Part shown: one piece after another, positions 1 to 64,000 of the stretch
Numbering within the stretch: the stretch's first letter is position 1
How the letters are laid out: the number at the start of each line of letters is the position of its first letter
DNA from: Candidatus Micrarchaeia archaeon
Lineage (GTDB): Archaea > Micrarchaeota > Micrarchaeia > Anstonellales > Anstonellaceae
DNA length: 64,000 nt
Reading direction: 5' to 3'
Assembly (NCBI GenBank): GCA_041665945.1
Contig: JBAYHU010000002.1
Span: forward strand, 43,350 to 107,349
The notes under the pieces: model-generated
Told to the model about the DNA's origin: nothing
The model's database searches: none
What the model saw: only the letters and a program-made list of their open reading frames with translations
Translations under genes and position numbers: made by a program

Positions 1-429
1 CGTCGAGCCGGAATAATCGGAGCTGTGCAGCGGCTTTTTTTCAGAAAAAACGCGCGAGCGGATTTTCATTTCAAGCGAGGGGATTGAAAGCCGGACGCGC
101 TCAAGCACCGCCTCGCCAACGTCTTTTGGAAGAAGCTCGTCCTTGAGCAGGAGGATTTTTTTGTGAAGCGCTTTTTCGCCGGCGGATAATGACAGCTGGT
201 CGAGTTTTCTTTTGAGGAGGAACCGCTCGACGTGGTTGAGCAATTTTTCCGCGCCGGCAATGCTTTTTTCGCTGAGCAAAAGGGATGCCACCGCGTTGAT
301 GTCTGCCGCGCCCTCGCCGAGAAGCTTTGCGAATTCGCGGAGAGCAAAAATCCTCGTGCGAAGATTCTCGGCGCGCACGGAGAATGCCGGCCCGGGCTTG
401 CGTTCGGGCTGGAGGACGGGTTTTTTCAT
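1..429 (-). CDS. Hypothetical protein, N-terminal part (gene continues beyond window start)
   Basis: Minus-strand frame from ATG at 429 to nt 1 has no stop and GC3-rich codon usage like its neighbours. The product (MKKPVLQPERKPGPAFSVRAENLRTRIF...) is helical, has no TM segment, and is not SecY-like although it occupies the position secY normally has downstream of L15. It is not in the supplied ORF table because it runs off the window edge. Confidence 0.35.
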   Translation of the reverse strand, partial: MKKPVLQPERKPGPAFSVRAENLRTRIFALREFAKLLGEGAADINAVASLLLSEKSIAGAEKLLNHVERFLLKRKLDQLSLSAGEKALHKKILLLKDELLPKDVGEAVLERVRLSIPSLEMKIRSRVFSEKKPLHSSDYSGST

Positions 430-555
430 AAAAACGCCCAGTGGCTTGCCGGAAAATTGTGGCTGGAAAAACGTATAATGGGAGCGTGCCGGAAAAAGAG
501 TGCAGATAAAATTAAAGGGATGAAAACTGGAAACAGATAAAAATGAAAAAAGAAC

Positions 556-1041
556 TTACTGCTTTTTCGCGGCAGCCTTCTTGGAGGCGGTTGCAGTCGC
601 CTTCATCTCCTTCTTCGCCGACACTGCCGTCGTGAAGGTGGAGGTTGAGCCGCCCGCAGCCTTTATTTTCTCAGCCGCGCCGCCCGAAAAGGATATTGCC
701 TTGACAACAACCGGCTTGGCAATCGAGCCTGCGCCCAATACCTTGCCTTCGAACTCGAAGTATGCCTTGCCCTCGCGCTTTTCCAATTTGTCAAGAGTCG
801 CGAGCTGGTCGATGACATGCAGGTTGATTGTCTTGATTTTGCCCTTCTTCAGGCTGGCGAAGCCGTGGACTCCGAAGAAGTCAGGCTCGTATGCCGTTAT
901 GTAGGTGAAGCGGTGCTTGTGCATTCCTGCGCGGCCCCAGCCTCCCTTGCCTCCCTTGCCTCGGCGGTTCTTCGTGTTGCCCTTGCCGTGGTTGCGGGAG
1001 CCGTTGAATTTCCTGTTCCGTTTCTTCTGCCTTGTCACCAT
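556..1041 (-). CDS. rpl15: 50S ribosomal protein L15 (uL15)
   Basis: MVTRQKKRNRKFNGSRNHGKGNTKNRRGKGGKGG... is typical of uL15. Position is after L30. The ATG is preceded by GAGGA; the ORF finder extended through an upstream TTG. The C-terminus carries a K/A-rich tail. Confidence 0.9.
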   Translation of the reverse strand: MVTRQKKRNRKFNGSRNHGKGNTKNRRGKGGKGGWGRAGMHKHRFTYITAYEPDFFGVHGFASLKKGKIKTINLHVIDQLATLDKLEKREGKAYFEFEGKVLGAGSIAKPVVVKAISFSGGAAEKIKAAGGSTSTFTTAVSAKKEMKATATASKKAAAKKQ

Positions 1042-1058
1042 GAAAACCAATCCTCAAT

Positions 1059-1505
1059 TTATGCCATCTTGGCTATGAGCCCCGAAATGTCGGCGTTCTT
1101 GCCAAGCGGGCCGTACGGGGTGCCGGACTTCCTGCTTCCGTCGAATCCGCCCTTGGGCGGGGAAAGTGCGAAGAGGTTTTTGACGCCGAAGTCCTCGAGC
1201 GACTTTTCGGACGCGAGGAATTCGGACGCGAGCTTCTCGATTTCGGCGGGCTTTTTCGTTGCGGACAGTTTCTTGCCGTCCACTCCCTTGCCGCGCTTGG
1301 AGAGGAGAAGCGCCATTGCCTTCTCGTCAATCTCGCCGTATGCGACCACGTCCTTTGCGATTTGGAGCATGCCCTTGGAACTCGGGGTGAGCGTGATTAT
1401 CGCGCACGAATAGAGCTTGTTGAGGCGCATGCACTCAAGCGTCTTCTCTATGGTGGGCGAAATCGAAAACAGCCCCTTCAAACGGATGATTGCTATCTTG
1501 CTCAT
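1059..1505 (-). CDS. rpl30: 50S ribosomal protein L30 (uL30)
   Basis: Archaeal L30P-like sequence. Lies between S5 and L15. SD AGGTG precedes the ATG. Confidence 0.88.
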   Translation of the reverse strand: MSKIAIIRLKGLFSISPTIEKTLECMRLNKLYSCAIITLTPSSKGMLQIAKDVVAYGEIDEKAMALLLSKRGKGVDGKKLSATKKPAEIEKLASEFLASEKSLEDFGVKNLFALSPPKGGFDGSRKSGTPYGPLGKNADISGLIAKMA

Positions 1506-2191
1506 GAGGACACCTGTTCAGACTTTTTGGATTCCTTTGTTTCCCTGTCTTCCCAGTTCCCGCTCACGCGCATGGAGCTGAGGTGCGAGAGGGCATCCAT
1601 GACTGCCATCGCGCTGTTGTAGATGTTGCGGGTCCTGCCGCGGGAGAAGCTCCAGACGTCCTTCACTCCTGCCGCGCCGAGAACCTTCTTCACCACGTCG
1701 TTCGCCACAATCCCCACGCCGAGCGGCGCGGGCTTGAGCGTGACTTCCACGCTCCCCACCTTGCCTATTACCTTGATGGGGATGGTGTGCTTCTGGTTGC
1801 CAGTGGCTGCTATCGGAACGGAAATCATGCTGCGCTTCGCGCTTTTCACCGCGGACTCGATTGCGGGCTTGACCTCTTCGCTCTTGCCCCAGCCGATGCC
1901 CACGTGGCCGTTCTTGTCGCCGACCAGCACCACCGCGCGGAACTGCGCCTTGCGCCCGTTCTTCGTCATGCGCTGCGTGCTTGAAACCGAAAGCGTCTCC
2001 TCGGTCAGGTTCGGGTAGAGGTGGTCCACTATTTCGTACTCAAGGACCTGCTTGCCCATGACGAATATCTCGTCAATGGAGGTTATCTGCCCGGATTTCA
2101 CCATCCTTCCGATATCGGTCTTGGGAATCCACTCGGGCTTCTCCTCTTCGTTGCGGTCGCGCCGCCTGTCGTTTCTGTAGAATCTTGCCAT
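1502..2191 (-). CDS. rps5: 30S ribosomal protein S5 (uS5)
   Basis: Carries S5 motifs (...VGDKNGHVGIGWGKS...). Conserved position after L18. Confidence 0.93.
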   Translation of the reverse strand: MARFYRNDRRRDRNEEEKPEWIPKTDIGRMVKSGQITSIDEIFVMGKQVLEYEIVDHLYPNLTEETLSVSSTQRMTKNGRKAQFRAVVLVGDKNGHVGIGWGKSEEVKPAIESAVKSAKRSMISVPIAATGNQKHTIPIKVIGKVGSVEVTLKPAPLGVGIVANDVVKKVLGAAGVKDVWSFSRGRTRNIYNSAMAVMDALSHLSSMRVSGNWEDRETKESKKSEQVSS

Positions 2192-2199
2192 TTATCCAC

Positions 2200-2784
2200 C
2201 TAAAGCTTGCTTATCTTGCCCTTCGTTGCGTTGAACGCCTCGACCATCTTCTCAGGCTCGAACTTCTCCTTTATGTACGAGGAGAAGAGCTTGGAGTATT
2301 TCGCCGGGTCTGATGCCTTGAGGGACTTTGCGTACGCGGCAATCGTCGCGCCGGTCATCCTCTCCTCGGTAATCATCTCGTCCGTGTAATTCGTTGTGAG
2401 CCCGGCGTCGATTGCGCCCTTGAGCGCGGCGAAGAGTATCGAGCCCTTGCTCGGAGTCTGCATGCCGATGTCGAGGTTGAACGCCTTGGCGCCCTTCTTC
2501 GCAGCCAACCGCGCGGAAAGCATTCCACAGAGGTAGGCGGTCGGGGCGTTGCAGCGGGGGGACCATCCGTACTGGGATAGCCCGCTCGAGCGCACGGATG
2601 AAAGCATCTTGTCGCCTTCAAGCGAGTATTCGATGAACTGAACGAGCACTCCTGTCGAGGATTTCCTCACAACCATGCGTGGCGCGTCGCCCTTGACAAG
2701 CGCGAGGCGCTTGGCGTAGTTGGTCAGGTTCTTCCTGCGGCGCCTGAATGCCACTTTGTATACCGGCCCTGTTGCGTGTCCCAC
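2200..2784 (-). CDS. rpl18: 50S ribosomal protein L18 (uL18)
   Basis: ATGPVYKVAFRRRRK... is an L18 N-terminus. A GTG start is preferred, preceded by GTGAT-TAT. The ORF finder begins upstream at a TTG. Confidence 0.88.
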   Translation of the reverse strand: MGHATGPVYKVAFRRRRKNLTNYAKRLALVKGDAPRMVVRKSSTGVLVQFIEYSLEGDKMLSSVRSSGLSQYGWSPRCNAPTAYLCGMLSARLAAKKGAKAFNLDIGMQTPSKGSILFAALKGAIDAGLTTNYTDEMITEERMTGATIAAYAKSLKASDPAKYSKLFSSYIKEKFEPEKMVEAFNATKGKISKL

Positions 2785-2812
2785 ATAATCACATCGTTTC
2801 AATCGTAATCGT

Positions 2813-3361
2813 TTACTGCTTCTTTACTTCTGTCTTTGCTTCATTTTTGGCACTTGCCTTTGCCCCTTTCTGGGCGTCTTTCCGGGAGTCGATGCGAACC
2901 CGCTCGACTTTCTCGGACGACAAAAGCTTGTTGTCCCTGAGGTATGTCTCAAGAACCTTCACGCCCTTGAAAGCGTTGCCCTTTACCATGAGATAAATCT
3001 TGCGGGATGACTCTTCAGGCACACGGCCTGATTCCACAAGCCTGCGGAGGAGCTTCCTCTGCGAGCGGATTTTCGCCATCCACGCGAGCTTGTCGCCCGT
3101 GCGGGTGCTGAAGGTTCCCTTGCGGCTGCCCGTGCCAGAGCGGCGGCCCTTGCGCTTCTGAGCCTGCTTCTTCTTCGCGCGAACGCGGGAAACGCCGCGC
3201 TTTGCAATCGCGGTTATGTCGCCTTCGCGTATGAGCGCGCGCACGTCCTCGCGGGTGAGCGCCTCCTCTATCTTTCCGAGCGACTCCGGGTTGAAGCGTA
3301 TCTTGGATTCGCCGATTCCCATTATCTCGGACGCAATCCTTCGGACGTTTTTCATTGCCAT
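2813..3361 (-). CDS. rpl19e: 50S ribosomal protein L19e
   Basis: MAMKNVRRIASEIMGIGESKIRF... is L19e. SD GGTGA-aattt-ATG. Confidence 0.9.
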   Translation of the reverse strand: MAMKNVRRIASEIMGIGESKIRFNPESLGKIEEALTREDVRALIREGDITAIAKRGVSRVRAKKKQAQKRKGRRSGTGSRKGTFSTRTGDKLAWMAKIRSQRKLLRRLVESGRVPEESSRKIYLMVKGNAFKGVKVLETYLRDNKLLSSEKVERVRIDSRKDAQKGAKASAKNEAKTEVKKQ

Positions 3362-3415
3362 GAAATTTCACCAAATTTCAGACATCGAGCGCAGCTCGAT
3401 GCTGATAAATATCAC

Positions 3416-3913
3416 TTAATTGACTGCCTTCTTCGCGGGCTCCGCAGCCTTGGGTGCCTCGGCCTTGGGCGTTTCGGCTTTTGGAGTTTCGGCCCTTGTC
3501 TTGGGCTCTTCTGCCTTCTTTGCATCGGCCCTTGTCTTCGCAACCTTCGGCTTCTTGACCGGGTAGTTCTTGCTCTTGTTGACCACGTGAATCTTCGCGG
3601 CCTCGCAGAGCTTGATGATTGCCTCGCGCTTCACGCGGCCCACTCCGCCCGCGATGCGGACAACGACGTCCTTCAGGCCTTTCAGCTCTGCCGGAGTCTG
3701 CACGATTATCTCGTCAAGCCCCTTGGGGTGCTTGCCCTTCAGGACAAGGGGCTGCCCGTATCCGATGGATGGCGAGCATCCCATGTACTTTATCTTCGCG
3801 CGCTTCTTGTTGTCGATTCCGCGCGGGCGGCGCCATGCGAGCTTTATCCTGCTCCTGCTGCTTCTTCCGTAGTTGGGGCGCAGGAATTTCGGGTGAGTGC
3901 GTTTCGTTGCCAT
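3416..3913 (-). CDS. rpl32e: 50S ribosomal protein L32e
   Basis: MATKRTHPKFLRPNYGRSSRSRIKLAWRRPRGIDNK... is L32e. C-terminal ETPKAETPKAEAPKA low-complexity tail. Start set at the ATG after GTGATTTTT. Confidence 0.88.
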   Translation of the reverse strand: MATKRTHPKFLRPNYGRSSRSRIKLAWRRPRGIDNKKRAKIKYMGCSPSIGYGQPLVLKGKHPKGLDEIIVQTPAELKGLKDVVVRIAGGVGRVKREAIIKLCEAAKIHVVNKSKNYPVKKPKVAKTRADAKKAEEPKTRAETPKAETPKAEAPKAAEPAKKAVN

Positions 3914-3927
3914 AAAAATCACAATAT

Positions 3928-4413
3928 TCATTCTTCAACGACGTAGTATCCGTCCTGGAACACGCGAGAGTCGCGGTTGCGGATTTTCGTCGCCATCTTC
4001 AGGTTGGAATATGTCTGCCCGACTTCATCCTTGCTGATGCCGGAGATTGTCATGTCCTGCCCCTTTGCCTCGACTTTCGTCTGCCCGATGATTTTCACGC
4101 GGCGGGGCTGCTTCTCCCCGAGGAAGTTCTTGACGAGCATTTCCTTGCCCTTCATCTCGATTGCAATCGGGAAGTGGGCGAAGATGGACTTGAGCTTCAT
4201 CGAGTATCCCTTGGTGACGCCGTTCGCCATGTTGCGCACGTGCGTCTCCACGGTCGTGGTTATCTTGTTCGAGCCGCTTGCGACAAACTCGTCGCCCTTC
4301 ATCGCGAATGTGAGGCCCGGGTAGGTGAAAGACCTGGTGAGCGTGCCCTTGGCGCCGCTGACCGTGACTGTCTTTCCCGCAACCGATACCTTTGCTCCTT
4401 CAGGAATTTTCAT
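3928..4413 (-). CDS. rpl6: 50S ribosomal protein L6 (uL6)
   Basis: uL6-like two-domain sequence. Conserved position between S8 and L32e. Confidence 0.92.
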   Translation of the reverse strand: MKIPEGAKVSVAGKTVTVSGAKGTLTRSFTYPGLTFAMKGDEFVASGSNKITTTVETHVRNMANGVTKGYSMKLKSIFAHFPIAIEMKGKEMLVKNFLGEKQPRRVKIIGQTKVEAKGQDMTISGISKDEVGQTYSNLKMATKIRNRDSRVFQDGYYVVEE

Positions 4414-4425
4414 TTCAACCAACCT

Positions 4426-4812
4426 TTAGTAAACGAACGCCAGCAATCTTCCGCCGAGTCCCTTGCCCTTGGCTTCCGTGTGAGTCATGAGCCCCTGCGG
4501 GGTTGACACCACGAACATGCCGAATCCGCTGCCCGGGAGGTACTTGGATTCCCAGTCGTTCCAGTCGCTGCGCTTGACCGCGAAGCGGGGCTTGACAGCT
4601 CCGCACTTGTTTATCTTGCCAAGCAGCTTTATCTTGAAGTAACCGCTCTTGCCATCGTCGACGAACTCGAAGTCGCCGATGTAGCCGGTGCGCTGGAGAA
4701 TCTTCAGGGTCTCCCTGACCAGCTTGCTCGGTTTTACCTCGCATACCTGCTTGCTGAACGTCTCGTGCGTTCTTATCGAGTTCAGCGCGTCTGCGAGCGG
4801 ATCGTTTGCCAT
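4426..4812 (-). CDS. rps8: 30S ribosomal protein S8 (uS8)
   Basis: MANDPLADALNSIRTHE... is S8. The ORF finder extended 42 codons upstream. SD GAGGGATGAT precedes the chosen ATG. Confidence 0.9.
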   Translation of the reverse strand: MANDPLADALNSIRTHETFSKQVCEVKPSKLVRETLKILQRTGYIGDFEFVDDGKSGYFKIKLLGKINKCGAVKPRFAVKRSDWNDWESKYLPGSGFGMFVVSTPQGLMTHTEAKGKGLGGRLLAFVY

Positions 4813-4829
4813 ATCATCCCTCAGTAATA

Positions 4830-5012
4830 TCAATACTTGCGGAAGCCGACTTCCTCGGCGACCTCTCTGAAGCAACGGCGGCATATCCGCAGGTTGTATG
4901 AGCGGATCAGCGCGCGGGCGGATCTGCAGAACCTGCATTTCCTCATGCCCTTGCCCTGATACTTGTGCTCAGGCGGAACGCCGTGCGACTTCTTCTTCTT
5001 TTCATCAGCCAT
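4830..5012 (-). CDS. rps14: 30S ribosomal protein S14 type Z (uS14, zinc-binding)
   Basis: C-x2-C...C-x2-C (CRFCRS...CRRC). About 60 aa. SD AGGAGG precedes the ATG at MADEKKKK. Confidence 0.85.
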   Translation of the reverse strand: MADEKKKKSHGVPPEHKYQGKGMRKCRFCRSARALIRSYNLRICRRCFREVAEEVGFRKY

Positions 5013-5029
5013 GAATATTCCTCCTGAAA

Positions 5030-5539
5030 TCATTGGACGGTAATCGCGAACGTTGATTTCGCGAACTCCATGCCGTCATCCTTTGTGAGGCGGTGCGTCT
5101 TGCCTATCTTGGACTTGCCGCGCCTGCGCCTCACCACGCGGTAGCCGCGGCGGCGAAGAGTTATGCAGACATCGAAGCCCATCATCCCGATTTGCGGGTC
5201 GTACTTCGCCCCGGGGAACTCGATGTATTCGGGGACCCCGAAGGAGAAATTGCCCTCCTTGTCGAACGATTTTACGGGAAGCGTGAATGCCTTGACCTTG
5301 AGCGCTTTTTTGACGAACTCGATTGCGGACGGCCCGCGGAGCGTCGCCTTGGTGCCGATGATGTCCCCCTTCTTTATCTTGAAGACGGGGTTGCGCACCT
5401 TCGCGTGCGTAGGCACGGCCTTGGCTCCCGAGAGCCGCTCAAGAAGCGTCTTGGCGTTCTCAAGCTCCTGCCCGGCCCTTCCAATGCCGATGTTGAGCGT
5501 CACTTTGTCGACGATAACATCCTTCATCTTGTTTTCCAT
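5030..5539 (-). CDS. rpl5: 50S ribosomal protein L5 (uL5)
   Basis: uL5 sequence. Conserved position. SD GGTGA precedes the ATG. Confidence 0.92.
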   Translation of the reverse strand: MENKMKDVIVDKVTLNIGIGRAGQELENAKTLLERLSGAKAVPTHAKVRNPVFKIKKGDIIGTKATLRGPSAIEFVKKALKVKAFTLPVKSFDKEGNFSFGVPEYIEFPGAKYDPQIGMMGFDVCITLRRRGYRVVRRRRGKSKIGKTHRLTKDDGMEFAKSTFAITVQ

Positions 5540-5578
5540 TGCTCTTCACCATTGTGCAAATATGTTTTCCAATCCAAT

Positions 5579-6280
5579 CTATGCGTAGTTCCCGTCAATC
5601 AGGAACAGGTATCTTGCTATCGTGATGAACTGCCCGGACGGGCCGGTCATGAGGACCTCGGACTCGTGCGAGCCAGGCCTCTCGATTACCTTGTCCAATT
5701 TCGCCCGCTCTCCGCGGTGCTTGCCCTCGACCACGAGGCAGTCCGCGCCCGGCGCGAACTTGATGTGCGAGACCAGCTTGAACTCCGGCAGGGAGAACAC
5801 GCATGTGTCGCCCGTGGAGATGTGCTTGTCGCCGAGGTAATTCCTTCCGTCGTGGAACGTGATTTGCGTCTTTGCACCCTTTATGGTCTGCTTGCCCGTG
5901 ACCTTAAGGTACTTGCGACTCGCCGCCTCCCCGCTTATCGCCTTGGGGACGAGGTTGGGGCCGGAAAGCTCCATGCGATAGGACTTCTTCTCGACGGGCT
6001 CGGACACTATGTCCATGATTCCGATTGGGTACTTGGGCTCGGAAATCTTCTTTCCGTCCACGAGCACCGCGCCCATGTTCAGGAGTTTCTTGACCTCGTG
6101 CAGGTTCTGCGCGCGCCCGAGCACGTCGCGGATGAGAACTCCCGCGGAGATGCTCTCGAGCTTCTTGTGCGGGCCTGGCGAGGGAGCGAGCAGCCACTTG
6201 ACCGCTTTTCGCTTGACTACGCCGAGCCTCTTGTTTGCGCGCATGCGCACGAAGTGGTGTGAACCGCCTTTTTTGGACAT
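5579..6280 (-). CDS. rps4e: 30S ribosomal protein S4e
   Basis: MSKKGGSHHFVRMRANKRLG... is an S4e N-terminus. Length 233 aa. Confidence 0.92.
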   Translation of the reverse strand: MSKKGGSHHFVRMRANKRLGVVKRKAVKWLLAPSPGPHKKLESISAGVLIRDVLGRAQNLHEVKKLLNMGAVLVDGKKISEPKYPIGIMDIVSEPVEKKSYRMELSGPNLVPKAISGEAASRKYLKVTGKQTIKGAKTQITFHDGRNYLGDKHISTGDTCVFSLPEFKLVSHIKFAPGADCLVVEGKHRGERAKLDKVIERPGSHESEVLMTGPSGQFITIARYLFLIDGNYA

Positions 6281-6299
6281 AATATCAACCTTGCAATAA

Positions 6300-6674
6300 T
6301 TACTGCTTCTTCTTGCCTGACCTCTGTATCATTTCCAGCCTGTCCTTGGAGAACTCCCCCTCCAAAAGCAGGAGGTTGGACGGGTCCACGGGCATGAGCT
6401 TCTCGATTCCCTTCGCATTCTTCTGAGTGTAGCCCTCGACATATACCTTCAGGTCGTTGAGCTCCACTTCAAGTATCTTGCCTGTAAGCCCCTTGCGCTC
6501 GCCGCGCATTACCTTCACCCTGTCGCCCTTGTGGGCCGGGACGCTTCTGCGAGCGGTGCCGAGCTTCGCTTTCAGTTCCTTTGAAACGTGCACTGCCACC
6601 ATCTTCTTCCTCTGGTGCATGGGCGCGTTGTAGCGGAACTTCCTCTGCTTTCGCGGCTGTATTGAATTCTCCAT
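6300..6674 (-). CDS. rpl24: 50S ribosomal protein L24 (uL24)
   Basis: KOW-type L24. GTGATGATT-ATG context; start set at the ATG of MENSIQ. Confidence 0.9.
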   Translation of the reverse strand: MENSIQPRKQRKFRYNAPMHQRKKMVAVHVSKELKAKLGTARRSVPAHKGDRVKVMRGERKGLTGKILEVELNDLKVYVEGYTQKNAKGIEKLMPVDPSNLLLLEGEFSKDRLEMIQRSGKKKQ

Positions 6675-6684
6675 AATCATCACT

Positions 6685-7083
6685 TTACACTACTGCTGCG
6701 GCGATTGCCGCGACTTTGGGGAAGCGCGTCGCCACTTCGCGGGCGATGACTCCCTTGATTTCCGTGCCGACGGGCAGCCCCTGGTCGTCGATTATGACGC
6801 AGGCGTTGTCCTCGAAGGAAATCCTCATGCCGTTGGGGCGCCTGAAGTGCTGCGCCTGGCGCACCACCACCGCCTTGAGGACCTTCTTCTTCATGGCAGC
6901 GGAGCCCTTCTTGACTGCGACCGTAATTATGTCGCCGATGCCGACCTTGGGGTACATGGCGCGCTTCGCCTTTGCACCCTTCACGCCGATTATCATGACC
7001 ATCTTGGCGCCCGAGTTGTCGTTGCAAATGAGCACCGAACCGGTCTGCAGGCCCTTTGTGATGTGTCCGCCCAATCCTTTCAT
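6685..7083 (-). CDS. rpl14: 50S ribosomal protein L14 (uL14)
   Basis: Highly conserved uL14 sequence. Confidence 0.94.
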   Translation of the reverse strand: MKGLGGHITKGLQTGSVLICNDNSGAKMVMIIGVKGAKAKRAMYPKVGIGDIITVAVKKGSAAMKKKVLKAVVVRQAQHFRRPNGMRISFEDNACVIIDDQGLPVGTEIKGVIAREVATRFPKVAAIAAAVV

Positions 7084-7112
7084 AGTATCAACTTTTCATC
7101 CAACGATGGAAA

Positions 7113-7517
7113 TTATTCTTCCTTTTTCGCCTCTTCCTTCACGGGAAGCTCGGCGCGCTTGACCTCGGCTTTCTTCAGGCGGTCGGCTTCCTCGCCGAGA
7201 GCCCTGCCTCCTTTCGCTTCGATGACCACGATGCCGCGGGCGCGCTCGGTCACTTTCGTGACGGTCCACGCCTTTGTCTTTGAAATCTTCCTGCATTCCG
7301 CTATCTCGACCATGTCGCCGAGCTTCGCTCCGACCGCGTCGGGGTTGTGCACCGGCACGCGGCTCTTGCTTCTTGCGGAGCGCGCGTACTTGGGGAAGCG
7401 CTCGAGTGTCTCCCACTCGACGATGACCGTCCTCTTGGAGCGGTCGCTGACGACCTTGCCCGTGCGGACGTGCCCGCGCGGGACAATCGGGCCTTTCCTG
7501 CTTGGATTTTCAACCAT
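7113..7517 (-). CDS. rps17: 30S ribosomal protein S17 (uS17)
   Basis: OB-fold S17 with a K/E-rich C-terminal extension. Start at the ATG after GTAATATTT. Confidence 0.88.
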   Translation of the reverse strand: MVENPSRKGPIVPRGHVRTGKVVSDRSKRTVIVEWETLERFPKYARSARSKSRVPVHNPDAVGAKLGDMVEIAECRKISKTKAWTVTKVTERARGIVVIEAKGGRALGEEADRLKKAEVKRAELPVKEEAKKEE

Positions 7518-7543
7518 AAATATTACCTCGGACATTGCAAACA

Positions 7544-7816
7544 TCATTTCAGTTTCTTCGGACGGTCATATGGCCTGAACACAATCTTGTCCCCAACGAG
7601 GTCCGCGGTTTTCCCTCCGGCGAGCCGGAAACGGAAAACGCATCCCTTTTTGGGCACGGTTTTCTCTGTCCCATCCCCCGTGCGAAGCACGAGCGTGTTC
7701 TTGGTTTCGTCAACCACGATTCCCTCAAGCCCCTCATGCGGAAGCGAAAGCGCGCGTTGCACTTTTGCCCGCAGGCCGATGAATTCGTGGATGCGGAGAT
7801 TCTGCGGCGTTATCAT
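7544..7816 (-). CDS. rnp1: RNase P protein component 1 (Rpp29/Pop4)
   Basis: GIVVDETKNTLVL...KKGCVFRF matches the archaeal Rpp29 Sm-like domain. Canonical position between SUI1 and S17. The ORF finder over-extended the 5' end; start at MITPQNL with AGGTG upstream. Confidence 0.8.
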   Translation of the reverse strand: MITPQNLRIHEFIGLRAKVQRALSLPHEGLEGIVVDETKNTLVLRTGDGTEKTVPKKGCVFRFRLAGGKTADLVGDKIVFRPYDRPKKLK

Positions 7817-7827
7817 AATCGCCACAC

Positions 7828-8145
7828 CTACTGCAGGTTTTCCATGACGGTAATGCTGCCCTCGGGATAGCCGAAGTTCACCAGGGCTTTCCTGATGTTC
7901 TTGCGCTGGTCCCCTTGCAGGACAATCACGCCGTCCTTTACGGTTCCGCCGCACGCGAGCTTCTTCTTCAGTTCCTTGCCGGTCTCATCGAGCTTTGCCT
8001 TGTCGATGCCCTCGACGACTGTCACCAGTTTCCGGAACCTTTTCTTCGTCGCGTATGCGCGGATTCTCTGCGTCTCCTCCTTTTCGAGGATGTCGCAGGA
8101 GCAAATCTCCTTTATCAAACCGCATTTCGGACAGATATCAGCCAA
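7828..8145 (-). CDS. Translation initiation factor SUI1/eIF1 family (with N-terminal Zn ribbon)
   Basis: C-P-K-C-G...C-S-C ribbon plus a SUI1 domain (...GGTVKDGVIVLQGDQRKNIRKALVNFGY...). Apparent TTG start preceded by GGTGGA. Confidence 0.85.
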   Translation of the reverse strand: MADICPKCGLIKEICSCDILEKEETQRIRAYATKKRFRKLVTVVEGIDKAKLDETGKELKKKLACGGTVKDGVIVLQGDQRKNIRKALVNFGYPEGSITVMENLQ

Positions 8146-8200
8146 TTTCGTCCACCTTCCACGACCGCTTCCGCAGCCGTATATTTTTCATATATTAACG

Positions 8201-8473
8201 TTACTTCTTTGCCTCGGCTTTTTTCGCCGGCTCTTCTTTCTTGCCTGCGAAAGCCTTGACTTTCCGAACAATGCCGAGTTTCCTCTCGTGCAGGATGGTC
8301 AGGATGCGCGCCACGGACTTCCTAAGCTCGCTGACCTTCCCGGTGTTGGACGCCCTGCCTCCTGCCGCAAGCAGCCCGCGCTCGGAGTTGAGCTCCTTCT
8401 GGAAGTCAAAAAGCTTGGTCTGCAGTTCCGCATCGGACATTTCCCGCAGCTTGCTCTTCTTGATTATTGCCAT
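8201..8473 (-). CDS. rpl29: 50S ribosomal protein L29 (uL29)
   Basis: MAIIKKSKLREMSDAELQTKLFDFQKEL... is L29. K/A/E-rich tail. Confidence 0.85.
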   Translation of the reverse strand: MAIIKKSKLREMSDAELQTKLFDFQKELNSERGLLAAGGRASNTGKVSELRKSVARILTILHERKLGIVRKVKAFAGKKEEPAKKAEAKK

Positions 8474-8485
8474 ATGAATCAACAC

Positions 8486-9214
8486 TTACCTTCTCCTCTG
8501 CATCGGGCGCCTCTTCTTCATGGGCATGGGCGTCACCTTGGGCGCCACTTCCATGGGCGTTGATGCCGTGACGTCGGCTGCTCCGGAGATGACCCTCGGA
8601 AGCTCTATCTTCGCGCCGGACACCTTGTCGGGGAAGACGGTTCCCGGGAGGACAATCCTCACGAGCACGCCGATTGCGCCCGACTTGGGGTACGCAGTCA
8701 CGTGCGACACGGCAACCTGCCTTGCCGGCTCGCCTGCCTTTGGAATATAACCTGCCATGACGCGCAGCTTCTTGCTCCTGCCGCCTTTCGCGGCAATCTT
8801 GCCGGATGCGACGATTTCCGCGCCGAGTGCGCCTGCGCGCATGGCGTCACGGAGAGCCACGTGGAGGATTGCGCGGATTTTCTTCCCCATTTCAATGTAC
8901 TTGCAAATCCTCTTCGCAACGAGGCGCGGCTCGATGTTCTGGTTCGTGGATTCCACGACCGAAATCTGCGGGTTTTCTATCTTGAATTCCTTGTGGATTG
9001 CGTCGGTGAGGTCCTGTATGCTCTTGCCGCGCTTGCCGATTACCCTTCCCGGGTTGGTCACTTCGACCGCGATGCGCGTCACCATCGGGGTGCGCTGGAT
9101 GCCTACGCGGGAAAACCCTGCGCGGTCAAGCTCGTGCTCGAGGAACTTGGACACGCGGTAGCGCGTGATTGCGTCCTCGATGAACTTTTCCTCGACTTTC
9201 TGTTTGTCTCCCAT
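8486..9214 (-). CDS. rps3: 30S ribosomal protein S3 (uS3)
   Basis: KH-domain S3. GTGATATTT-ATG context. Confidence 0.93.
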   Translation of the reverse strand: MGDKQKVEEKFIEDAITRYRVSKFLEHELDRAGFSRVGIQRTPMVTRIAVEVTNPGRVIGKRGKSIQDLTDAIHKEFKIENPQISVVESTNQNIEPRLVAKRICKYIEMGKKIRAILHVALRDAMRAGALGAEIVASGKIAAKGGRSKKLRVMAGYIPKAGEPARQVAVSHVTAYPKSGAIGVLVRIVLPGTVFPDKVSGAKIELPRVISGAADVTASTPMEVAPKVTPMPMKKRRPMQRRR

Positions 9215-9230
9215 AAATATCACATGTCAG

Positions 9231-9821
9231 TTATTGGGTTGCCGCGGTCGTTGCCGCTTTCGCTTCCGTTTTCTTCGCGGGCTGCTCGGCTGCTTTCACG
9301 CCGGTGCTCTTTGCCTGCGACTGCTTTGCAGCGGACTTCTTCTCCGCCTTCTCGCCCTTCTTTTCAGCCTCCTTGGGCTGCCACTCCTGCAATACCACCT
9401 CGACAAAGGCGGTCTCGAAGTTGTGGACAATGCGCCTGCCCTTGGGGGACATGCGCGGGAAAGTGTGCTCCTTGTTCGCGATTATGTGGACGATTTTCGT
9501 GCTGCCCACGCCGAGCTTGTTCGCGTTCGCGAACGCGGACTTCACCACGCCGAGTACGATTTTCACGGACTTGACAGGCCAGCCGCCCTGCTGCCCGCCG
9601 AGCTGGCGGACGTGGCCGCGGCCCTTGCCGTGGCGGCGCATGGGGATTGCCTGCTCCATGACGGACGCGCGCTCGAGGAACTCGATTGCTTCGTCGGTCG
9701 GCTTGTAGCGGACCGCCCTGCAGACCTCTCCGAGGTCCTTGAACGAGGCGTTGATTCCCGTGAGCCTTGCGCGCGCAGTGCGCTTGGTTGATTCCTTCTG
9801 GAATGCGTAGGTTTCGGTCAT
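9231..9821 (-). CDS. rpl22: 50S ribosomal protein L22 (uL22)
   Basis: uL22 core plus a long K/A/E-rich C-terminal extension. GTGATATTC-ATG context. Confidence 0.9.
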   Translation of the reverse strand: MTETYAFQKESTKRTARARLTGINASFKDLGEVCRAVRYKPTDEAIEFLERASVMEQAIPMRRHGKGRGHVRQLGGQQGGWPVKSVKIVLGVVKSAFANANKLGVGSTKIVHIIANKEHTFPRMSPKGRRIVHNFETAFVEVVLQEWQPKEAEKKGEKAEKKSAAKQSQAKSTGVKAAEQPAKKTEAKAATTAATQ

Positions 9822-9830
9822 GAATATCAC

Positions 9831-10235
9831 TTACTTGAGCGGGATGAACTTCGAGCCGCGCGTTGCTCCAACACCGGGGCCGGAGTGCAATACTCTCCCC
9901 GTCGTGTGCGAGAAGTCGCCGAGCCGGTATCCCAGCTTGTCGACGCTTACGTGCACGTTCTTGTATTCCTTTCCATTGTACACGGCAAATGTAAGCCCGA
10001 GCCACTCGGGGAGGATTACCGCCTCGCGGGTGTGCGTGCGGATCGGCTTTGCGGGGTCGGCCTTCTTGACCTCTGCCGCCTTCTTCATGAGCTTCTTGAC
10101 GTCCGTTCCCTTGTTCACCAAGGCGCGCTTGACTGCCCTGCGTGCGCGGGAGGTGAGAATCGGGAGAGTCTGCTCAAGGGTGTAGCTTTCGAGCTCCGCC
10201 CTTTCCATTCCCCTGTATTTGTCAACTTTTGGCAT
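9831..10235 (-). CDS. rps19: 30S ribosomal protein S19 (uS19)
   Basis: Conserved S19 C-terminus (...GRVLHSGPGVGATRGSKFIPLK). Confidence 0.93.
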   Translation of the reverse strand: MPKVDKYRGMERAELESYTLEQTLPILTSRARRAVKRALVNKGTDVKKLMKKAAEVKKADPAKPIRTHTREAVILPEWLGLTFAVYNGKEYKNVHVSVDKLGYRLGDFSHTTGRVLHSGPGVGATRGSKFIPLK

Positions 10236-10253
10236 AATGATACCTCATGAAAC

Positions 10254-11021
10254 TTACTTCTTGCCCTGCTTGAGCTCGAGCTTCGCCTCTTCAACGTGGG
10301 ACTTCTTCCTTCCCGTGCTCCTTGCGGCGATGTGCCCGACCTTCCTGCCCGGAGGCGCGTTGCGGCTAGTCATGCTGCCGCGGCCCTTGTGGTGCTGCTT
10401 GCCTCCGAACGGATGTGTGTAAGCGGACATGTGAACGCCGCGGTTGACCGGCCACTTGCGGTTCTGCGCGTGCTTCTTGTAGAAGCTGTTGCCTGCCTTC
10501 ATGAGCGGCTTCTCAAGCCTGCCTCCTCCGCAGACAACGCCGATTTGCGCCCGGCATCCGCCGAGGAGAACAAGCGTGTGCTTGGAGGGCATCTTGACAT
10601 AAACGACATTCTTTTCGCGCGAGACGATGCTTGCATACGTGCCGGGCGCGCGGACAAGCTTGCCGCCGTCGCCGGGTGCCATCTCGAGGTTGAATATCGT
10701 GGTTCCTTCCGGAATCTTTGAAAGCGGGAGAATGTTGCCGATGCCGAGCTTCGACGCCGCGCCGGTCCTGACTTCCTGCCCTATCTGCATGCCTTCAGGG
10801 GCAAGGAGGTAGTTCTCGCTGCCGTCCTCGAAGCGCACGTCCATGAGAAGCGCGCCTCTTGCCGGGTCGTCGAGGAATCCGAGCACCTGCCCGCGAAGCG
10901 AGCCGGACTTCTCGTTCTCGTCGAGCCTGCGGTAGGCAAGCTCAGCCTTGTAGCGGTGGGACGGCGCCTTGTACGCCTGCGAACCCTTTCCGCGCCTCTG
11001 CTGTTTCAGTAATTTGCCCAT
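10254..11021 (-). CDS. rpl2: 50S ribosomal protein L2 (uL2)
   Basis: Conserved uL2, 255 aa. Confidence 0.95.
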   Translation of the reverse strand: MGKLLKQQRRGKGSQAYKAPSHRYKAELAYRRLDENEKSGSLRGQVLGFLDDPARGALLMDVRFEDGSENYLLAPEGMQIGQEVRTGAASKLGIGNILPLSKIPEGTTIFNLEMAPGDGGKLVRAPGTYASIVSREKNVVYVKMPSKHTLVLLGGCRAQIGVVCGGGRLEKPLMKAGNSFYKKHAQNRKWPVNRGVHMSAYTHPFGGKQHHKGRGSMTSRNAPPGRKVGHIAARSTGRKKSHVEEAKLELKQGKK

Positions 11022-11031
11022 TTATTGCACC

Positions 11032-11283
11032 TTATACAATCTTGAGTTTCGCCGCGACGTCGTCGGCCTTGAAGCCCTTTTGCAGCTTCACGTATGCTTT
11101 TTTCGCGCCCTGCGGCGTGATAAGGGTGTGGACGGATGCGACTTTCACCTGGAAAAGGTCCTCGACCTCTTTTTTGATGAGCGGCTTGGTTGCCTTCGCC
11201 TCGCAGATGAACGTAAGCGTGTTCTGAAGCTCAATGAGCCCCACCGCCTTTTCGTTCGTCACCGGATAAAGAATGGATGCCAT
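11032..11283 (-). CDS. rpl23: 50S ribosomal protein L23 (uL23)
   Basis: uL23, about 83 aa. GTGATAATT-ATG context. Confidence 0.9.
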   Translation of the reverse strand: MASILYPVTNEKAVGLIELQNTLTFICEAKATKPLIKKEVEDLFQVKVASVHTLITPQGAKKAYVKLQKGFKADDVAAKLKIV

Positions 11284-11292
11284 AATTATCAC

Positions 11293-12072
11293 TTACAATT
11301 TTGCAATCTCTGCAAGCGCCGCTTCAGTGTATATTGCGAGCCTGCCTGCTTTTGCGCCCGGCGCGAGCTTCTCCACGGTCAATTTGGAAACCTCGACGAC
11401 GTCAACGCCCGCGATGTTGCGCGCAGCCTTGATTATCGGGGAGTCCTTGGAGACCGCGATTATCGCGGACTTGGGGTAGACCTTGCCGCCCTTGCGCGCG
11501 CGCACGCCGCTTCTCGGCTTTCCGTATTCCGCGCGTGCCAAGTCGTCGCTTATCAGGACGGAGAGCGCCTTGTAAACGTCCTTTGTCTTGGAAATGGATT
11601 CGAACGAGTTCTCGAAAACAATCGGGAGAGCAGTTGTCACGTTGTGCCCGCGGGCTGCGACTGCGACCTTGTCCGCCGTTGCCGCGATTGCGGAAACGAG
11701 CGCGACTCTGTATTCCTTCTTGTTAATCTTTTCGACTATGACTTGGTTGACGTGCGGCGGGTGAGCCCTGCGCCCCTTGACTGCAGAGGGAATCCTCTTC
11801 ACTTTGCCGAGGCGCCCTTTCGGAAGAATTTCGCGGGGGCGGATTGCCGTTCCCTTGTTCTTGCCCGAGCCGAAGTCCTCCTTCCTGCCCTTGTAGCGGG
11901 CCGAGGTCTCCATTCCAGCGCGGGGGTCGTTGCCCTTCCTCTGGTAGTGCGTTGTCTGGTCGGCGATTGCCGCGCGGGCTATGAGGTCCTTGCGGACTTC
12001 GCCGGAGAATTGCGCCGGCAGCTGCACGTCGCGCACCGCCTTGCCTTCAACAGAGTATACTTGTGCTTTCAT
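11293..12072 (-). CDS. rpl4: 50S ribosomal protein L4 (uL4)
   Basis: uL4. GTGATTTTC-ATG context. Confidence 0.9.
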   Translation of the reverse strand: MKAQVYSVEGKAVRDVQLPAQFSGEVRKDLIARAAIADQTTHYQRKGNDPRAGMETSARYKGRKEDFGSGKNKGTAIRPREILPKGRLGKVKRIPSAVKGRRAHPPHVNQVIVEKINKKEYRVALVSAIAATADKVAVAARGHNVTTALPIVFENSFESISKTKDVYKALSVLISDDLARAEYGKPRSGVRARKGGKVYPKSAIIAVSKDSPIIKAARNIAGVDVVEVSKLTVEKLAPGAKAGRLAIYTEAALAEIAKL

Positions 12073-12081
12073 GAAAATCAC

Positions 12082-13029
12082 TTATTGCTTGGATTCAAGG
12101 GAGATGTAGCGAAGTTCGGGCGCCTTTACCGGCGTTGCGAGCTTGCGAAGCGCCCTGCGCATGCGGATAAGCCGCTTGCACGGGCCTGCCACGCTTCCCT
12201 TTATCAGTATGAATTCATTCTTGAGGACGCCGTAGTGCTGGAAGCCGCCCTTGGGGTTGATTTCCTCGGGGGTGCCGACCTTCATTATCCTCTTGTTGGG
12301 CTCGGTCCTCTTGTGGTAGCCCATCTGCCCCGCCATCGGGACCGTGTAGTGAACGTAACCAGGGTGCCATGCGCCCAGCGTTCCGGTGTGCCTGCGCTTG
12401 TTGGTCGCCTTCCTGCGCTGCTGCGCTGTTCCGAATCTCTTGACCGGCCCCTGCCAGCCCTTGCCGGTAGTGATTGCAACAATGTCAACGAACTCGCCGG
12501 GCTTGAAAAGCTCGGATGCCTTCACTTCCTTGCCAACAAGCGAATTTGCGAATTCGAATTTCTCCGCCGCGTCCTTGCCGCCGACGGCGATTTCCATCCG
12601 CTCCGGCGTTTTCTTGCCGAATCCGGTCATGCCCGGGCGCGCGTAAGCGAGAACAAAAACATCGGAAACATCAGAAGCAGTGAATTTCTTTGTTGATTTC
12701 TTTGAAACGCCAAGGGGCTTGGTGATTTTCTCATCGGAGGTAATCAGGTCGCCGACGACCTTGCCGTCCTTGTATCCGCGCACGCCGAAAATCATGAGGG
12801 GCGGGCACTCGATGACGGTCGCAGAGGCGAACACCTCGTTGCCCTTTGACGGGGACTCGGTGTCATCCACCCAAGTCACGTGGGTCATGCCTGCCTTGTA
12901 GCCTGCAAACCCGAGAAGCTTCTTTTCGGTTGAAGACGGCCAGTACGATACTGCCGGCATCTGCGAAATCGCACGCTTGCGCGGGCGGAATGCGCGCGAA
13001 CCTTTCTTGTGTCCAGATCTTTTTCCCAT
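12082..13029 (-). CDS. rpl3: 50S ribosomal protein L3 (uL3)
   Basis: uL3, 315 aa. First gene of the cluster. SD GGTGA precedes the ATG. Confidence 0.95.
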   Translation of the reverse strand: MGKRSGHKKGSRAFRPRKRAISQMPAVSYWPSSTEKKLLGFAGYKAGMTHVTWVDDTESPSKGNEVFASATVIECPPLMIFGVRGYKDGKVVGDLITSDEKITKPLGVSKKSTKKFTASDVSDVFVLAYARPGMTGFGKKTPERMEIAVGGKDAAEKFEFANSLVGKEVKASELFKPGEFVDIVAITTGKGWQGPVKRFGTAQQRRKATNKRRHTGTLGAWHPGYVHYTVPMAGQMGYHKRTEPNKRIMKVGTPEEINPKGGFQHYGVLKNEFILIKGSVAGPCKRLIRMRRALRKLATPVKAPELRYISLESKQ

Positions 13030-13165
13030 GAAGTTTCACCGAAATTTTCAGGCATGGAGAATTCCATGCTGATGAAATACCCTGATTGATTGCTGTGAAA
13101 TACCCAACCAGCAATGATTCGCCATGCTTCTTTCCCTCTCGAGGAGGGGTGACGGCGAGTGTCAT

Positions 13166-13183
13166 CTTACAGCATTCTGTAAG
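13166..13183. repeat. Perfect hairpin CTTACAG-CATT-CTGTAAG in the leader region upstream of the L3 operon
   Basis: 7-bp inverted repeat with a 4-nt loop, about 140 nt upstream of the L3 start codon. Candidate r-protein autoregulatory or processing structure. Confidence 0.4.
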
Positions 13184-13210
13184 AAGCGTGGCTTGATATT
13201 GAAACAAGAG

Positions 13211-13218
13211 TTTAAAAA
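13211..13218. promoter_or_regulatory. TATA-like box TTTAAAAA between divergent L3 operon and plus-strand gene 13248
   Basis: AT-rich octamer in a GC-rich spacer. It lies about 30 nt upstream of ATG 13248, consistent with a leaderless transcript. It is near-palindromic and could also serve the L3 operon. Confidence 0.4.
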
Positions 13219-13247
13219 GGTTCCTTCAGGCGGCAAACGCCGGAGAA

Positions 13248-14807
13248 ATGGCTTTTCAGATAACTTGCTACGGGAATAAAAAACCATATGAACAGAAAAA
13301 GACACAAATTACAGGGGGGAGAATGATGGTTGACGCTAAGGAAAACAGGGTCTGGCAGTCCGAACGCGAAAAAAACGGGGAAAACCACGCTTGGAAAGAG
13401 ATTCTCGAGAGGAATATCCGCAAGATTGACTGCGAGTTGGATACTGGCGACCCGGCAACCATGCTCGTAATACAGCTCCGGGGTTCCGGCCTCAGCCTGA
13501 TGGATGTATTCGACTCCGATGTACCCCTGAAATGGTACGCGAGGCAGATGTCGATTAATTCCACTGGATATGCAAGGAGAACCGAACGCTTCCTGCAGGC
13601 GCTTGAAGCCACGCGGATGCAGTACGAGATTGCCGTTGAATTGGGAAAAAACCTGAATGAAAGATCATTCTCGGGCGACGAACAGCATTGGATGGGAGTC
13701 GCGCGCGAGTTCGTCCAGTTCGTGGAGATGGGCAGCGGGCAACCTGCCGAGGTTTTCTTCAACCCCATGTCAAGCGTGTTTTCAATCGACAAGATGGAGA
13801 ATTACTTGCGCGTTTTCCGTTTCCAAAACGACATCAAAGGAATCACCTCGTATGAATTCAAGACAGCGGTTGAAAAAACCGATTCGAGGAAAATAAAGGG
13901 AAAGGCGCAGCAAACATGTGTGGAAATTGAAGGGCAGGCAAAAACACCTGCGCGGGTTGATGTGCAGAGTGCGGATGCCGCGCCCGTAGCGAAAAACTTG
14001 GAGTTCGTGAAAAAAATGGAAGCCGCCGGGCTTGGGGCGGAAGCCCGAAAAATCCTCGCTTACCTCGAGAAAAAAAACACTACGCTTGAGAAAATAAGCG
14101 AAATTGAGCTTTGGAGGCAGTCCGTGTCCCTCTTCGAAAAGCCGCGGACCTCGTATGACAGCCAGACAGGCATAGGGATTGCGAACAAAATCATCGAAGC
14201 TGCCGGCAAGCACGCCGCGGCGGTGAGTGCGAAGGAAATGAAGCTGACTGACTGGGAAGCGGCATTCGCATGCTACATGCACGACAACTACCGCAAACGC
14301 GGCACTGCGCTCGAGGCAATCGCACACATCAAGAAAAACGGCATTTCCGAGGAGAAAATCATCTCGCTTGGTGAAAATGAGATAATCGGGCTCGTGGCAT
14401 CGATGCCGTGCGGCTACGGGTCGTCGCGGATGTATGTTGACATCGACTCCGTAAGAAAGCAGCTTCTGCGGGGAATCGAATACGCCAGCAAGGAGGAGCG
14501 AAGCCGGCTGAAGATGGAGCCCGTTGAATACCCGTGCCTTGAGCACAAGACAACCATCAGGTTCGAGGACATCGGCTCCGAGAGGCATTACCGAAGCAGG
14601 GCAGGAACCGATAACGCCGCAGGCACTGAAACGGCAAGCCAGCAATCATCCGGCGCGGGAAACGCGTATTTCGGCGGTTTGCCCAGCGGAACCACGGACG
14701 TACTGGCGCTTGTGCGGCAGAGGGACGCGGCGATAGAGAAAAGGAAAGCGTGGGAGAAGAGCCACCCTGGCGCGAACAGGAATAACGGGAAGCACCGCCG
14801 CCACTGA
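13248..14807 (+). CDS. Hypothetical protein (519 aa), no recognisable domain
   Basis: Long ORF with native codon bias. Possible alternative start at 13326, preceded by AGGGGGGAGA. C-terminal region is G/S/A-rich and basic. Confidence 0.6.
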   Translation: MAFQITCYGNKKPYEQKKTQITGGRMMVDAKENRVWQSEREKNGENHAWKEILERNIRKIDCELDTGDPATMLVIQLRGSGLSLMDVFDSDVPLKWYARQMSINSTGYARRTERFLQALEATRMQYEIAVELGKNLNERSFSGDEQHWMGVAREFVQFVEMGSGQPAEVFFNPMSSVFSIDKMENYLRVFRFQNDIKGITSYEFKTAVEKTDSRKIKGKAQQTCVEIEGQAKTPARVDVQSADAAPVAKNLEFVKKMEAAGLGAEARKILAYLEKKNTTLEKISEIELWRQSVSLFEKPRTSYDSQTGIGIANKIIEAAGKHAAAVSAKEMKLTDWEAAFACYMHDNYRKRGTALEAIAHIKKNGISEEKIISLGENEIIGLVASMPCGYGSSRMYVDIDSVRKQLLRGIEYASKEERSRLKMEPVEYPCLEHKTTIRFEDIGSERHYRSRAGTDNAAGTETASQQSSGAGNAYFGGLPSGTTDVLALVRQRDAAIEKRKAWEKSHPGANRNNGKHRRH

Positions 14808-14832
14808 ACGCATTGCGGCATTCCCGCCATAC

Positions 14833-14847
14833 TGTTTTTTATTTTCC
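14833..14847 (+). terminator. Oligo-T tract downstream of gene 13248-14807
   Basis: CTGTTTTTTATTTTCC immediately after the stop. Archaeal intrinsic-terminator-like. Confidence 0.4.
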
Positions 14848-14865
14848 TTCAGGCACTAGCGTAGC

Positions 14866-15375
14866 ATGGTGAAGAAACTCCTTGCCGTCTGCGTCTTCCT
14901 TGTTTTCCTGCTCAACTTCTGCAGCGCATACGTGCTCAACGAAAGCCGCGAGGAGATGCTTTCGTATTACCAGACCTACCTCGAGCCCAAGATTCCCAGG
15001 ACGGCAAAGGCGCTCCTTGGCGACGAGAGGATAAACGTGCAAATCGGGGGCAAGACGCTGGGGATTGCGACGAAGCGCGGCGAGCTGTCCGACTTCGAGG
15101 TGCACGCAATCGGGAATCCGACCATCGAGGTGGCGGTAAGCGACGCGGCGGCGGAGGCAATCAAGGGGAAAAAAGTGGGAATAATGCCGTGCCTTGACGA
15201 CGGAAGCATAAAAGTAAGGACGAGCAACTTCTTCACTGCGGTGAAAGTCGAGATGATGAAGAGGATTTACGCCGTTTCAGGCGCGGACGACGCGATTACG
15301 GGCAAGGCGGCGCCATCCCGCAGCATTGAATCATACAATTCCATTTACATACAGCGGGCGAAGATAACGAACTAG
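14866..15375 (+). CDS. Hypothetical secreted/membrane-anchored protein (169 aa)
   Basis: N-terminal hydrophobic signal segment KKLLAVCVFLVFLLNFCSA. Otherwise no known domain. Confidence 0.6.
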   Translation: MVKKLLAVCVFLVFLLNFCSAYVLNESREEMLSYYQTYLEPKIPRTAKALLGDERINVQIGGKTLGIATKRGELSDFEVHAIGNPTIEVAVSDAAAEAIKGKKVGIMPCLDDGSIKVRTSNFFTAVKVEMMKRIYAVSGADDAITGKAAPSRSIESYNSIYIQRAKITN

Positions 15376-15382
15376 GTGCTCC

Positions 15383-16975
15383 ATGGCGTCGGACGCATAC
15401 AGCGCGCTTGACAAGGCGTGGCGCGGAACATGCAGGGTGCTCTTCGGGCAGGAGGCGGGCGGGCTTTCGGATTGCGCCGGATGGCTTTCGGAATACGCCG
15501 AGGAAATCCGCTCGGAAAAATCCTCGATCAGCGGCAAGGCAGTGACATTCACGCAGAACGAATATTCCGGCAGCGCGCGCTTCATGGCGTTCGACGAAAT
15601 CGGATACGGGAAAAAATTCGCGCCCATCCCCCTCGACGACATGAAGGACATCGACAGCCTCGTGACGGCTGCGAAGGAGAGGCTGCAATACGCCGGAAAC
15701 GTGGTGCTGGGGCACTCAAGCGGCGTTCAGAACTCGAGCAATGTGACGGACAGCCATTATGTGCTTGATTCAACGGCGGTCGCAAGCTCCAAATACGTCG
15801 CGTACTCGAAATACATCAAGGAAAGCGAATACTGCTTCGGGGTTTTCGGCGCGGAAAAGGACGCCTATCTGGTAAAATCCATGGGAAGCTCGCTCAAGCG
15901 GTGCTTCGAATGCCACATGGTCAATTACCTGTCCGACTGCTACTACTGCGCGAAAACGCAGAACTGCCGCGAGTGCTTCTTCTGCTTCGGCATGGAAAAC
16001 GGCAGCTATGCAATCGGCAACACGCCGGTTGGCAAGGAGAAATACCTCGCGCTGAAAGCCAAGCTTCTGCCGGAAATCGCGGAAAAGATACGCAAGGACG
16101 GCAGGATATTCTCGCTTTTGAAGCTCATCGAGGAAGCCGGCGCGCACAAGCCGGATTCGAGGCTGAAGTTCGCAAAGGAGAAGGAAGCGGCATTCGATAT
16201 TGCCCCAGTGCAAAAAGGGTTTGACTCCGCCTGCCGGCTTGTCTTCGGGAAGGAAATGGGGGAGATCGGAAAGTACGAAAAATTCCTCTTCAAGCACGTG
16301 CCGAAAAACGTGGTCGTGCCATCCCCGCTGAGCGGCTCGGCGTCGGTGGTGTGCGGCTACAGGAGGCATGTGCTCAACAAATTCGAAATAGCCAGGAGGC
16401 TTCCGACGGAGGACGAGATAAGAAGCGTCGGGAAGCTTGCCGGAATGGTGAAAACGGACGTGGGCGGGATGGAGCTATCCGCGCTCGCGGAGCAGTTCCA
16501 CCCGATTGCATACACCAACCTCGACAAGGTGGCGGGCAAGTGCACGAATTTCAGGAACTGCGCCGTGATAATCGAGTCGCAGGACTGCCTCGAAGGCTCG
16601 GCTTTCGACTATTCGAAAAAATGCGGCTACAACTTCTGGGCGTCGAACGCCGAGTCCGTGTTCGGCTCCTGCGCCGCGTGGTTCTCCACATTCGTGCTCA
16701 AGAATTTCTATTCCAAGAACATGACGCGCTCGCTCGAATGCGACGGCTGCGAATCCTGCACTGACTTGTATTACTCGCACAACTGCGAGAACGTGCGCGA
16801 CTCGATGTTCTGCTTCAACGCGAAAAACCTCACAAACGCAGTGGGCAACGCGCCGCTTCCTGCGGAGCAATACAGGAAAATGAAAGGCGCGATTGTGGCG
16901 CAGCTCGCCGACGAACTGGAAAAGAAGAAGGATTTGAAGTGGGACATTTTCAATATCGGCGCTATCTCTAAGTGA
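15383..16975 (+). CDS. Cys-rich protein with internally duplicated hexad-repeat domain (530 aa)
   Basis: SD AGGTG. Two homologous halves, each with 6-residue periodic strands (x-S-x-Y-x-x turning into C-x-x-C-x-x) and ending ...MFCFNAKNLTNAVGN / ...FFCFGMENGSYAIGN. About 30 Cys. No signal peptide. No family recognised. Confidence 0.7.
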   Translation: MASDAYSALDKAWRGTCRVLFGQEAGGLSDCAGWLSEYAEEIRSEKSSISGKAVTFTQNEYSGSARFMAFDEIGYGKKFAPIPLDDMKDIDSLVTAAKERLQYAGNVVLGHSSGVQNSSNVTDSHYVLDSTAVASSKYVAYSKYIKESEYCFGVFGAEKDAYLVKSMGSSLKRCFECHMVNYLSDCYYCAKTQNCRECFFCFGMENGSYAIGNTPVGKEKYLALKAKLLPEIAEKIRKDGRIFSLLKLIEEAGAHKPDSRLKFAKEKEAAFDIAPVQKGFDSACRLVFGKEMGEIGKYEKFLFKHVPKNVVVPSPLSGSASVVCGYRRHVLNKFEIARRLPTEDEIRSVGKLAGMVKTDVGGMELSALAEQFHPIAYTNLDKVAGKCTNFRNCAVIIESQDCLEGSAFDYSKKCGYNFWASNAESVFGSCAAWFSTFVLKNFYSKNMTRSLECDGCESCTDLYYSHNCENVRDSMFCFNAKNLTNAVGNAPLPAEQYRKMKGAIVAQLADELEKKKDLKWDIFNIGAISK

Positions 16976-17038
16976 TTGAAAAACAAAGAAGGAAAACAGA
17001 AAAAGGAAAAATAAAAAGAGAAAAAACTTCCCTTAGCT
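16976..17038 (-). terminator. Polypyrimidine (T-rich) tract downstream of aEF-2
   Basis: About 60-nt polypurine run on the plus strand (AAACAAAGAAGGAAAACAGAAAAAGGAAAAATAAAAAGAGAAAAAAC), which is oligo-T-rich on the EF-2 coding strand. It fills the convergent spacer between the 15383 gene and fusA. Confidence 0.45.
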
Positions 17039-27116: not shown

Positions 27117-28985
27117 CTAAGCCTTGTCCCTCAAAAGCAGCCTCGGGAAAATTCCCAGAGACTCTATTTCGTCGAGCAGCAGCTTGAACGCGTAGCTCAT
27201 CTCCGCCTGCGAAAGTATTCCGTTCTCGCAAAGCGGGCAGTTGTCGCGGTTCTTCACGAAGTCGTGGTGCCCGATTGAGCCGCACGTCTCGCAGACAAGC
27301 ATCGTCGTCTTGTCCGACTCGTCAAGCAGCCTCTCCTTGATAAGCATCGATGCGCCGTAGCCGATAAGGCAGTCGCGTTCCATTTCTCCGAAACGAAGAC
27401 CTCCTTCCCTTGAGCGCCCTTCGGTCGGCTGGTGGGTGAGCAGCTGCACAGGGCCGCGCGAGCGGACGTGCATCTTGTTTGAAACAAGGTGGTGCAGCTT
27501 CTGGTAGTAGATTACGCCGATGTAAATCTTCGTCTTGATTGCCTGCCCGGTCATGCCGTCGTAGAGCGTTTCCTCGCCGTATTCGGAAAGCCCGTTCTCC
27601 TTCATTATCTTCTTGATGTCCTCCTCCTTGTCGCCTGTGAACGCGGTCGCGTCCACGAGCTTGCCGGAGTAGCACGCAGCCTTGCAGCCCAGCATCTCAA
27701 GCAGGTGCCCGATTGTCATACGGGAGGGGATGGCGTGCGGGTTGATGATAAGGTCGGGGCACACTCCGTCCTTGTTGAACGGCATGTCCTCCTGCGGGCG
27801 GATAAGCCCGATGACTCCCTTCTGCCCGTGGCGGGAGGCGAACTTGTCGCCGACTTCCGGGACCTTGATAGAGCGCACGCGCGCCTTCACAAGCTTTGTT
27901 CCCGAGAGCGAGTCCGTGAGCATGACAGAGTCGACAACGCCGTCCTCTCCTGACTTGAGAACAAGCGAGGATTCGCGCTTCTTTTCCTCAATGACTCCAA
28001 AGACGGTAATCTCTTCGAGGAAACGGGGGGGCGAGGTCTTTCCGACCAGCACGTCCTTTGCCGTCACTTCGCACTCGGGCGAAATCACGCCGTCCTCTCC
28101 AAGGAAGCGGTATGCTGTTTCTTCGCGGTAGCCGCTCGTGGTGGGCGCGGGGATTTCGAACGTGTCCTTCTGCCCGCCGGGGTAGCGGCGTTCCTCGGCT
28201 TCGTGCGACTTGTAGAAGACAGAGCGCCCGAGGCCGCGGTTAATCGCGTTCTTGTTCATGACAACGGCGTCGCCGATGTTGTAGCCGTACGAGGAAGTTA
28301 TCGCGACGATGAAGTTCTGCCCTGCCGCGCGCTCGGCGAAGCCGAGAAGCCCGTAGGGCTGAGTCTGCGCAAGGGGCTGCTGCGGGTAGAACATGATGTG
28401 CGCGCGGGAGTCGTTGCGCATGTTGAAGTTGACTGCGTACGTTCCGAGCGACTGCTTTGCCATGGCGCATGCCATGGTGATACGCGGGGATGAGTTGTAT
28501 TCCGGGTAAGGAAGAACCGATACCGTGACTCCGAAGATGGAGACCGGGTCGATTTCAAGGTGCGTGTGGTCCGGCGTTATTTCGGACTCCTTGAGCGCGA
28601 CATAGGCGGATTCCTCCTCTTCTGCATCGAGATATTCGATGACGCCGAGCTTCACCAATCCCTTCCAGGTGATTTCGTTTCTTTTGAGCTGGTCAAGAAG
28701 GACCGGCGTGAGGCGGGACTGCCCGTTCTCGACGACGACGTAAGGGTGGCGCGCGCGGCCCGAGTCGCTGTTGATGAACAGGTCGTCGGTCTTGCGGTTG
28801 TACTGGAAGTTCACTTCCGAGGAGAGCGAGCCCTGCCTGCGGCGGCTGCGCAATTCGGAGAGAAGGGTGGTGCCGCTTTCGTGGAATCCCACCAGCCTGC
28901 CGTTAAGGTAAATGGAGGTCTTCGGGACAACGCCGCTTGCGGCTGCTGCCCTTCGCTTGGACTTGCTGGATTTTTTGCGCTTCAC
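27117..28985 (-). CDS. rpoB1: DNA-directed RNA polymerase subunit B' (C-terminal half of Rpo2)
   Basis: Rpb2 C-terminal homology with the zinc ribbon CETCG...CPLC. Start at the GTG preceded by GGTGATATTT. Confidence 0.96.
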   Translation of the reverse strand: MKRKKSSKSKRRAAAASGVVPKTSIYLNGRLVGFHESGTTLLSELRSRRRQGSLSSEVNFQYNRKTDDLFINSDSGRARHPYVVVENGQSRLTPVLLDQLKRNEITWKGLVKLGVIEYLDAEEEESAYVALKESEITPDHTHLEIDPVSIFGVTVSVLPYPEYNSSPRITMACAMAKQSLGTYAVNFNMRNDSRAHIMFYPQQPLAQTQPYGLLGFAERAAGQNFIVAITSSYGYNIGDAVVMNKNAINRGLGRSVFYKSHEAEERRYPGGQKDTFEIPAPTTSGYREETAYRFLGEDGVISPECEVTAKDVLVGKTSPPRFLEEITVFGVIEEKKRESSLVLKSGEDGVVDSVMLTDSLSGTKLVKARVRSIKVPEVGDKFASRHGQKGVIGLIRPQEDMPFNKDGVCPDLIINPHAIPSRMTIGHLLEMLGCKAACYSGKLVDATAFTGDKEEDIKKIMKENGLSEYGEETLYDGMTGQAIKTKIYIGVIYYQKLHHLVSNKMHVRSRGPVQLLTHQPTEGRSREGGLRFGEMERDCLIGYGASMLIKERLLDESDKTTMLVCETCGSIGHHDFVKNRDNCPLCENGILSQAEMSYAFKLLLDEIESLGIFPRLLLRDKA

Positions 28986-29013
28986 AAATATCACCAAATG
29001 AACGCGATTGCGC

Positions 29014-30474
29014 TTATCTCTTGACTCCGAGCTTTGTTACCGATTCCTCGATGTTCTTCTCGTCCTCGCCGATTGAGACCTCGCACAAAAGCGAGAGGTT
29101 CTTCACCAGCGCGCACGACGGCCCTTCAGGGGACTCGTTCGGGCAGAGCTTGCCCCAGTGCGTGCCATGCAAGTCACGCGCCTTGAAGTGCGGGTGCTTG
29201 CGGGAGAGTGGCGAGATTATCCTCCTCAAATGGGAAACTGAGGAGAGGAAGCTTGTCCTGTCAAGAAGCTGCGATACTCCGGTCTGTCCGGCAATCCAGT
29301 TGCCTGTTGCCATGGAGTAGCGGATTCTGTCGGAGAGCGCGTCAGGGCGCACGAGCGTCTGCACCGCGAGGTGCCTGCCGCGGGCGTCTGCCCTGCCTGC
29401 CTGGTAAGACACGTCTTTTACGAGGAACTGGAACGCGTAGCGGAACAGGTCCTCCATCAGGTCTCCAGTGAGCTTGATGCGCTTGTTCGCGTAGTGGTCC
29501 TTGTCGTCCTGCGGGATTTCATTGTGCGCGACCTTGATTGCGTGCTCCGCCATCTTGCAAAGGTAGCGCGCTTTCCGCATGCGGTCCTCCGCAGTCGTCC
29601 CGATGTGCGGAAGAAGGTAAGTGTCAAGGAGGATTTCTGCGCGCTTCTCGCGGTAGTCTTCAGCCTGCGAGGGCGCGGCTTTCCTTCCGAGGAAGTCGAT
29701 TGCGGACTTGCGGTCCGTTGTCGTGTCCGCCTCCATGTTGAGAAGCATGTCGTTCTTCACGTTGCGGTCGTCTGCGAAGACTGCGAGTATTTCGTTGTTC
29801 TTCTCAAGCCCGAGCGCGCGGAGAGTCGAAGTGAGCGGGAGGTCTTTTGGAGAAGCGGGGAACACGACTCTCATGAGCCCCTCGTTCGTGCGCTCGACCA
29901 CCGAGCGTGCGCGGAAGCCGAAGCGCGTGGAGAATACTTTCGCGGTGATGAGCGTGTTGTCCTTTTCGCGCGTGCACATGATGCGGTTGGGCGCAAGGTC
30001 TTCAATCGAAGTGAGAACGCGCTCGCTTCCGTTGATGATGAAATATCCGCCCGGGTCGGCAGGGTCCTCGCCCGCTTCAATCAGCTCGTCAGGGCTCATG
30101 TTGTCGAGGTAGCAGAGCTTGGATTTTACCATGACGGGCAGTTCGCCGATGAAAACTTCCGAGAAAGTCGTTTTTTCAACGCCGTTGAAAACAGGGATTA
30201 TCTCGAGGAAAATGGGTGCTGCATAAGTGAGGTTGCGGAGGCGCGCTTCCGAGGGCGTGATGGTGCGCTGCGCGCCGTCAGCCTCGATGATTTTCGGCTT
30301 CTCGAGGCGGATTTGCCCGAAGCGAAGCTCGAATCCCTCGACTGAGGGCTGGATTGTGCCGACGCGGTTGACCACCTGCTGGAGGCCGAACTCGATGAAC
30401 TTGTTGTACGAATCAAGGTGCTGTTTTACCAGGCTGTTGTCCTTGAAATATGCTGTGAGCAGTTCTCCGCGCAT
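29014..30474 (-). CDS. rpoB2: DNA-directed RNA polymerase subunit B'' (N-terminal half of Rpo2)
   Basis: Rpb2 N-terminal homology, 486 aa. Split B is a euryarchaeal/DPANN-type arrangement. Confidence 0.96.
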   Translation of the reverse strand: MRGELLTAYFKDNSLVKQHLDSYNKFIEFGLQQVVNRVGTIQPSVEGFELRFGQIRLEKPKIIEADGAQRTITPSEARLRNLTYAAPIFLEIIPVFNGVEKTTFSEVFIGELPVMVKSKLCYLDNMSPDELIEAGEDPADPGGYFIINGSERVLTSIEDLAPNRIMCTREKDNTLITAKVFSTRFGFRARSVVERTNEGLMRVVFPASPKDLPLTSTLRALGLEKNNEILAVFADDRNVKNDMLLNMEADTTTDRKSAIDFLGRKAAPSQAEDYREKRAEILLDTYLLPHIGTTAEDRMRKARYLCKMAEHAIKVAHNEIPQDDKDHYANKRIKLTGDLMEDLFRYAFQFLVKDVSYQAGRADARGRHLAVQTLVRPDALSDRIRYSMATGNWIAGQTGVSQLLDRTSFLSSVSHLRRIISPLSRKHPHFKARDLHGTHWGKLCPNESPEGPSCALVKNLSLLCEVSIGEDEKNIEESVTKLGVKR

Positions 30475-30570
30475 GGAAATTCCCTCCCTTCAGTCTCTGC
30501 GTAACCGCGCGCACATGGCGGCGCGGCGCAAGATATGGTGAATATTAACTGTGATGGCTTGCGCTGGAAT

Positions 30571-30792
30571 TCAAACGACCAGGCGGTAGCACTTGGAGTC
30601 GTCCAGCCTCGTCACTTCGACGATCTGTCCGGGCTTCGCGCCCAATCCGGCAAGCGCCGGATCCTTCGAGAATATCTTCGGAATCTGGTGTTTCGACACC
30701 CTGAAAGTGGAAAGCACTGCCTCCGCGTCCTTCGTGGAGAGGAGCTTGTGCTGCGGGATTAATTCGTGGGTTGGGGCTTCTTTATCGGGCAA
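30571..30792 (-). CDS. rpoH: DNA-directed RNA polymerase subunit H (Rpo5)
   Basis: 73 aa with an Rpb5 C-terminal-like sequence (...HELIPQHKLL...). TTG start 7 nt after AGGTG. Confidence 0.85.
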   Translation of the reverse strand: MPDKEAPTHELIPQHKLLSTKDAEAVLSTFRVSKHQIPKIFSKDPALAGLGAKPGQIVEVTRLDDSKCYRLVV

Positions 30793-30844
30793 AGTAACAC
30801 CTAACTTAGCGATACGTACGTGTAGGGCTTGTTATGAAACAAAA

Positions 30845-30852
30845 GTTTATAA
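30845..30852. promoter_or_regulatory. Palindromic TATA box TTTATAAA in the rpoH / low-GC gene divergent spacer
   Basis: Classic archaeal TATA octamer. It is 53 nt upstream of the rpoH TTG and 70 nt upstream of ATG 30923. A purine-rich BRE-like AAAAG lies on the plus side. Confidence 0.5.
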
Positions 30853-30922
30853 AGGATTCCTAATCAAGAAGGGCTCAGGAGAAACGGAATTTAAACGGCA
30901 CAAAGAAACATAGTGATATTTG

Positions 30923-31888
30923 ATGAGCACCGACAGTAAACCAGAACTAGACGCCTATCCCGGGCTTGTCTCAGACACCTTTTCCAAGATTTTTACCGCA
31001 ATGCGGCAATTTCTGGCTAGCAAGAACATCGTAATAACTCCCGAGTTTACCTTTTTCTTCGCACTAGCCGCGTACATCTTTTTAGATAACGACATAACTA
31101 ATATAGCATCCAAACTAAATACGCCTACAATCGTAATACTGACTCTTGTGGGTCTAAACCTGCTGTGGCCCAACCTCCCACAAATAAAACGCACGATTTT
31201 CAGCACTGATGAAGAAAAATTGAATAAAATACTAAAAATATGCAATGAACAGGAAGCGTTAAGCAAGTTGGGTAATTTTTTAGCAAGTAGTGGAACGGAA
31301 CTAAAAATAACCAAAAAAATATTTTCAAGAAGATTTGCAGATAACTATGAAGCATATGATTTATTTTTCAAGAATGTTAGCATGGATGAAAGCGAGGTTA
31401 ACTACCTAATACAGAGAAGAGTCATAAACAAGCCATTTTTCAACGAATTGTTGATGGAGAATTTTTTGGCTAAAACCCCTTGGACGATTTCTTATTCGAC
31501 CTATCAAAAATTAAAGCAGATCATACGAGAAAGAAACTTCTCTAGCCGCATAAGAAAATTATTCAACTACAGATATTGCAGATATAGTGATGGTTCATTA
31601 AAACAAACTGTTTTGATTCATGAACGAGAAAAAGCATATCTGATAGTCAGAAAATTACTTATGATAATGTTGGCAGCATCGGTCGCGGCGATATACATTT
31701 TTGGCGCAGTTGCGATAATTAGCGCACAGACTCCTCAAAATGCAGCCATGACTACCCAAATAGCCAATGTGGTAGAAGCTTCAGCTGCACTTTTTGCAAT
31801 AGGAATCGCTCTGCTGATCATTATTCATATTGTAAATTGGTTCATGAAACAGTTGTTCCTCCAATTCTTAGTTAAAGATACAATTTAG
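30923..31888 (+). CDS. Low-GC (about 35% GC) multi-TM hypothetical protein (321 aa), probable horizontally acquired gene
   Basis: Strong compositional contrast with the roughly 60%-GC flanks, yet the ATG is preceded by the native-type GTGATATTT-g context. About 4 TM helices (2 N-terminal, 2 C-terminal) with a soluble middle domain. No family recognised. Confidence 0.65.
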   Translation: MSTDSKPELDAYPGLVSDTFSKIFTAMRQFLASKNIVITPEFTFFFALAAYIFLDNDITNIASKLNTPTIVILTLVGLNLLWPNLPQIKRTIFSTDEEKLNKILKICNEQEALSKLGNFLASSGTELKITKKIFSRRFADNYEAYDLFFKNVSMDESEVNYLIQRRVINKPFFNELLMENFLAKTPWTISYSTYQKLKQIIRERNFSSRIRKLFNYRYCRYSDGSLKQTVLIHEREKAYLIVRKLLMIMLAASVAAIYIFGAVAIISAQTPQNAAMTTQIANVVEASAALFAIGIALLIIIHIVNWFMKQLFLQFLVKDTI

Positions 31889-31989
31889 ACTAAAGAATGA
31901 AACTAAAGGACTACACCAAACGCATTCCGCCCGGTTTAAAAACACTATTGTAGATATTCGACAACAGGTCAAGCCGGTTTTGCAGGCAG

Positions 31990-32117
31990 GCGGAAAGGCA
32001 CAGGAAAATTCGCATTAGAATATACTGGGACTGGCAACTGGGACCATCAGCAACCGGCGATTTGCCGGAAAGCGCGGGAGGCAGGGGAAAATTCGCCCTA
32101 ATATATACTGTATATGG
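31990..32117. repeat. Duplicated about 40-bp element (GGCGGAAAGGCACAGGAAAATTCGCATTAGAATATACTG / GCGGGAGGCAGGGGAAAATTCGCCCTAATATATACTG), copies about 83 bp apart
   Basis: Direct imperfect repeat in the 240-nt spacer upstream of gene 32131. Each copy ends in a TATA-like AATATATACTG. Candidate tandem promoters or regulator sites. Confidence 0.4.
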
Positions 32118-32130
32118 AAGGTGTTTTGGA

Positions 32131-32874
32131 ATGCAGGCGCACAACAGGAGAATACTGAACGAGAAATTCACGGGAAAGGTCGCATCACGGCTCGGCCTTT
32201 CCATGGAGCAGGAAGGCAGGCTCAACAGGAAGTTTTACGCTTACCACGATTTGGTGCACCCGCGCCTGAAGAAGGAGCCGACCGCGATTGACGGATGGAA
32301 ATTCATCGCAAGCGGGATGGAAAACCATGCGCCTGCGCAGCCGCACGCCGAAAACGCCCAGTTCGAGCATCTTGAGAAGGCGAAGCTGGAATTGGCTGAC
32401 GAGCTTCTCGCCATCTTAAAGGAAGCCCCGGCGAGAATCAAGGATACGAAGCTCGGGATAATCAGCGCGACTTCCGGCTTTTCCCTCGCCATAATCGGGC
32501 TTGAGGACCTTCTTGGCAAGCAGGCAGTCCGCCTGAAGCTCGACACCGCGGCAATTGCGCCGGCGGCTGAGAAAGCCGAGGGGCTCAAGAAATTCTTCAA
32601 GGGGAAGACTGCGAAACTCACGCTCGGCTCGCTTGCGGCAGGCGTGGCGGCGTTCGGAACAGGGACCGTAATCGCGATATTGCAATCCATTCCCGAGCCG
32701 GTGCCCGCAATCATGGCGGCGGGATACATTGCACTTGGCGCAATCCTCTCGGTACTGGTCGCAGTAAGGTCAAAGCATATCTACCACTCGTCAATGTTTT
32801 TGGCTTACAACCGGCAGGCAAAGGAGGCGCAAGAGGCGCAGAAGCAGGAAGGGAACACGGGAAGCAAGAATTAG
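32131..32874 (+). CDS. Hypothetical membrane protein (247 aa)
   Basis: SD AGGTG-ttttgga-ATG. Helical N-terminal domain and C-terminal TM helices. The ORF finder started 23 codons upstream. Confidence 0.6.
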   Translation: MQAHNRRILNEKFTGKVASRLGLSMEQEGRLNRKFYAYHDLVHPRLKKEPTAIDGWKFIASGMENHAPAQPHAENAQFEHLEKAKLELADELLAILKEAPARIKDTKLGIISATSGFSLAIIGLEDLLGKQAVRLKLDTAAIAPAAEKAEGLKKFFKGKTAKLTLGSLAAGVAAFGTGTVIAILQSIPEPVPAIMAAGYIALGAILSVLVAVRSKHIYHSSMFLAYNRQAKEAQEAQKQEGNTGSKN

Positions 32875-32950
32875 GATTTGACCTGCGGCATCCTGCGCAT
32901 TGCGCGCGGGCTTGCCCGATAAGGAGAACAAACAGCAGGAGCTGGTATAT

Positions 32951-34351
32951 ATGGCAGAACAGAAAACCGCGCAGCTGCGCGAGAAAGTCGTGTCCAAGAT
33001 AATCACGGTGTCGCGGAGGTTCCACTACGAGCCGCTCACGTCAGACCTTGACGAGAGGATGCCGCTTCCGAAAAACATCTCGCTCATGGCGCTGTCCTAC
33101 CTTCTCGACGGCAACCACCTCATCAAGGGCGACCCGGGATTCGGGAAAAGCACGGGCGCGAAGATAATCTCCTCGGTATTCGGCGGCGTGCCGTACGACT
33201 TGTACCACAGCCTCGAGCTTCAGGGGCATTCCGGGCAGGTGAAGGAGCACGCGGTCGGAAGGCTGGATTTCTCCACCGAATCCGCGGGCGAGAACATGAT
33301 TTGGATGGGCACGATTGCGCTGCCCGTCCTCCACGTGGACGAGGGCAACCGCCTTCCCCCGGAAACGCAGGGCGGCATATTGCAGGGGCTTGAGACCAAG
33401 CGCTGGAACTATTCCGGCAACCACACGTATTACGCCGGGCCCAAGCCCGCGTTCATCACGGTCAATTACCACGACGAGGGGACGGAACGCTTCCTACCCC
33501 CGCTTCTGGACAGGATGGACATAGTCACCGAAAACCAGTACACCGGCAGGAACAACTTCATCACCAACATGACCTACGAGCTTGCGAAAAGCGAGCGGCG
33601 CAGGCTGCTTCGCGACGATGCGATAACCAACGAGGCGATGAAGAAGCTCAACAAGAAGGGCATCGAGGAATTCGTGAAATACTGCAAGGAAAACCGCCTG
33701 AAAATGGTCGGGAAGATAACGGATGAGGAAAAGGCGGAAATATTCGCGCAGATAGACGCGGTGAGCGTTTCCAAAAAGGGCGCGGGCGGCTCGCTCGTGT
33801 CGGGCAACGACGCGCTATTGTTCCTCTCGGCATTCGACGCGGAAATCAACTGGTCGGAAAAATACGGTTCCAAGCGCTCGGCAGACACGATAAGCGACCA
33901 CAGCCACGACAGGAAATACATCGGGGTGGATGTGAAGGGCGGGTTCTCCCCGCGCTCGCTTGTCGCAGCCCTGCGCTATGCAAAGGGAGTGGCGTGGCTT
34001 TCGGGAAGGGACGAGCTTGACATCAGGGACGTCGTTGCCGTGCTTCCGCACGCAATCGCGCACAAGACCGCGTTCTCGGAGAAATTTGTGAAGGACGCCG
34101 AGGGCAGAAACGAGATGCTGGAGCTTGCGCTCGCGAGGAAGCTCGTGGGCAAGGCGCTTGAAAATTACAGGAAAGCCGCAGACGGAATCAAGGGGCTGCT
34201 TGCCAAGATACAGGAGGCGCCGCAGGAAATAATGAAGTTCGACATCGGCAAGTACGACCACCCGCTCCAAAAGTCGCTCATCTCCACTGTGAAGGACGAA
34301 TTCTCCAAGCACGAATCGTACGGCGATACCGGGCTTGAGGAAACGGTCTGA
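32951..34351 (+). CDS. MoxR-like AAA+ ATPase
   Basis: Walker A GDPGFGKS; Walker B / sensor LHVDEGNRLPPETQGGILQGLE, typical of MoxR. Long helical C-terminal extension. SD AGGAG. Confidence 0.85.
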   Translation: MAEQKTAQLREKVVSKIITVSRRFHYEPLTSDLDERMPLPKNISLMALSYLLDGNHLIKGDPGFGKSTGAKIISSVFGGVPYDLYHSLELQGHSGQVKEHAVGRLDFSTESAGENMIWMGTIALPVLHVDEGNRLPPETQGGILQGLETKRWNYSGNHTYYAGPKPAFITVNYHDEGTERFLPPLLDRMDIVTENQYTGRNNFITNMTYELAKSERRRLLRDDAITNEAMKKLNKKGIEEFVKYCKENRLKMVGKITDEEKAEIFAQIDAVSVSKKGAGGSLVSGNDALLFLSAFDAEINWSEKYGSKRSADTISDHSHDRKYIGVDVKGGFSPRSLVAALRYAKGVAWLSGRDELDIRDVVAVLPHAIAHKTAFSEKFVKDAEGRNEMLELALARKLVGKALENYRKAADGIKGLLAKIQEAPQEIMKFDIGKYDHPLQKSLISTVKDEFSKHESYGDTGLEETV

Positions 34352-34384
34352 GCCCTGCGCGGGCATTTGCAAACGGGTGCGCTG

Positions 34385-36289
34385 ATGAAATTCCTCTGGA
34401 AAAAGCAGGATGGCGTCGAACGCGGAAACGCGGGCAGCGGCGGCGCGGGCTTTTTCAAAAGGCAGATGCAGGAAAAGCCGCAGATCGAGGTGGAAAAATT
34501 CCTCTGGCAGTGGGAACTCTGCCGCGCGCTTTTCCACTCGCCGGTGCTTTCCGCGCCAAAAATGGGCGCCCCTCCCCTCGGATTTTCAGGCGCGCACCAC
34601 GACATCGCCACTGGCGAGACTTGGGTGGATGCTGAAGCGGCGCGCGGGCTTTCGGACGCCACCGGCTGCCAGTTCGAATCCGTCCTCTCAGGGCTCATGA
34701 TACGGCAGATTTCAAGCTACATGGATTTCCCGAAAAGCCTCTCAAACGCACTCATCCTCGAAAAGATGATTCTTGACTTCTGCAAGGGGGACGAGGCGAG
34801 GAACCCGGAATTTTTGCGTTTTGTTTCAATGGCATTCTCCGCGCTTGCCGCCGACGCATGCTCGGTCCTTGACCCGGAAAAGGCAAGGCACGCACTTGAG
34901 CTTCGCAGGGCAATGGCAGCGGCGAACCCCGGCGACTTGCGCCTCCAGCTGGAATACGCCTATTTGCAGTCGCAGGCAAGGCAGGACGTGAAGCCGCCCG
35001 CAGGGCTGGAGCGCGAATTTGAGAAGCTGCACACCGTTGACTTTTCCGCCGCGGGGGAAAACCACGAGGAGATGCGCCGCGCGCTGATGATATGGATGGA
35101 AATCGCGCGAAGCGTTTCGGCGCAGGAATTTTCCATGCCCGGGCGGCGGGGATTCGGGAAGGGGGCCGGCTCGAGGAAAGGATGGGGCGCTGGCAGGATG
35201 GAAGTTGTTGACTCGGACCACTCACAGTCCATTTCGCAGGCAAGCGGGCACAATCTTTCGCAGGCGCTTGCGCAGGCGGCGTCGCGCCTCTCGCGGCAGG
35301 AATTCGAAAAGGTGAGGAAAATCGCCGGCGAGATGAAAGGCGAGGGCGGCGGCGGGCATGGCGCGCAGGGAATCGGGCTGGATGAGTCGTTCAGCGGGCT
35401 TGACGTGGATGCGTCCACGGTCGAATATTATCTCACGCTCGTCAGGAATTATCCGCTGGTAATCGGCAGGGTGCCGATTGAAACCAACGGCATGCGAGAT
35501 GTCTACAAGGGGACCGAGAGGTTCACGGCTGGCTCGCCCCCGCACAGGGCAATGCCGTTCACCTCGGGCGGGAAAATACTGCCCGGAATCACGAGGATGA
35601 CCGGAATCGGAAAGAGGCACAGAAGGACCCTTGACTACGAGGTGCCAAACGCGCTGATATTGATAGACTCAAGCGACACCATGCCCGACCCGGCAACCCA
35701 AAAGTCCGCGCCGGTGGCTGCGGGGATTTCCACTGCTATTTCCTACCTCAACATGGGCGGGGAAGTGGGCGTCCTCAATTTCGGGCCGAAAAGCTGCTAT
35801 CTCCCCTTCGGGCGGGATGAAGGGCGGATATTCCTGTCCATCGTGGCAAAGCAGCACGGCGGCACGCGGATAGACGTCGGCATCGTGAAGCAGATGCTTG
35901 AGGCGCAGGGCAGCGGGCATCTTATCGAAGGCGGGCTGGACATTTCGTGCGTGCTTTCTGACCCGGCATTCGAAAAAATTGCGGCCGAGGCGGCGAAGAA
36001 GGAAGTGTCAGTTTCGACCGACGCGATAAGCCGCATTTCCGGCGCAAAGCCGGTTGACCTGTTCATATTCTCGGACATGAAGATATCCAACCTCTCCGAG
36101 CTTTTGGGGCTGGTCGAGGAGAGGGAGGGCGTGAACCGCGCCACGATAATAACAAATTCGGGCATCAGCGCGGAGGAACTCGGCGTTTCTGAGAAAATAC
36201 GCGTCTATTCCAACGTGAATGACGTGGAGCAAAGCGTGCAGATTGCGGTTGGCGAAGCCCGCAGGGCAATGGGGAACAACGGCGAGTAA
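34385..36289 (+). CDS. von Willebrand factor A (vWA) domain protein, MoxR partner
   Basis: C-terminal vWA with the MIDAS motif DSSDTM...G. Large unique N-terminal region of about 400 aa. SD GGGTG. Confidence 0.8.
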   Translation: MKFLWKKQDGVERGNAGSGGAGFFKRQMQEKPQIEVEKFLWQWELCRALFHSPVLSAPKMGAPPLGFSGAHHDIATGETWVDAEAARGLSDATGCQFESVLSGLMIRQISSYMDFPKSLSNALILEKMILDFCKGDEARNPEFLRFVSMAFSALAADACSVLDPEKARHALELRRAMAAANPGDLRLQLEYAYLQSQARQDVKPPAGLEREFEKLHTVDFSAAGENHEEMRRALMIWMEIARSVSAQEFSMPGRRGFGKGAGSRKGWGAGRMEVVDSDHSQSISQASGHNLSQALAQAASRLSRQEFEKVRKIAGEMKGEGGGGHGAQGIGLDESFSGLDVDASTVEYYLTLVRNYPLVIGRVPIETNGMRDVYKGTERFTAGSPPHRAMPFTSGGKILPGITRMTGIGKRHRRTLDYEVPNALILIDSSDTMPDPATQKSAPVAAGISTAISYLNMGGEVGVLNFGPKSCYLPFGRDEGRIFLSIVAKQHGGTRIDVGIVKQMLEAQGSGHLIEGGLDISCVLSDPAFEKIAAEAAKKEVSVSTDAISRISGAKPVDLFIFSDMKISNLSELLGLVEEREGVNRATIITNSGISAEELGVSEKIRVYSNVNDVEQSVQIAVGEARRAMGNNGE

Positions 36290-36290
36290 G

Positions 36291-37124
36291 ATGGTATCCA
36301 TGGAGCAGAAAAAAATCGATGGGGAAAAACAGCAGGCTGGCGGAAGCCCTGCGAAGCGCGCCTTCTCCCTTGCCGGGCTTTTCTCAAAACAGCAGCCAAT
36401 CGCCGAGAAACTCGCCCCGCTTGTGAAGGTGAACGAGCGCGTGCGCGAGATGGATGATGCGCTTGACGCAGCGCTTGCGGCAAAATCATACTATACCGCT
36501 GAGCGCAAGGAGGCGCTTGCGAAGATAGCCGGCATGGGGCACACTGCGGAGGACATTGCGGAATTCGCGCTTTCGCTTGGCAAATACCAGGGCAGGAAAA
36601 ATTTCGCAAACAGGGCGGGGCTTTTCCTCTCCGAGCTTTGCAATTCTTGCGCCGACAGGGCAATCACGCTGCACCTCTCGCACCTTGACACGCCGATAAA
36701 CTACCTCGGCTTCCGCAACCGCAAGGAGCTCACAGTAATCGGCAACGCAGGCAGCCACTTCGGGCAGGAAAACGAGGATGGCTCGCTTTCCCTTGAGGGG
36801 AACGCGGGCAGCTTCGCGTTCTTGCGCATGCGGGGCGGCAGCGCGAAAATCACCGGAAGCGCGCTTGACTATGCGTGCGAGGAGATGGAAAACGGGAAGG
36901 CGTCCATAGGCGGCAACGCGCGCCACCATGCAGGCAGGATGATGAGGGGCGGGCAGGCGCTTTTCAACAGGGACGTCGGCGACGCCGCGTTCGAGGAGAT
37001 GAGCGGCGGGAATGCGATAGTCCATGGGCTGGCCGGCGAAAATCCCGGGCGCGGAAGGGTTGGCGGGCACCTGACGATATACAGGAATGCGTGGAACAAC
37101 GGCAGGGCGCAGCACGGGCAATAG
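36291..37124 (+). CDS. GXGXG beta-helix repeat protein (GltB C-terminal / FwdC-like domain)
   Basis: About 19-aa repeats GNAGSxxxxxMxGGxAxIxG (GNAGSFAFLRMRGGSAKITG, GGNARHHAGRMMRGGQALFN, ...) typical of the glutamate-synthase alpha C-terminal / FwdC fold. Start is translationally coupled to the vWA stop. Confidence 0.65.
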   Translation: MVSMEQKKIDGEKQQAGGSPAKRAFSLAGLFSKQQPIAEKLAPLVKVNERVREMDDALDAALAAKSYYTAERKEALAKIAGMGHTAEDIAEFALSLGKYQGRKNFANRAGLFLSELCNSCADRAITLHLSHLDTPINYLGFRNRKELTVIGNAGSHFGQENEDGSLSLEGNAGSFAFLRMRGGSAKITGSALDYACEEMENGKASIGGNARHHAGRMMRGGQALFNRDVGDAAFEEMSGGNAIVHGLAGENPGRGRVGGHLTIYRNAWNNGRAQHGQ

Positions 37125-37173
37125 CGGTTTTTATTCGTTTTATATCAGACAAGGGCACATCGGGAATGGTTGC

Positions 37174-37956
37174 ATGGATTTCAGGCTCTGGAAAAAACCC
37201 GAAGGGAACAAAAAGTCGCCGCTATTGGAAATAATCTGCCCGCGGGCGCACAACCTGAAGTTCCCGGAAATGGAAGTGGCAATCAAAAAAGCGGTCGGGC
37301 ACGCGAAGCGAAAGATGGACTCGGACGGGGCGCCCGCAGCCGCGATACTGTTTTCCGAAGGGGAGAATTTCCGCTTCACGATAACGCAGGAGGAGGGGGC
37401 AATCTACGCGGAGAGGGTGCAAAAGCTGCTCCCCAACGGCTATTTCATCTCAGTCGCATTCAACCTTCTTGAAAGCAGCGAGCCGGACGGCGGCTACAAC
37501 GGCTGCAACAACGGCTACCTCGTTTCGCGGGAGCAGGTGCTGCACTCGCCGAAAAGGAACCTGACAACGTTCGAAAAGGATGTCGTCGGGAACATCCTCC
37601 TGCCGGAATTCCAAAAAAATTGGGAGGCGCGAACGCGGGAACTCGAGGAGAAGGGCGAGCTGTTCGGCAGCATTGATTTCGGGTTCGACCAGAGGATGGA
37701 GCACAGGATTTGCGCGGATGTGTGCCAGTCGCCGATATATTTCGAGCCGCAGACAATCACGCTTGTTTCGGCAGGCGGCAACCAGGTCTCGTATTACAAC
37801 AGGCTGGCGGGAAACCGGATGGCGGTTGTCACCAACGACTCGACAAAGCCCGAGCCCGTGGTCTATAAGCGGGAGGGCACGGTTTGGGGCATAAAGGCGC
37901 TGGAGGGGTTCCACATGCTGTCCGTGTTCGAAAATCCGGCTAATCCGCAACTTTGA
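37174..37956 (+). CDS. Hypothetical protein (260 aa)
   Basis: In an operon-like arrangement after the GXGXG gene. No recognisable motif. Confidence 0.55.
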   Translation: MDFRLWKKPEGNKKSPLLEIICPRAHNLKFPEMEVAIKKAVGHAKRKMDSDGAPAAAILFSEGENFRFTITQEEGAIYAERVQKLLPNGYFISVAFNLLESSEPDGGYNGCNNGYLVSREQVLHSPKRNLTTFEKDVVGNILLPEFQKNWEARTRELEEKGELFGSIDFGFDQRMEHRICADVCQSPIYFEPQTITLVSAGGNQVSYYNRLAGNRMAVVTNDSTKPEPVVYKREGTVWGIKALEGFHMLSVFENPANPQL

Positions 37957-38341
37957 ATTCCGCTTTCTTGCTGTTTGAGAAGTAGCATGCCACGTCTTTC
38001 ATCCCGTAGGGCGCGGCTGCGATGAAGTTTATTCCTCCTTTTTTCGAAAAAAGCCGCAAATCCTGCCGCGAGGGGAGTATGTTGCCGTTCGGGTGCGAGT
38101 GGAAGCTCCCGACAACGCCGTCAAGCAGGGGCATCATCCAGTCGTCGAACATGGACGCGCCCCTTGACACGGAAATGCCGGGCGGGATGATCGTGCCATC
38201 TATTACTATATTAGTAGTGTTATCCGCGCCATCCTCGCGCTCACCAGTAAGAAGGCAGATGAACTCGTTTGGGTAAGCCGCCTTCGCGCCGGCGAGCGCG
38301 GAGAGCAGGGCTTGCCTCTTGATGATGATTTCCATAAACAT
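37940..38341 (-). CDS. JAB/MPN (JAMM) metalloprotease, deubiquitinase-like
   Basis: Exact JAMM motif E...HSHPNGNILPSRQD (H-x-H-x7-S-x2-D) with an upstream Glu (LTGE). About 134 aa. Convergent with the MoxR cluster; the two overlap by 17 nt. Confidence 0.8.
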   Translation of the reverse strand: MFMEIIIKRQALLSALAGAKAAYPNEFICLLTGEREDGADNTTNIVIDGTIIPPGISVSRGASMFDDWMMPLLDGVVGSFHSHPNGNILPSRQDLRLFSKKGGINFIAAAPYGMKDVACYFSNSKKAEFKVAD

Positions 38342-38497
38342 GAACCACGTGAATGTTTTGGAAAGCCGGTGCGACAGCACCAGATTGCCATGATGGGATT
38401 TCCGCGCCAACAATTAAGAAGAGCATGACGCAGAAGAAGCTTCGCAGATGATGACGGATGTGATCTCCGAGGCGAAATCGCCGTTGACGAAAGACGG

Positions 38498-38636
38498 ACG
38501 GTCTGATGCACAAATGCGAAGCATTTGGGCAGTATTTGTCCGAAGGACAAATCTGATGCAAAAAATGGAATTTTTTGCAGACTTTGTCTCGCAAGGCAAA
38601 GCTGATGCACGAAAGCTGAAACTGATGCGAAAAACA
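38498..38636. repeat. Array of four AAA-CTGATGCR-AAAA repeats, with a 9-bp-arm palindrome GCAAAAAAT-gga-ATTTTTTGC embedded
   Basis: CTGATGCA/G at 38503, 38553, 38602 and 38622 (spacing 50, 49 and 20 bp, so not coding periodicity). Copy 2 is half of an extended palindrome TCTGATGCAAAAAAT-GGA-ATTTTTTGCAgAC. Lies in the divergent spacer between the JAB gene and the ICMT-like gene. Confidence 0.5.
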
Positions 38637-38656
38637 CGGGACAGACGGCGAGGCAC

Positions 38657-39094
38657 ATGGCAGACGGGCAAACCTATTTCATAATCCTGCTGATTCTGCC
38701 CATGTTGCTGAATTTCGCATTCCCCGCCCCGGCAATCGTTTATGCCCCGTACACGTATTTCGGGATAATTCCCATCGGCTTTGGAATAGCCATCGCCCTT
38801 TGGAGCCGCTCGTTGTTTGTGAAGAGCAGGACAACGCTGTCGCCGCATGAAACGCCCACCTCGCTTTTGACCTCCGGCCCCTTTCGCATAAGCCGCAATC
38901 CGATATATCTTGGAATGGCGGCCATGCTGTTGGGCAGCGCCGTATTGCTTGGGACGCCGGTTGCTTTCGCATCCCCTGCCTTATTTGTCATCATAATTGA
39001 AACCCTGCTCATACCCGGCGAGGAGAGGAAGATGGAAAAAATATTCGGGGACAGGTACAGGAAGTACAAGGGCAGCGTACGGCAGTGGATATGA
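38657..39094 (+). CDS. Isoprenylcysteine carboxyl methyltransferase (ICMT)/PEMT-family membrane methyltransferase
   Basis: TM-rich. C-terminal GPFRISRNPIYLG...LIPGEERKMEKIFGDRYRKY is diagnostic of the ICMT/PEM family. Confidence 0.75.
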   Translation: MADGQTYFIILLILPMLLNFAFPAPAIVYAPYTYFGIIPIGFGIAIALWSRSLFVKSRTTLSPHETPTSLLTSGPFRISRNPIYLGMAAMLLGSAVLLGTPVAFASPALFVIIIETLLIPGEERKMEKIFGDRYRKYKGSVRQWI

Positions 39095-39168
39095 ACCGGA
39101 ACCCGGATGCGCCCGCGACCAACGGATACGTAAAGCGTATTTTATTGTTTTGCAGAGGCAAGAATCGC

Positions 39169-39627
39169 ATGGAAGAAAAAATATCCGCAGGCATAGCGGA
39201 GGTAATGGACGTCGTGATGCCCGGGCAGACCAACCACTACGGCACGCTTTTCGGCGGCGTGCTCATGGCGATGATGGACAAGTCAGCGAACATCGCGGCA
39301 ATCAGGTATTGCAAGAGCGACTGCGTCACGGTAAGCGTGGACCACATTGTTTTCGAAAACCCGGTCAAGCTCGGGGAGATAATAATCGCGAACGCGAAAG
39401 TCATCTATGTCGGCAATACTTCCATGCTCGTGCGGGTGAAGGCGGACGCCGAGGACAAGAGCGGCAGGAGGCGCCCCATCATCGGCTGCGCGGACTTCCT
39501 GTTTGTCGCGGTTGACCCGGCGGGAAATCCCGTCGAGGTTCCGAAACCGATTTTGCAGACAGACGAGGAGAAACTGCTTTTCAAGAGAGGGAAGGAGATA
39601 AAGGAGACTCTGAGACGGCTTTGCTAG
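39169..39627 (+). CDS. Hotdog-fold acyl-CoA thioesterase (4HBT/YciA-like)
   Basis: PGQTNHYGTLFGGVLMAMMD... is typical of 4HBT thioesterases. SD GAGG. Confidence 0.8.
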   Translation: MEEKISAGIAEVMDVVMPGQTNHYGTLFGGVLMAMMDKSANIAAIRYCKSDCVTVSVDHIVFENPVKLGEIIIANAKVIYVGNTSMLVRVKADAEDKSGRRRPIIGCADFLFVAVDPAGNPVEVPKPILQTDEEKLLFKRGKEIKETLRRLC

Positions 39628-39798
39628 AAGGGGCCGGGCAGAAAAACGCGCTTTTGCCATTTTTCGCGCTGCATGGCGCCATATATAAGGCAAGATCGGC
39701 GGCGGAGCCCTGCCCGACAAATAACCTATATTAAGTAATATGCTATAAGAAAGATAGCAGATAGTGAGAATAAATGCTAAAAACGGAAGTGACCATAA

Positions 39799-40473
39799 AT
39801 GCCAAAAGCTGCCAATTACACTAATGAGGAAATTTTGATTGCCCTGATTTGGTCGATGCCGGAGCGGCTGACCAAGGGGCAAATTGGCCGCCTGCTGGGA
39901 ATCAAGTCCGCCGGGCAGAAGCACTGGCGCGAGCGGCTGGAGAAGCTGGGCGCGAACAATCTTCTTTCGATTGAAAAGCTGGACACGGGCGAAATGTTCT
40001 TCGGGTCCCCTATCCTCAAATATTACCTCACCCCCGCGAACCTCGAGGCGATTTGGAGCCGGTATTTCGTCAGTTACGAGCGCAACGGGCTCGTCAACGA
40101 TCCCTACCTGACCCCGTTTTCCGCCGGAATCTGGAACGTGACTTCCACGTCCGAGTTCTCGAAGCTCGTGGGTTCGAAGTTCAACTACCACTTCCTCTGC
40201 GCCAAGAACAAGGAGAATCCTGTCGAGCCCTCGGAGAGCGTCAAGTCGTTGAGCAAGGAAAAAATCTGGAAAAACATGGACGCGGTGCTTTCGATAGCCT
40301 GGAAAATCGAGGCGTACCGGAGAAAGCCGATGCTCATAGGCACGCTGACGCCCGAGCATAAAAAGATATACGCGCTCGTAACCTCGATTTACGCCGAGCA
40401 AATCAAGGCGCACCCTGCGGACTACAAGAAATTCACGGAACTCTTCGAGAAGAATTTCAAGTATTACCTTTGA
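39799..40473 (+). CDS. Hypothetical protein with putative N-terminal wHTH (224 aa)
   Basis: LTKGQIGRLLGIKSAGQKHWRERLEKLG is helix-turn-helix-like. Preceded by an AT-rich, TATA-containing spacer (39690-39798). Confidence 0.55.
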   Translation: MPKAANYTNEEILIALIWSMPERLTKGQIGRLLGIKSAGQKHWRERLEKLGANNLLSIEKLDTGEMFFGSPILKYYLTPANLEAIWSRYFVSYERNGLVNDPYLTPFSAGIWNVTSTSEFSKLVGSKFNYHFLCAKNKENPVEPSESVKSLSKEKIWKNMDAVLSIAWKIEAYRRKPMLIGTLTPEHKKIYALVTSIYAEQIKAHPADYKKFTELFEKNFKYYL

Positions 40474-40532
40474 TTTTTCCCAAAGATTGCCCGTTCCCCC
40501 TGAACCTGTTCCATTATTTTCAGCCCTCCAGC

Positions 40533-40709
40533 GCGGACTCAAGCGGCTACTACGGGATTGCGCTTTTGCAAGGCAGCTATCTTGTCAACGTGACTGATGC
40601 CTCGGGCGATTCGTTCGGGCTGCCCAGCCTTGATTACACCCAGTCGATATCAATCGAGAAAGGGCACGTAATCGAGATGGACTTCAGCATAGACACCGGA
40701 ATAAGGTAG
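40533..40709 (+). pseudogene. Possible remnant of a carboxypeptidase-regulatory-like beta-sandwich domain
   Basis: YYGIALLQGSYLVNVTDASGDSF...VIEMDFSID resembles a CarbopepD_reg-type domain. The frame has no convincing start and overlaps the upstream stop. Confidence 0.2.
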
Positions 40710-41010
40710 GGCGCGATGCGCGCGCAACCGCCCTAAACGCTTTAAAGCCTTTTTCGGCAAGGCTCCATTGCAGGAAGGCAGGAATTCCGCCGTGCGCGGC
40801 AGATTCCAGCAGGCGCAACTTTGCGCTTCAAGGCGTTCCGGGACCGGCAAAAGCCGGCTCAAAGGCACAACGGGGTGCTGGAATGTCCGGGGCAAAAAAC
40901 GATTTCGGGGAATGCGGCCTGCCAGTTGAAAAACTTCTTTACGCGCCTGGCAGCAAGGCGGACTTGAGCAAATGCGCCAGCCCTGGCTCACGCCATTCGG
41001 AGAGGATTGC

Positions 41011-43557
41011 ATGAGGAACCGCAACGTCGAGGAAACGTATTCCGGGCTTAGGCAGGACCGGGCGCAGGAGCGCCTTGCGGATGATGGCTACAACGAGATT
41101 GCCGGCGAGAAGAAGCGCTCCATATTCAGGATAGCGGCGGAGACATTCAAGGAGCCCATGTTCCTCCTGCTTGTTGCCTGCGGCGCGCTCTACCTGCTGC
41201 TCGGTGACATGGAAGGCGCGCTCATGCTCCTCGCGTTCGTGTTCGTGGTCATAGGGATAACTATTTACCAGGAAAGGAAGGTGGAGCGCGCGCTTGAGGC
41301 GCTGCGCGACCTCTCCTCGCCGCGCGCGAGAGTAATCCGCGACGGAAAGCAGGTCGTAATCCCGGGCAGGGAGGTCGTGAGGGACGACATACTCATATTG
41401 TCCGAAGGGGACCGCGTGCCCGCGGACGTGGTCATACTTTCGTGCAGCAACTTCACGGTCGATGAATCCCTGCTTACGGGCGAATCCGCCGCGGTGAGGA
41501 AATCCGTCTGGGACGGGAAGGAAAAGCAAAGCGGGCCCGGCGGAGAAGACTTGCCATTCGCATATTCAAGCACGCTCGTTTCGCAGGGTCATGCCGTGGC
41601 AAGGGTGATTGCCATCGGCGCGGCGACGGAAGTCGGGAAAATCGGCAAGGCGCTTACCCGGATAGAAGCCGAGCGGACCGAGCTTCAGAAGGAAACCGAC
41701 GGGCTGGTCCGGCTGTTTGGCATGGCGGGCATGTTTGTCTGCGTCGCGGTAATAGTGATTTACGGGCTCACGCGCGGGAGCTGGATAGATGGGCTGCTCG
41801 CCGGGCTCGCGCTTGCCATGGCGATACTGCCCGAGGAATTCCCGGTCGTGCTCACGATTTTCCTCGCGCTTGGCGCGTGGAGGATGTCGAAATACAACGT
41901 GCTTACAAGGAGGATGAACGCCATACAGGACCTCGGCGCGGCGACCGTGCTTTGCACGGACAAGACCGGCACGCTCACGCAGAACAGGATGACTTTGAAG
42001 AAGCTATGGTCGGATGGAAAGAGCGTTTCGTTTTCAGACGGCAAGCCCCTTCCGGAATGGGCGCACGAAACGCTCGAATACGCCGTGCTTGCGAGCCAGA
42101 AGCAGCCGTTCGACCCCATGGAGCGCTCGATAAAGGAGACCGGCGTGAGGGCGCTTGGCGGGACCGAGCACATCCACGCGGACTGGGAGCTCGTGCGGGA
42201 ATACACGCTTTCAAGGCAGCTCCTCGCGCTGTCGCACGTGTGGCGCGCGCCCAATGGAAAGGAGTATTTGATTGCGGCAAAAGGCGCGCCCGAGGCGATA
42301 TTCGACCTCTGCCACCTGAAAAAGCCCGAGCAGGAGAAACTTTTGAAAGAGGTTTCGCGACTCTCGGACGAGGGCTTGAGGGTGCTTGGCGTCGCCCACG
42401 CGCACTTCTCGGTGAAAAAGCTTCCTGAGAACCAGCACGATTTCGAATTCGAGTTCGCGGGGCTTCTTGCCCTTGAGGACCCCGTGCGCCCGGAAGTCGC
42501 ATCATCCGTGAAGGAATGCTACGAGGCGGGGATGCGGGTAATCATGATTACTGGCGACTATCCGGGAACGGCGCGGATTGTGGCGAAGAACGCGGGCTTC
42601 CAAAATTGCGACAACATAATAACCGGCGCGGAGCTCGACGCAATGAGCGATGCGGGCCTGTGCGATAGAATCAGGACGGCAAGCATATTCGCGCGCGTGG
42701 TGCCCGAGCAGAAGCTCCGCATTGTCGAGGCGCTGAAAAGCAACGGGGATGTCGCGGTGATGACGGGCGATGGCGTGAACGACGCGCCCGCACTCAAGGC
42801 GGCGGCAGTGGGAATCGCGATGGGGGGCAGGGGCACGGACGTCGCCCGCGAGTCCTCCGCGCTTGTGCTGACCGATGACAACTTCACTTCCATCGTGTCG
42901 GCTGTCCGCATGGGCAGGCGCATATATGACAACATAAAAAAAGCGATGGGCTATGTGATTTCGGTGCACGTGCCGATTGCGGGAATGTCCCTTGTGCCGG
43001 TCGCCTTCGGCTGGCCGATTGTGCTCTTCCCGGTGCATATCGCGTTTTTGGAACTCATCATAGACCCTGTATGCTCGGTGGTGTTCGAAGCCGAAGCCGA
43101 GGAAAAGGACATAATGAAGCGCAAGCCGCGCGGGAAAGGCGAGAAGCTTTTCGACAACGGCTCGCTTGCCATGAATTTCCTGAGGGGCATGTCGGTCTTC
43201 ATAATGACCGCGGCGATTTATGCCACCGCCATCCAGTCGGGCGCGGGAGAGGATGTCTCGCGCGCCATGGCGTTTTCCACCCTTGTTTTCGGAAACCTCG
43301 CGCTGATATTGTCAAGCAGGTCATCCAAGAGGACGATTGCCGAGACTCTGGGCGACAAAAACAGCGCGCTTTACGTTGTTTTCGTGCTGGCGCTGTTTTT
43401 CCTCGCGCTTGCGCTTTACGTGCCTTTCCTTGAGGGGCTGTTCAAGCTTTCGGCGCCAAGCGCAATGCAGCTGGCGTGGTGCGCCGCAGCCGCTGCATTC
43501 GCGATAGTCCCGTTCGAAGCCGCGAAGATGGCGCAGCGAAGGGCGGCACGGCAATGA
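41011..43557 (+). CDS. P-type cation-transporting ATPase (P2-type, Ca2+/Mg2+-ATPase-like)
   Basis: DKTGTLTQN phosphorylation site, TGDGVNDAPALK hinge, about 10 TM helices. SD GGAGAGGA. Preceded by a 300-nt GC-rich non-coding leader. Confidence 0.93.
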   Translation: MRNRNVEETYSGLRQDRAQERLADDGYNEIAGEKKRSIFRIAAETFKEPMFLLLVACGALYLLLGDMEGALMLLAFVFVVIGITIYQERKVERALEALRDLSSPRARVIRDGKQVVIPGREVVRDDILILSEGDRVPADVVILSCSNFTVDESLLTGESAAVRKSVWDGKEKQSGPGGEDLPFAYSSTLVSQGHAVARVIAIGAATEVGKIGKALTRIEAERTELQKETDGLVRLFGMAGMFVCVAVIVIYGLTRGSWIDGLLAGLALAMAILPEEFPVVLTIFLALGAWRMSKYNVLTRRMNAIQDLGAATVLCTDKTGTLTQNRMTLKKLWSDGKSVSFSDGKPLPEWAHETLEYAVLASQKQPFDPMERSIKETGVRALGGTEHIHADWELVREYTLSRQLLALSHVWRAPNGKEYLIAAKGAPEAIFDLCHLKKPEQEKLLKEVSRLSDEGLRVLGVAHAHFSVKKLPENQHDFEFEFAGLLALEDPVRPEVASSVKECYEAGMRVIMITGDYPGTARIVAKNAGFQNCDNIITGAELDAMSDAGLCDRIRTASIFARVVPEQKLRIVEALKSNGDVAVMTGDGVNDAPALKAAAVGIAMGGRGTDVARESSALVLTDDNFTSIVSAVRMGRRIYDNIKKAMGYVISVHVPIAGMSLVPVAFGWPIVLFPVHIAFLELIIDPVCSVVFEAEAEEKDIMKRKPRGKGEKLFDNGSLAMNFLRGMSVFIMTAAIYATAIQSGAGEDVSRAMAFSTLVFGNLALILSSRSSKRTIAETLGDKNSALYVVFVLALFFLALALYVPFLEGLFKLSAPSAMQLAWCAAAAAFAIVPFEAAKMAQRRAARQ

Positions 43558-43613
43558 TTTTATATGGAGCCCGAGAATCGTGGGACAACGGTGTTTGATT
43601 GGAGAAACAGCAT

Positions 43614-43970
43614 ATGTACGTGGTTCTGCTGGTGATTTCCTACCTTCTCCTGTTCGAGGGGATGTTTTCCGAGCGGCGCATTTCACAGGCGTGCTCGCTT
43701 ATCCTGCTGATAATCAACATTTCCGCGCTTGCGGTGAACATGCAGCGCAGGCGCCCGAAGGTCGCGATTCCCAAAGTCGCGGGGCACTCCTTCAGCTTCT
43801 GGCGCATGAACTCGCTCGCGCTTTCGTTCCTTGCCATGCTTGCGCAAATCGGCGCCCTGTTCGCGGTGGACATATACGTGACGCCGCTTCCGAACTTCGA
43901 ATATTCCGTGTTTTCGGTGATGCTGATTGGCATGCTGAGCTTCAGGATACTGATGGGCGACGACAAGTGA
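43614..43970 (+). CDS. Small hypothetical membrane protein (118 aa, about 4 TM)
   Basis: SD GGAGAAACAGCAT-ATG. Hydrophobic throughout. Confidence 0.5.
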   Translation: MYVVLLVISYLLLFEGMFSERRISQACSLILLIINISALAVNMQRRRPKVAIPKVAGHSFSFWRMNSLALSFLAMLAQIGALFAVDIYVTPLPNFEYSVFSVMLIGMLSFRILMGDDK

Positions 43971-44013
43971 ACTGATTAAAAACATGTTTGTCCACAGTTT
44001 ATCAGGGAGGAAC

Positions 44014-44547
44014 ATGCCAAAAAAAGAGCGTCCGGCAGGCAGCGGCATACGCAGGCTGAAAGAGGAGCAGCGCAAGCTCTGGAGAATCAACCTCGCCCTC
44101 GCGCTTTGCGTGTTTTTGATGCTCGCAGTCTGGTGGATTGGGATGGAGTTCGGAGCTTTCCCGCCTGCAGACGCACGGACCGAACTGCTCATGGAGCAGG
44201 CGGACCTCACCGCAATACTCGTTTTCGGCATAGACCTTTTCCGCGGCTTTTCGAAAGCCAGAGACAAGAAGATGTTCCTGAGGAGGAACTGGCTGGAGAT
44301 AATAGTGCTCCTGCCCGTCGGCACGGCTTTCAGGGCTTTCCGCGCGTTTGAGGAGCTTAGGATTTTCGGGATGGCGGAGAAGAGCCTCGGTGCGGTGGAG
44401 CTGCCTGTCCTGGTTCCGGGCATAGTCACGCACGCAAAGGGCATAGGGAAGGTCGCACTCAAGCTCCACGGCTGGTTGAGCAATGGGAAAGTCATGGCAG
44501 AGGTTTCCGAAACGGTTTCCGGCATCCTCAAGGGATTCCCAATATAG
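44014..44547 (+). CDS. Hypothetical membrane protein with Arg-periodic (voltage-sensor-like) helix
   Basis: SD GGGAGGAAC-ATG. 2-3 TM helices. Contains ...LRRNWLEIIVLLPVGTAFRAFRAFEELRIF with R at every third position. Confidence 0.5.
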   Translation: MPKKERPAGSGIRRLKEEQRKLWRINLALALCVFLMLAVWWIGMEFGAFPPADARTELLMEQADLTAILVFGIDLFRGFSKARDKKMFLRRNWLEIIVLLPVGTAFRAFRAFEELRIFGMAEKSLGAVELPVLVPGIVTHAKGIGKVALKLHGWLSNGKVMAEVSETVSGILKGFPI

Positions 44548-44650
44548 CCGCGGCACGGGAGCATCGGTTGCCGCTACCGCCATAATTAAAAATGCTCCAA
44601 ACTGAAAAGCGGCAGGTCATTTGATGATTATCGATTCAGTGAAGGAATTC

Positions 44651-45847
44651 ATGGGCGTGCCTTTCAACAGGATGCTGGTGCTTGTCCTTGCCTGCCTCGG
44701 GCTGCTATTGCTTTTCAACGCACCCATCGGGAACAACGAAATCGAGCGGCTGGAGAAGCTGCAGGACGGCAGGAACGCCACGCTCGCAATCGACTTTTTC
44801 TATTCCCCGACCTGCCCGCATTGCAGGGCGCAGGAGGCATTCAACGAAAAGCTGGTGCAGGAGTATTCGAAAATCCGCATAAATGCGCACAATACCGAAC
44901 TTCCGGGAGAACTTGCCCTCATGCAGAAGATGGCTGCTGACGCAGGCGTGCCATCCGAGCTTTCAAACGGCGTGCCCATGACGTTCATAGGGAACGAGAG
45001 CATAATCGGCTTTGACAGCGAGGAGAAGAACGGCGCGAAGATACGGATGGCAATCGAACGCAACATCGGGAATGCTACTTCGGGTGCAGGGCAAGATGCC
45101 GGCTCGGAGCTTGAGCTGCCGGTGTTCGGGAAGATAAAGCCCGCGGCTGTTTCGCTTCCAGTGCTCGCGGTGATGCTCGGGCTTGTGGACGGGTTCAATC
45201 CCTGCGCCATGTGGGTGCTGGTTTATCTTATAGGAATAGTCCTTTCCATGGAGGACAAAAAGCGGCTCTGGATAGTGGTCGGCTCGTTCGTGCTGTCGTC
45301 GGGCATATTGTATTTCCTTTTCATGACTGCGTGGCTCAACGCGTTCCTTTTCATCGGTTACTACCGCCCGGTGACGATAGTGATAGGGCTTGTGGCGCTG
45401 GGGGGCGCGATACTGTCGCTTCGCGATTTTGCGAAAAACCCCGCAGCCGCGCTTGAGTGCAAGGTGACGGGCGCTGAGGACAAGAAAAAGACCATGTCCG
45501 AGGTGCAGAGGCTTGTTTCAGCCCCGATAACCATTGCCACGCTTGCCGGGATTGTGGCGCTCGCCTTTGCCGTGAATTCCGTGGAGTTCGTCTGCTCCGC
45601 CGCGCTTCCCGCAGTATTCACGCAGGTGCTTGCGCTTTCCAACCTCGGCTTCTTCGAATACTATGCGTACATACTGCTCTATGTGCTCTTCTTCATGCTC
45701 GATGATTTGGTGATATTCGGGCTTGCCGCAATGGCTGTGTCAACGGAGTTCGGCGAGAAGTACGCCGGCTACTGCAAGCTCATAGGCGCGCTGATAATGC
45801 TGGCGCTTGGAGTGATGCTTCTTTTCTTCCCCAATGCGCTTCGATGA
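44651..45847 (+). CDS. Thiol:disulfide interchange protein: thioredoxin-like (CPHC) domain fused to CcdA/DsbD transmembrane domain
   Basis: FYSPTCPHCR thioredoxin motif followed by the CcdA-type core (GLVDGFNPCAMWVL...). SD GAAGGA 4 nt before the ATG. The ORF finder started 10 codons upstream at a TTG. Confidence 0.8.
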   Translation: MGVPFNRMLVLVLACLGLLLLFNAPIGNNEIERLEKLQDGRNATLAIDFFYSPTCPHCRAQEAFNEKLVQEYSKIRINAHNTELPGELALMQKMAADAGVPSELSNGVPMTFIGNESIIGFDSEEKNGAKIRMAIERNIGNATSGAGQDAGSELELPVFGKIKPAAVSLPVLAVMLGLVDGFNPCAMWVLVYLIGIVLSMEDKKRLWIVVGSFVLSSGILYFLFMTAWLNAFLFIGYYRPVTIVIGLVALGGAILSLRDFAKNPAAALECKVTGAEDKKKTMSEVQRLVSAPITIATLAGIVALAFAVNSVEFVCSAALPAVFTQVLALSNLGFFEYYAYILLYVLFFMLDDLVIFGLAAMAVSTEFGEKYAGYCKLIGALIMLALGVMLLFFPNALR

Positions 45848-45865
45848 TGAAGCGGGCTTTGGAAG

Positions 45866-46060
45866 TTAATTCCTGCCGAAAGTGTCGAGGACCTTGAAGC
45901 CGCCCACGAAGAACAGCACCGCGGCTATCGGGTACACCGACCAAGAAATCCTGCCTGTGGAGTAGAAGTCCAATGCCAATAGGAAAAGGCACACGATTCC
46001 AAGCGCCCCGAGGTCGTACCACCATTTCTTTTCGCCCTTCACGTGCTTGTGAGCAGCCAT
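45866..46060 (-). CDS. Small two-TM hypothetical protein (64 aa)
   Basis: GGTGGT-atgg-ATG context. Two hydrophobic helices. Confidence 0.4.
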   Translation of the reverse strand: MAAHKHVKGEKKWWYDLGALGIVCLFLLALDFYSTGRISWSVYPIAAVLFFVGGFKVLDTFGRN

Positions 46061-46129
46061 CCATACCACCGGAAAGGAGAACGCTTCCGCTGTTTTTATT
46101 TGTATTGCTGCCAGCCGCGCTTTTCAGGC

Positions 46130-47092
46130 TCAGTCCCACTTTGCGTAGTGCCTGTCGCAGCCGTCCGGCGTCGGGATTGCGGATGGCGAGATGAAGAGCT
46201 TGAGGTAGCCGACGAATGGGATTTGCAGGATTACTCTGCCTTTCGAGCGGGAGACTTCCACAGGGCGGTTGCCCTGCCCTGAAACCTCGTCATACACCTG
46301 CACGTCGAAAATCGGGTTGTTGTCCCCCCTTGTGAGGAAATAAGTCTTGCCGTCCTCTTCGGACGCGAGGAGGATGAATGCGCGGTGGATGATGTCGCCC
46401 ACGCGGGAATAGTATTCGCCTTTTTCGGGCTGGTAGACGACCACGCTGTTTGAGAGGTTTTCATAATAGCGGACGTTGTTCACCTGGAGCCATGAAACGC
46501 AGGGCCCGTATTGCATGGTGCCTGACTTCGGATAGACTATGGTGCACCTGCCGTAGCCGAAGGTGAGCTCGCCGTGCCGCTCGGTGAAATTTTCCGGGGA
46601 TGAGACGAATCTGGAACACATCGAATCGCCCCTGCGGATGGCGCAGTAGGAATATATGGAGCCGCTCGCCTCCACCGCGAAATTGCCGCCCTCGTAAATC
46701 TTAGCCGTGCCTATGCCGCGGATTGAGGAAATGTTCGCCTGCGGCGCGGCTATCTGCCCGCCCTGCAGGACTATCATGTCGCCGCGCTGTATGTGCGGAA
46801 GCATCGAGCAGGAGACGATTGCGTTCAATGGGACCGACGTCTGGAGGATGAAGCCCGAGCCGAACCAGACCACGAGTGCGAGAAGAAGCGCGATTGCGGT
46901 TTCCTTGATCTCTGATTTCACGCCGTGCTCGCTCGCCCCCTGCATGAATTCGAGCGCGACAAGCGAGACTATGCAGACGCCGATTAGCAGCCCGAAAATC
47001 CACACGCCGGACAATAAGTAGAAGATGAAAAATGCCGCGATGAGCCCGTAGAGGAAGCGGGAGTCCTGAAGCAGTGCGGGCACGCCTTTCAT
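46130..47092 (-). CDS. Signal peptidase I (archaeal/ER Sec11-type)
   Basis: N-terminal TM helix, catalytic-Ser box ...VSCSMLPHIQRGDMIVL and GDNN box (YFLTRGDNNPIFD). Contains a long beta-rich insertion. The ORF finder start is a TTG; the internal ATG at MKGVPALL is preferred. Confidence 0.75.
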   Translation of the reverse strand: MKGVPALLQDSRFLYGLIAAFFIFYLLSGVWIFGLLIGVCIVSLVALEFMQGASEHGVKSEIKETAIALLLALVVWFGSGFILQTSVPLNAIVSCSMLPHIQRGDMIVLQGGQIAAPQANISSIRGIGTAKIYEGGNFAVEASGSIYSYCAIRRGDSMCSRFVSSPENFTERHGELTFGYGRCTIVYPKSGTMQYGPCVSWLQVNNVRYYENLSNSVVVYQPEKGEYYSRVGDIIHRAFILLASEEDGKTYFLTRGDNNPIFDVQVYDEVSGQGNRPVEVSRSKGRVILQIPFVGYLKLFISPSAIPTPDGCDRHYAKWD

Positions 47093-47198
47093 CGGCGCGC
47101 CCTTGCCGGTTGGTTTGCTTTCCGCCAAATAAACGCCCCGTCGCGCGATTCACCGCGCCCTTGCCGCTGGCTTCTTCGCGCCCGCGGCTTGCAGCCAA

Positions 47199-47483
47199 TT
47201 ACTTCTTCGGCTTCTTCGCGTCCTTTATCGCGTCGCGGAATTCGGTCGCCATCTTCTTGAGGCGCTTGACCGCGCTCTTGAGCGCATTGAGGGGCGTGCC
47301 GGAAGAGGTGCGGATCATGAGCACCGGGCTTGCGACAATCGGGTGGTCGAGGCGGTATGCCGCGAACTCGACGTTCTCGTCCTCGAGCAGAAGCTCCTTG
47401 AGCATGTTCGCCATGCCGTATTCCTCGCCCTTGAGCGTGACTTCCAGATAATCCTTTTCGTTTTTGACTACTTCGATTTCCAT
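47199..47483 (-). CDS. rpoL: DNA-directed RNA polymerase subunit L (Rpo11)
   Basis: 94 aa with the ...FAAYRLDHPIVASPVLMIRT Rpb11-like core. SD GGGGGATAAC. Confidence 0.8.
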   Translation of the reverse strand: MEIEVVKNEKDYLEVTLKGEEYGMANMLKELLLEDENVEFAAYRLDHPIVASPVLMIRTSSGTPLNALKSAVKRLKKMATEFRDAIKDAKKPKK

Positions 47484-47502
47484 GTTATCCCCCGTGCAAT
47501 CC

Positions 47503-48075
47503 TTACCTGTCCACGCTTGCCTTCCTGTAATCGTTCGCGGTCTTGCGGTTGTCCTTTGCCCCGCAGTCCTCGCATTGGAGCAGCCCCGACTCGATTTTCA
47601 TCGGGTGGCGGCACTTTGCGCAGAACGCCTTTATCGCGCCCAATTCGTCCGAGTCCGTCGTGAGGCGGAACTCGCCGTTCTGCAGAGCCGCGATTTTCGC
47701 GCGGATGATGTCGCCTATCCTGTATTCGTCGCGCACGTTTTTCACGTAGCCGCGGCGTATCATCGAGGCGTGAAGCACCGAGTAGTCGGGGTTCTCCCCG
47801 AAGCGGTGCTCGGCGTGCTCGCCGGATTTTATGCTGATTAATGCGATTGGCTCCACTATGTTCTCGACCGTGCCTATGACCACGGTGCCGACCTCAAGCG
47901 CGTGCAGCGGGCGCGACTGCGCGACCGACAGCTTGTGCGAGTCCTCATCGGCATTGCCCGCAAGGGTGGAGTAAATGCGCTCCTTGTCCGAGAACGTGCC
48001 CCGGTCGGAGAGATATTCCTCTTCTGTGCCGAGGAAATCCCCCGGAACCACGAATTTCTTGTCTAGCTTGTCCAT
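47503..48075 (-). CDS. csl4: Exosome RNA-binding subunit Csl4
   Basis: S1 domain plus C-terminal zinc ribbon (C-x2-C...C-x2-C). Adjacent to rpoL, as in many archaea. Confidence 0.85.
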   Translation of the reverse strand: MDKLDKKFVVPGDFLGTEEEYLSDRGTFSDKERIYSTLAGNADEDSHKLSVAQSRPLHALEVGTVVIGTVENIVEPIALISIKSGEHAEHRFGENPDYSVLHASMIRRGYVKNVRDEYRIGDIIRAKIAALQNGEFRLTTDSDELGAIKAFCAKCRHPMKIESGLLQCEDCGAKDNRKTANDYRKASVDR

Positions 48076-48136
48076 TATAACCCCTATTCCGCCTTTTTTC
48101 CTTAAAACGAGCGAGGAAAATTAGATTCCATAAATA

Positions 48137-48144
48137 TTTAAATA
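48137..48144. promoter_or_regulatory. TATA box TTTAAATA (within near-palindrome AAATATTTAAATA) shared by divergent csl4 and DUF373-like gene
   Basis: About 25 nt upstream of ATG 48165 with no SD in between, consistent with a leaderless mRNA. 55-70 nt upstream of the csl4 start. Confidence 0.45.
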
Positions 48145-48164
48145 GGTTTTCCCCAACCCACCAT

Positions 48165-49409
48165 ATGGCAATCAAAAAGGGCAAACTGGTGCTTTGCATC
48201 GACAGGGACAACGACCTGTACGAGAAGGCGAAGGTTTCAGGGCCCATTATCGGCAGGGAAGCCAACCTCGCGGCAGCCACCAAGCTCGCCCTTGCGGACC
48301 CGACGGAGCCGGACGCCAACACCATATTCCGCGCCATCGGGATATACGACTCGCTTGGGAACGAAGGCCCGGTGCAGGTGGTCACGCTCACTGGCTCGCA
48401 GTCGCTGGGCTACTCGGCGGACAAGGAAATATCCTCGCAGCTTGAAAAGGTGCTCTCCGACTTCCCCGCAGATTCGTGCATATTCGTCTCCGACGGGGCG
48501 TCGGACGAGCAGATAATGCCCGTGGTGCGCTCGCGGCTCAAAATCGACGCAGTGGAAATCGTGGTCATGAAGCAGGCAAAGGAGCTTGAGAAGACATATT
48601 TCGTCATACTTGAGAAGCTCAAGGAGCCGCACTATGCGAGGCTGATTTTCGGCGCGCCCGCGCTTATCCTTATACTTTTCGCAGCCAGCCGCTACCTTGG
48701 CTGGGGGCTTGAGTTCGTCGCGGCGATACTCGCGGTTTACCTCGGGACAAAGGCGTTCGGAATAGAGGAATTGTTCCTGCGCTCGGCATCCGCGTTCCGC
48801 TTTTCCGCGGACAAGATTTCAAGCATCGTCTACCTGTTCTTCCTCATCATGCTCCTTATTTCTGGCTGGGCGGCATACCAGCGCTACATGGAAGCAGTGG
48901 GCATAGGGCTTGACGGGGTGAAGACCACGGCAACGCTTGTCAAGACGCTTGCCAACCTGCTCTCGATTTCGTTCATGGTGCTTCTCGCAGGCAAGATGAT
49001 TGACATCATGAACGACAAGGAACAGCGCAAAATCGAGCTTCCGAGATATGGATTGTGGGCGATAACCACGGTCATTATCTGGTTCGTGCTTTCCGTGGCG
49101 TCCGACTGGGTGCTCAACACCACCCCGCCGTACGTGTCGTTCTCCGACTTCCTGCTTGCGGTATTGTCAAGCATGGTGATGGGATTCGCCGGCATCTGGG
49201 CGATGAAACAGATAAAAGTCTCGATAATCGCCCGCCTCAAGCTCGAGAACAAGGAACTCTTCGCGGAGAACGGCGCTTACCTTGGCAAGATAATGGGGCT
49301 GGACCCGCAGGAGTCCACAGTAATCTACCGCTCGCCCTTGGGGCAGAAGCTCACGATTTCGCTTGAGGACGTGACTTCGGTCGGCGAGAGAGTGATGGTA
49401 AAGGCTTAG
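48165..49409 (+). CDS. DUF373-like archaeal membrane protein (414 aa)
   Basis: N-terminal soluble domain (LVLCIDRDNDL...) followed by about 6 TM helices. Resembles the conserved archaeal DUF373 family. Probably leaderless. Confidence 0.6.
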   Translation: MAIKKGKLVLCIDRDNDLYEKAKVSGPIIGREANLAAATKLALADPTEPDANTIFRAIGIYDSLGNEGPVQVVTLTGSQSLGYSADKEISSQLEKVLSDFPADSCIFVSDGASDEQIMPVVRSRLKIDAVEIVVMKQAKELEKTYFVILEKLKEPHYARLIFGAPALILILFAASRYLGWGLEFVAAILAVYLGTKAFGIEELFLRSASAFRFSADKISSIVYLFFLIMLLISGWAAYQRYMEAVGIGLDGVKTTATLVKTLANLLSISFMVLLAGKMIDIMNDKEQRKIELPRYGLWAITTVIIWFVLSVASDWVLNTTPPYVSFSDFLLAVLSSMVMGFAGIWAMKQIKVSIIARLKLENKELFAENGAYLGKIMGLDPQESTVIYRSPLGQKLTISLEDVTSVGERVMVKA

Positions 49410-49453
49410 GGGGCGAAGAAAGGATTAAAAGCCGGGATGAACGAAGTGATTGC

Positions 49454-49690
49454 ATGGGAAAAAAACTGAAAGAGTTTGATGTTGTTTTCGAGTCTGGCGA
49501 AGATGGTTACGTGGCGGCATTCGTCCCGGCGCTGCCCGGGTGCCACACGCAGGGCAGGACTATTGCCGAAGCGGTGCGGAACGTGAAGGAGGCAATCAGC
49601 CTGTACCTTGAGGTCGCATCGGAGAGCAGGGCACGCTCCAAGTCAAAATTCATGGGCATCCGGAGGATAGGCGTCCCTCTTCCTGCGTGA
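49454..49690 (+). CDS. hicB: HicB-family antitoxin
   Basis: FESGEDGYVAAFVPALPGCHTQGRTIAEAVRNVKEAISLYLE matches the HicB/UPF0150 fold. Confidence 0.8.
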   Translation: MGKKLKEFDVVFESGEDGYVAAFVPALPGCHTQGRTIAEAVRNVKEAISLYLEVASESRARSKSKFMGIRRIGVPLPA

Positions 49691-49694
49691 GCGC

Positions 49695-49922
49695 ATGAAA
49701 CTGAAGCCGGTTTCTCCCAAGAAAGTCGTCTCAGTCCTGATTGAACTTGGCTATTCGCCGGTTCGACAAAAAGGCTCGCACCTGATTCTGCGGAATGACA
49801 AGGGGAAGCTATCGGTGGTGCCGATGCACCAAAAGGACATCGGCGTCAGCCTGCTGCGCGAAATCATCCGCGAACTCGGAATAACGCGGGAAGAGTTCCT
49901 TGCGCTTTGCAGGAAGAAATAG
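49695..49922 (+). CDS. hicA: HicA-family mRNA interferase toxin
   Basis: ...RQKGSHLILRNDKGKLSVVPMHQKDIGVSLLREIIRELGI matches HicA/YcfA. It starts 4 nt after the hicB stop. Confidence 0.8.
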   Translation: MKLKPVSPKKVVSVLIELGYSPVRQKGSHLILRNDKGKLSVVPMHQKDIGVSLLREIIRELGITREEFLALCRKK

Positions 49923-50010
49923 GCAAGCACGCAATGGTGAAGGATCGGTGCGCCCGGCATAGTTTTCGGGCAGATAATGAGGGCGGAGAAGAACGTGTGA
50001 GCCCCGGAAT

Positions 50011-52050
50011 TCAGTCTCTCTTTCCTTTCATCATCGCGCCCATCTTTGCGATCAGCTTGCGCTTCTTCTCCGAGTCGACAAGCGCGACTTTCAGGACATC
50101 CGTGAAGGTGCTGGCGGGGATGATTTCAATCTTGTTCTTGAACTTGCCGGAAAGGTAAATGTCCTCGACATTGCTCTTGGGCACGATTATGTGCTTGATG
50201 CCGGATTCTATCGCGGCTTCGGTCTTGCCAGTCACCCCGCCAACAGGCAGCACTTCCCCGCGCACGGACAGCGAACCGGTCATTGCGATATCCTGCCTGA
50301 CAGGTATGCCCTCCATTGCGGAGATTATCGCCACTGCGATTGAAATGGACGCGGAATCGCCCTCCACGCCTTCGTATGTCTGGAGGAACTGCACGTGCAT
50401 GTCGTATTGAGAGACATCCTTGCCCATGTGCTTTTTCATGATTGCAGAGACATTCTCAACCGCCTCTTTTGCGATTGTGCCGAGTTTTCCTGTTGCTATG
50501 AGCTTGCCTTCGGATTTCGAGGATGCGGGCGTCACTTCCGCTACAATCGGCATTACCAGCCCGGAGGATGCATCACCCAGAACAGCAAGCCCGTTGACCT
50601 TGCCGACCTGTGCCCCTTCGGTCATGAATACCTGATAATCTTTCCTGCCCTCGACAAAGCGACTGCTCATCTGCTGCTCGATTGTCTGGGCAACGCCGCG
50701 CGCGCGGACTACATGCTCCGCATCCACGACTTTTGCCTTCTCTTCGTTCGCTATGTCGCCTGCTGCGCGCACAAGCCCGCCGAGTTCGCGCAGGTTGAGG
50801 GACAAGCGCTTCTTCCTTCCGGCTTTCCTCTTGGCTTCCTCGATTATTTCCTGCACTGCGTCATAAGTGAAATGGGGGATTTTTTTGTCCTTTGCGATTT
50901 CCTGCGCCACGAACTGCACGTAGCGGTCGCGGTTCTCAGGCGTGTCGGGCATGGAATCCTGGACGTAAAGCTCGTAGCCGTTGCCGCGGATTCTCGAGCG
51001 CAGCGCGGGGTGCATGGCGCGGATGTCGAAGAGGTTGCCTGCTGCGACCAGAACGAATTCACATGGAACCGGCTCGGTTTTCACTATTGCGCCGGATGAG
51101 TTTTCGCTCTGCCCTGTTATCGGGTATTTCTTTTCCTGCATTGCCGTGAGAAGCTCCTGCTGGGAGCGCGGCTTGAGCGAGGCTATTTCATCAATGTAAA
51201 GAACTCCCTTGTTGGCGCGGTGTATTGCGCCTGCTTCCACTCGCAAGTGCGCAGGAGTGCCAAGCCCGCCTGATTGCAGCGGGTCGTGCTTCACATCGCC
51301 TAAAAGCGCGCCTGCCTTTGAGCCGGTCGCGTCAACGAACGGGGCGGCTTTCTTGCCGGTGTTGTCCACCACGAGCTTGGGCTCATTGTAGTCGGTTCCC
51401 ATGCCCATGCGCTTGCCGAATGTATTCGTGAAGCGGAATAGAAGGTAGAGTATGCCCACGCCCAAAAGCGCGGCGAGCACGAACCACTTGTTCTCGTTGT
51501 TCAATGAGCCGGTTGCGTAAAGGAAAATGATTGCCGCGATTATTATGAAGAGAAAAACCATGCCGTTGGGCGCGCCCTTGTAAGCAGATGCCTCGCGCTG
51601 CCGCGCCGCCTGCTGCATCATCCTGCCCTGTCCCATGTCCTCGTCTTCCGGAGCTGGCTTCTGCTTCCTGCCCGTCGCTTTCTCCGCCTGCGCGGATAGC
51701 TGCGCAAACATCTGGCGCATCTGGCGGAAAGCCGCGTACATCTGGGAAAGCTGCGGGTCCTTGCGTATTTCTTCCTCTGAAGGATAAGTGGTGACAGTGC
51801 GGACAATCGGGCGGTTCTCGTCGTTGGGGTTGGGATATACCAGCACGTCCTCAAGCTCGGCTGCGGGCATGAGTTCAGCCATCGCCTGCGCAAGCATGGA
51901 TTTGCCGGTGCCGGGCGTGCCAATCATCAGCACGTTGCGCCTCTGCGCAGCCGCCTTTTTCACAATCTTGACCGACTCGTCCTGCCCGATTACCTGGTCT
52001 ATGAGCTTCTGTGGAACCTTGATTTCTTCCGTTGTTTTGAAAGCGCGCAT
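50011..52050 (-). CDS. lon: Archaeal membrane-bound Lon protease (LonB)
   Basis: AAA+ Walker A GTPGTGKS, a membrane insertion with 2 TM helices, and a C-terminal Lon protease domain with the Ser-Lys dyad. 679 aa. SD AGGTG. Confidence 0.95.
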
Positions 52051-52128
52051 GATGACACCTGAAAATAAGTTGAGTGTTGTGGATGGCTCGGTTCGGGTTT
52101 AAAAGGGTTTGTTCCCGGAGCTGCCCGC

Positions 52129-52689
52129 TCACTTATTCGCAACGATATCCGCGACTTGGTAGGTAAGCGAATTTATCGAAGCGTTGATATTCGTTGAAAG
52201 CCTCGCCTTTGCCGCGTCGCACTCGGTTATTATGGAGCAGCGGTTGAAGTCCAGCCAGCTTCCGTAGACCGGCGTGTCCTTAAGCGAGATGATGAGCGCC
52301 TCGAGGCGCTTGATTTTCGGGGTTGTCGGAACCTTGCCGGGCCCGTACGCGTCGTCGAAGTAGGTCTGCACGAGCTTGTATTGGGCTATGAGGTCGGTTT
52401 TCACGCGGGCTGCGGCGAGCACTTCCGAGCCGTCCTTCAGCGTGGCTATCTGCTCCTGCTGGTCGGAAATCAGGGTTTCAGTCGCCTTCCTCGCGTCGTT
52501 GCAGTCGTCCAGCTGCGTCTTGCAGCTGTTCACGCGCGACGTCATGGAATCAAGCGCCGCGGTGGATTCCGCTTTTTGCAGGGCGCATGTTGCCGCCAAA
52601 TCGTCGTATTTCGACTGCGGCACGGTGGCTGCGCAGCCGGCAAGAAGAATGATGCAGGCGATAATGGCGAATGCCGACGTCTTTTGCAT
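52129..52689 (-). CDS. Putative lipoprotein (186 aa), coiled-coil rich
   Basis: Signal peptide with lipobox LLAGC. Multiple conserved Cys in the mature part. A TATA-like TTTATATTATATATAG lies 22-37 nt upstream. Confidence 0.6.
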   Translation of the reverse strand: MQKTSAFAIIACIILLAGCAATVPQSKYDDLAATCALQKAESTAALDSMTSRVNSCKTQLDDCNDARKATETLISDQQEQIATLKDGSEVLAAARVKTDLIAQYKLVQTYFDDAYGPGKVPTTPKIKRLEALIISLKDTPVYGSWLDFNRCSIITECDAAKARLSTNINASINSLTYQVADIVANK

Positions 52690-52744
52690 GAGAAGGAAAT
52701 GCGCCCAGCTTTTATATTATATATAGATGGAGAAGCGCGAGTGT

Positions 52745-52801
52745 GTTAAGTTGGTGCTAACAGTGTTAACAACGTATTAACATTTATAAACTCTTGTTAA
52801 T
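52745..52801. promoter_or_regulatory. Array of GTTAACA-like half sites (GTTAAG, GCTAACA, GTTAACA, ATTAACA, GTTAATA) at about 10-bp phasing, overlapping TATA box TTTATAAA (52783-52790)
   Basis: Five related heptamers within 57 bp, immediately upstream of the wHTH regulator-grpE-dnaK operon. The palindromic GTTAAC core and one-helical-turn spacing suggest an operator. Confidence 0.45.
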
Positions 52802-52822
52802 AAGGAATTGACAGTGAGTGAT

Positions 52823-53263
52823 ATGGAAAAGGAAAAGACCTCGATGGTTGCAAGAAAGCCGCCCGCGCAGGACGCGGACACCGAGCTTGTCGAGCTTTGC
52901 AGGATGATGAGGCTCATGTCCGAGCGGGACGTGGATGCCACGCTTGCGCAGGTGCTCAAGACCATGATGGTTTCAGCCCGCGACCGCCCCGTAGGTGGGA
53001 GCGAGCTTGCCAAGGCGTCGGGAATCAACAGGATAACTATCATACACCACCTCAAGCGGCTTGAAATCGCGGGCTTCGTGCGCCGCGACGAGGGCAAGTA
53101 CGTGATGCGCGTGCATTCCGCCGAGGGAATGCTTGTGGAATTCCGCAAGGAGATGGAAGAGGCGTTCGCCGAGATGGACGAGCTTGCCCGCGAAATAGAC
53201 CAGCAGTTCGAGCAGGCGGGCAGGGGCGCGGTGGACATAAACAGGCGCAGGCGCCTGCCTTAG
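52823..53263 (+). CDS. Winged-helix transcriptional regulator, first gene of grpE-dnaK operon (candidate heat-shock regulator)
   Basis: wHTH ...GGSELAKASGINRITIIHHLKRLEIAGFVRRDEGKYV... followed by a C-terminal coiled coil. GTGAGTGAT-ATG context. The ORF finder started 5 codons upstream at a TTG. Confidence 0.65.
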   Translation: MEKEKTSMVARKPPAQDADTELVELCRMMRLMSERDVDATLAQVLKTMMVSARDRPVGGSELAKASGINRITIIHHLKRLEIAGFVRRDEGKYVMRVHSAEGMLVEFRKEMEEAFAEMDELAREIDQQFEQAGRGAVDINRRRRLP

Positions 53264-53276
53264 GGGTTGCAATCTT

Positions 53277-53864
53277 ATGAACAAGAACGAAACGCGCACG
53301 GAAAACGCTGCAAAACAGGCGGCAAACGACACCGAGCACTCGCAGTCGAACCTCGTGCCCGGGCAGGAGGATGCGGAAAAGGAGCTTTCGGAAACGACTG
53401 ACCGACTGCTTCGCCTGACGGCGGAATTCGACAATTACAAGAAGCGGACGGCAAAGGAGAAGGAGCAGCTCGCGATTCATGCCGAAGGGAAGCTCATGCT
53501 CCAGTTCCTCCCGATTTACGAGGAAATTGCGCTTGCGGAAAAGGAAGCGGCAAAGGTGAAGGAAGAGGCGGTGCGCGAGGGAGTGCTGATGGTGCTCTCC
53601 AAACTGCGCGCGGCGTTCGAGAAGGAAGGCTTGCAGGAAATGAAGCTCGACGGCGAGAAATTCGACCCGTACCGCCACGAAGTCGCGCTTCGCGAGGAGT
53701 CGGACGCGCCGGAAGGCGAGATTGTGAGGGTAATACAGAAAGGGTATTTGTTCAAGGGCGCCGTGCTGCGGCACGCGATTGTTTCCGTTTCAAGCGGAAA
53801 AAAGGCAAGCGGGATGAAAAAAGCGGATGATGCTGACGAAAAAACCGAACCGGAGAAAGAGTGA
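53277..53864 (+). CDS. grpE: Nucleotide exchange factor GrpE
   Basis: ...LLRLTAEFDNYKKRTAKEKEQ... is a GrpE signature. 195 aa. Confidence 0.9.
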   Translation: MNKNETRTENAAKQAANDTEHSQSNLVPGQEDAEKELSETTDRLLRLTAEFDNYKKRTAKEKEQLAIHAEGKLMLQFLPIYEEIALAEKEAAKVKEEAVREGVLMVLSKLRAAFEKEGLQEMKLDGEKFDPYRHEVALREESDAPEGEIVRVIQKGYLFKGAVLRHAIVSVSSGKKASGMKKADDADEKTEPEKE

Positions 53865-53873
53865 GGTGGGAAC

Positions 53874-54206
53874 ATGCAAGGATTTGCAATAGTCAAGCTC
53901 GAAGCCGACAACGTCGCGGTTGAGGAAAACGTTGTCCAGCAGTTCAACGAGTACATGCAGAGAACCGAAAAGACGCAGTCGTTCGTCCATGACGGGGAAG
54001 GGTATTTCCGCATGGCTTACAGCGAGAAAGTCGGCATGACGTCCGCCCCGATTGAGACGTTCGGGAATTTCCTGCTCTCAAGCGGGTATTCGGTGAACGG
54101 GATATCGAGCGCGAACACGATTGACGGGGAAAACGGAACCATGGTTTCGTTTGAAAAAGGCGGAAAGGAGGCGCACGTGACGCTTTCCACCGTGAGAATA
54201 TATTGA
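53874..54206 (+). CDS. Hypothetical protein (110 aa) inserted between grpE and dnaK
   Basis: SD GAGGTGGGAAC-ATG. No recognisable family. Confidence 0.55.
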   Translation: MQGFAIVKLEADNVAVEENVVQQFNEYMQRTEKTQSFVHDGEGYFRMAYSEKVGMTSAPIETFGNFLLSSGYSVNGISSANTIDGENGTMVSFEKGGKEAHVTLSTVRIY

Positions 54207-54219
54207 GAAGGCGATGACC

Positions 54220-55257
54220 ATGGCTATCGATGAAGAAAAAATTCTCAAGAATACCGATGCATACACGGCAGTTATGTTCGGAGGCTTGTTCGGCGCGTTT
54301 GTAGGAATAATTTTTTCTCTGTTCATTCTTCCATTTACACTTAGGGGCACTGATGGAAGAATAATGTATTTTGCAACTGAAACTCCTATGACTTTGCCTT
54401 TGCAATTCGACCAATGGCAGGTGTTTGTACTTGGAATGTTTCTAGTGTTTTTAGTGTTGTTTGCAGTAATGGCTACGATATTTCAAACACTCCTAAGATG
54501 GAAAAGCAATGCGCTTAAGGACGTAAAATTGCCTGCAGAATACATCAAAAAGAACATTTACTGGATAGTTGGCATAGGTCTTTTGGTTTCCTTTGGAATA
54601 GTAGGTTGGGACTCCACAAAAATTATCGCCCTATCTACTGTCGCATACACTCTGATGACGATGTTGTTAGTTCTAGAGAATAAAGCGATGAGAGAAGCGC
54701 AGACAGAACCTAGAATGTCAGTATATCTAAAACCAAGAGAAGAATCGATAAATCTGATGGATTTGAATGTTGAAAATATCGGTATGGGGCCTGCCTTTGA
54801 CATCAATTTTAAGATAGAACCAGATTTTGCCTGCATGGGAACCGGTAATCTTTCAACGATACTAAACAAGATAGCGTATCTCACACCGAAAAATACTAGG
54901 AGCGTATTCCTCACTAGCATGCTGGACAACTTTGAAGAAAAAAAGAAGACAAAACTTCTCGTTAAAGTTAGTTATAAAGATAAAAACGGAAAGCAATACA
55001 CAGAAGAATTTACCTTAGATTTCTCTGAATTCGTAGGACTAACCCAGATAGGGAAACCGCCTCTTCATGAAATAGCAGATAATACTGAGAAAATTAGTAA
55101 GGCAATTGAGGGCATACTCTCGAGTTCTGATAGTTTCAGAAAGCCAGAGATTATCGTAACAACAAGAAAAGAGATTGCAGATGAGCGCCAAAAATTAACA
55201 AAGGAAATGAAAAAGAAATTTGAAGCACAGAAGAAAGAGAAACAAAATAATGTTTGA
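54220..55257 (+). CDS. Low-GC (about 38%) membrane protein (about 345 aa) inserted between grpE and dnaK
   Basis: Marked AT-richness relative to its flanks. Four TM helices, then a K/E-rich soluble domain. Its stop is immediately followed by the dnaK SD. Confidence 0.6.
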
Positions 55258-55271
55258 AAAAGGTGATTGGA

Positions 55272-64000: not shown

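Follow-up and report, generated by a model that had tools for sequence, protein, structure and literature searches.

The archaeal ribosomal super-operon follows the order rpoB-rpoA - L30e - NusA - S12 - S7 - EF-2 - EF-1alpha - S10, together with a run of L3-L4-L23-L2-S19-L22-S3-L29 and further genes. The locus described here, from a Candidatus Micrarchaeia metagenome-assembled genome, is similar in gene order: in the window (i.e., the whole stretch of 64,000 nucleotides that was analysed), genes for rpoB/A', A'', L7Ae-type, NusA-KH, S12, S7, and EF-2 share one strand and are followed by L3-L4-L23-L2-S19-L22-S3-L29-SUI1-p29-S17-L14-L24-S4e-L5. It departs from the super-operon at two points: S7 and EF-2 are parted by a pilin-like Cys-rich gene on the opposite strand, and EF-2 and L3 by a block of three genes (ORF1-3), also on the opposite strand. 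The window contains neither EF-1alpha nor S10.

As the original prediction stated, the block consists of three co-oriented plus-strand genes (13326/13248-14807, 14866-15375, and 15383-16975; 519, 169, and 530 aa, the first counted from 13248). They are flanked on the left by rpl3 (12082-13029, minus strand; Pfam Ribosomal_L3), the first gene of the L3-L4-L23-L2-S19-L22-S3-L29 operon, and on the right by the gene of EF-2 (aEF-2/fusA; 17039-19231, minus strand; Pfam GTP_EFTU, EFG_III, EFG_IV, and EFG_C), both domain assignments being made on public gene calls. The calls for the block on the source contig (WCT52_01600/05/10) match ORF1-3, save that ORF1 has 493/494 aa. The gap had been presented as a place where S10/tuf-type genes are expected; however, in Anstonella (L053), the one other Micrarchaeota lineage with a readable EF-2 neighbourhood, EF-2 is likewise followed not by EF-1alpha/S10, but by a nitrilase-like ORF (named by eye), in an arrangement that differs again from both the window and the super-operon. 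The cargo flanking EF-2 varies between Micrarchaeota lineages, and no evidence was found for displacement of tuf or S10 by ORF1-3. The block is most likely not a translation module, and the candidate role of a tuf or S10 replacement is rejected.

Conservation of the block

ORF1-3 are real genes rather than chance reading frames, since homologs exist for all three and their dN/dS values are 0.44 (ORF1), 0.28 (ORF2), and 0.13 (ORF3). None of the homologs has an annotated function, in agreement with the initial description of the block. Its codon composition is native, as had been claimed (GC3 of 0.67-0.78 versus 0.64-0.81 for 16 other genes of the window). Given this composition, the purifying selection, and the same rpl3-adjoining position on 7 independent related contigs, the block is native and vertically inherited in its lineage, not a recent import.

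The ORF2-ORF3 pair is present on 8 independent metagenomic contigs, on 7 of which rpl3 adjoins, and the position of the block is kept across genomes whose L3 proteins are 80-97% identical. The order rpl3 <- / -> (ORF1-like) -> ORF2 -> ORF3 / <- EF-2 occurs in L081/L082, L083, L084, and an ERZ1426851 contig, while L085 and L086 show rpl3 <- / -> ORF2 -> ORF3 with no ORF1. In HMM searches of 81 loci, ORF1 and ORF2 are confined to the clade of the window. The conserved core is a bicistron of ORF2 and ORF3, transcribed divergently from rpl3, rather than the three-gene module proposed originally; that the two genes form an operon is suggested by their spacing of 2-7 nt. Synteny is thus retained next to rpl3, although related genomes also carry the genes unlinked in part: close relatives of ORF3 outside the narrow clade (L007 and L009-L012, 51-58% identity) occupy a different conserved neighbourhood without ORF2, which indicates that ORF3 does not need ORF2.

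ORF1 (13326-14807, plus strand) is an accessory gene confined to one subclade. Its predicted frame was correct, but its start was probably placed too far upstream: in an alignment with three homologs, conservation begins at M27 ('MVDA'), and the Shine-Dalgarno sequence GGGGGGAG lies immediately 5' of this codon, so the start is probably 13326 (493 aa) rather than the in-frame ATG at 13248 (519 aa). The protein is soluble and basic (pI 8.5) with HRRH at the C-terminus; it is fast-evolving and indel-rich, is split in L081, and ranges elsewhere from 493 to 663 aa. Only 3 database homologs were found, and searches of Pfam, NCBIfam, PADLOC, and PHROG returned no match.

Architecture of ORF2 and ORF3

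ORF2 (14866-15375, plus strand) opens with a typical n-h-c signal sequence (MVKK-LLAVCVFLVFLLNF-CSA|Y), where the Kyte-Doolittle maximum (19-residue window) reaches 2.48 at residue 5 and the AF2 model (pLDDT 79) places a helix at residues 2-18. Residues 1-21 (nt 14866-14928) are predicted to constitute an N-terminal Sec-type signal peptide or anchor, as originally proposed. An SCP2-like lipid-carrier fold is predicted for residues ~28-145, and the C-terminal tail beyond it is modelled with low confidence. In a Foldseek search of the PDB, every one of the 30 matches at E<=1e-3 is an SCP2, UbiJ-SCP2, or alkylsulfatase SCP2 structure (best match 6h6o, E 3.4e-5, TM 0.60), and the region superposes with a TM to target of 0.5-0.6 on structures such as UbiJ-SCP2 (6h6o), human SCP2, archaeal AF1534 (3bn8), and the C-terminal domains of the alkylsulfatases SdsA1/Pisa1; the assignment applies to a predicted model only (pLDDT 79, TM 0.55-0.6). 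In size ORF2 resembles the small, single-domain, stand-alone SCP2 proteins. It differs from them in having no detectable sequence similarity (there is no SCP2 match in Pfam for any of 12 homologs, nor in PDB sequences), in an extra conserved C-terminal tail (YNSIYIQRA.I), and in the N-terminal signal or anchor, which predicts a location outside the cytoplasm; the known SCP2 proteins reside in the cytosol or in peroxisomes. Besides the self-match, 13 homologs of ORF2 (45-76% identical) were found.

ORF3 (15383-16975, plus strand) starts 7 nt past the ORF2 stop and, consistent with its first description as a Cys-rich repeat protein, contains 22 Cys residues (4.2%) and an internal duplication (E = 3e-21 in BLASTP of the N half, aa 1-265, nt 15383-16177, against the C half, aa 266-530, nt 16178-16972). 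It appears to be a soluble pseudo-dimer, predicted to be cytoplasmic, each half of which combines an alpha/beta domain, ~19 hexapeptide-type Cys/Ser/Asn repeats, and a long helix. The first run (aa 101-214, nt 15683-16024) comprises 19 repeats of the pattern x-x-[V/I/C]-x-x-[S] and terminates in the motif RCFE..SDCYY..NC..CxFCFG..N....IGN. The second (aa 376-489, nt 16508-16849) comprises 19 more hexads with Cys enriched at positions 3 and 6, and includes the most conserved motif of the family, E.D....C..YF.HNCEN..DSMFCFN.KN...A[IV]GN. Fourier analysis of the family gives a peak at period 6.0 with 13.9x the mean power. From this sequence periodicity alone, the hexads probably form a beta-solenoid. 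AF2 does not build a beta-helix in the repeat regions (pTM 0.84 for the whole model; in aa 101-214, pLDDT about 60, no strands, and almost no regular secondary structure). The structural comparison originally recommended, which returned SCP2 folds for ORF2, gave no Foldseek match for the ORF3 model in PDB or BFVD; Pfam and NCBIfam searches with ORF3 were also negative.

The regular spacing of Cys in the ORF3 family (every 3, 6, or 12 residues) recalls Cys-ladder solenoids, such as the insect antifreeze type (IPR016133) and phage CxxC-repeat proteins. In 49 of 73 members of the family, the Cys-rich repeats, in the region of the second run, are matched by the profile phrog_15341 (best E 2.8e-9), although in the window's ORF3 only 36 of 276 profile positions are covered (E 0.004), and tblastn yields weak matches to 124-aa phage proteins of C-x-x-C-x-x repeats (compared here: Vibrio phage 1.238 gp69 and Campylobacter phage CP220 gp032). 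These phage proteins are tiny, almost pure CxxC, and devoid of the alpha/beta domain and helix, and the likeness may stem from the kind of repeat and its composition instead of shared ancestry. With a content that spans 0.6 to 6.9%, Cys does not define the family.

The family comprises at least 1,584 clusters at 50% identity (profile search; at least 205 homologs in a word search). All named matches belong to Micrarchaeota, and by sequence comparison the family appears so far only there and without known relatives. ORF3 is its best-conserved, slow-evolving branch (dN/dS = 0.127, a purifying selection as strong as for L4). The original reading as lineage-specific does not hold for ORF3, whose family spans the phylum in multiple copies and is found elsewhere in the genomes mostly in arrays. 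About 50 surveyed genomes encode 5-18 copies each; tandem arrays of at least two units occur in 36 of 81 loci (the largest has 10), and N-type and C-type half genes alternate in 15 loci.

Possible roles of the ORF2-ORF3 pair

Rather than a translation module, the block looks like unexplored biology of a very small archaeal symbiont. Tentatively, it could be read as a two-layer native block, in which the ORF2-ORF3 pair serves lipid handling at the envelope or host interface. One layer would be the bicistron divergent from the L3 ribosomal-protein operon; ORF1 would be the other, a more recent and quickly evolving gene that was inserted, in one subclade, between ORF2 and the shared control region. 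ORF2, as an exported protein or one anchored on the outside of the membrane, would pick up hydrophobic molecules (lipid or isoprenoid) and carry them outside the cell, and ORF3 would be an intracellular scaffold or adaptor of solenoid form with no enzymatic activity, the pair serving the envelope or host interface of a lipid-dependent symbiont. DPANN archaea generally lack complete lipid synthesis, and lipid handling by ORF2 is suggested by this and by the predicted SCP2 fold. The predicted topology, with ORF2 outside and ORF3 inside the cell, is awkward for a direct partnership.

The arrays point to another, unlikely role for the family, as diversified cargo or effectors, or as components of defence or host interaction run by a HerA/FtsK-like ATPase, with the copy in the window as a detached single-copy member. 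Arrays of 2-10 diverged paralogs fill a considerable part of genomes of ~1 Mb. In 24 loci, each from another genome, a DUF87/TrwB-type ATPase adjoins the units, usually convergent and within 25 bp of the array; an HTH_10 regulator lies nearby in 17 loci, upstream of arrays, and a double Lrp/AsnC regulator in 16. The ATPase resembles HerA/FtsK/VirD4(TrwB)-type enzymes in its matches to DUF87 (E 4.5e-12), TrwB_AAD_bind (1e-10), FtsK_SpoIIIE, and the PADLOC HerA and mad8 models, which, however, cover mostly the P-loop region only; it differs in that no transmembrane N-terminus is seen by eye. Its link to the ORF3 family is purely positional, and neither NurA nor Sir2, nor any further known partner of HerA, was detected near it. 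Also against such a role, the window contains neither this ATPase nor HTH_10, no family member matches PADLOC or lies on IMG/VR viral contigs, no secretion signal occurs in the family (a hydrophobic segment is absent from all 65 full-length members), and the slow evolution of the window's ORF3 is unlike that of typical arms-race genes.

Less probable still, ORF3 could be a divergent hexapeptide-repeat (left-handed beta-helix) acyltransferase-like enzyme that modifies a hydrophobic substrate presented by ORF2, to whose gene it is tightly coupled. Like hexapeptide beta-helix proteins (PF00132 Hexapep; LpxA/LpxD/GlmU-type), ORF3 has a clear six-residue period that extends over ~19 repeats in each half; position 3 is aliphatic or Cys, position 6 is small (Ser/Cys/Ala), and in both halves an alpha/beta domain precedes the repeats and a helix follows, an architecture that presumably recalls LpxD-type enzymes. 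Near-invariant polar residues (among them E452, H466, and N489) would also suit an enzyme. However, Pfam, Hexapep included, matches none of 73 family members, and neither the AF2 model nor its Foldseek comparison with the PDB reveals a beta-helix. The active sites of LbetaH enzymes lie between the subunits of a trimer, whereas ORF3 is a Cys- and Asn-rich pseudo-dimer, and the predicted extracytoplasmic location of ORF2 does not favour substrate presentation.

A role of ORF1-3 as auxiliary factors of translation or of the ribosome, regulated together with the surrounding super-operon, is very unlikely. The position between the L3 operon and EF-2, the conserved divergent control region common to rpl3, and the L4-like constraint on ORF3 would fit, as would the finding that, in Anstonella and a RIFCSP MAG, a second ORF3-family member immediately precedes EF-2 in the orientation of S12-S7-EF-2. 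With 5-18 copies in each of about 50 genomes, though, a copy should lie next to EF-2 by chance once or twice, and most family members, in arrays or as single copies, lie far from translation genes. Moreover, ORF1-3 run opposite to all translation genes, ORF2 is predicted to be exported, and no RNA-binding or GTPase domain was found in the three products. A recently acquired mobile insert, or spurious spacer ORFs, might be suspected from the variable EF-2 flanks with differing cargo and the near lack of ORF1 homologs, but is largely refuted and extremely improbable in view of the native GC3 and codon use, the conserved position, dN/dS well below 1 in all three genes, the lack of tRNA genes in the window and of an integrase beside the block (public gene calls), and the lack of matches to the block in the phage and viral collections searched.

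Noncoding flanks of the block

The TATA/hairpin region and the purine tract, originally taken as boundaries of the block, both exist, but most likely belong to the neighbouring translation genes. The divergent control region (13030-13247, minus strand) probably comprises the promoter of the L3 operon and a ~170-nt structured 5' leader. A TATA-like element, TTTAAAAA, is located at 13211-13218, where relatives carry the palindromic TTTATAAA; the surrounding 44-nt block (13190-13233) is 100% identical in 3 genomes, which is not expected under neutrality because dS of the flanking genes is 0.44-0.63. Inverted repeats span 13084-13192, and four conserved hairpins (13052-13070, 13084-13120, 13116-13165, and 13165-13184) are followed by the Shine-Dalgarno sequence of rpl3, GGTGA. 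RNAalifold on alignments of 3 and 6 genomes detects compensatory changes, and the minus strand is favoured, since G.U pairs would become A.C on the plus strand. An Rfam search of this region matched no family; the hairpins most likely represent a 5' leader of the L3 operon whose structure is conserved.

On the other side, no inverted repeat was detected in the convergent spacer (16976-17038, minus strand). Its plus-strand purine tract (16976-17030), read on the minus strand, is a T-rich oligo-T/pyrimidine run directly past the EF-2 stop. Archaeal transcription termination occurs at oligo-T tracts, and because of this placement the tract is probably the EF-2 transcription terminator.

A native, probable ORF2-ORF3 operon inside the ribosomal super-operon

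Three open reading frames on the plus strand separate rpl3 (12082-13029, minus strand) from the EF-2 gene (17039-19231, minus strand), exactly as described in the original prediction: ORF1 (13248-14807, with a probable start at 13326), ORF2 (14866-15375), and ORF3 (15383-16975; identical to NCBI WCT52_01610). The sequence comes from a metagenome-assembled genome of Candidatus Micrarchaeia (DPANN), in which ORF3 is carried by a 239-kb ENA contig. They lie within a super-operon that otherwise occupies the minus strand and runs rpoB/rpoA - L7Ae-type - NusA-KH - S12 - S7 - [C-rich plus-strand gene] - EF-2 - [ORF3, ORF2, ORF1] - L3-L4-L23-L2-S19-L22-S3-L29-SUI1-p29-S17-L14-L24-S4e-L5. In the canonical archaeal cluster S12-S7-EF-2-EF-1alpha-S10, EF-1alpha and S10 directly follow EF-2, whereas here ORF3-ORF1 on the opposite strand and then rpl3 lie downstream of EF-2. 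EF-1alpha is absent from the 64-kb window, where the sole EF-Tu-type GTPase motif is that of EF-2. Pfam and NCBIfam scans of the three proteins returned no match, and PADLOC models gave none at E ≤ 0.1. The GC3 of ORF1-3 (0.67-0.78) falls inside the range of 16 other window genes (0.64-0.81), which bears out the predicted native composition.

Against the related locus L083, with dS of 0.44-0.63 throughout, dN/dS is 0.127 for ORF3, 0.275 for ORF2, and 0.44 for ORF1 (0.123 for L4 and 0.042 for L3). ORF1 has three homologs and ORF2 has 14, each including itself, and HMM searches of all ORFs of 81 related loci confine both to this narrow clade. The minus-strand rpl3 followed by plus-strand ORF1-like, ORF2, and ORF3 genes is found in L081 and L082 (two assemblies), L083, another related locus (L084), and the ERZ1426851 contig, on which additional genes flank the trio on either side; the convergent EF-2 gene then follows where the contig is long enough (seen in L081/L082). 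In two further relatives (L085 and L086) ORF2-ORF3 come directly after rpl3 without ORF1, and the short contig L004 carries only ORF2-ORF3. The distance between these two genes is 2-7 nt. Proteins in the ORF1 position vary from 493 to 663 aa and contain many indels, one copy is split, and their conserved part starts only with M27 of the window's ORF1 (13326). Synteny and the HMM searches thus show that ORF2-ORF3 constitute the conserved unit, a native and selected pair that is probably an operon, and that ORF1 is accessory. The description of the block is borne out, and the proposal of a single three-gene lineage-specific module in place of tuf and S10 is correct only in part.

The split ORF1 homolog takes the form of two overlapping ORFs of 484 and 177 aa in L081 (7950-9892), and of a single 647-aa ORF in L082 (922-2865). 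The ORF2 protein is identical in the two assemblies. The split stems from a frameshift in the assembly or from a variant on its way to a pseudogene.

Predicted fold of ORF2 and repeat architecture of ORF3

The N-terminus of ORF2 consists of a positive n-region (MVKK), a 14-residue hydrophobic core (LLAVCVFLVFLLNF), and a c-region (CSA|Y), with a KD19 of 2.48. It has the features of a Sec-type signal, i.e., an n-region, an h-region of 10-15 hydrophobic residues, and small residues at -3/-1; Ala21 is nearly invariant among the homologs. The AF2 model (12 homologs, pLDDT 79) has 30 Foldseek matches in the PDB at E ≤ 1e-3, all of the SCP2 type. UbiJ-SCP2 (PDB ID: 6h6o_B) is the best of them (E 3.4e-5, TM to target 0.60), and the others include Thermus TT1886, human SCP2, Archaeoglobus AF1534, and the C-terminal SCP2 domains of alkylsulfatases. 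The SCP2 fold is an alpha/beta fold, in which a five-stranded sheet packs against helices and a hydrophobic tunnel is formed. None of the 12 ORF2 homologs matches Pfam SCP2 (PF02036), Alkyl_sulf_C, or SCP2_2 at E ≤ 10, their individual Pfam scans at permissive E-values gave scattered noise only, and so did the family profile against PDB sequences. As Pfam and PDB sequences thus lend no support, ORF2 is described as a protein that is exported, or anchored facing outward, and that has a predicted SCP2 fold. Judged by the model, it would be an additional member of a known fold; literature searches returned no description of SCP2 proteins in DPANN.

ORF3 is internally duplicated: across 243 aligned residues its halves are 24% identical (E = 3e-21). 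In 15 loci of other genomes (e.g., L063 and L078), N-type genes alternate with C-type genes, each of ~255 aa, which shows that the unit of the family is a (pseudo)dimer of two ~265-aa modules. In the AF2 model (pTM 0.84), each module comprises a confidently modelled alpha/beta domain (pLDDT 85-90), a stretch of low confidence, and a long helix. These stretches of low confidence (aa 101-214 and 376-489; pLDDT ~60) contain almost no regular secondary structure and no strands; they correspond to 19 hexads each. Family-wide, position 3 of the N-half hexads is hydrophobic in 74% of cases and position 6 is Ser, Cys, Thr, or Ala in 58%, with a Fourier peak at period 6.0 of 13.9 times the mean power. 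The C-half repeats are weaker, with Cys concentrated at positions 3 and 6 and periods of 3 and ~12, while control regions display helical periods of 3.5-3.7. The most conserved motif of the family, E.D....C..YF.HNCEN..DSMFCFN.KN...A[IV]GN, is located in the C half. None of 65 full-length members contains a hydrophobic segment, and Cys accounts for between 0.6% and 6.9% of residues across the family, which is therefore soluble and has no strict need of Cys. An obligatory metal-cluster protein was rejected because Cys makes up as little as 0.6% in some members and because its positions differ between the two halves.

Known relatives were sought by several routes. Scans of 73 ORF3 homologs against Pfam at permissive E-values gave scattered noise only, the family has no NCBIfam or PADLOC match, and its profile, also with the N-terminal domain alone, found only noise among PDB sequences. 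Foldseek returned no match for the ORF3 model in the PDB (best E 4.3) and none in BFVD; none of 50,697 phage records was matched by ORF3 in tblastn, and literature searches returned no description of the family. Lacking a Pfam or NCBIfam model and a structural neighbour, the family is new at the protein-family level, with the caveat that unannotated lineage-specific families are common in DPANN and most of those in Micrarchaeota lack a predicted function (PMC8204110).

One lead comes from Cys-repeat phage proteins. The profile phrog_15341, built on phage proteins with no assigned function, is matched by 49 of the 73 members over the Cys-rich hexads (best E 2.8e-9; profile positions ~36-143 of 276), and by the window ORF3 at E 0.0038 over 36 positions, although Cys-repeat composition may inflate these scores. 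One family protein, P0261, gave weak tblastn matches in the phage collection to 124-aa proteins made up almost wholly of C-x-x-C-x-x repeats, and to no others; these are Vibrio phage 1.238.B gp69 (L087, 2845-3219) and Campylobacter phage CP220 gp032 (L088, 1941-2312), probably of the same repeat class as phrog_15341. One of the two is annotated as 'insect antifreeze protein'. We read the likeness as a shared kind of repeat, a putative Cys-ladder solenoid, rather than as proven homology.

Distribution of the ORF3 family and its possible role

A word-seeded search retrieved at least 205 ORF3 homologs, and a full profile search of 1.84 billion representatives gave at least 1,584 clusters (50% identity) at a threshold of E ≤ 1e-3, of which 345 reach E ≤ 1e-30. 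When each GTDB species was represented by a single genome, a scan yielded 314 stretches; among the best 80, all titled records are Micrarchaeota, Anstonellaceae, or unclassified archaeal MAGs. A family scan of IMG/VR viral contigs found none. The best-conserved branch of the family (50-87% identity) includes the window ORF3; in L007 and L009-L012, which are among the closest loci outside the clade, this branch is represented by a single gene between a 366-aa and a ~300-aa gene, without ORF2. ORF3 is shown to be a soluble, duplicated hexad-repeat protein of a large amplified family known only from Micrarchaeota.

Two or more tandem family units occur in 36 of the 81 loci and four or more in 12. 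The largest array has 10 units by ORF clustering (tblastn suggests ~11 copies in locus L060), and one MAG holds at least ~17 copies over four loci. When the ORFs around the family genes were clustered de novo, four recurrent partners emerged. A ~670-aa P-loop ATPase (DUF87, E 4.5e-12; TrwB_AAD_bind; FtsK_SpoIIIE; PADLOC HerA/mad8) mostly lies directly after the last array gene, usually convergent, in 24 loci, all from different genomes; a ~235-aa HTH_10 regulator is mostly found just upstream on the array strand (17 loci); a ~330-aa double Lrp/AsnC regulator (Pfam HTH_AsnC-type/HTH_24) occurs in 16 loci, and a PLP enzyme (Pfam PALP) in seven loci of one subclade. None of the four is encoded in the 64-kb window. 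Amplification to as many as ~10 adjacent genes in genomes of ~1 Mb, together with recurrent ATPase and regulator neighbours, makes the family a testable handle on phylum-specific biology.

A recurrent arrangement consists of the HTH_10 gene, 2-8 ORF3-family genes (full-length or as pairs of N-type and C-type halves), the convergent HerA/FtsK/TrwB-like ATPase, and a divergently oriented gene for a PALP enzyme that is extended at length at its C-terminus (L073 7633-15133, L068 7229-15324, L063 2521-11682, L048 7651-18287, and L037 4249-11866). An analogy to a double-jelly-roll capsid with its packaging ATPase was rejected: the model is not all-beta, there are up to 10 paralogs, and viral contigs carry none.

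The Micrarchaeota, ultra-small symbionts among the DPANN archaea, have genomes of ~1 Mb, and little is known of how they attach to their hosts and acquire lipids. With its predicted signal and modelled fold, ORF2 could plausibly capture lipids where symbiont and host meet; its role would be to carry hydrophobic molecules on the outside of the cell, and that of ORF3 would be to serve as a non-enzymatic solenoid scaffold or adaptor. Our overall reading, which joins the gene anatomy to a role in the envelope or at the host interface, is tentative; we hold the anatomical part with much greater confidence, while the functional part is possible but doubtful.

That the ORF3 family is the cargo of an ATPase-driven system is unlikely; the 24 ATPase loci speak for it, and the ATPase-free window against it. 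It is quite unlikely that the family, as an undescribed cytoplasmic class of pseudo-dimeric hexad/Cys-ladder solenoids, forms with its dedicated HerA/FtsK-like ATPase and HTH_10 regulator a Micrarchaeota-specific host-interaction system (e.g., one that exports or loads adaptor proteins of diversified sequence, or one that transfers DNA or lipids), the window clade having coupled a conserved core paralog to an exported SCP2-type carrier that scavenges host membrane lipids. A divergent LbetaH-type enzyme is decidedly improbable. ORF3 does share imperfect tandem hexads with the hexapeptide-repeat left-handed beta-helix proteins, in agreement with the pattern [LIV]-[GAED]-x2-[STAV]-x, but it differs from them in having neither a Hexapep match (PF00132/PF14602 against 73 family members at E ≤ 5) nor a beta-helix in the AF2 model.

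An accessory role of the block genes in translation, suggested by their ribosomal setting, is very improbable. A more distant ORF3 paralog (36% identity) is located between S7 and EF-2, co-oriented, in Anstonella stagnisolia and in a RIFCSP MAG, which indicates that the flanks of EF-2 carry different cargo by lineage; in Anstonella, the ORF next after EF-2 is nitrilase-like (named by eye), and EF-1alpha and S10 do not follow. The gap in the super-operon is consequently a variable cargo site and gives no ground for postulating a new translation factor. That the block is a mobile insert or an artefact is hardly credible, given native GC3, no tRNA gene in the 64-kb window, no viral or phage matches, and a position kept in seven related contigs.

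Intergenic signals and neighbouring genes

The spacer between rpl3 and ORF1 (13030-13247, minus strand; equivalents in L081, L083, L084, L085, and L086) is conserved far beyond what neutral sites allow: a 44-nt block with a TATA-like element is 100% identical in three genomes although dS is ~0.5. Three further relatives have the element in the palindromic form TTTATAAA. Four conserved hairpins, in which compensatory changes are seen, separate it from the rpl3 SD (GGTGA). As several G.U pairs would become A.C if read on the plus strand, a minus-strand RNA is favoured, i.e., a ~170-nt structured leader. From sequence comparison, this region 5' of rpl3 is a candidate autoregulatory leader of the L3-L4-L23-L2 operon, and as such a candidate archaeal r-protein autoregulatory element. 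Rfam searches of the window and spacer (gathering thresholds and E ≤ 10) gave no credible match, and an exact 35-mer of the conserved block had 0 matches in JGI metagenome contigs. A C/D-box sRNA was rejected: UGAUGA and CUGA are present, but they would leave a guide of just 7 nt, and L081 does not conserve the region. A small ORF in the leader was rejected as well, the indels not being multiples of three.

Ahead of the M27 start of ORF1, the window contains AATAAAAAA at 13286-13294 and the SD GGGGGGAG, while in L085 and L086 ORF2 is preceded by a TTTTTATT of its own, ~30 nt ahead of its ATG. Read on the EF-2 strand, the purine tract that follows ORF3 is an oligo-pyrimidine/T run, and it comes immediately behind the EF-2 stop; in keeping with archaeal termination in general, we interpret it as the EF-2 terminator.

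The spacer between S7 and EF-2 is likewise a site of variable cargo. That of Anstonella stagnisolia (L053, 6130-13935) encodes a TPR protein and an HTH_10 regulator besides the ORF3-family gene. That of the RIFCSP MAG (L058, 4921-14598) encodes a 431-aa protein, a double Lrp regulator, the ORF3-family protein, and, judged by eye only, a possible nucleotidyltransferase/HEPN-type pair. In the window, the plus-strand gene between EF-2 and S7 (19317-20999, probable start 19434) encodes a Cys-rich protein (521 aa, 13.8% Cys, pI 4.25) with many CC.G and C..C repeats and no Pfam, NCBIfam, PADLOC, or PHROG match. At its N-terminus, AQGSSEFLLVLGMVLIISV resembles a signal of class III (type IV pilin-like); the L081 homolog begins RAQASAEFLIVTGAILIV. 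Upstream of rpoA' (24401-27103), three minus-strand ORFs lie at 27117-30474: one of 486 aa (29014-30474), one of 626 aa with a TTG start (27117-28997), and, nested in the latter from its first ATG, 27117-28475. By eye, they are taken for a split RNA polymerase B subunit.

Follow-up and report, generated by a model that had tools for sequence, protein, structure and literature searches.

The window analysed here, a whole stretch of 64,000 nucleotides from a Candidatus Micrarchaeia archaeon, contains an open reading frame (ORF) whose cysteine-rich product could not be assigned to any family from its letters. This locus raises two questions: what kind of protein is encoded, and do its cysteines form a metal or Fe-S binding ladder, as the original prediction had proposed? 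Most lineage-specific protein families of DPANN archaea have no predicted function (PMC8204110).

An undescribed family of two-module proteins

The ORF (Table 1), which starts with ATG, is a real gene, and its product belongs to a protein family that has not been described before. A word-index search returned 205 homologs, nearly all about 530 aa long and none with a Pfam domain, and every homolog with an organism name was micrarchaeal. An identical database entry (P0001) comes from a Candidatus Micrarchaeia MAG and is annotated as hypothetical. The profile search of 1.84 billion representatives gave 345 matches at E<=1e-30, and 337 encoding stretches were found in species-representative genomes, where all retained loci (79/79) carried Micrarchaeota-type or unclassified-archaeon titles. 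As far as these searches reach, and among the top matches listed, below which the profile search has a weak tail of about 1,000 proteins at E 1e-10 to 1e-3, the family appears to be confined to Micrarchaeota, a group of DPANN archaea. The window protein had no match in Pfam, NCBIfam, PADLOC or the PDB sequences, either as a single sequence or as a profile, the Pfam search of 44 aligned members gave no match at E<=1, and the family was nowhere found described in the literature. The earlier statement that the family could not be recognised is therefore borne out, and the family is so far undescribed, being known here from sequence and models. The protein had also been said to lack a signal peptide, and a scan for hydrophobic stretches agreed, detecting neither a TM-like nor a signal-like segment.

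Table 1. Positions of the family gene, its parts and its upstream neighbour in the window.
Feature	Positions	Strand	Description
Upstream 169-aa ORF	14866..15375	+	N-terminal hydrophobic segment, residues 1-28
Whole gene	15383..16975	+	530 aa plus stop; fused pair of two homologous modules (self-alignment, ~530-aa homologs)
N-module head	15383..15682	+	Residues 1-100; two helices, three short strands, helix (DSSP, pLDDT 90-98)
N-module beta-helix (predicted)	15683..16030	+	Residues 101-216; about nine 12-residue coils (DSSP, coevolution, columns)
Cys ladder	15902..15985	+	C174, C177, C186, C189, C195, C198, C201; last three N-module coils
N-module long and short helix	16031..16138	+	Residues 217-252; helices 218-239 and 245-252, pLDDT ~98
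Inter-module linker	16139..16198	+	Residues 253-272; variable, with the highest entropy of the protein (3.6 bits)
C-module head	16199..16501	+	Residues 273-373 (DSSP, half-versus-half alignment, entropy)
C-module beta-helix (predicted)	16502..16858	+	Residues 374-492 (separation-12 coevolution in the C half, DSSP)
Last C-module coils	16724..16858	+	Residues 448-492; most conserved stretch of the family
C-terminal long helix	16859..16930	+	Residues 493-516; helix 494-515

The protein is built of two homologous modules, each about 265 aa long, in which a head domain is followed by a beta-helix and then by a long helix. Residues 1-265 and 266-530 align with each other in BLASTP (80.5 bits, E 2e-22, 24% identity over 239 aa), which confirms the internal duplication that had been read from the ORF, and a half-length HMM gave 542 matches in the family proteins, about two per protein. 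Of the two segments that had been quoted for this duplication, the second is exact (residues 421-514), and the first is correct from 'ESEYCFG...' onwards (residues 147-238) but not in its opening letters, where the actual sequence is SKYIKESEY and not SKESEY. The N head has strongly conserved alignment columns at W13, C17, S47, Y61, K88 and D89, and the homologous C head has extra helices and is less conserved.

A beta-helix with 12-residue coils

The beta-solenoid that had been suggested is supported by two lines of evidence. First, the AlphaFold2 model built from a 149-sequence alignment (pLDDT 93.9, pTM 0.92) shows a repetitive fold with regular strands, namely nine 4-residue strands every 6 residues followed by 7-residue strands every 12 (DSSP); in the N-module, strands recur every 6 residues from 113 to 164 and then span 169-175, 181-187 and 193-199. 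An earlier model from a 44-sequence alignment had placed the repeats at pLDDT 57-70, and the confidence of the repeats rose because the alignment was enlarged to 149 sequences. Second, when coevolution was calculated for the repeat region only, with the N and C halves run separately, 32 of the 120 strongest pairs were at a separation of 12 and 1 of 120 at a separation of 18, and many of the separation-12 pairs recurred independently in both halves; pooled whole-module and full-length inter-module runs were dominated by gap/subfamily artefacts. The coil of the predicted beta-helix is thus 12 residues long, not 6 or 18, with two short strands per coil, and each beta-helix would contain about nine coils and be very narrow. 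The six-residue repeat noted at first holds at the level of sequence, and the structural repeat is a different one, comprising two hexads per coil. A beta-helix of the bactofilin or pentapeptide-repeat type was also considered and rejected, with no Pfam match and a coil of 12 residues; the coil is about 18 residues in bactofilin and 20 in pentapeptide repeats.

The hexad periodicity is clear when the protein is written in rows of six, with Ser in column 1 from 112 to 148, an aromatic residue two positions on, and Cys in columns 3 and 6 from 174 to 201. In agreement with this, pairs of Cys in the window protein are over-represented at spacings of 3, 6, 9 and 12 (z 3.6-6.1 versus shuffles), and there are zero Cys pairs at spacings of 1, 2, 4, 5, 7, 8, 10 and 11. 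The early coils of the N beta-helix read S-x-[YF]-V-x-[DN]-S-x-x-V-x-D and the late coils x-[RD]-C-[FYM]-[EYF]-[CS]-x-N-x-x-N-[CS], and in the column composition every third position is conserved as a small side chain, namely Ser, Val, Cys or Ala. From this conservation pattern, and by analogy with the antifreeze protein TmAFP, we infer that the small residues face inward. Ser and Tyr had both been taken as inward ladder residues; judged from the conservation phase, Ser would indeed be inward or at a corner, but Tyr, which stands beside the inward Val, would point outward from the conserved sheet.

The closest known geometry appears to be that of TmAFP (Tenebrio molitor, PDB 1EZG; TCTxSxNCxxAx), which has a 12-residue coil in common with the modelled family. 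TmAFP-type coils carry small inward residues at every third position (PMC8038014), and the conserved Ser/Val/Ser/Val and then Cys/Ser of the family, also at every third position, fit this pattern. In other respects the two differ, and no sequence or Foldseek match connects them. TmAFP is secreted, has a mass of about 9 kDa and carries a Cys2-Cys8 disulfide in each coil, whereas the Cys residues of the family avoid each other at i and i+6 and are missing at these positions from many members, the family has no N-terminal hydrophobic segment and no TxT/Thr-Cys-Thr ice-binding ladder in its column composition, and its helix lies within a duplicated 265-aa module with a head domain and putative capping helices. 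Ice binding was rejected as a function on the basis of the missing secretion signal and an exposed face that is hypervariable instead of a regular Thr array.

The two beta-sheet faces of each beta-helix differ: one, with the strand at coil phases 1-4, is conserved, whereas the other, with the strand at phases 7-10, is hypervariable. In both halves the mean entropy is about 1.7-2.6 bits at phases 0-6 versus 2.6-3.4 at phases 7-11; sequence patterns also suggest which face would be buried and how the two modules would pack. The helices at residues 217-252 probably cap the end of the N beta-helix, given their position in the model. The last C-module coils have the family consensus 'RCFEVD..CSD.YF.HNCENV.D.MFCFN.KNLRYAIGN' (the window protein has S450 and C453). 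Over residues 448-483 almost every coil phase has a column entropy of 0.1-1.5 bits, and R449, E452, H466, N467, E469, F476, F478, N479, K481, G488 and N489 are each conserved at 90% or more. This stretch is a candidate functional or interface site, and the patch formed by E452, D454, H466, N467, E469 and K481 might serve in catalysis or metal binding and not as an interface.

Cysteines of the late coils

The protein was rightly described as Cys-rich, since it has 22 Cys (4.2%), compared with 0-1.2% in the neighbouring genes. That the Cys ladder binds a metal or an Fe-S cluster, and that this is the function of the protein, is decidedly improbable on the present evidence. Some observations do point in this direction. 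The window protein has CxxC at 174, 186, 195, 198, 453 and 456, the family as a whole is Cys-rich, and Cys at stacked (i, i+12) and adjacent (i, i+3) ladder positions co-occur strongly, with odds ratios of 24 for 177-189, 40 for 453-456 and 67 for 450-462, although shared ancestry may account for part of this co-occurrence. However, when the conservation of the ladder was followed in homologs, no Cys was found to be invariant among 267 N-halves and 237 C-halves (C477 89%, C459 81%, C468 78%), and the ladder columns alternate Cys with Ser, Ala, Val, Ile and Leu. Many members with Ser, Ala, Val or Leu at the ladder otherwise keep the fold signature. Full-length members have from 2 to 36 Cys each (median 21), and all six of C174, C177, C186, C189, C198 and C201 are present in 15 of 149 members and none of them in 22 of 149. 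Across the coil (i, i+6), a Cys seldom stands opposite another Cys and faces Leu or Val instead, with odds ratios of 0.1-0.2 (186-192 and 192-198, 0.1; 468-474, 0.2). As had been stated, the protein contains neither the radical-SAM pattern CxxxCxxC nor the DnaJ-type pattern CxxCxGxG, and the one match of this kind in Pfam was zf-CXXC at E 7.2, with no zinc-finger or Fe-S family beyond it.

The ladder Cys at 174-201 would occupy inward core positions, as deduced from the conservation pattern. Since the small residues are taken to face inward, we interpret the cysteines as exchangeable residues that pack the core of the late coils, and not as the ligands of a conserved site for metal or Fe-S, so that a metal ladder is no longer the apparent point of the cysteines. 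A Cys-rich subset of the family, including the window protein, might bind metal or form disulfides. For annotators, a conspicuous Cys ladder is not necessarily a metal site.

Paralogs and neighbouring genes

The family evolves by birth and death, and its genes occur as tandem arrays, split pairs and scattered solitary copies, among them the gene studied here. In other genomes, tandem arrays comprise up to 10 paralogs that are 30-56% identical, the gene order of an array is collinear between close genomes only, and many array genes overlap by a few bases at their stop and start codons. Judged by their sequences, the paralogs are old. In one MAG, at least 16 family genes were found in the four loci examined. 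Split relatives were detected as 22 adjacent pairs of an N-half and then a C-half gene at 16 loci, and the split genes stop near HMM position 250 and resume near 272, which corresponds to the variable linker. Sequencing frameshifts were rejected as their cause, as each of the 22 splits lies within the variable linker and shows a genuine stop codon and a genuine start codon, in many cases as the overlap ATGA. A search of the IMG/VR viral contigs returned no relative of the family, and this absence argues against a virus or mobile-element origin.

A soluble P-loop ATPase of the HerA/FtsK type abuts the array in 23 of 82 loci, and also in locus L084. It matches HerA, TrwB and FtsK only around the P-loop, most of its copies have no TM segment, and all of its named homologs are micrarchaeal (46-68% identity to the query). 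HTH_10 or AsnC-type regulators are often found upstream of arrays. The ATPase gene may be convergent with the array, upstream or downstream of it, and because its orientation varies, co-transcription with the array is not general. When the window was scanned for these neighbours and for further family members, it contained no ATPase or HTH_10 or AsnC-type regulator of the array-associated types and no second copy of the family. The window copy is solitary, and the link with the ATPase is one by family and not by this locus. Immediately upstream, a 169-aa ORF ends 7 nt 5' of the family gene, with which it may form an operon; it has no database family match, and a homolog that is 44% identical also precedes a family gene at another locus (L005).

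Proposed function and its alternatives

We propose that the family proteins are soluble repeat-protein binding modules that work with the ATPase and bind through the variable face, a reading to which we give a roughly even chance of being correct. According to this proposal, the beta-helices would be capped at both ends, the conserved face and the heads would hold both modules together as a fixed (pseudo)heterodimer, and the variable beta-sheet face would recognise diverse partners, while the proteins would act with, or be handled by, the neighbouring hexameric-type ATPase. LRR receptors and pentapeptide-repeat proteins likewise combine a conserved repeat core, one variable solenoid sheet and paralog expansion; their repeat length and sequence are unrelated, however, with no Pfam match, and the binding role would be carried over by analogy. 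Genes next to an ATPase are also known from HerA-NurA, HerA-Sir2, VirD4/T4SS and EccC/T7SS, but the family is not a nuclease, a Sir2 protein or a known substrate family, and its ATPase, which is absent from the window, differs in having no TM segments and P-loop-only matches.

Alternatively, on the model of HerA-Sir2 or HerA-DUF4297 defence, the family could belong to an anti-virus or conflict system in which a HerA-type ATPase is paired with variable sensors or effectors. This is unlikely in our assessment, although several findings are consistent with it. An ATPase from another locus matches PADLOC mad8 (3e-10) and HerA models (3e-9), both weakly, and its best solved-structure matches are chains 8wiv and 8j4u, deposited as HerA-type proteins, which we take to be from defence complexes. 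Birth-and-death evolution and a hypervariable face would also be expected features of such a system, and one array has Mrr and PIN/VapB genes in its vicinity. In contrast, the ATPase is a single well-conserved copy where seen and its named matches are all micrarchaeal, so that it resembles a core gene and not a patchily distributed defence gene; among the PADLOC models, including those of effectors, only the ATPase is matched and not the family protein; Pfam searches revealed no effector domain, whether nuclease, NADase or other; and tandem arrays of ten 530-aa paralogs are, to our knowledge, atypical of HerA systems.

Export is quite unlikely. In this case, the proteins would be unconventionally exported substrates and the ATPase a coupling or secretion motor that sends them to the surface or the host cell, comparable to EccC with Esx and PE/PPE proteins. 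The ATPase does match TrwB/VirD4, FtsK and EccC models, paired N-half/C-half genes and expanded arrays lie beside it, and Micrarchaeota are host-dependent symbionts (PMC8975820). However, these matches do not extend beyond the P-loop, a TM segment is not consistently present in the ATPase, no conserved membrane-protein gene was found in the neighbourhood, and the family carries neither a signal peptide nor a recognisable export motif.

A fixed hetero-oligomer, such as a cytoskeleton-like structure or scaffold in which each paralog is a distinct subunit, is very unlikely. The stop/start overlaps in many array genes suggest coupled translation, the paralogs are maintained as well as old, and beta-helical bactofilins, which form polymers, provide a precedent. 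Nevertheless, array size and membership vary widely, with one-to-one orthologs kept only among close relatives, the structured elements predicted to flank both ends of each beta-helix argue against end-to-end stacking, and there is no bactofilin match, because there is no Pfam match of any kind.

A divergent hexapeptide-repeat acyltransferase or gamma-carbonic-anhydrase-like enzyme can practically be dismissed, because, in spite of a six-residue period, short strands and tight turns shared with Hexapep proteins (PF00132; LpxA, GlmU, gamma-carbonic anhydrase), and of best Foldseek matches (PDB and BFVD) that are all of this kind (GlmU, LpxD, LpxA, gamma-carbonic anhydrase, PglD), the model from 149 sequences has no significant structural neighbour (top ten at E 0.03-1.7, TM <=0.13 and rmsd ~10 A; best match GlmU 4ac3 at E 0.032, TM 0.11 and rmsd 9.4 A) and that from 44 sequences had no match, the Hexapep coil is triangular with 18 residues and not 12, the hexad of the family is S-x-x-V-x-x and not [LIV]-G-x-x-[STAV]-x, and the Hexapep profile matched neither the window protein at E<=10 nor any of 44 members (0/44) at E<=1.

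Returning to the binding modules, a wider possibility is a phylum-wide system not seen before, in which a soluble HerA/FtsK-type motor handles a diversified repertoire of capped 12-residue-coil beta-helices, either fused or split into heterodimers and encoded in arrays that undergo birth and death. We regard this system as improbable. If it exists, the motor and the beta-helices would be a possible new route of protein handling or delivery in symbiont-host interaction, comparable in function to a secretion ATPase with paired, expanded substrates and built of unrelated parts.

In conclusion, the gene belongs to a micrarchaeal family of duplicated proteins with a predicted 12-residue-coil beta-helix in each module. 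To the best of our knowledge, this coil geometry is otherwise found only in the disulfide-braced beetle antifreeze proteins. If the model is correct, the family would provide a cytoplasmic 12-residue-coil beta-helix that does not need disulfides, which would widen the known ways of building the narrowest beta-solenoids and would offer a naturally occurring scaffold in which one flat face is hypervariable. The genomes of DPANN archaea are tiny, and the number of family genes in the single MAG mentioned above is a large investment for a small genome. As the arrays lie beside an ATPase that is conserved in Micrarchaeota, the family is likely to matter for the life of these symbionts.

A duplicated protein family restricted to Micrarchaeota among named homologs

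The family gene, a single copy in the window, starts with ATG and encodes 530 aa (window ORF list), and its product is identical to a database entry (P0001) that is labelled hypothetical and comes from a Candidatus Micrarchaeia MAG. The internal duplication read from the sequence alone was recovered by BLASTP of residues 1-265 against 266-530 (80.5 bits, E 2e-22, 24% identity over 239 aa). Of the segments quoted for it, the second was exact, and the first was correct from 'ESEYCFG' on (residues 147-238) but slightly mis-transcribed in its opening letters. The six-residue period was also reproduced: with the sequence written six residues to a row, column 1 is occupied by Ser over 112-148, with an aromatic residue two positions on, and columns 3 and 6 are occupied by Cys over 174-201. 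Pairs of Cys in this protein lie 3, 6, 9 or 12 residues apart more often than in shuffled sequences (z 3.6-6.1), and no pair is separated by 1, 2, 4, 5, 7, 8, 10 or 11. As the original prediction had stated, the protein contains neither CxxxCxxC nor CxxCxGxG and has no signal peptide; no hydrophobic N-terminal or TM-like segment was found.

The family had also been called unrecognised, and when the single protein was searched against Pfam, NCBIfam, PADLOC and PDB sequences, no match was obtained. A 44-member profile found no match in the PDB, Pfam searches with each of the 44 members gave only scattered chance matches (one member each), and literature searches found no description of the family. 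All organism-named homologs are micrarchaeal, and no relative was found in IMG/VR viral contigs. This is a new family, restricted to Micrarchaeota among named homologs; DPANN lineage-specific families generally lack function predictions (PMC8204110).

A twelve-residue coil and its cysteines

The AlphaFold2 model built from 44 sequences was uncertain within the repeats, and that from 149 diverse sequences reached pLDDT 93.9 and pTM 0.92. In the latter, each module consists of a head (two helices, short strands, then a helix, with extra helices in the C module), a long series of short strands and finally a helix about 22 residues long. By DSSP of the model, the N half has nine 4-residue strands at an exact spacing of six (residues 113-164), followed by 7-residue strands at a spacing of twelve (169-175, 181-187, 193-199). 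For the first of these stretches, DSSP alone does not distinguish 12 from 18 residues per coil, and the repeat region was therefore analysed by mean-field coevolution, with 267 N-halves and 237 C-halves treated as separate sets. The couplings show a sharp maximum at a separation of 12 (32 of the top 120 pairs; mean z 1.30 vs about 0.1 background) and another peak at 3, with none at 18 or 24, and therefore the coil has 12 residues and two strands. Many separation-12 pairs were found independently in both halves (137-149/412-424, 173-185/449-461, 114-126/389-401). Every third position is a conserved small residue in column composition, with the patterns S-x-[YF]-V-x-[DN]-S-x-x-V-x-D in early coils and x-[RD]-C-[FYM]-[EYF]-[CS]-x-N-x-x-N-[CS] in late coils. 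The predicted beta-solenoid is thus supported, and its coil length is corrected to 12 by the coevolution peak and the model. Beta-solenoids are a known architectural class, and coils of 12 residues are already known from beetle antifreeze proteins; this family does not show the features that define the Tenebrio molitor type (TmAFP), namely disulfides, the TxT ladder and secretion. A divergent hexapeptide-repeat enzyme is very improbable, the profile match and 18-residue coil that define that class being absent as well.

The cysteines, proposed earlier to form a metal or Fe-S ladder, are non-essential in the family. Most ladder Cys interchange with Ser, Ala or Val in the 44-sequence alignment, and the expected conservation among homologs was not found. 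None of the Cys is invariant among the 267 N-halves and 237 C-halves; those kept most often are C477 (89%), C459 (81%), C468 (78%) and C195 (72%). The number of Cys in full-length members varies from 2 to 36, with a median of 21. Of 149 members, 15 have the complete set C174/177/186/189/198/201 and 22 lack all six. Across the coil (i, i+6), a Cys is seldom paired with a second Cys and is opposed by Leu or Val instead (odds ratio 0.1-0.2), a pattern that argues against TmAFP-type disulfides and resembles size compensation within a tightly packed core. Cys residues do tend to occur together when stacked (i+12) or adjacent along the ladder (i+3) (odds ratios 24-67), possibly through shared ancestry, so that metal or disulfides are conceivable in a Cys-rich subset to which the window protein belongs. 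With zero invariant Cys and such variable counts, a metal or Fe-S ladder is not supported for the family and we consider it improbable.

Strict conservation is seen instead at non-Cys residues: N213/N489, G212/G488, F200/F476, F202/F478, R173/R449, E176/E452, D185/D461, H466, N467, E469 and K481. Most of these we interpret as ladders of Asn, stacked aromatics and ladders of salt bridges in the last coils; alternatively, the polar cluster of the C module could be a functional site. Both halves have one conserved and one hypervariable set of strands: entropy is 1.7-2.6 bits at coil phases 0-6 and 2.6-3.4 bits at phases 7-11. One sheet is probably constrained by packing, and the other sheet is free to vary.

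Surroundings of the family gene

The family gene is surrounded by EF-2 and by what, on our reading of the translations, is an archaeal ribosomal-protein cluster. A homolog of the 169-aa upstream ORF (44% identical) also precedes a family gene in another locus (L005). Two distant micrarchaeal genomes (L057, L062) likewise have EF-2 beside a family gene, in an orientation different from that in the window and with family genes that share only about 36% identity with the window copy; this adjacency could reflect chance or an old syntenic arrangement. The whole 64 kb (1-64000) includes ribosomal-protein, EF-2, RNA-polymerase-like and DnaK-like genes, yet searches of it found neither tRNA genes nor Rfam families at the gathering threshold.

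The 560-aa Cys-rich ORF had no Pfam match. Its N-terminal hydrophobic stretch (…EFLLVLGMVLIISVSAVAIVGAW…), which looks like an archaeal pilin-type signal, is followed by many C..CC.G..C-type repeats, and it is therefore probably a surface protein. Two islands have a GC of 0.45-0.46 vs 0.53-0.60 elsewhere. The second lies between ORFs that, judged from their translations, look like GrpE and DnaK, and its overlap with the DnaK-like start suggests a foreign insertion in a chaperone operon.

Coordinates of features in the window and in related loci
Feature	Location	Strand	Description
Upstream ORF	window 13248-14807	+	519 aa; no match in family-database searches
Upstream ORF	window 14866-15375	+	169 aa, hydrophobic N-terminus, directly precedes family gene; no match in family-database searches
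Family gene	window 15383-16975	+	
EF-2	window 17039-19231	-	
Cys-rich ORF	window 19317-20999	+	very Cys-rich
Low-GC island	window 30920-31888	+	one ORF, many hydrophobic TM-like stretches
GrpE-like ORF	window 53277-53864		
Low-GC island	window 54214-55257	+	one ORF, many hydrophobic TM-like stretches
DnaK-like ORF	window 55254-57155		
EF-2	L057 11677-13932		
EF-2	L062 12406-14595		
Acidic-tailed ATPase	L074 5210-7936	-	neighbour of family genes
Acidic-tailed ATPase	L030 17590-20094	-	neighbour of family genes
Acidic-tailed ATPase	L046 11588-14299	-	neighbour of family genes

Gene arrays, conserved neighbours and possible function

At least two family copies occur in about half of the 82 related loci, and one contig (L064/L001) carries ten full-length tandem genes, several with overlapping stop and start codons. 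These paralogs are mutually only 30-56% identical. A close genome has collinear orthologs (66-83% identity) with some members absent, and one-to-one relationships are lost in more distant genomes. Collinearity only in the close genome indicates birth-and-death evolution rather than a fixed subunit set. In 16 loci, 22 pairs show a split form, with a gene for the N half and, immediately after it, one for the C half; every break lies within the linker, the most variable stretch, and has proper and often overlapping stop and start codons. The modules are therefore separable units, and separate modules presumably associate with each other.

By clustering flanking ORFs and mapping them across loci, a P-loop ATPase of about 600-900 aa was found to abut family genes in 23 of the 82 loci and again in L084, in variable orientation to the arrays. 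It matches TrwB_AAD_bind, DUF87/HerA and FtsK_SpoIIIE around the P-loop only, with weak matches to PADLOC mad8 and HerA, NCBIfam TraD, HerA and EccC, and PDB HerA and FtsK. Its named homologs are all micrarchaeal (46-68% identity to the query) and are annotated as DUF87 or 'type IV secretion system DNA-binding domain' proteins; no consistent TM segment was found across copies. Some copies have very acidic C-terminal tails of 200-300 residues (up to 30% Asp+Glu), ending in L074 with a Lys-rich stretch, and others are tail-less. An HTH_10 regulator (13 loci) and an AsnC-type double-HTH regulator (12 loci) often lie directly upstream of a family gene; none of these three neighbours occurs in the 64-kb window. 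In L084, a PIN/VapB toxin-antitoxin pair and an Mrr-type restriction endonuclease (4423-5185, 17528-18859) lie a few kb from the family array.

We propose that the family proteins would be soluble (pseudo)heterodimers with both helix ends capped, whose variable flat face would bind diverse partners, and that they would work with the ATPase or be handled by it. The structural and evolutionary picture together with this function has, in our judgement, an even chance of being right, most of that weight lying on structure and evolution; soluble variable-face binders acting with the ATPase are, taken alone, a tentative suggestion. A defence or conflict system with HerA, to be weighed with the weak HerA and mad8 matches of the ATPase, is unlikely. 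Slightly less likely are substrates exported by an ATPase-driven route, to be set beside the TraD, EccC and secretion-type assignments and the lack of a consistent TM segment. A fixed hetero-oligomeric scaffold or filament, for which the overlapping stop and start codons within arrays might speak, is less likely again given the birth-and-death pattern. The family is real, large and uncharacterised, its fold is unusual, and its conserved gene neighbourhood is suggestive.

Follow-up and report, generated by a model that had tools for sequence, protein, structure and literature searches.

An acquired AT-rich single-gene islet beside the RNA polymerase operon of a Micrarchaeia archaeon and the rare membrane-protein family that it represents

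Introduction

Mobile elements can leave behind accessory genes that stand singly, have a promoter of their own and are foreign in composition; these are known as genomic islets or, in prophages, 'morons'. Archaeal integrative elements with tyrosine integrases comprise tRNA-targeting integrated plasmids and proviruses. Phages and plasmids also encode inner-membrane proteins for superinfection exclusion, such as HK97 gp15, lactococcal Sie2009 and P22 SieA; to our knowledge, the described examples are all bacterial.

Here we describe orf321, a gene next to rpoH in a GC-rich (0.56) Micrarchaeia genome. rpoH is the first gene of the minus-strand rpoH-rpoB''-rpoB'-rpoA'-rpoA'' cluster and forms the native left flank. 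All positions refer to the window, by which we mean the whole 64-kb stretch of DNA analysed, and the features are collected in Table 1. It is well supported that about 1.1 kb at this site (roughly 30870–31965) constitutes a horizontally acquired single-gene islet.

Table 1. Features of the rpoH–JAB interval, in window co-ordinates.
Feature	Position	Strand	Basis or remark
rpoH (RNA polymerase subunit H/Rpb5), TTG start	30571..30792	-	ORF; Pfam RNA_pol_Rpb5_C; GC 0.57, GC3 0.74
Native rpoH leader and promoter	30793..30868	-	motif conserved in relatives
Foreign AT-rich islet, ~1.1 kb	30870..31965	.	segmentation; homology to relatives ends just past the rpoH TATA box
Candidate orf321 promoter, BRE/TATA-like GAAACGGAATTTAAAC (AATTTAAA box)	30881..30899	+	~27 nt upstream of ATG; putative
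Shine-Dalgarno-like GTGAT with ATTT spacer (GTGATATTT)	30913..30921	+	precedes ATG 30923
orf321, 321 aa	30923..31888	+	ORF list; divergent from rpoH
Duplicated element copy 1, ~40 nt, core GGAAAATTCGCATTAGAATATACTG, native-type GC	31989..32027	+	sequence repeat
Duplicated element copy 2, with TAATATATA box	32072..32110	+	sequence repeat
orf247, hypothetical protein	32131..32874	+	GC 0.57, GC3 0.72 (native)
Rest of unshared region, all native GC	32900..37956	+	four genes; family searches and GC
Prok-JAB gene	37940..38410	-	upstream of rpoH in L004, L027 and L095

Results

Composition and limits of the AT-rich segment

Maximum-likelihood segmentation places the best two-boundary low-GC segment at 30791–31965 (GC 0.369, the background being 0.56; z = -4.9), in agreement with an initial annotation that had described a strikingly AT-rich gene with AT-rich flanks (about 35% GC over 30800–32000). 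The bin 31001–32000 has a GC of 0.369 and the stretch 31200–31599 a GC of 0.318, whereas the flanking 1-kb bins lie at 0.53–0.61; 100-nt windows inside the segment go down to 0.27. The orf321 coding sequence (GC 0.37) is the minimum of the window when compared with all 966-nt windows (z = -4.87). Its GC3 is 0.39, as against 0.66–0.81 in 21 neighbouring genes, and its CAI-like index of 0.336 (0.56–0.78 in neighbours) marks the lowest codon adaptation. The GC profile and codon comparison called for in the initial annotation thus reveal a large deviation in GC, GC3 and the CAI-like index, and the segment departs from its host in composition and in codon usage, as genomic islands do. orf321 is the only gene of the islet, the remaining open reading frames being antisense and inside it. 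The left junction lies somewhere in 30868–30880, and the right boundary is that of the GC change-point.

Such a composition might also be found in a gene of long residence in which selection maintains the low GC, acting either on a membrane protein rich in I, K, N and F or on AT-rich regulatory DNA; the patchy occurrence would then reflect loss in relatives. The GC3 of orf321 is compatible with this in that it is not extremely low; its synonymous sites are nevertheless far from the host equilibrium, and orf247, a membrane-protein gene next to it, has the GC3 of a native gene.

The window holds a second AT-rich membrane-protein islet (gene orf347), located between grpE and dnaK. orf321 and orf347 were considered as paralogues, which is ruled out as there is no similarity between them.

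Start signals on both sides of the left junction

The rpoH leader contains a Shine-Dalgarno-like TTAGGTG at ~30800–30806 (reverse complement) and a TATA box, TTTATAAA, at 30846–30853, beyond which ~12 nt still resemble the relative L027. The rpoH upstream arrangement CTTTATAAACTTTTnnnnCATAAC...GGTTAGGTGTTACT-TTG is kept in five relatives (L004, L005, L027, L094 and L095). The initial annotation had regarded this palindromic TATA box as common to orf321 and rpoH; the box is indeed present, but by its conservation it is the native rpoH promoter, which orf321 would at most share. The TTTATAAA box was not brought in with the islet.

Homologues of orf321 (see below) have TATA-like boxes ~15–40 nt upstream of their ATG, and the spacing of GAAACGGAATTTAAAC agrees with these. 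orf321 would be transcribed from this BRE/TATA-like box of its own, possibly also from the palindromic rpoH TATA, and its translation may proceed via the GTGAT Shine-Dalgarno element, which fits the universal archaeal anti-Shine-Dalgarno sequence. The same 8–9-mer as GTGATATTT directly precedes the native starts of S3 (9223, minus strand), L22 (9830, minus) and rpoB' (28994, minus), so that orf321 does have the initiation context of host ribosomal protein genes, as had been stated for it. This identity with native genes is a further point for long residence in the genome.

Downstream of the islet, the duplicated 40-bp element reported earlier was recovered: its copies are 81% identical over 32 nt (31996–32027 and 32079–32110), reach ~40 nt by eye and share a 25-nt core that occurs twice in the window with 0 occurrences expected by chance. 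The TAATATATA box in copy 2 is centred ~28 nt before ATG 32131, and copy 2 is therefore likely to be the orf247 promoter; copy 1 is probably a duplicate promoter or operator of the same gene. orf247 had been described as a second orphan membrane-protein gene. It has no family match and possesses C-terminal hydrophobic segments (translation read by eye), but its composition is native. It gives a weak PADLOC '2TM effector' match (E 0.0015).

The corresponding site in relatives

No orf321 homologue is present in the 10-kb rpoH flanks of 80 rpoB-anchored related Micrarchaeota loci, nor in any of the 107 loci examined. Three relatives (L004, L027 and L095) have the JAB gene directly beside rpoH and represent empty sites; since JAB is immediately upstream of rpoH in these, we take it as the distal limit of the variable region. 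A different filling is found between the two genes in L005. Here the JAB–rpoH gap consists of 7.1 kb of unshared genes, of which just the first is AT-rich. This larger unshared region has the low-GC gene at its rpoH-proximal end and, beyond orf247, encodes a 483-aa AAA protein (MoxR/AAA_5-like, with AAA_lid_2), a protein of 634–640 aa that matches VWA faintly, a GXGXG/FwdC-like protein of 274 aa and a 260-aa protein. A metagenome scan anchored on RpoH yielded no contig of the same species without the islet, and only another, related species with the JAB–rpoH junction.

The comparison of the rpoH upstream region that had been suggested thus finds the island absent from all relatives sampled, with JAB–rpoH adjacency in three. 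Absence at every relative's rpoH locus, with a clean JAB–rpoH junction in these three, also weighs against a resident gene. Because the deviation in GC and codon usage is large and there is no orthologue at this position in 80 related loci, we conclude that orf321 was acquired horizontally, as the initial annotation had proposed; composition and distribution, the two grounds on which that proposal could have failed, both speak for it.

The junctions in other assemblies

A low-GC organism's fragment wrongly joined into a Micrarchaeia contig, by assembly or binning, would give a similar picture. The short JGI contig (L003), which covers the gene and the right junction, starts at window position 30899, near the left junction, and has an N-gap at 31932, near the right boundary, hinting at trouble in the assembly graph at both edges. 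However, an ENA k141 contig of 239 kb (L001) spans both junctions with 3 mismatches in 20,966 nt, and the Logan assembly (L002) spans both with identical sequence; these come from different pipelines, although the three assemblies may stem from related samples. Furthermore, orf321 is intact and begins after a well-placed Shine-Dalgarno element, and the same island pattern recurs with homologues in Aenigmarchaeota (a complete genome) and in five contigs resembling Methanoregula. We consider an artefact extremely improbable, and an acquired islet remains the reading of the locus.

Signs of mobility

There is no integrase or transposase within ±10 kb of the islet, as had been noted from the open reading frames, and tblastn reveals no integrase remnants in the window. 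Flanking direct repeats at the islet edges, a proposed check, are not found: alignments of the flanks, both of the islet and of the 7.1-kb region, are no better than those of shuffled sequence, leaving no att repeats or target-site duplication. Rfam gives nothing over 30400–32400 and the window has no tRNAs. A 17-nt inverted similarity (30879–30895 versus 37952–37968, uncorrected p ~0.01) was judged to be chance; it needs a gap and lies in conserved C-terminal codons of JAB. The combination of an integrase with att repeats bounding an element is thus missing, and mobility signatures (integrase, tRNA) are seen only at homologue loci. These offer leads on mobilisation, one homologue being beside a tyrosine integrase and one beside a tRNA 3' end.

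A rare archaeal family

The description of the product as an orphan holds for curated and word-indexed searches, the latter returning only orf321 itself or already known members whether a single sequence or the family profile was used. Exhaustive HMMER searching, in contrast, identifies five remote relatives (the two halves of a split copy, L093, being taken as one) of 22–31% identity, collinear over the full ~315–328 aa. The family amounts to 7 matches, self included, among 1.84 billion representatives. Scans of IMG/VR with three family members and of phage and plasmid collections (tblastn) gave no relatives, and no literature on the family was found. The alignment is too divergent for deriving search patterns. 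On these sequence comparisons orf321 belongs to a very rare, uncharacterised archaeal membrane-protein family. No donor can be named, because no known relative is closer than 31%.

The family is patchily distributed, as is usual for island genes, and occurs in Micrarchaeia, Aenigmarchaeota, Methanoregula and an archaeon of 22% GC; its copies outside the window are likewise accessory genes. In the complete Aenigmarchaeota genome (CP066684.1, locus L085) the gene has a GC of 0.39 against 0.54 and sits in a low-GC block linked to a Phage_integrase (tyrosine) four genes upstream; att repeats were looked for around this element and none was found, and the neighbours have no PADLOC match. The gene downstream of this homologue (233 aa) was inspected as a counterpart of orf247 and shows no resemblance in sequence. 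The Methanoregula gene (L088) is a single-gene island (GC 0.276 against 0.56–0.62) within a 4-kb strain-specific indel missing from M. boonei 6A8, and the five Methanoregula-like contigs repeat the island pattern. A further homologue (L084) starts 23 nt past a tRNA 3' end (Rfam tRNA, 37.4 bits). L093, from the 22%-GC archaeon, is at native composition, with a GC of 0.22 throughout. The homologue P0002 has PIN/MazE and an SMC_N/AAA_15/AAA_23 ATPase in its vicinity. Neighbouring genes differ at every locus, so that no operon partner is conserved.

In GC-rich hosts every copy of the gene is AT-rich in spite of the low mutual protein identity, and low GC could accordingly be intrinsic to the family, as selection in a resident gene would have it. 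Three observations run counter to this: the Methanoregula copy is in a strain-specific indel, the Aenigmarchaeota copy is in an integrase-linked block, and one copy has the native composition of its 22%-GC genome. Long residence is very unlikely in our assessment, and we keep to acquisition. The Methanoregula and L084 copies have a GC3 of 0.20–0.23, below that of orf321. The higher value of orf321 could be due to partial amelioration, in which case the transfer was perhaps not recent, or merely to a different donor.

Topology and fold of the product

Hydropathy and an AF2 model confirm the TM / soluble / TM architecture that had been read from the translation. TM segments are at ~36–58 and 66–86, followed by a soluble part of ~160 aa and TM segments at 248–266 and 286–304; the protein therefore has four TM segments, arranged as two hairpins around a central basic helical-repeat domain of ~140 aa with an excess of K and R. 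The full-length model has a pLDDT of 72.7. Modelled alone, the central domain is predicted with confidence to be all-helical (pLDDT 91.1, pTM 0.84), with nine helices as three helix triplets. The closest Foldseek folds to this domain are designed ARM and helical-repeat proteins (TMq 0.40–0.51), all at E ≥ 0.19 and so not significant. Searches of the PDB (full model and domain model) and of BFVD with Foldseek gave nothing at E < 0.1, and a sequence profile search of the PDB gave no match. The best Pfam matches, at 15.2 and 13.5 bits, are under their cut-offs of 24 and 27, NCBIfam has no match, PHROGs match only at E > 0.05, and PADLOC gives no family match to orf321 up to E 0.1.

Membrane hairpins with a cytoplasmic, sensor-like domain would suit an abortive-infection or toxin effector, of which the initial annotation had been reminded: once the domain has sensed infection, the hairpins would make a pore in the membrane or disrupt it, and the gene would be maintained on its own for defence or addiction. 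Consistent with this, orf321 is in a variable region beside a MoxR-like AAA/VWA-like cassette whose first gene gives the weak 2TM effector match, and P0002 has PIN/MazE and the ATPase nearby. Yet no member of the family matches PADLOC, Pfam or PHROG, the islet has no cognate antitoxin or small partner ORF such as a toxin–antitoxin pair requires, and the neighbours change from one homologue locus to the next, those in Aenigmarchaeota being free of PADLOC matches. With none of the tests (PADLOC, Pfam, PHROG, NCBIfam, fold) in its favour, an effector role is unlikely.

Discussion

The explanation that we judge probable for the locus as a whole is an acquired single-gene islet encoding an accessory membrane scaffold of mobile-element origin. 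Insertion would have taken place at the rpoH-proximal edge of a hot spot of gene flux between the JAB gene and rpoH. Low-GC integrative elements of archaea may carry orf321 as cargo, the present copy being either a remnant after the mobility functions were lost or an entry by illegitimate recombination. In the cell, the two helical hairpins are predicted to sit in the membrane, and by the positive-inside rule the N- and C-termini and the central domain would be cytoplasmic. The exposed domain is modelled as a basic three-repeat ARM-like α-solenoid, which would make orf321 a scaffold for binding that is tethered to the membrane, and not an enzyme.

The function may be an accessory one, benefiting the mobile element or protecting the host. 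As a tentative suggestion, it would most likely lie in keeping incoming elements out at the membrane, or in interfering with them there, through binding of a cytoplasmic partner or nucleic acid. This proposal draws on architecture and on a loose association in neighbourhood (PIN/MazE and the SMC_N/AAA_15 ATPase near P0002; integrase cargo in Aenigmarchaeota).

The event itself is of an ordinary type, horizontal acquisition of an accessory gene, while the protein is uncharacterised. The locus provides a clean, well-bounded case of what may be a recent gene gain in a reduced DPANN genome, immediately adjoining the RNA polymerase operon promoter. The locus also defines a rare family, with two TM hairpins and a basic helical-repeat domain for which there is no fold relative, that occurs as an AT-rich insert in GC-rich hosts of different phyla. 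Such recurrence, and the presence in the window of a further AT-rich islet with an unrelated membrane-protein gene, point to low-GC donors that have yet to be sampled, such as viruses, plasmids or other DPANN archaea. The genes offer concrete candidates for studying how DPANN archaea exchange genes and interact at the membrane. A bolder and distinctly unlikely extension is that the family marks an unrecognised low-GC lineage of mobile elements or viruses whose host range spans archaeal phyla (Micrarchaeia, Aenigmarchaeota and the 22%-GC archaeon among DPANN, and the methanogen Methanoregula) and which leaves single AT-rich membrane-protein genes beside core housekeeping genes, as with the two islets of this window at rpoH and at grpE–dnaK. 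If this were true, the islets would be traces of genes passing between episymbiotic DPANN cells and their potential hosts, and the orf321 protein would be a new membrane-tethered α-solenoid for element–host or symbiont–host interaction.

Among known systems, Armadillo/HEAT α-solenoids may resemble the orf321 domain in its predicted helix triplets, and its best alignments, none of them significant, are to designed ARM/helical repeats. The resemblance is one of fold class, with no Pfam repeat match, and the orf321 domain differs in being set between two TM hairpins. Superinfection-exclusion proteins have no detectable sequence or fold similarity to orf321; they too are small, membrane-anchored products of stand-alone accessory genes of mobile elements, and the bulk of orf321 is predicted to be cytoplasmic. 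A likeness to archaeal integrative elements is given by the Aenigmarchaeota homologue, four genes downstream of Phage_integrase in its low-GC block, and by the homologue abutting a tRNA 3' end, whereas the window contains none of their defining parts and even the Aenigmarchaeota locus has no att repeats. Genomic islets and prophage 'morons' differ in that orf321 has beside it neither the backbone of a prophage or element nor an att site or integrase, resides in a DPANN host and belongs to a family of which searches of IMG/VR and of phage and plasmid collections gave no member. What orf321 shares with them is a single gene of atypical GC and codon usage with its own promoter-like box, located in a variable hot spot and absent in close relatives, and homologues of which one is associated with an integrase and one with a tRNA 3' end.

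Setting and composition of the orf321 islet

The host of the window is an uncultured Candidatus Micrarchaeia (DPANN) genome, and background GC in the window is about 0.56. The 321-residue product of orf321 is the NCBI entry 'hypothetical protein WCT52_01675 [Candidatus Micrarchaeia archaeon]'; its gene is divergent from rpoH, a member of the RNA polymerase cluster (with rpoB'', rpoB', rpoA' and rpoA'', all on the minus strand). The orf321 region is the most extreme AT-rich stretch of the 64 kb. GC is 0.369 at 31001-32000 and 0.318 at 31200-31599, falling to 0.27 in the lowest 100-nt windows of the islet, with flanks at 0.53-0.61; the best two-boundary segmentation yields 30791-31965 (GC 0.369). 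The coding sequence lies 4.9 standard deviations under the mean GC of same-length windows. GC3 is 0.39 in orf321 vs 0.66-0.81 across 21 neighbouring genes, and since the adjoining membrane-protein gene orf247 has a GC3 of 0.72, the coding of a membrane protein does not account for the deviation. A codon-adaptation index trained on the neighbours gives 0.336 for orf321 and 0.56-0.78 for the others. The AT-rich island of the initial annotation is thus borne out by GC profile, segmentation, GC3 and codon adaptation alike. Further, smaller GC dips occur at 57150-57449 (0.39, just after dnaK) and 13001-14000 (0.49, a strand switch near 13 kb).

We consider a chimeric assembly an improbable source of the islet. 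Besides the window, orf321 is carried by a 239-kb ENA contig (three mismatches to the window), a 9-kb Logan contig (none) and a 1.6-kb JGI contig, which departs from the window at two substitutions and is broken by a scaffold gap. The ENA and Logan contigs cross both islet edges, and the junctions are identical from two pipelines; on the other side stands the JGI contig (Ga0376277_0351852). It corresponds to window 30899-32442, its start falling about 25 nt ahead of the orf321 ATG, and is interrupted by an N-run at 31932-31939. Both features lie near islet edges and may reflect strain heterogeneity or low junction coverage.

Positions of features in the window
Feature	Position	Strand	Remarks
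rpoH	30571-30792	-	RNA polymerase cluster
Palindromic TTTATAAA	30846-30853		rpoH TATA box
GAAACGGAATTTAAAC	30881-30899		resembles BRE/TATA pair
orf321	30923-31888	+	divergent from rpoH
Duplicated element, first copy	31989-32027
Duplicated element, second copy	32072-32110
Five-gene cassette	32131-37956	+	native GC
orf247	32131-32874	+	cassette; 2TM-like 247-aa protein
MoxR/AAA_5-like ATPase		+	cassette; with AAA_lid_2
634-640-aa protein		+	cassette; faint VWA match
GXGXG/FwdC-like 274-aa protein		+	cassette
260-aa protein		+	cassette
Prok-JAB gene	37940-38410	-
grpE	53277-53864		plus 110-aa ORF
orf347	54214-55257	+	347-aa multi-TM product
dnaK	55254-57155		4-nt overlap with orf347

Left junction and expression signals

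The initial annotation held that orf321 shares the palindromic TATA box with rpoH. The box exists, but it belongs to rpoH: in an alignment of the sequence upstream of rpoH from five Micrarchaeota relatives (L004, L005, L027, L094 and L095), the block CTTTATAAACTTTTnnnnCATAAC ... GGTTAGGTGTTACT-TTG is conserved, so the box is the native rpoH promoter and stands outside the island. Resemblance to L027 runs about 12 nt past it, which places the left junction at about 30868-30880 and gives a foreign segment of about 1.1 kb. Just within this segment, GAAACGGAATTTAAAC resembles a BRE/TATA pair about 27 nt ahead of the orf321 ATG, and homologs of orf321 have TATA-like boxes about 15-40 nt ahead of their starts. 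From these similarly spaced motifs we think that orf321 arrived with its own candidate promoter; use of the palindromic rpoH box in the opposite direction is possible. The ATG is preceded by GTGATATTT, and the same 8-9-mer stands immediately ahead of the native S3, L22 and rpoB' starts, in agreement with the native-type initiation context described earlier. GTGAT fits the universal archaeal anti-Shine-Dalgarno, and this context is therefore no argument against foreign origin.

Two copies of a duplicated element of about 40 nt, already reported in the initial annotation, were located; its core is present two times in the window against a chance expectation of none. Both copies lie entirely downstream of the islet, where GC is of the native type, and they are not an att pair. 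The second copy sets a TAATATATA box about 28 nt ahead of the orf247 ATG, and we thus read the pair as a probable orf247 promoter or operator duplicated in tandem.

Absence from relatives and the JAB-rpoH interval

An RpoB'' scan with one genome per species gave 80 loci, the nearest relatives having 86-88% RpoB'' identity. Neither orf321, orf247, the AAA protein nor the VWA-like protein occurs within 10 kb of rpoH in these loci, and a family-profile search over 107 loci (1.57 Mb) gave no additional orf321 family member. In L004, L027 and the metagenomic relative L095, 92-161 nt separate rpoH from a Prok-JAB gene upstream of it in the same orientation, a clean interval with no island. The window ortholog is parted from rpoH by six plus-strand genes (7.1 kb). 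In L005 the interval is filled otherwise, by a 622-aa ORF and a gene weakly homologous to the 260-aa one of the window. Being empty in three relatives and filled differently in L005 and the window, the interval is a hot spot of gene flux, of which orf321 is only the outermost occupant. The other five genes are native in composition, so orf321 probably entered in a separate, later event.

The five-gene cassette, not shared by relatives at this locus, may be a MoxR-VWA type system. In L005, the rpoA''-matching ORF (16209-18638) has 810 residues, of which only 506-810 align to the window's 333-aa RpoA'', which suggests an insertion (e.g. an intein) or a fusion; rpoA' is covered by other frames at 13282-15891. 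GC over the compared loci is 0.43 in L005, about 0.50 in L004 and L027 and 0.56 in the window, despite 86-88% RpoB'' identity, which suggests that base composition drifts fast in this Micrarchaeota clade.

A rare archaeal family in AT-rich inserts

Word-indexed searches matched the orf321 protein itself only. An exhaustive phmmer search against 1.84 billion cluster representatives found six more sequences from five genes (E 5e-31 to 1.5e-4), and orf321 is not the orphan it was taken for but belongs to a rare family. Members share 22-31% identity, are collinear over their full length (315-328 aa) and have the same hairpin-domain-hairpin plan.

P0004 (QQG39673.1), from a complete 875-kb Aenigmarchaeota genome, is encoded at GC 0.39 vs a background of 0.54, inside a low-GC block and four genes downstream of a tyrosine integrase. 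The P0005 gene forms a sharp single-gene island (GC 0.276 vs 0.56-0.62) on contigs whose PhzF shares a 90% cluster with the Methanoregula boonei 6A8 protein. The contig aligns collinearly to the 6A8 chromosome (91% and 83% identity), save for a 4-kb indel that carries the gene and is absent from 6A8. Ahead of this homolog (L088, 2425-3235) is an 800-nt non-coding stretch rich in G- and C-runs, in which a unit of about 60 nt (…CCGGCCCGGAACGACCCNCCTTATCAAAAATGATAATCTT…) occurs twice, its second copy directly upstream of the gene; the unit may be a repeat element tied to the indel. The P0003 gene begins 23 nt past the 3' end of a tRNA gene that runs off the contig (Rfam tRNA, 37.4 bits). P0002 is encoded on a contig of 12.8 kb, in the vicinity of PIN/MazE, TrmB and an SMC_N/AAA_15/AAA_23 ATPase. 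A single gene, the sole copy at native composition, accounts for P0006 and P0007 as its two halves; its contig is archaeal, as it carries eIF-1A, and has GC 0.22 throughout. The single in-frame TGA that divides them (L093, 4823-5779; …AACTCATGAGTGCTT…) could mark a pseudogene, read-through or a sequencing error.

An AT-rich accessory insert is thus seen in all three GC-rich hosts in which gene and flanks are readable, and two loci bear classical hallmarks of mobility. Taken with the local evidence (foreign composition and absence in relatives), this supports the proposed horizontal acquisition of orf321, from a low-GC donor pool. We give a small probability to an ancestral gene with low GC kept by selection: AT-richness does recur across the family, but synonymous sites deviate, sites in relatives are empty, the Methanoregula indel is strain-specific and one copy is at native composition in a 22%-GC genome. 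The GC3 of orf321 exceeds that of the Methanoregula and P0003 copies (0.20-0.23), which may reflect partial amelioration or another source.

As for the route of entry, the window contains no tRNA genes and no integrase remnants were found in it; as first noted, there is no integrase or transposase within 10 kb of orf321. Flanking direct repeats had been proposed as a check. Around the islet and around the 7.1-kb region, no repeat in either orientation scores better than shuffled sequence, bar one 17-nt inverted similarity, which sits in conserved JAB codons and is regarded as chance.

Architecture and possible function of the orf321 protein

The TM / soluble / TM architecture holds: a TM hairpin, a soluble domain of about 160 residues and a second TM hairpin. 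The central 160 residues have 30 K/R vs 18 D/E, and the domain is also basic in most homologs. From hydropathy and the positive-inside rule, the predicted topology has both termini and the central domain on the cytoplasmic side and two short loops outside. AlphaFold2 with a five-member alignment gave pLDDT 72.7 overall and 84-93 at residues 100-220; for the domain only (residues 92-229, six sequences) pLDDT was 91.1 and pTM 0.84, and its nine helices form three triplets. Foldseek gave no match under E = 0.1 in PDB or BFVD; the best alignments, all above that threshold, were to designed armadillo or helical-repeat proteins (TMq 0.40-0.51). The family-invariant residues (G14, F42, N84, N141, K170, L177, Y218 and Y221) include no recognisable catalytic motif. 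In view of the predicted topology, the helical-repeat model and this lack of a motif, we describe orf321 as a membrane-tethered basic alpha-solenoid scaffold, a putative binder of cytoplasmic protein or nucleic acid.

The initial annotation likened orf321 to abortive-infection or toxin proteins. The architecture is compatible with such a protein, but nothing was found in its support: there is no HMM match and no partner gene, and the neighbourhood is not conserved among homologs. The role we prefer, though we hold it doubtful, is to exclude incoming elements or interfere with them, or otherwise to benefit the element; its basis is only the architecture, carriage on mobile elements and loose neighbourhood hints.

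A second islet and comparison with known systems

The window contains a second single-gene AT-rich islet, orf347 (GC 0.36-0.39, CAI-like value 0.357), between grpE and dnaK. Its product is unrelated to orf321. It has few homologs, with coverage of the C-terminal half only, one of which (P0033) adjoins a YopA-like gene and a defence-type ATPase (PADLOC HEC-03B/NsnB/AriA, E 9e-75).

As a genomic islet of foreign composition, the orf321 segment is a phenomenon of a known kind; the new details are the orf321 protein family and the fact that it recurs in AT-rich inserts in different archaeal phyla.

Follow-up and report, generated by a model that had tools for sequence, protein, structure and literature searches.

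A MoxR-type ATPase, a vWA protein and tagged FwdC-like beta-helix proteins form a conserved, apparently undescribed operon in DPANN archaea and some bacteria

Pairs of a MoxR-type AAA+ ATPase and a vWA protein are widespread, and to our knowledge only a few of them have a known client. The gas-vesicle protein GvpN is a MoxR-type ATPase that aids the assembly of structural polymers encoded as nearby paralogs. MoxR genes are also often found beside those of DUF2201_N/DUF2201 proteins, where a putative metallopeptidase domain is fused to a vWA-like domain, and we know of no beta-helix partner in these DUF2201 systems. FwdC, for its part, plays a structural role within a metalloenzyme complex. In the NorQD complex, the finger of the vWA protein goes into the pore of the AAA component (PMC13036017). 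The MoxR-vWA pair p618/p892 of ATV assists the assembly of structural proteins, according to Scheele 2011 as cited in PMC7159879. Finally, Kaur, Burroughs, Iyer and Aravind described the vWA-MoxR-VMAP ternary conflict systems in 2020 (PMC7159879).

The locus presented here comes from a Candidatus Micrarchaeia MAG and lies in a stretch of 64,000 nt (the window), whose positions are used for all coordinates. The initial annotation proposed a neighbourhood of five consecutive genes at 32951-38341, encoding a MoxR-type ATPase, a vWA protein (here named X), a GXGXG beta-helix protein (the client), a protein of 260 aa and a JAB protease, and an ORF check bore out all five genes and their limits. The surroundings of X were compared in 63 non-redundant loci encoding a relative of this protein, i.e., 62 besides the window. 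Of the 35 loci with at least 2.5 kb of upstream sequence, 34 contain a MoxR-like AAA+ gene, and at least one FwdC-like GXGXG gene was found in 31 of the 33 loci flanked on both sides. Thus, the first three genes of the proposed neighbourhood, which we call the triad, are conserved together, whereas the 62 other loci contain neither the JAB gene nor the 260-aa gene, which fall outside it.

The triad occurs in Micrarchaeota, Aenigmatarchaeota, other DPANN archaea, Desulfobacterota-like bacteria and Binatia, with the order AAA-X-GXG in the window clade as opposed to AAA-GXG-X in bacteria. Its genes are closely packed, with a 1-nt spacer in the window and overlaps in other loci, and its flanks are housekeeping genes that vary by clade, such as those for guanylate kinase, an HD protein, a methyltransferase, PilZ or a desaturase. 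No relatives of the triad were found in phage, plasmid and viral contig collections. The combination of a MoxR/vWA core with a GXGXG protein had been considered not to be a described system, and no MoxR plus GXGXG, GXGXG plus vWA or MoxR plus FwdC system was found among the papers searched. The ATPase, X and the beta-helix protein constitute a conserved and apparently undescribed operon of DPANN archaea and some bacteria.

The client gene (36291-37124, plus strand, 277 aa) starts with an ATG located 1 nt past the TAA of X. Its assignment as a beta-helix protein of the GltB C-terminal/FwdC type is borne out by phmmer matches to solved FmdC/FwdC chains, with E-values from 2e-10 to 1e-4 (2.3e-10 to 9sw6_K and 6.8e-8 to 5t5i_C) and 0.04 for GltS; the Pfam GXGXG score is 27.1 bits, below the cut-off of 32.5. 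In this protein, a divergent tag at the N-terminus (…SLAGLFSKQQPIAEKL…) is combined with a helical adaptor (AEDIAEFALSL…RAGLFLSELCN) and a right-handed beta-helix of the FwdC/GltB type. Tag and adaptor were delimited in an alignment of 39 clients. The tag of DPANN clients, LAxxxRFGxYKPExExxVRK, is present in 49 distinct variants, and the helical adaptor is also common to clients. The same N-terminal tag is carried by non-beta-helix proteins encoded between X and the clients in three loci (L015, L017 and L018), and arrays of 8-10 client paralogs lie around one AAA and one X gene in four others (L016, L035, L037 and L039). The array of L017 is on a contig that starts inside X, where the AAA gene is not visible. 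Since the HMM built for the DPANN tag misses the client of the window, tag recognition in the window clade is an extrapolation. The beta-helix protein could also be a cofactor or adaptor instead of a substrate.

Annotation pipelines would call the client FwdC-like (TIGR03122 E-value of 1e-19, below the cut-off), which would fit a GXGXG gene that lies beside the AAA and vWA genes by chance and has no relation to them, or that is a stray piece of a glutamate synthase or formylmethanofuran dehydrogenase. We regard this explanation as so improbable as to be negligible, because the adjacency is kept in those 31 of 33 loci, over two domains of life and despite changes in gene order. Besides, the client scores far under the FwdC equivalog cut-offs (70.5 vs 130.65 bits for TIGR03122, 45.3 vs 340 for NF042910), and clients carry a family-specific tag and adaptor beyond the coverage of the FwdC models, whose matches start at around residue 124-143. 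The same neighbourhood statistics rule out a leftover subunit, in agreement with the initial annotation, which had noted no glutamate-synthase catalytic domains in the window.

The AAA+ protein (32951-34351, plus strand, 466 aa) is, judging by its residues and profile matches, a divergent and unnamed subfamily member of the MoxR/chelatase clade. It displays the Walker A (GxxGxGK[ST]), Walker B (hhhhDE), sensor-1 Asn and Arg finger of this clade, with GDPGFGKS as Walker A (G60-x2-G63-x-G65-K66), D130-E131 as Walker B, and VDEGNRLPPETQ as the Walker B/sensor region. Residues G60, G63, G65, K66, D130, E131, N172 and D187 are invariant in an alignment of 16 family sequences, and R188 is conserved in at least 90%. 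The lid reaches 28.2 bits for Pfam AAA_lid_2 (PF17863), above the cut-off of 22.7, and contains a sensor-2 motif (FSPRS), so that the stretch GFSPRS…YAKGVAWLSGR is aligned with lid residues 257-304 of the MoxR structure 2r44. Together with the Walker A and the invariant residues, this lid match bears out the proposed MoxR-type identity. A family-specific insert of ~130 aa separates core and lid. The core scores below the Pfam cut-offs for AAA_3 (13.9 bits vs 27) and AAA_5 (15.7 bits vs 22), and a single-sequence phmmer search of the PDB found no AAA+ protein; 2r44 is reached with the family profile only. The best PDB matches of this profile are MoxR 2r44 (4e-9) and ChlI (1e-8), and it also matches BchI and CobS.

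X (34385-36289, plus strand, 634 aa) was analysed by means of an AlphaFold model (pLDDT 85, pTM 0.81) and a family alignment. It comprises an all-alpha domain with a beta-hairpin (residues ~36-250), a long beta-hairpin (~365-415) whose tip carries SGGKILPGIT, the most conserved motif of the family, and a vWA domain (~420-630). Foldseek matched the model to vWA folds with a probability of 1.0, the best of them being the vWA of NorD in NorQD (9qhe_G/9qh8_G), followed by CMG2, integrin I-domains and Rpn10. The MIDAS (DxSxS…T…D) is intact, with D428-S-S430-D-T432, T494 and D564; of these residues, D428, S430, T494 and D564 are shared by all of 54 family members. Fold and residues thus uphold the proposed vWA-MIDAS protein, even though the window X has no Pfam match; sub-threshold VWA_2 matches appear in 20 of the 54 members (best E-value 3.8e-6), the window X not among them. 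With PADLOC, X gives only a DrmD artefact (E-value 0.019).

The N-terminal region of X, initially described as unique, is instead common to a family with at least 364 cluster representatives. Most of the 150 relatives listed have an HExxH motif in this domain, mostly HE[IV]GH, while bacterial relatives have H[AG]xxH and the motif is lost in the window clade, where R-Q-I-S-S (RQxxS) occupies the aligned position. Because RQxxS replaces the usual HExxH of the family, the X of the window would be a pseudo-peptidase. The conserved HExxH(+D), the order of secondary-structure elements and isolated weak Pfam matches of single members (BSP 0.003, Peptidase_Mx 0.012, M48 0.21) suggest a peptidase assignment for this domain. 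It has no Pfam relative and no PDB match in profile searches, and a model with a confident N-domain gave no Foldseek match for this domain below an E-value of 0.4. The tag type of the clients co-varies with the HExxH state in a manner that tracks phylogeny and is therefore not independent evidence.

The best fold match of X, NorD in NorQD, and the matches of the AAA profile to ChlI, BchI and CobS are what would be expected of a chaperone for metal-cofactor insertion or enzyme activation, in which the AAA-vWA pair matures a metalloenzyme encoded elsewhere and the beta-helix protein is a scaffold or adaptor rather than the client. The models for such a system are NorQ/NorD, CoxD/CoxE, CbbQ/CbbO and CobS/CobT, together with FwdC as the scaffold of the amidohydrolase FwdA. 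The structural role known for FwdC and the match of the window client to 5t5i agree with it, as do an Amidohydro_2 gene located after X in Binatia-type loci and the genes adjoining Anstonellaceae triads, which encode ferritin/rubrerythrin, a FeoB-like gate protein, NikR and ZnuABC. However, these metal-related neighbours are restricted to one clade and missing from the window, the clade-varying housekeeping flanks include no conserved target enzyme, and a single scaffold role would hardly account for 8-10 tagged paralogs. We consider this explanation fairly unlikely.

The two remaining genes of the initial neighbourhood have a different history. The JAB gene (37940-38341, minus strand, 133 aa) encodes a JAMM metalloprotease, as proposed, with 46.1 bits for Pfam Prok-JAB (PF14464; cut-off 25, E-value 5e-12) and the complete E…HSH-x7-S-x2-D motif (FHSHPNGNILPSRQD, together with an upstream Glu). 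It is convergent with the 260-aa gene (37174-37956, plus strand), their 3' ends overlapping by 17 nt, and is preceded by an intergenic region of its own, which it shares with a divergent PEMT gene. The 260-aa gene, in turn, has a TATA-like element (TTTATATC, ~37139-37146) ~30 nt 5' of its ATG, after a T-rich tract. Its product is not the orphan it was taken for, given that it has homologues, P0159-P0161 among them, and that three tandem paralogs lie beside the JAB gene in the close relative L031; this family is unrelated by hhalign to the family labelled CONV (probability 0.05%). L031, whose RNA polymerase subunits are 96% identical, keeps the order RpoH, orphan paralogs, convergent JAB and 4HBT, with no triad at the corresponding site by blastn and tblastn. 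An 89% identical JAB orthologue occupies the same position in L031 and L032, accompanied in both by orphan paralogs and 4HBT only, and the 260-aa gene shares 55% identity with L031. Since L031 maintains the flanking order without the triad, positions 30853-37233 (~6.4 kb) represent an inserted or variable segment, and the JAB and 260-aa genes are conserved backbone genes, unrelated neighbours of the triad.

A five-gene system including both proteins, for example one deconjugating a ubiquitin-like tag, could be imagined from the physical adjacency of the genes in the window, the 3' overlap of the last two and the presence of JAB domains in some MoxR-independent conflict systems (the JAB protein has a PADLOC match at 3e-5). 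We find it very improbable: both families are missing from all other triad loci, both genes hold the same backbone position in L031 in the absence of any triad, the JAB gene is on the opposite strand behind its own upstream region, and a separate TATA-like element precedes the 260-aa gene. The initial annotation had named a lack of conserved co-occurrence as refuting the five-gene system, which is therefore refuted.

The other end of the segment coincides with the low-GC island noted initially, which is real (37% GC over 31-32 kb), as are the repeats reported downstream, at 38.5-38.6 kb. The island contains a membrane-protein gene (30920-31888, plus strand, 322 aa), recognised by its ORF and composition, whose product has three hydrophobic segments and no Pfam, PADLOC, NCBIfam or PHROG match. 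This gene is the left end of the segment missing from L031, with the synteny break at 30853, tblastn found no match to it in any of the related triad loci, and it is probably island cargo. It is followed by UP (32062-32874, plus strand, ~250 aa; likely start ATG 32131), which directly precedes the AAA gene and is confined, according to an HMM search, to the window and the Anstonellaceae/Micrarchaeota loci L001, L003 and L004 (blastp 8e-14 to the L004 homologue). UP has two C-terminal TM helices (165-187 and 190-214). A 32-nt direct repeat, with two copies on the plus strand that are 81% identical (31996-32027 and 32079-32110), lies directly 5' of UP, and each copy holds an AATATA(T)ACTG TATA-like element; the pair is possibly a duplicated promoter or operator.

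The location of the triad in a variable segment next to a low-GC gene is reminiscent of conflict or defence modules, or of symbiont-host modules, in which the AAA/vWA(-peptidase) core would release the diversified beta-helix paralogs to act as sensors or effectors. In the window clade, the 2-TM protein UP would be the membrane effector of such a module. The patchy spread over DPANN archaea and a few bacterial phyla, the multiplied and diversified client paralogs and a weak PADLOC match of UP to a 2TM effector (E-value 0.0018) point in the same direction, and a peptidase fused to vWA has been reported among the rare domains at the effector position of ternary systems (PMC7159879). Nevertheless, neither the AAA protein nor the client has a PADLOC match and that of X is an artefact; no VMAP, caspase, trypsin, nuclease or other recognised effector domain is present; no relatives turned up in the phage, plasmid and viral contig collections; and the bacterial copies have a single client and are located inside conserved housekeeping synteny. 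We therefore judge this explanation quite unlikely.

By analogy with other MoxR-vWA pairs, the balance tips slightly towards the triad being a machine that remodels or processes tagged beta-helix clients. Gene content, conservation, domain identities, motif states, the insertion and the exclusion of the JAB and 260-aa genes are shown by the data, whereas the binding partners, any cleavage and what the beta-helix proteins do in the cell are inferred. The triad operon, with the lineage-specific 2-TM gene in front, would have been acquired within 30853-37233, between rpoH and the orphan-JAB-4HBT backbone. As in NorQ/NorD and similar pairs, the AAA+ protein would form a hexameric motor, on which X would dock via its vWA domain and the long beta-hairpin finger tipped with SGGKILPGIT. 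The MIDAS site and the N-terminal domain of X would then capture the tag and helical adaptor of the client and, upon ATP hydrolysis, the client would be remodelled, released or assembled. Where X keeps HExxH, in DPANN lineages with client arrays, the tag or pro-region would probably also be cleaved, while the X of the window clade, whose motif is destroyed (RQxxS), would act as a binding/remodelling adaptor only. In this clade, the 2-TM protein UP may tether the system to the membrane.

A broader version of this machine is a good deal more tentative. The triad might represent an unrecognised class of ATP-driven processing/assembly machines, where a MoxR-like motor and a zincin-vWA adaptor read an N-terminal tag of ~25 residues (LAxxxRFGxYKPExExxVRK in DPANN), although we lean against it. 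It is equally doubtful, if conceivable, that such a machine acts on whole FwdC-like families of up to 10 paralogs per locus. That these build, e.g., beta-helical filaments or surface/contact structures of DPANN episymbionts is likewise speculative, and so is the idea that repeated peptidase inactivation, from HExxH through H[AG]xxH to RQxxS, gave rise to remodelling-only versions. Polymerisation of the clients is purely hypothetical.

The relation between motor, adaptor and client is directly testable here, since the operon itself codes for the likely client, which is tagged and sometimes multiplied tenfold. Stand-alone FwdC-like proteins, whose annotation in DPANN and other genomes is routinely wrong, are placed by the triad in a functional context for the first time, and X establishes a new family of HExxH domains in which active, half-dead and dead states occur naturally. 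For the very small DPANN genomes, the triad is a sizeable mobile investment of up to ~12 kb. The original hypothesis is also corrected, the JAB protease being a bystander.

When compared to known systems, the triad shares with NorQ/NorD, CbbQ/CbbO, CoxD/CoxE, RavA/ViaA, CobS/CobT and BchI/BchD a MoxR/chelatase AAA+ gene beside a vWA-MIDAS gene. As in NorD, X has a long conserved hairpin beside its vWA domain, in a position that appears comparable to that of the pore finger (PMC13036017). Contrary to NorQ/NorD-type pairs, its ATPase scores below the AAA_3 and AAA_5 cut-offs and bears the ~130-aa insert, X has a 250-aa N-domain of the HExxH family with no Pfam or PDB relative, and the third partner is constant, tagged and FwdC-like, sometimes in 8-10 copies, with no metalloenzyme target linked. 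X is also similar to DUF2201 proteins in having an N-terminal HExxH domain and a C-terminal vWA domain next to a MoxR-like ATPase. It is nonetheless ruled out as a DUF2201 family member at the sequence level, as PF13203 and PF09967 match none of 54 whole X-family proteins (E≤0.01) and none of 20 N-domains (E≤10). The GXGXG right-handed beta-helix of the client is homologous to FwdC/FmdC and to the C-terminal domain of glutamate synthase (PF01493), but the client is accompanied by AAA+ and vWA genes instead of FwdA/B/D or a GltS catalytic partner, and has the extra N-terminal tag and helical adaptor. With the vWA-MoxR-VMAP systems, the triad has in common a MoxR ATPase, a vWA co-chaperone, a diversifying third protein, a patchy phyletic spread, and a peptidase that is sometimes fused to the vWA component and commonly found in inactive versions (PMC7159879). 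Contrary to these systems, the triad lacks VMAP, effector-associated domains and PADLOC matches, has a GXGXG beta-helix with a common N-terminal tag as its third component, and occurs chiefly in DPANN archaea, whose genomes are reduced, rather than in multicellular bacteria. Finally, the triad may be likened, by analogy, to GvpN and to ATV p618/p892, where a MoxR-type ATPase, with a vWA partner in the case of ATV, is encoded near multiple paralogs.

The initial annotation had placed a five-gene system in this window, which comes from a Candidatus Micrarchaeia MAG, and all five genes were found in the ORF map at the expected location: a MoxR-like AAA+ ATPase (AAA, 32951-34351, + strand), a vWA protein named here X (34385-36289, +), a GXGXG beta-helix protein (36291-37124, +), a 260-aa protein referred to as the orphan (37174-37956, +), and the metalloprotease JAB (37940-38341, − strand). 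A single base separates the TAA of X from the ATG of the GXGXG gene. AAA is preceded, at a distance of 77 nt, by UP (32062/32131-32874), a gene encoding a protein with two transmembrane segments, and the low-GC stretch described upstream of the cluster is present as well, with 37% GC at 31-32 kb versus ~57% in the remainder of the window. Other dips are seen at 54001-55000 (41.5%) and 13001-14000 (48.8%), and may mark other acquired segments. Directly upstream of UP, a 32-nt direct repeat (31996-32110, copies 81% identical) carries TATA-like AATATA(T)ACTG elements. Rfam searches over the window found no RNA family.

Related loci were gathered by exact-protein look-ups and by scans of GTDB species genomes (21 loci) and JGI metagenomes (41 loci), and their six-frame ORFs were searched with HMMs built from the window proteins and their relatives, giving 63 loci after the removal of duplicates. 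The part of the five-gene hypothesis that stands is the triad formed by AAA, X, and the beta-helix protein, or client, which are kept together across loci: X is accompanied by AAA in 34 of the 35 loci having at least 2.5 kb upstream of it, and by one or more GXGXG clients in 31 of the 33 with flanks on both sides. The two loci without a client (L020 and L019) both belong to Woesearchaeota, and in L019 only an unassigned 210-aa gene follows X. JAB and the orphan family, however, are found in none of the 62 other triad loci. Triad loci occur in Micrarchaeota, other DPANN, Desulfarculaceae and other "delta" lineages, Thermodesulfobacteriota, and Binatia. The window clade has the genes in the order AAA-X-GXG, whereas bacteria and Aenigmatarchaeota show AAA-GXG-X. 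In some DPANN contigs (L016, L035, L037, L039), one AAA and one X are surrounded by 8-10 clients in tandem; L017 has eight, and starts inside X, which leaves AAA out of view.

Families recurring in the flanks were considered as functional partners and rejected, since they are lineage-specific housekeeping or metabolic genes. Three relatives from Anstonellaceae/Micrarchaeota (L001, at 10697-17857, L003, and L004) have a convergent 270-aa gene, CONV, after the triad and, beyond it, a metal-homeostasis cluster consisting of ferritin/rubrerythrin, a FeoB-like gate protein, NikR, and ZnuABC, none of which, CONV included, is in the window. The orphan was also considered as a diverged member of the CONV family, which follows the client gene in these three loci, an idea discarded with an hhalign probability of 0.05%.

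The orphan had been taken to lack relatives, but it has homologues, one of them on L031, a 66-kb contig of a close relative without the triad at this site. RpoA', RpoB', and RpoB'' are 96% identical at the protein level between both contigs, which align over 5.7 kb with 89% identity by blastn. In L031, RpoH is followed by three tandem orphan paralogs adjoining a convergent JAB (6271-8777; JAB 89% identical) and a 4HBT gene (86% identical), whereas the window reads RpoH, a low-GC gene, UP, AAA, X, GXG, one orphan, JAB, a PEMT-like gene (phospholipid/isoprenylcysteine methyltransferase-like, 38657-39094, divergent from JAB), and 4HBT. DNA similarity between the two ends at window position 30853 and restarts at 37233, so the triad was gained by the window lineage, or lost in the L031 relative, together with the rest of a ~6.4-kb variable segment. 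The orphan and JAB did not arrive with it, and these neighbourhood statistics, together with the L031 synteny, rule out a five-gene system including them. A second small segment without DNA similarity to L031 (38541-39118) holds the PEMT-like gene, with ~60 nt in its place in L031 (9305-9366), representing another insertion/deletion difference nearby.

JAB itself is a bona fide Prok-JAB protein with the complete JAMM motif, as originally read. Upstream of the orphan lie a T-rich tract and a TATA-like box, and JAB has its own upstream region, with CTGATGCA repeats inside, common to the divergent PEMT-like gene. At 38503-38634, the motif CTGATGC(A/G) occurs at least four times with ~50-nt and 20-nt spacing, along with two small palindromes, TGCACAAATGC/GCATTTGGGCA and TGCAAAAAAT/ATTTTTTGCA. 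Since all these repeats lie in the JAB-PEMT intergenic region, they probably constitute an operator array for one of these two genes and not for the triad. In a metagenomic contig (L033, 961-2001), the N-terminal 160 residues of the orphan family are fused to a histidine-kinase-type HATPase_c domain beside rpoH, which hints at a sensor-like domain.

The island location of the triad, its patchy distribution, and the diversification of client paralogs could also be expected if it served in conflict or interaction, but none of the defence models matches, and we regard this explanation as quite unlikely. A viral or plasmid origin was rejected, with no relatives in IMG/VR, INPHARED phages, or PLSDB plasmids, and no informative PHROG.

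Regarding the ATPase, only AAA_lid_2 exceeds the Pfam threshold, AAA_5 and AAA_3 remaining below it, and a single-sequence query against solved structures found no AAA+ protein. A profile of the 16-member family retrieves MoxR (2r44, 4e-9) as best match, followed by ChlI, BchI, RuvB, Lon, and CobS. Within this family, Walker A and B, the sensor-1 Asn, and the sensor-2 R335 are invariant, the Arg finger R188 is nearly so (at least 90%), and an insert of ~130 aa with the motif AEINxSExYGxKR is family-specific. In L022 (2979-4663) and L049 (86-1331), the gene is split into two ORFs; it could be frameshifted, a pseudogene, or misassembled.

X, 100% identical to NCBI WCT52_01690 from a 239-kb contig, has no match in Pfam or NCBIfam and nothing meaningful in PADLOC. 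Its N-terminal region had been considered unique; a word-indexed search returned only five relatives, and an exhaustive HMMER profile search placed X in a family of 364 cluster representatives, 114 of them with E<=1e-30. An AlphaFold model from a 54-sequence alignment (pLDDT 85, pTM 0.81) matches only vWA domains in the PDB by Foldseek, the top ones being NorD in the NorQD complexes 9qhe and 9qh8. The MIDAS residues D428, S430, T494, and D564 are invariant, and the most conserved motif of the entire family, SGGKILPGIT, occupies in the model the tip of a long hairpin (residues 365-415) that is predicted with confidence and immediately precedes vWA strand 1. The NorD and ChlI similarities, together with the metal-homeostasis neighbours in one clade, would also fit a chaperone of the metal-insertion or activase type, for which the beta-helix would be a scaffold, a reading that we consider unlikely.

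Most relatives of X among the 150 matches listed carry HE[IV]GH ~70-100 residues from the N-terminus, which aligns exactly with IRQISSY in the window. Woesearchaeota and the DPANN that have client arrays carry HExxH, and in this active group both His, the Glu, the following Pro, and an Asp ~35 residues downstream are all invariant. Every bacterial copy has H[AG]xxH, and the window clade, L013, and L007 have lost the motif completely; the window X cannot be an active peptidase. Pfam searches with whole proteins and N-domains, a PDB profile search, and Foldseek with either of two models gave no relative and no support for naming the N-domain as a known family, and therefore "zincin-like peptidase" is a putative, motif-based description.

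The window client is homologous to the FwdC/FmdC beta-helix (phmmer against the PDB, 2e-10) and falls far under the FwdC equivalog cut-offs. In an alignment of 39 clients, a conserved N-terminal peptide comes first, followed by a helical adaptor (Y[ST]xxD[IV]ExF…KAG[IL]FLSAL[IV]N) and by GXGXG coils ending in GGEIH[IV]xG…GKI[FY]HKG. The peptide, or tag, is LAxxxRFGxYKPExExxVRK in DPANN (49 distinct versions), MxNPFxEF…[IL]PL[DE][RQ][IL] at the very N-terminus in bacteria, and LxGLFxxQ…EK in the window clade. Between X and the clients, L015, L017, and L018 encode members of a non-beta-helix family that likewise start with the DPANN tag, which argues that the putative machine recognises the tag rather than the beta-helix. 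In L020 (647-12885; Woesearchaeota) and L021 (4095-8254), up to nine paralogs flanking X retain the adaptor, with the coils replaced by a different 24-residue solenoid repeat (GxxALxxVASxGGxxNQVIGVxIxG), and no AAA gene was detected within 5 kb in L020. The resemblance to the tag of stretches in UP and the orphan (RKFxxY, FRLWKKPE) is regarded as unsupported: the DPANN tag HMM gave nothing better than E 1.9 over the window, where UP, the orphan, and the client went undetected.

In known MoxR-vWA pairs, a client peptide is captured by the vWA MIDAS and remodelled by the AAA+ ring (PMC7159879), and in NorQD the vWA domain inserts a finger into the pore of the AAA ring (PMC13036017). We lean, with some reserve, towards a motor-adaptor-client system, in which the motor would be an AAA hexamer and X the adaptor, its hairpin finger inserted in the AAA pore while the MIDAS and the N-domain grip the tag of the beta-helix clients; cleavage of these would be restricted to systems where the HExxH of X survives. 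The clients may then assemble into higher-order structures, as the paralog arrays and the precedents of GvpN and the ATV tail system suggest.

The literature search found no paper pairing MoxR with GXGXG or FwdC, or GXGXG with vWA, and Pfam has no family for the N-domain of X or for the client tag and adaptor. In our view, the three-gene finding is more interesting than the original five-gene idea, because its client can be identified and the system lends itself to testing. The logic of a MoxR, a vWA protein, and a third protein is already known; the novelty lies in the components and in the arrays of tagged clients.

Follow-up and report, generated by a model that had tools for sequence, protein, structure and literature searches.

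In the genome of a Candidatus Micrarchaeia archaeon, the chaperone genes grpE and dnaK are separated by two further genes, one encoding a protein of 110 residues (ORF110) and the other an AT-rich membrane protein. The locus lies within a stretch of 64,000 nucleotides, the whole of the DNA that was analysed, which is referred to here as the window. It raises the question of how these two genes came to lie inside a chaperone operon, and of whether they share a history. An earlier note on this DNA had regarded both as insertions into a grpE-dnaK adjacency that is otherwise nearly universal. The latter generalization is too strong, as grpE is unlinked to dnaKJ in Escherichia coli. The two open reading frames themselves were confirmed, and the features of the locus are collected in Table 1.

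Table 1. Features of the Micrarchaeota Hsp70 operon and of its inserted gene, in coordinates of the window.
Feature	Position	Strand	Basis
Conserved promoter/operator region of the operon	52735..52812	+	TATA-like TTTATAAA between TGTTAA..TTAACA inverted repeats
Winged-helix (ArsR/TrmB-like) regulator, operon gene 1	52808..53263	+	Weak Pfam matches to TrmB and HTH_5
grpE	53277..53864	+	Pfam GrpE, E 1.3e-34
ORF110, lineage-conserved small protein, 110 aa	53874..54206	+	21 homologues and synteny
Left junction, 13-nt spacer GA AGGCGAT GACC before ATG 54220	54207..54219	+	Length and layout equal those of the native ORF110-dnaK spacer of close relatives
Inserted AT-rich gene, phrog_11802 family member, 345 aa	54220..55257	+	GC 0.375, GC3 0.376, profile matches
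Four predicted TM helices	54271..54678	+	Hydropathy peaks; AF2 helices 7-43, 67-103, 108-128, 134-163
Ig-like beta-sandwich, aa 168-269 (347-aa reading)	54715..55020	+	AF2 pLDDT 69-96, at least 87 in most 10-residue blocks
Helical K/E-rich C-terminal tail, probable coiled coil	55060..55248	+	AF2 helices 283-303, 318-345
Right junction AAA AGGTGAT TGGA, retained dnaK SD and spacer	55258..55271	+	Compared with L021
dnaK, intact	55272..57155	+	Pfam HSP70, E 1.7e-225
T-rich stretch after dnaK, probable operon terminator	57156..57250	+	T runs of at least 5 at 57161, 57219, 57235, 57243

The bacterial-type DnaK-DnaJ-GrpE system of DPANN archaea was acquired by transfer (PMC8204110). With the canonical hsp70 operon, (hrcA-)grpE-dnaK-dnaJ, as acquired by archaea (PMC8204110), the present locus shares co-stranded grpE and dnaK genes, an upstream gene for a repressor-like DNA-binding protein and a palindromic operator. 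The GrpE and Hsp70 domains are both intact and co-oriented according to Pfam, so that this feature of the bacterial-type Hsp70 (KJE) operon is present, and DnaK is 92% identical to that of the related locus L001 over the full 627 residues. Unlike the canonical operon, however, the locus in the window has a small winged-helix (wHTH) regulator instead of HrcA, an extra conserved 110-aa gene that parts grpE from dnaK, and no adjacent dnaJ; a tblastn search detected no J-domain within the 64-kb window, and only in one lineage (L016) is dnaJ found two genes downstream of dnaK. The regulator, whose likely start is ATG 52823, lies directly upstream of grpE in every related locus that extends far enough, at 60-89% identity. 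Ahead of it, the promoter/operator region contains long invariant blocks in an alignment of six Micrarchaeota loci, and TGTTAA-N4-10-TTAACA is found at a single site of the 64 kb (52764-52782), compared with none in 100 shuffles. This single conserved control region would drive the whole wHTH-grpE-ORF110-dnaK operon. Transcription in archaea is terminated by oligo-T tracts, and a stretch of this kind follows dnaK, the next gene being one for an SLT_2 lytic-transglycosylase-like protein. The Micrarchaeota thus own an Hsp70 operon layout in which a wHTH regulator and a conserved palindromic operator are combined with the 110-aa gene. LonB, a membrane-bound quality-control protease, is also encoded near the operon.

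Within the operon, GrpE, ORF110, the membrane protein and DnaK are encoded head to tail with intergenic gaps of 9-14 nt. ORF110 starts 9 nt after grpE and does have its own Shine-Dalgarno (SD) sequence, GAGGTGG, as the earlier note had observed, which overlaps the grpE stop codon; in L004, the gene itself overlaps that stop by 4 nt. The descriptions of this gene as an orphan and as an insertion do not survive comparison with relatives. Homologues number 21, with identities of 48-91%, and the order wHTH-grpE-ORF110-dnaK is found in 22/22 related Micrarchaeota loci holding both genes (the order is listed for L001-L005, L014-L017, L021, L022 and L025-L037). The GC content of ORF110 is 0.523, and the value at third codon positions (GC3), 0.694, is normal for the genome. 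For this gene, the earlier note's own condition for refutation, relatives that carry it in the operon with ordinary GC, is satisfied. An alignment of 22 sequences contains 22 invariant columns, and a GYFR motif and a C-terminal LSTxxxY motif are conserved. ORF110 has been inherited vertically, as part of an Hsp70 operon specific to the Micrarchaeota, and is closely coupled to grpE.

The second gene has a different signature. Its reading frame can be read from a first ATG at 54214, giving 347 residues, or from ATG 54220, giving 345; the latter is the likelier start, yielding AGGCGAT-N4-ATG with the same spacing as in dnaK, and this reading is identical to the NCBI call P0001. The low GC content noted previously is borne out: the values in Table 1 compare with GC 0.563 and GC3 0.709 for GrpE, 0.572 and 0.720 for DnaK, and ranges of 0.52-0.60 and 0.64-0.78 for the neighbouring genes. 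The window contains 45 ATG-initiated frames with a length of 200 aa or more, whose median GC is 0.573; the membrane gene is one of only two low-GC outliers among them, the next lowest value being 0.521. Sharp GC steps occur at both ends of the gene. The two outliers (ORF347, which is the present gene, and ORF322) share no similarity, and kinship between them was rejected.

Synteny separates the two genes in the same way. None of the 22 related loci with both ORF110 and dnaK contains the membrane gene; the gap between ORF110 and dnaK is 11-116 nt in those loci, compared with 1065 nt here. In the nearest relative, L021, the DnaK N-terminus is 98% identical and ORF110 91% identical, and the gap is 13 nt. 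The suggestion of a later insertion is therefore upheld for the membrane gene by its absence from relatives, while the same comparison removes ORF110 from that category. Presence here only would also fit a history in which both extra genes were ancestral and the membrane gene was lost elsewhere, but its absence from 22 loci with 82-98% DnaK identity demands many independent precise losses, and a GC3 of 0.376 against about 0.70 in the surroundings is incompatible with long residence; this alternative is effectively refuted. We are highly confident that ORF110 is native and that the membrane gene represents a mobile accessory gene that was inserted recently. The explanation as a whole, in which the two genes of the interval differ in history, ORF110 being vertically inherited and the 345-aa gene acquired, is judged likely.

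The junctions indicate how such an insertion may have been accommodated. The ORF110-dnaK gap in L001, L021 and L022 is in each case 13 nt and contains AGGTGAT-N4-ATG, the arrangement that now precedes the membrane gene in slightly altered form. At the other end, the stop codon TGA (55255-55257) is followed by AAA, by AGGTGATTGGA and by the ATG of dnaK, just as the earlier note had read it. That the dnaK translation signals were preserved is equally apparent, with AGGTGATTGGAATG here matching AGGTGATGGAAATG in L021. The 345-aa gene most likely arrived by a recent single-gene horizontal transfer into the 13-nt spacer; a host-like SD-N4-ATG now precedes the incoming frame, and another remains before dnaK. 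No transposase or integrase accompanies it, as the 1,065-nt interval consists of the membrane ORF and two spacers of 13-14 nt into which a second gene cannot fit. A repeat search of 53800-55700 found no terminal inverted repeats, bracketing direct repeats or clear target duplication. A 12-nt exact repeat, GTTTGAAAAAGG, does occur at 54149 and 55252, with its first copy in ORF110, 46 nt before the stop codon; it does not bracket the insert, is probably due to chance, and was rejected as a transposition scar. Duplication of the SD-ATG module as a target site was likewise rejected: AGGCGATGACCATG and AGGTGATTGGAATG agree at 9/14 positions, but all SD modules of the operon are alike, and similarity of these flanks is expected because of their SD-N4-ATG function.

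The window derives from a metagenome-assembled genome, the exact membrane protein is on record from one contig only, and a scan of JGI metagenome contigs with ORF347, made in search of a donor, returned no near-identical copy. These facts would also be expected of a chimeric join made during assembly. Such an artefact, however, requires that the assembly break twice within a single 13-nt spacer and then resume at the original locus without a change of orientation, and it would have to leave a functional SD-N4-ATG at both junctions and an interval exactly filled by the ORF. We consider it highly improbable. Elsewhere, a scan of IMG/VR with a single narrow pattern from the family alignment gave no match, and a plasmid search for a donor gave one weak match.

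The membrane gene is most likely transcribed with the operon, as had been proposed. Co-transcription is the default expectation, since the 13-14 nt gaps leave no room for a promoter or terminator of its own, and the gene would accordingly depend on operon transcription. The insert contains T runs of at least 5 at 54311 and 54448, which could attenuate read-through and lower dnaK expression; a cryptic promoter serving dnaK might likewise lie within it. The numbers of T runs (0 and 2) are in line with those predicted from base composition (0.34 and 1.11), and the runs were rejected as a sign of selection.

What has been inserted is an extended variant of a very large protein family. The four transmembrane (TM) helices and K/E-rich domain described earlier are indeed present. 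Hydrophobic segments span residues 18-36, 69-87, 112-130 and 135-153 (345-aa numbering), and the tail carries 15 K+R and 12 D+E in 65 residues. The protein matches phrog_11802 at E 1.8e-23, residues 135-341 aligning with positions 21-227 of the 230 in the profile, and phrog_9607 at E 5.4e-11; a profile built from 37 homologues without the query matches residues 133-342 at E 7e-69. By profile search, the family comprises 4,659 clusters at E <= 1e-3. Its members typically have one N-terminal TM helix and about 190-240 residues (median 226); one TM helix is present in 158 of 193 members, and at least four in only 3. The window copy departs from this architecture with four helices and 345 residues, of which TM4 corresponds to the anchor helix conserved among family members and TM1-3 form an N-terminal extension. 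A BLASTP hint that TM2 resembles the anchor helix raised internal duplication as the origin of this extension, which was rejected, the family HMM scoring -2.5 bits there. The three-TM extension has no detectable relatives, and the window copy may thus work differently from the one-TM majority.

Alignments of 38 and 5 sequences show that the window protein keeps the invariant residues T142, Y145, T149, L152, E155, T164, N188, G190, G192 and A194, as well as the juxtamembrane motif ETRxxRxxQTEP and the motif NIGxGPA. The invariant N188-G190-G192-A194 loop lies within the beta-sandwich, which is probably cytoplasmic by the positive-inside rule. Foldseek gave weak matches only, to folds with a TM helix and an Ig-like domain, and the matches of the family profile in the PDB, which fell on the tail, were confined to designed coiled coils (best E 1.5e-07). 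In this very large, unnamed family, the TM anchor, which bears conserved polar residues and a conserved T/Y/T/L/E face, is joined to the Ig-like beta-sandwich and a probable coiled-coil tail. In PADLOC-DB v2.0.0, the window protein has no match at E <= 1, and five family homologues, including ORF1 of P2-EC53, have none below E 0.05. No Pfam family is matched by the window protein or its homologues, and a literature search found no paper mentioning P2-EC53, WP_001572865 or phrog_11802.

As to genomic context, one homologue is ORF1 of the Z region of P2-EC53 (CAD54906; E. coli WP_001572865), which occupies the variable Z/fun locus of P2-like prophages and is annotated as a 'putative lysogenic conversion protein'. 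Its anchor helix, beta-sandwich and helical tail are homologous to those of the window protein (tblastn 27% identity, aa 148-327, E 3e-6), the region over which the latter matches phrog_11802, and it too is a solitary gene, situated in a known moron/defence hotspot that lies between the genes for tail-fibre assembly and for the tail sheath. It differs in having 230 residues and no N-terminal extension, compared with 345 residues and four TM helices, and in being borne by a bacterial prophage, whereas the window gene lies in a chaperone operon on an archaeal chromosome, with no phage genes nearby. P2 hotspots serve as reservoirs of anti-phage genes, and in P4 satellite hotspots the genes of unknown function that were tested were often protective (PMC9122126, PMC13586616). 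The gene found in P2-EC53 occupies the same interval in phage R18C and in E. coli strain 2452, the latter being the one chromosomal copy inspected, and 105/5,426 complete E. coli genomes carry it, with one copy each. SPbeta-like phages carry family members as well, one being Goe14_00780.

Type I restriction-modification (R-M) operons are known to embed accessory defence genes, such as that for the anticodon nuclease PrrC, between hsdR and hsdS/M. Three family members (L020, L023 and L024) occupy exactly that position, in the order hsdR - small genes - homologue - hsdS - hsdM; they make up 3 of 7 metagenomic contexts, a small sample that carries no statistical control. Genes of CBASS-like, Fic, HicB-like and McrBC type are found near them. 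Neither in sequence nor in domain content does the family resemble PrrC or other known embedded effectors, and no R-M genes lie near the window copy. On an archaeal contig, a family gene shares an operon with a DUF5655/NucS_C protein, and on two Fervidobacterium contigs the gene adjoins transposases and the flanks differ. Homologues are AT-richer than their own flanks. A defence context is not universal, as the member at L019 stands alone in a housekeeping neighbourhood. The family is a solitary accessory gene that travels in phage moron hotspots and defence islands, and its contexts suggest that the window gene is closer to a hitch-hiking mobile gene than to a stress factor.

Recruitment as a heat-shock or membrane-stress factor working with GrpE and DnaK would suit a gene inside the Hsp70 operon whose translation signals match the host pattern (AGGCGAT-N4-ATG) and which has LonB encoded close by. 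Chaperone genes, however, were found in none of the other family contexts examined, the operon works without the membrane gene in 22/22 relatives, and the composition of the gene shows no amelioration. Such a role is very unlikely. The likeliest function, because the family travels in moron hotspots and defence islands, is virus exclusion or abortive infection, and we tentatively propose, with somewhat less than even confidence, that the protein is a membrane-anchored accessory of this type. Less probable is a purely selfish or neutral passenger, kept by the indispensable operon, perhaps at a small polarity cost to dnaK. A single gene in one genome and on one contig, from a family whose AT-rich members stand alone in a range of unrelated contexts, might be just that; its T runs could reduce dnaK expression, and imprecise deletion from a 13-nt spacer would presumably endanger the dnaK translation signals. 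Yet the frame is intact over 345 codons with all family-invariant residues present, motifs so strongly conserved over about 4,600 clusters imply that the protein is under selection, and an accessory function that is selected for is suggested by the recurrence of the family inside R-M operons and at the moron hotspots of phages. On balance, a mere passenger seems unlikely.

The locus exemplifies ordinary horizontal transfer of a gene, albeit to an unusual site, and current understanding is not overturned by it. It provides a clean, datable case of an accessory gene entering the 13-nt spacer of an important chaperone operon and leaving the operon unbroken, and it illustrates how the expression signals of a host, even one with a tiny DPANN genome, can be exploited by mobile 'guns for hire'. 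Attention is also drawn to a very large unnamed family for which, given its hotspot and R-M-embedded sites, a new role in defence or exclusion is a reasonable conjecture, directly testable in E. coli with the P2-EC53 ORF1 homologue. A bolder proposal, which we regard as possible although rather doubtful, is that the whole bacterial, archaeal and phage family of about 4,600 clusters (at 50% identity) represents an undescribed single-gene, membrane-anchored anti-virus system acting by exclusion or abortive infection, that its four-TM variant has here been incorporated into the Hsp70 stress operon, where its expression would track the heat-shock/proteotoxic-stress regulator, and that ORF110 is a new Micrarchaeota-specific cofactor of GrpE and DnaK.

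ORF110 is of interest in its own right as a candidate new chaperone cofactor. Its position in the operon suggests that it probably acts with the chaperone system, as a cofactor or adaptor. Nothing above threshold was found for it in Pfam, NCBIfam, PHROG or PADLOC, and a sequence-profile search of the PDB revealed no significant relative. The confident AF2 model (pLDDT 89.3, pTM 0.83) predicts a mixed alpha/beta fold, which has no Foldseek PDB match at E <= 0.001 and is thus not recognisable. In Thermus thermophilus, the dnaK operon encodes DafA, a small lineage-specific protein by which DnaK and DnaJ are assembled into a complex. Both DafA and ORF110 are small, lineage-restricted and encoded in an Hsp70 operon, a likeness that is positional only, DafA having about 78 residues and ORF110 having 110 with a predicted mixed alpha/beta fold.

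The Hsp70 operon of this archaeon comprises five co-oriented genes, as read from the ORF listing and the raw sequence: a small winged-helix (wHTH) regulator, grpE, a 110-aa gene (ORF110), a gene for a four-helix membrane protein (ORF347; 347 aa from its first ATG) and dnaK. The membrane ORF is 100% identical to NCBI protein P0001 (345 aa) from a 'Candidatus Micrarchaeia archaeon' MAG, which identifies the host as a member of the DPANN archaea. The intergenic gaps from grpE onward are 9, 13 and 14 nt, and each downstream gene is preceded by a Shine-Dalgarno (SD) module of the type GGTG(A/G)-N4-5-ATG. The second gap is counted to the ATG at 54220. The membrane gene is taken to begin there, since the ORF's first ATG, at 54214, falls within the SD AGGCGAT.

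Features of the Hsp70 operon and of other genes discussed (window positions)
Feature	Position	Strand	Basis or description
Archaeal LonB	upstream of operon	opposite to operon	TIGR00764, E 3.5e-259
186-aa gene	52129-52689	-	lipoprotein-like
Promoter/operator	52735-52812		TATA-like TTTATAAA within TGTTAA..TTAACA inverted repeats; nearly invariant in six Micrarchaeota lineages
Winged-helix regulator, small	52808-53263, likely start ATG 52823	+	ORF listing
grpE	53277-53864	+	Pfam GrpE, E 1.3e-34
ORF110, 110 aa	53874-54206	+	ORF listing
Membrane ORF, 347 aa	54214-55257	+	ORF listing
dnaK	55272-57155	+	Pfam HSP70, E 1.7e-225
Transglycosylase gene	57323-58408	+	SLT_2/MltB-like, Pfam E 4.4e-20
RNA-polymerase subunit B	29014-30474	-	
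ORF322	30920-31888	+	solitary low-GC gene

The earlier note had described grpE and dnaK as separated by two inserted genes, one of them a low-GC membrane protein, and for the membrane gene this description holds. Its GC content is 0.375 (GC3 0.376), against 0.563 (0.709) for GrpE, 0.523 (0.694) for ORF110 and 0.572 (0.720) for DnaK, and a 300-nt GC profile drops at about 54150-54300 and returns at about 55200-55350. The window has 45 ATG-initiated ORFs that reach 200 aa or more, with a median GC of 0.573; only the membrane gene and one other, ORF322, lie at 0.37, the next lowest being 0.521. The anomaly is genuine and limited to the membrane gene, whereas the composition of ORF110 is native. 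ORF322 (GC3 0.39) adjoins the gene for RNA-polymerase subunit B and is hydrophobic in its C-terminal part; nothing in Pfam, PHROG or phages matches it, it does not resemble ORF347, and it is probably another recent acquisition.

The history of the two genes was read from 24 loci, gathered from the contigs of ORF110 homologues and by scanning GTDB genomes (Anstonellaceae and Micrarchaeota/Micrarchaeia MAGs) as well as JGI metagenomes. Searches by tblastn with the window proteins found the order wHTH-grpE-ORF110-dnaK in every sufficiently long locus, usually preceded by LonB and the 186-aa gene on the opposite strand. ORF110 has 21 homologues (102-127 aa, 48-91% identity). We looked for relatives that carry either gene within the operon at normal GC content and found this for ORF110, which is therefore an inherited, lineage-specific member of the operon and not the inserted orphan that had been proposed. 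In the 22 loci that hold both ORF110 and the start of dnaK, the gap between them is 11-116 nt, as opposed to 1,065 nt in the window, and none (0/22) has an extra gene there. In the nearest relative, L021, in which ORF110 is 91% and the first 210 aa of DnaK are 98% identical, the junction reads TAA-CT-AGGTGATGGAA-ATG-TCAAAAATAATCGG. The membrane gene is therefore a recent, strain-specific insertion; the earlier note, too, had taken it for a later insertion. Two related lineages carry other insertions between the 186-aa gene and the regulator: a 411-aa gene that by eye resembles IS200/IS605 OrfB/TnpB (L035, 934-2169, minus strand) and a protein of 204 aa whose signal sequence is of a pilin-like class III type (L031, 1679-2293, minus strand). 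The neighbourhood of the operon accepts insertions, though in the relatives never within the ORF110-dnaK spacer.

At the left junction of the insert, TGA-GA-AGGCGAT-GACC-ATG-GCT matches in length (13 nt) and layout the native ORF110-dnaK spacer of three relatives (L001, L021 and L022), and its SD module is GC-rich in contrast to the remainder of the insert, which suggests that it derives from the host. On the right, TGA-AAA-AGGTGAT-TGGA-ATG-TCAAAAATAATCGG preserves the translation signals of dnaK exactly as first described. Between the two SD-N4-ATG modules 9 of 14 positions agree, which is compatible either with a short target duplication or with an incoming ORF having captured the dnaK translation start; the match is not proof of either, because SD modules throughout the operon are alike. 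A repeat search found no terminal inverted repeat or bracketing direct repeat, the insert encodes no transposase or integrase, and by default illegitimate recombination is assumed. The two copies of an exact 12-nt direct repeat, GTTTGAAAAAGG, lie at 54149-54160 (within ORF110) and 55252-55263 (across the insert stop codon and the dnaK SD); they do not bracket the insert, and the repeat probably arose by chance.

Pfam, NCBIfam and PADLOC assign the inserted protein to no family. Over residues 135-341 it matches phrog_11802 (E 1.8e-23) and phrog_9607 (E 5.4e-11), neither of which has an annotated function, and a literature search found no paper that names the family. A profile built from the first homologues found 46 proteins via a word index and, when searched exhaustively against 1.84 billion representatives, 4,659 clusters at E <= 1e-3, with 2,051 clusters reaching E <= 1e-10; a family profile made without the query matches residues 133-342 at E 7e-69. 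A typical member has about 226 aa, with a single N-terminal transmembrane helix in 158 of 193; the window protein is a rare extended form with three extra N-terminal helices, for which no relatives are detectable. The invariant positions of the anchor helix (T142, Y145, T149, L152 and E155), spaced i/i+3/i+7/i+10/i+13, would lie on one helical face; conservation extends to ETRxxRxxQTEP, a motif next to the membrane, and to the loop N188-I-G-x-G-P-A194. In the AF2 model, whose pLDDT averages 77 and mostly exceeds 87 in the domain, a beta-sandwich of seven strands (168-269) precedes two long helices. By the positive-inside rule the sandwich and the tail would be cytoplasmic, because basic residues follow the anchor helix and occur in the TM2-TM3 loop. 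Foldseek returned only weak, generic PDB matches to transmembrane-helix plus Ig-like folds, along with uncharacterised phage proteins in BFVD, and at sequence level the only matches to the helical tail are designed coiled coils.

Phage genomes matched by tblastn include P2-EC53, in a gene annotated 'Z-region ORF1, putative lysogenic conversion protein', the P2-like R18C, and the SPbeta-like Goe12, Goe13 and Goe14. In R18C and E. coli strain 2452 the gene is flanked by tail-fibre assembly and tail-sheath genes, the position of the variable Z/fun locus of phage P2, and 105 of 5,426 complete E. coli genomes carry it, in one copy each. It is well established that P2 hotspots harbour stocks of anti-phage genes (PMC9122126), and in P4 satellite hotspots most tested genes without an assigned function protected against phages (PMC13586616). 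Seven metagenomic contexts were read. In three (L020, L023 and L024) the homologue lies within a type I restriction-modification operon, between hsdR and hsdS/hsdM, with SMODS plus patatin (CBASS-like), Fic, HicB-like and McrBC genes among the neighbours. The others are an operon with a DUF5655/NucS_C protein on an archaeal contig, a site close to a Cas4-like/DUF2779 gene, a site beside transposases whose outer flanks differ between two Fervidobacterium contigs, and a solitary gene between an ECF-sigma operon and argG. Compared with the DNA around them, the homologues are richer in AT (in L009, for example, GC is 0.297 versus 0.424). A role in virus exclusion or abortive infection is the leading, if tentative, hypothesis, reached through guilt by association in a small, uncontrolled sample. 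The event itself is horizontal transfer of an ordinary kind, through which the genome gained a mobile accessory gene; what is unusual is that the gene sits within an Hsp70 operon, in a reduced DPANN genome, and that its family is so large and anonymous.

ORF110 has features of its own. In its alignment (22 sequences) 22 columns are invariant, among them those of G43-Y-F-R46 and of a conserved LSTxxxY at the C-terminus, and a confident AF2 model (pLDDT 89.3, pTM 0.83) has the topology beta-alpha-beta-beta-alpha-beta-beta-beta, preceded by a short extra helix (residues 13-17). Neither Foldseek against the PDB (E <= 0.001) nor a PDB sequence-profile search gave a match. In the window, L001 and L002 the gene follows grpE at a distance of 9-12 nt, and in L004 the two overlap by 4 nt, which suggests that its synthesis is coupled to that of GrpE. 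No J-domain is encoded within the 64-kb window, dnaJ being unlinked here and in close relatives. ORF110 is not a substitute for DnaJ; one Micrarchaeia lineage (L016, 6388-8103) has a canonical dnaJ (376 aa) two genes after dnaK, past a 185-aa ORF. A reasonable guess is that ORF110 serves the KJE system as a lineage-specific cofactor or adaptor; in its position it would resemble DafA, which is encoded in the Thermus dnaK operon. That the family of the inserted gene is a new single-gene membrane defence system, or ORF110 a new chaperone cofactor, or both, we consider less likely than not.

The only conserved non-coding element of the locus lies upstream of the regulator gene, where six lineages have in common GTGTGTTAA-N8-CTAACAGTGTTAAyAnCGTATTAACATTTATAAA-N4-TGTTAATACAATGTTGACAG. 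The strict palindrome pattern occurs once in the 64 kb and not in shuffled sequences. The region resembles an autoregulated promoter that would serve the entire operon. The operon's own regulator probably binds at its inverted repeats; if so, they represent a candidate archaeal heat-shock operator. The insert would be expected to be transcribed by read-through, since the 13-14 nt on each side leave no space for separate signals. Sense-strand runs of at least five T between the regulator and the dnaK stop occur only inside the insert (54311 and 54448), with a T-rich stretch downstream of dnaK, but such counts carry no evidential weight because base composition predicts the same. In archaea such runs can end transcription, so some polarity on dnaK is possible.

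Two genes flanking the operon may also be mentioned. The 186-aa gene encodes a hydrophobic N-terminal stretch and then a Cys, and all related loci that reach far enough upstream have it between LonB and the operon; it is without family and fast-evolving (33-58% identity). Directly after dnaK is a lytic murein transglycosylase gene, present in L001 at 47% identity and not detected in the remaining related loci, and a bacterial cell-wall hydrolase in an archaeon without murein of its own merits attention.
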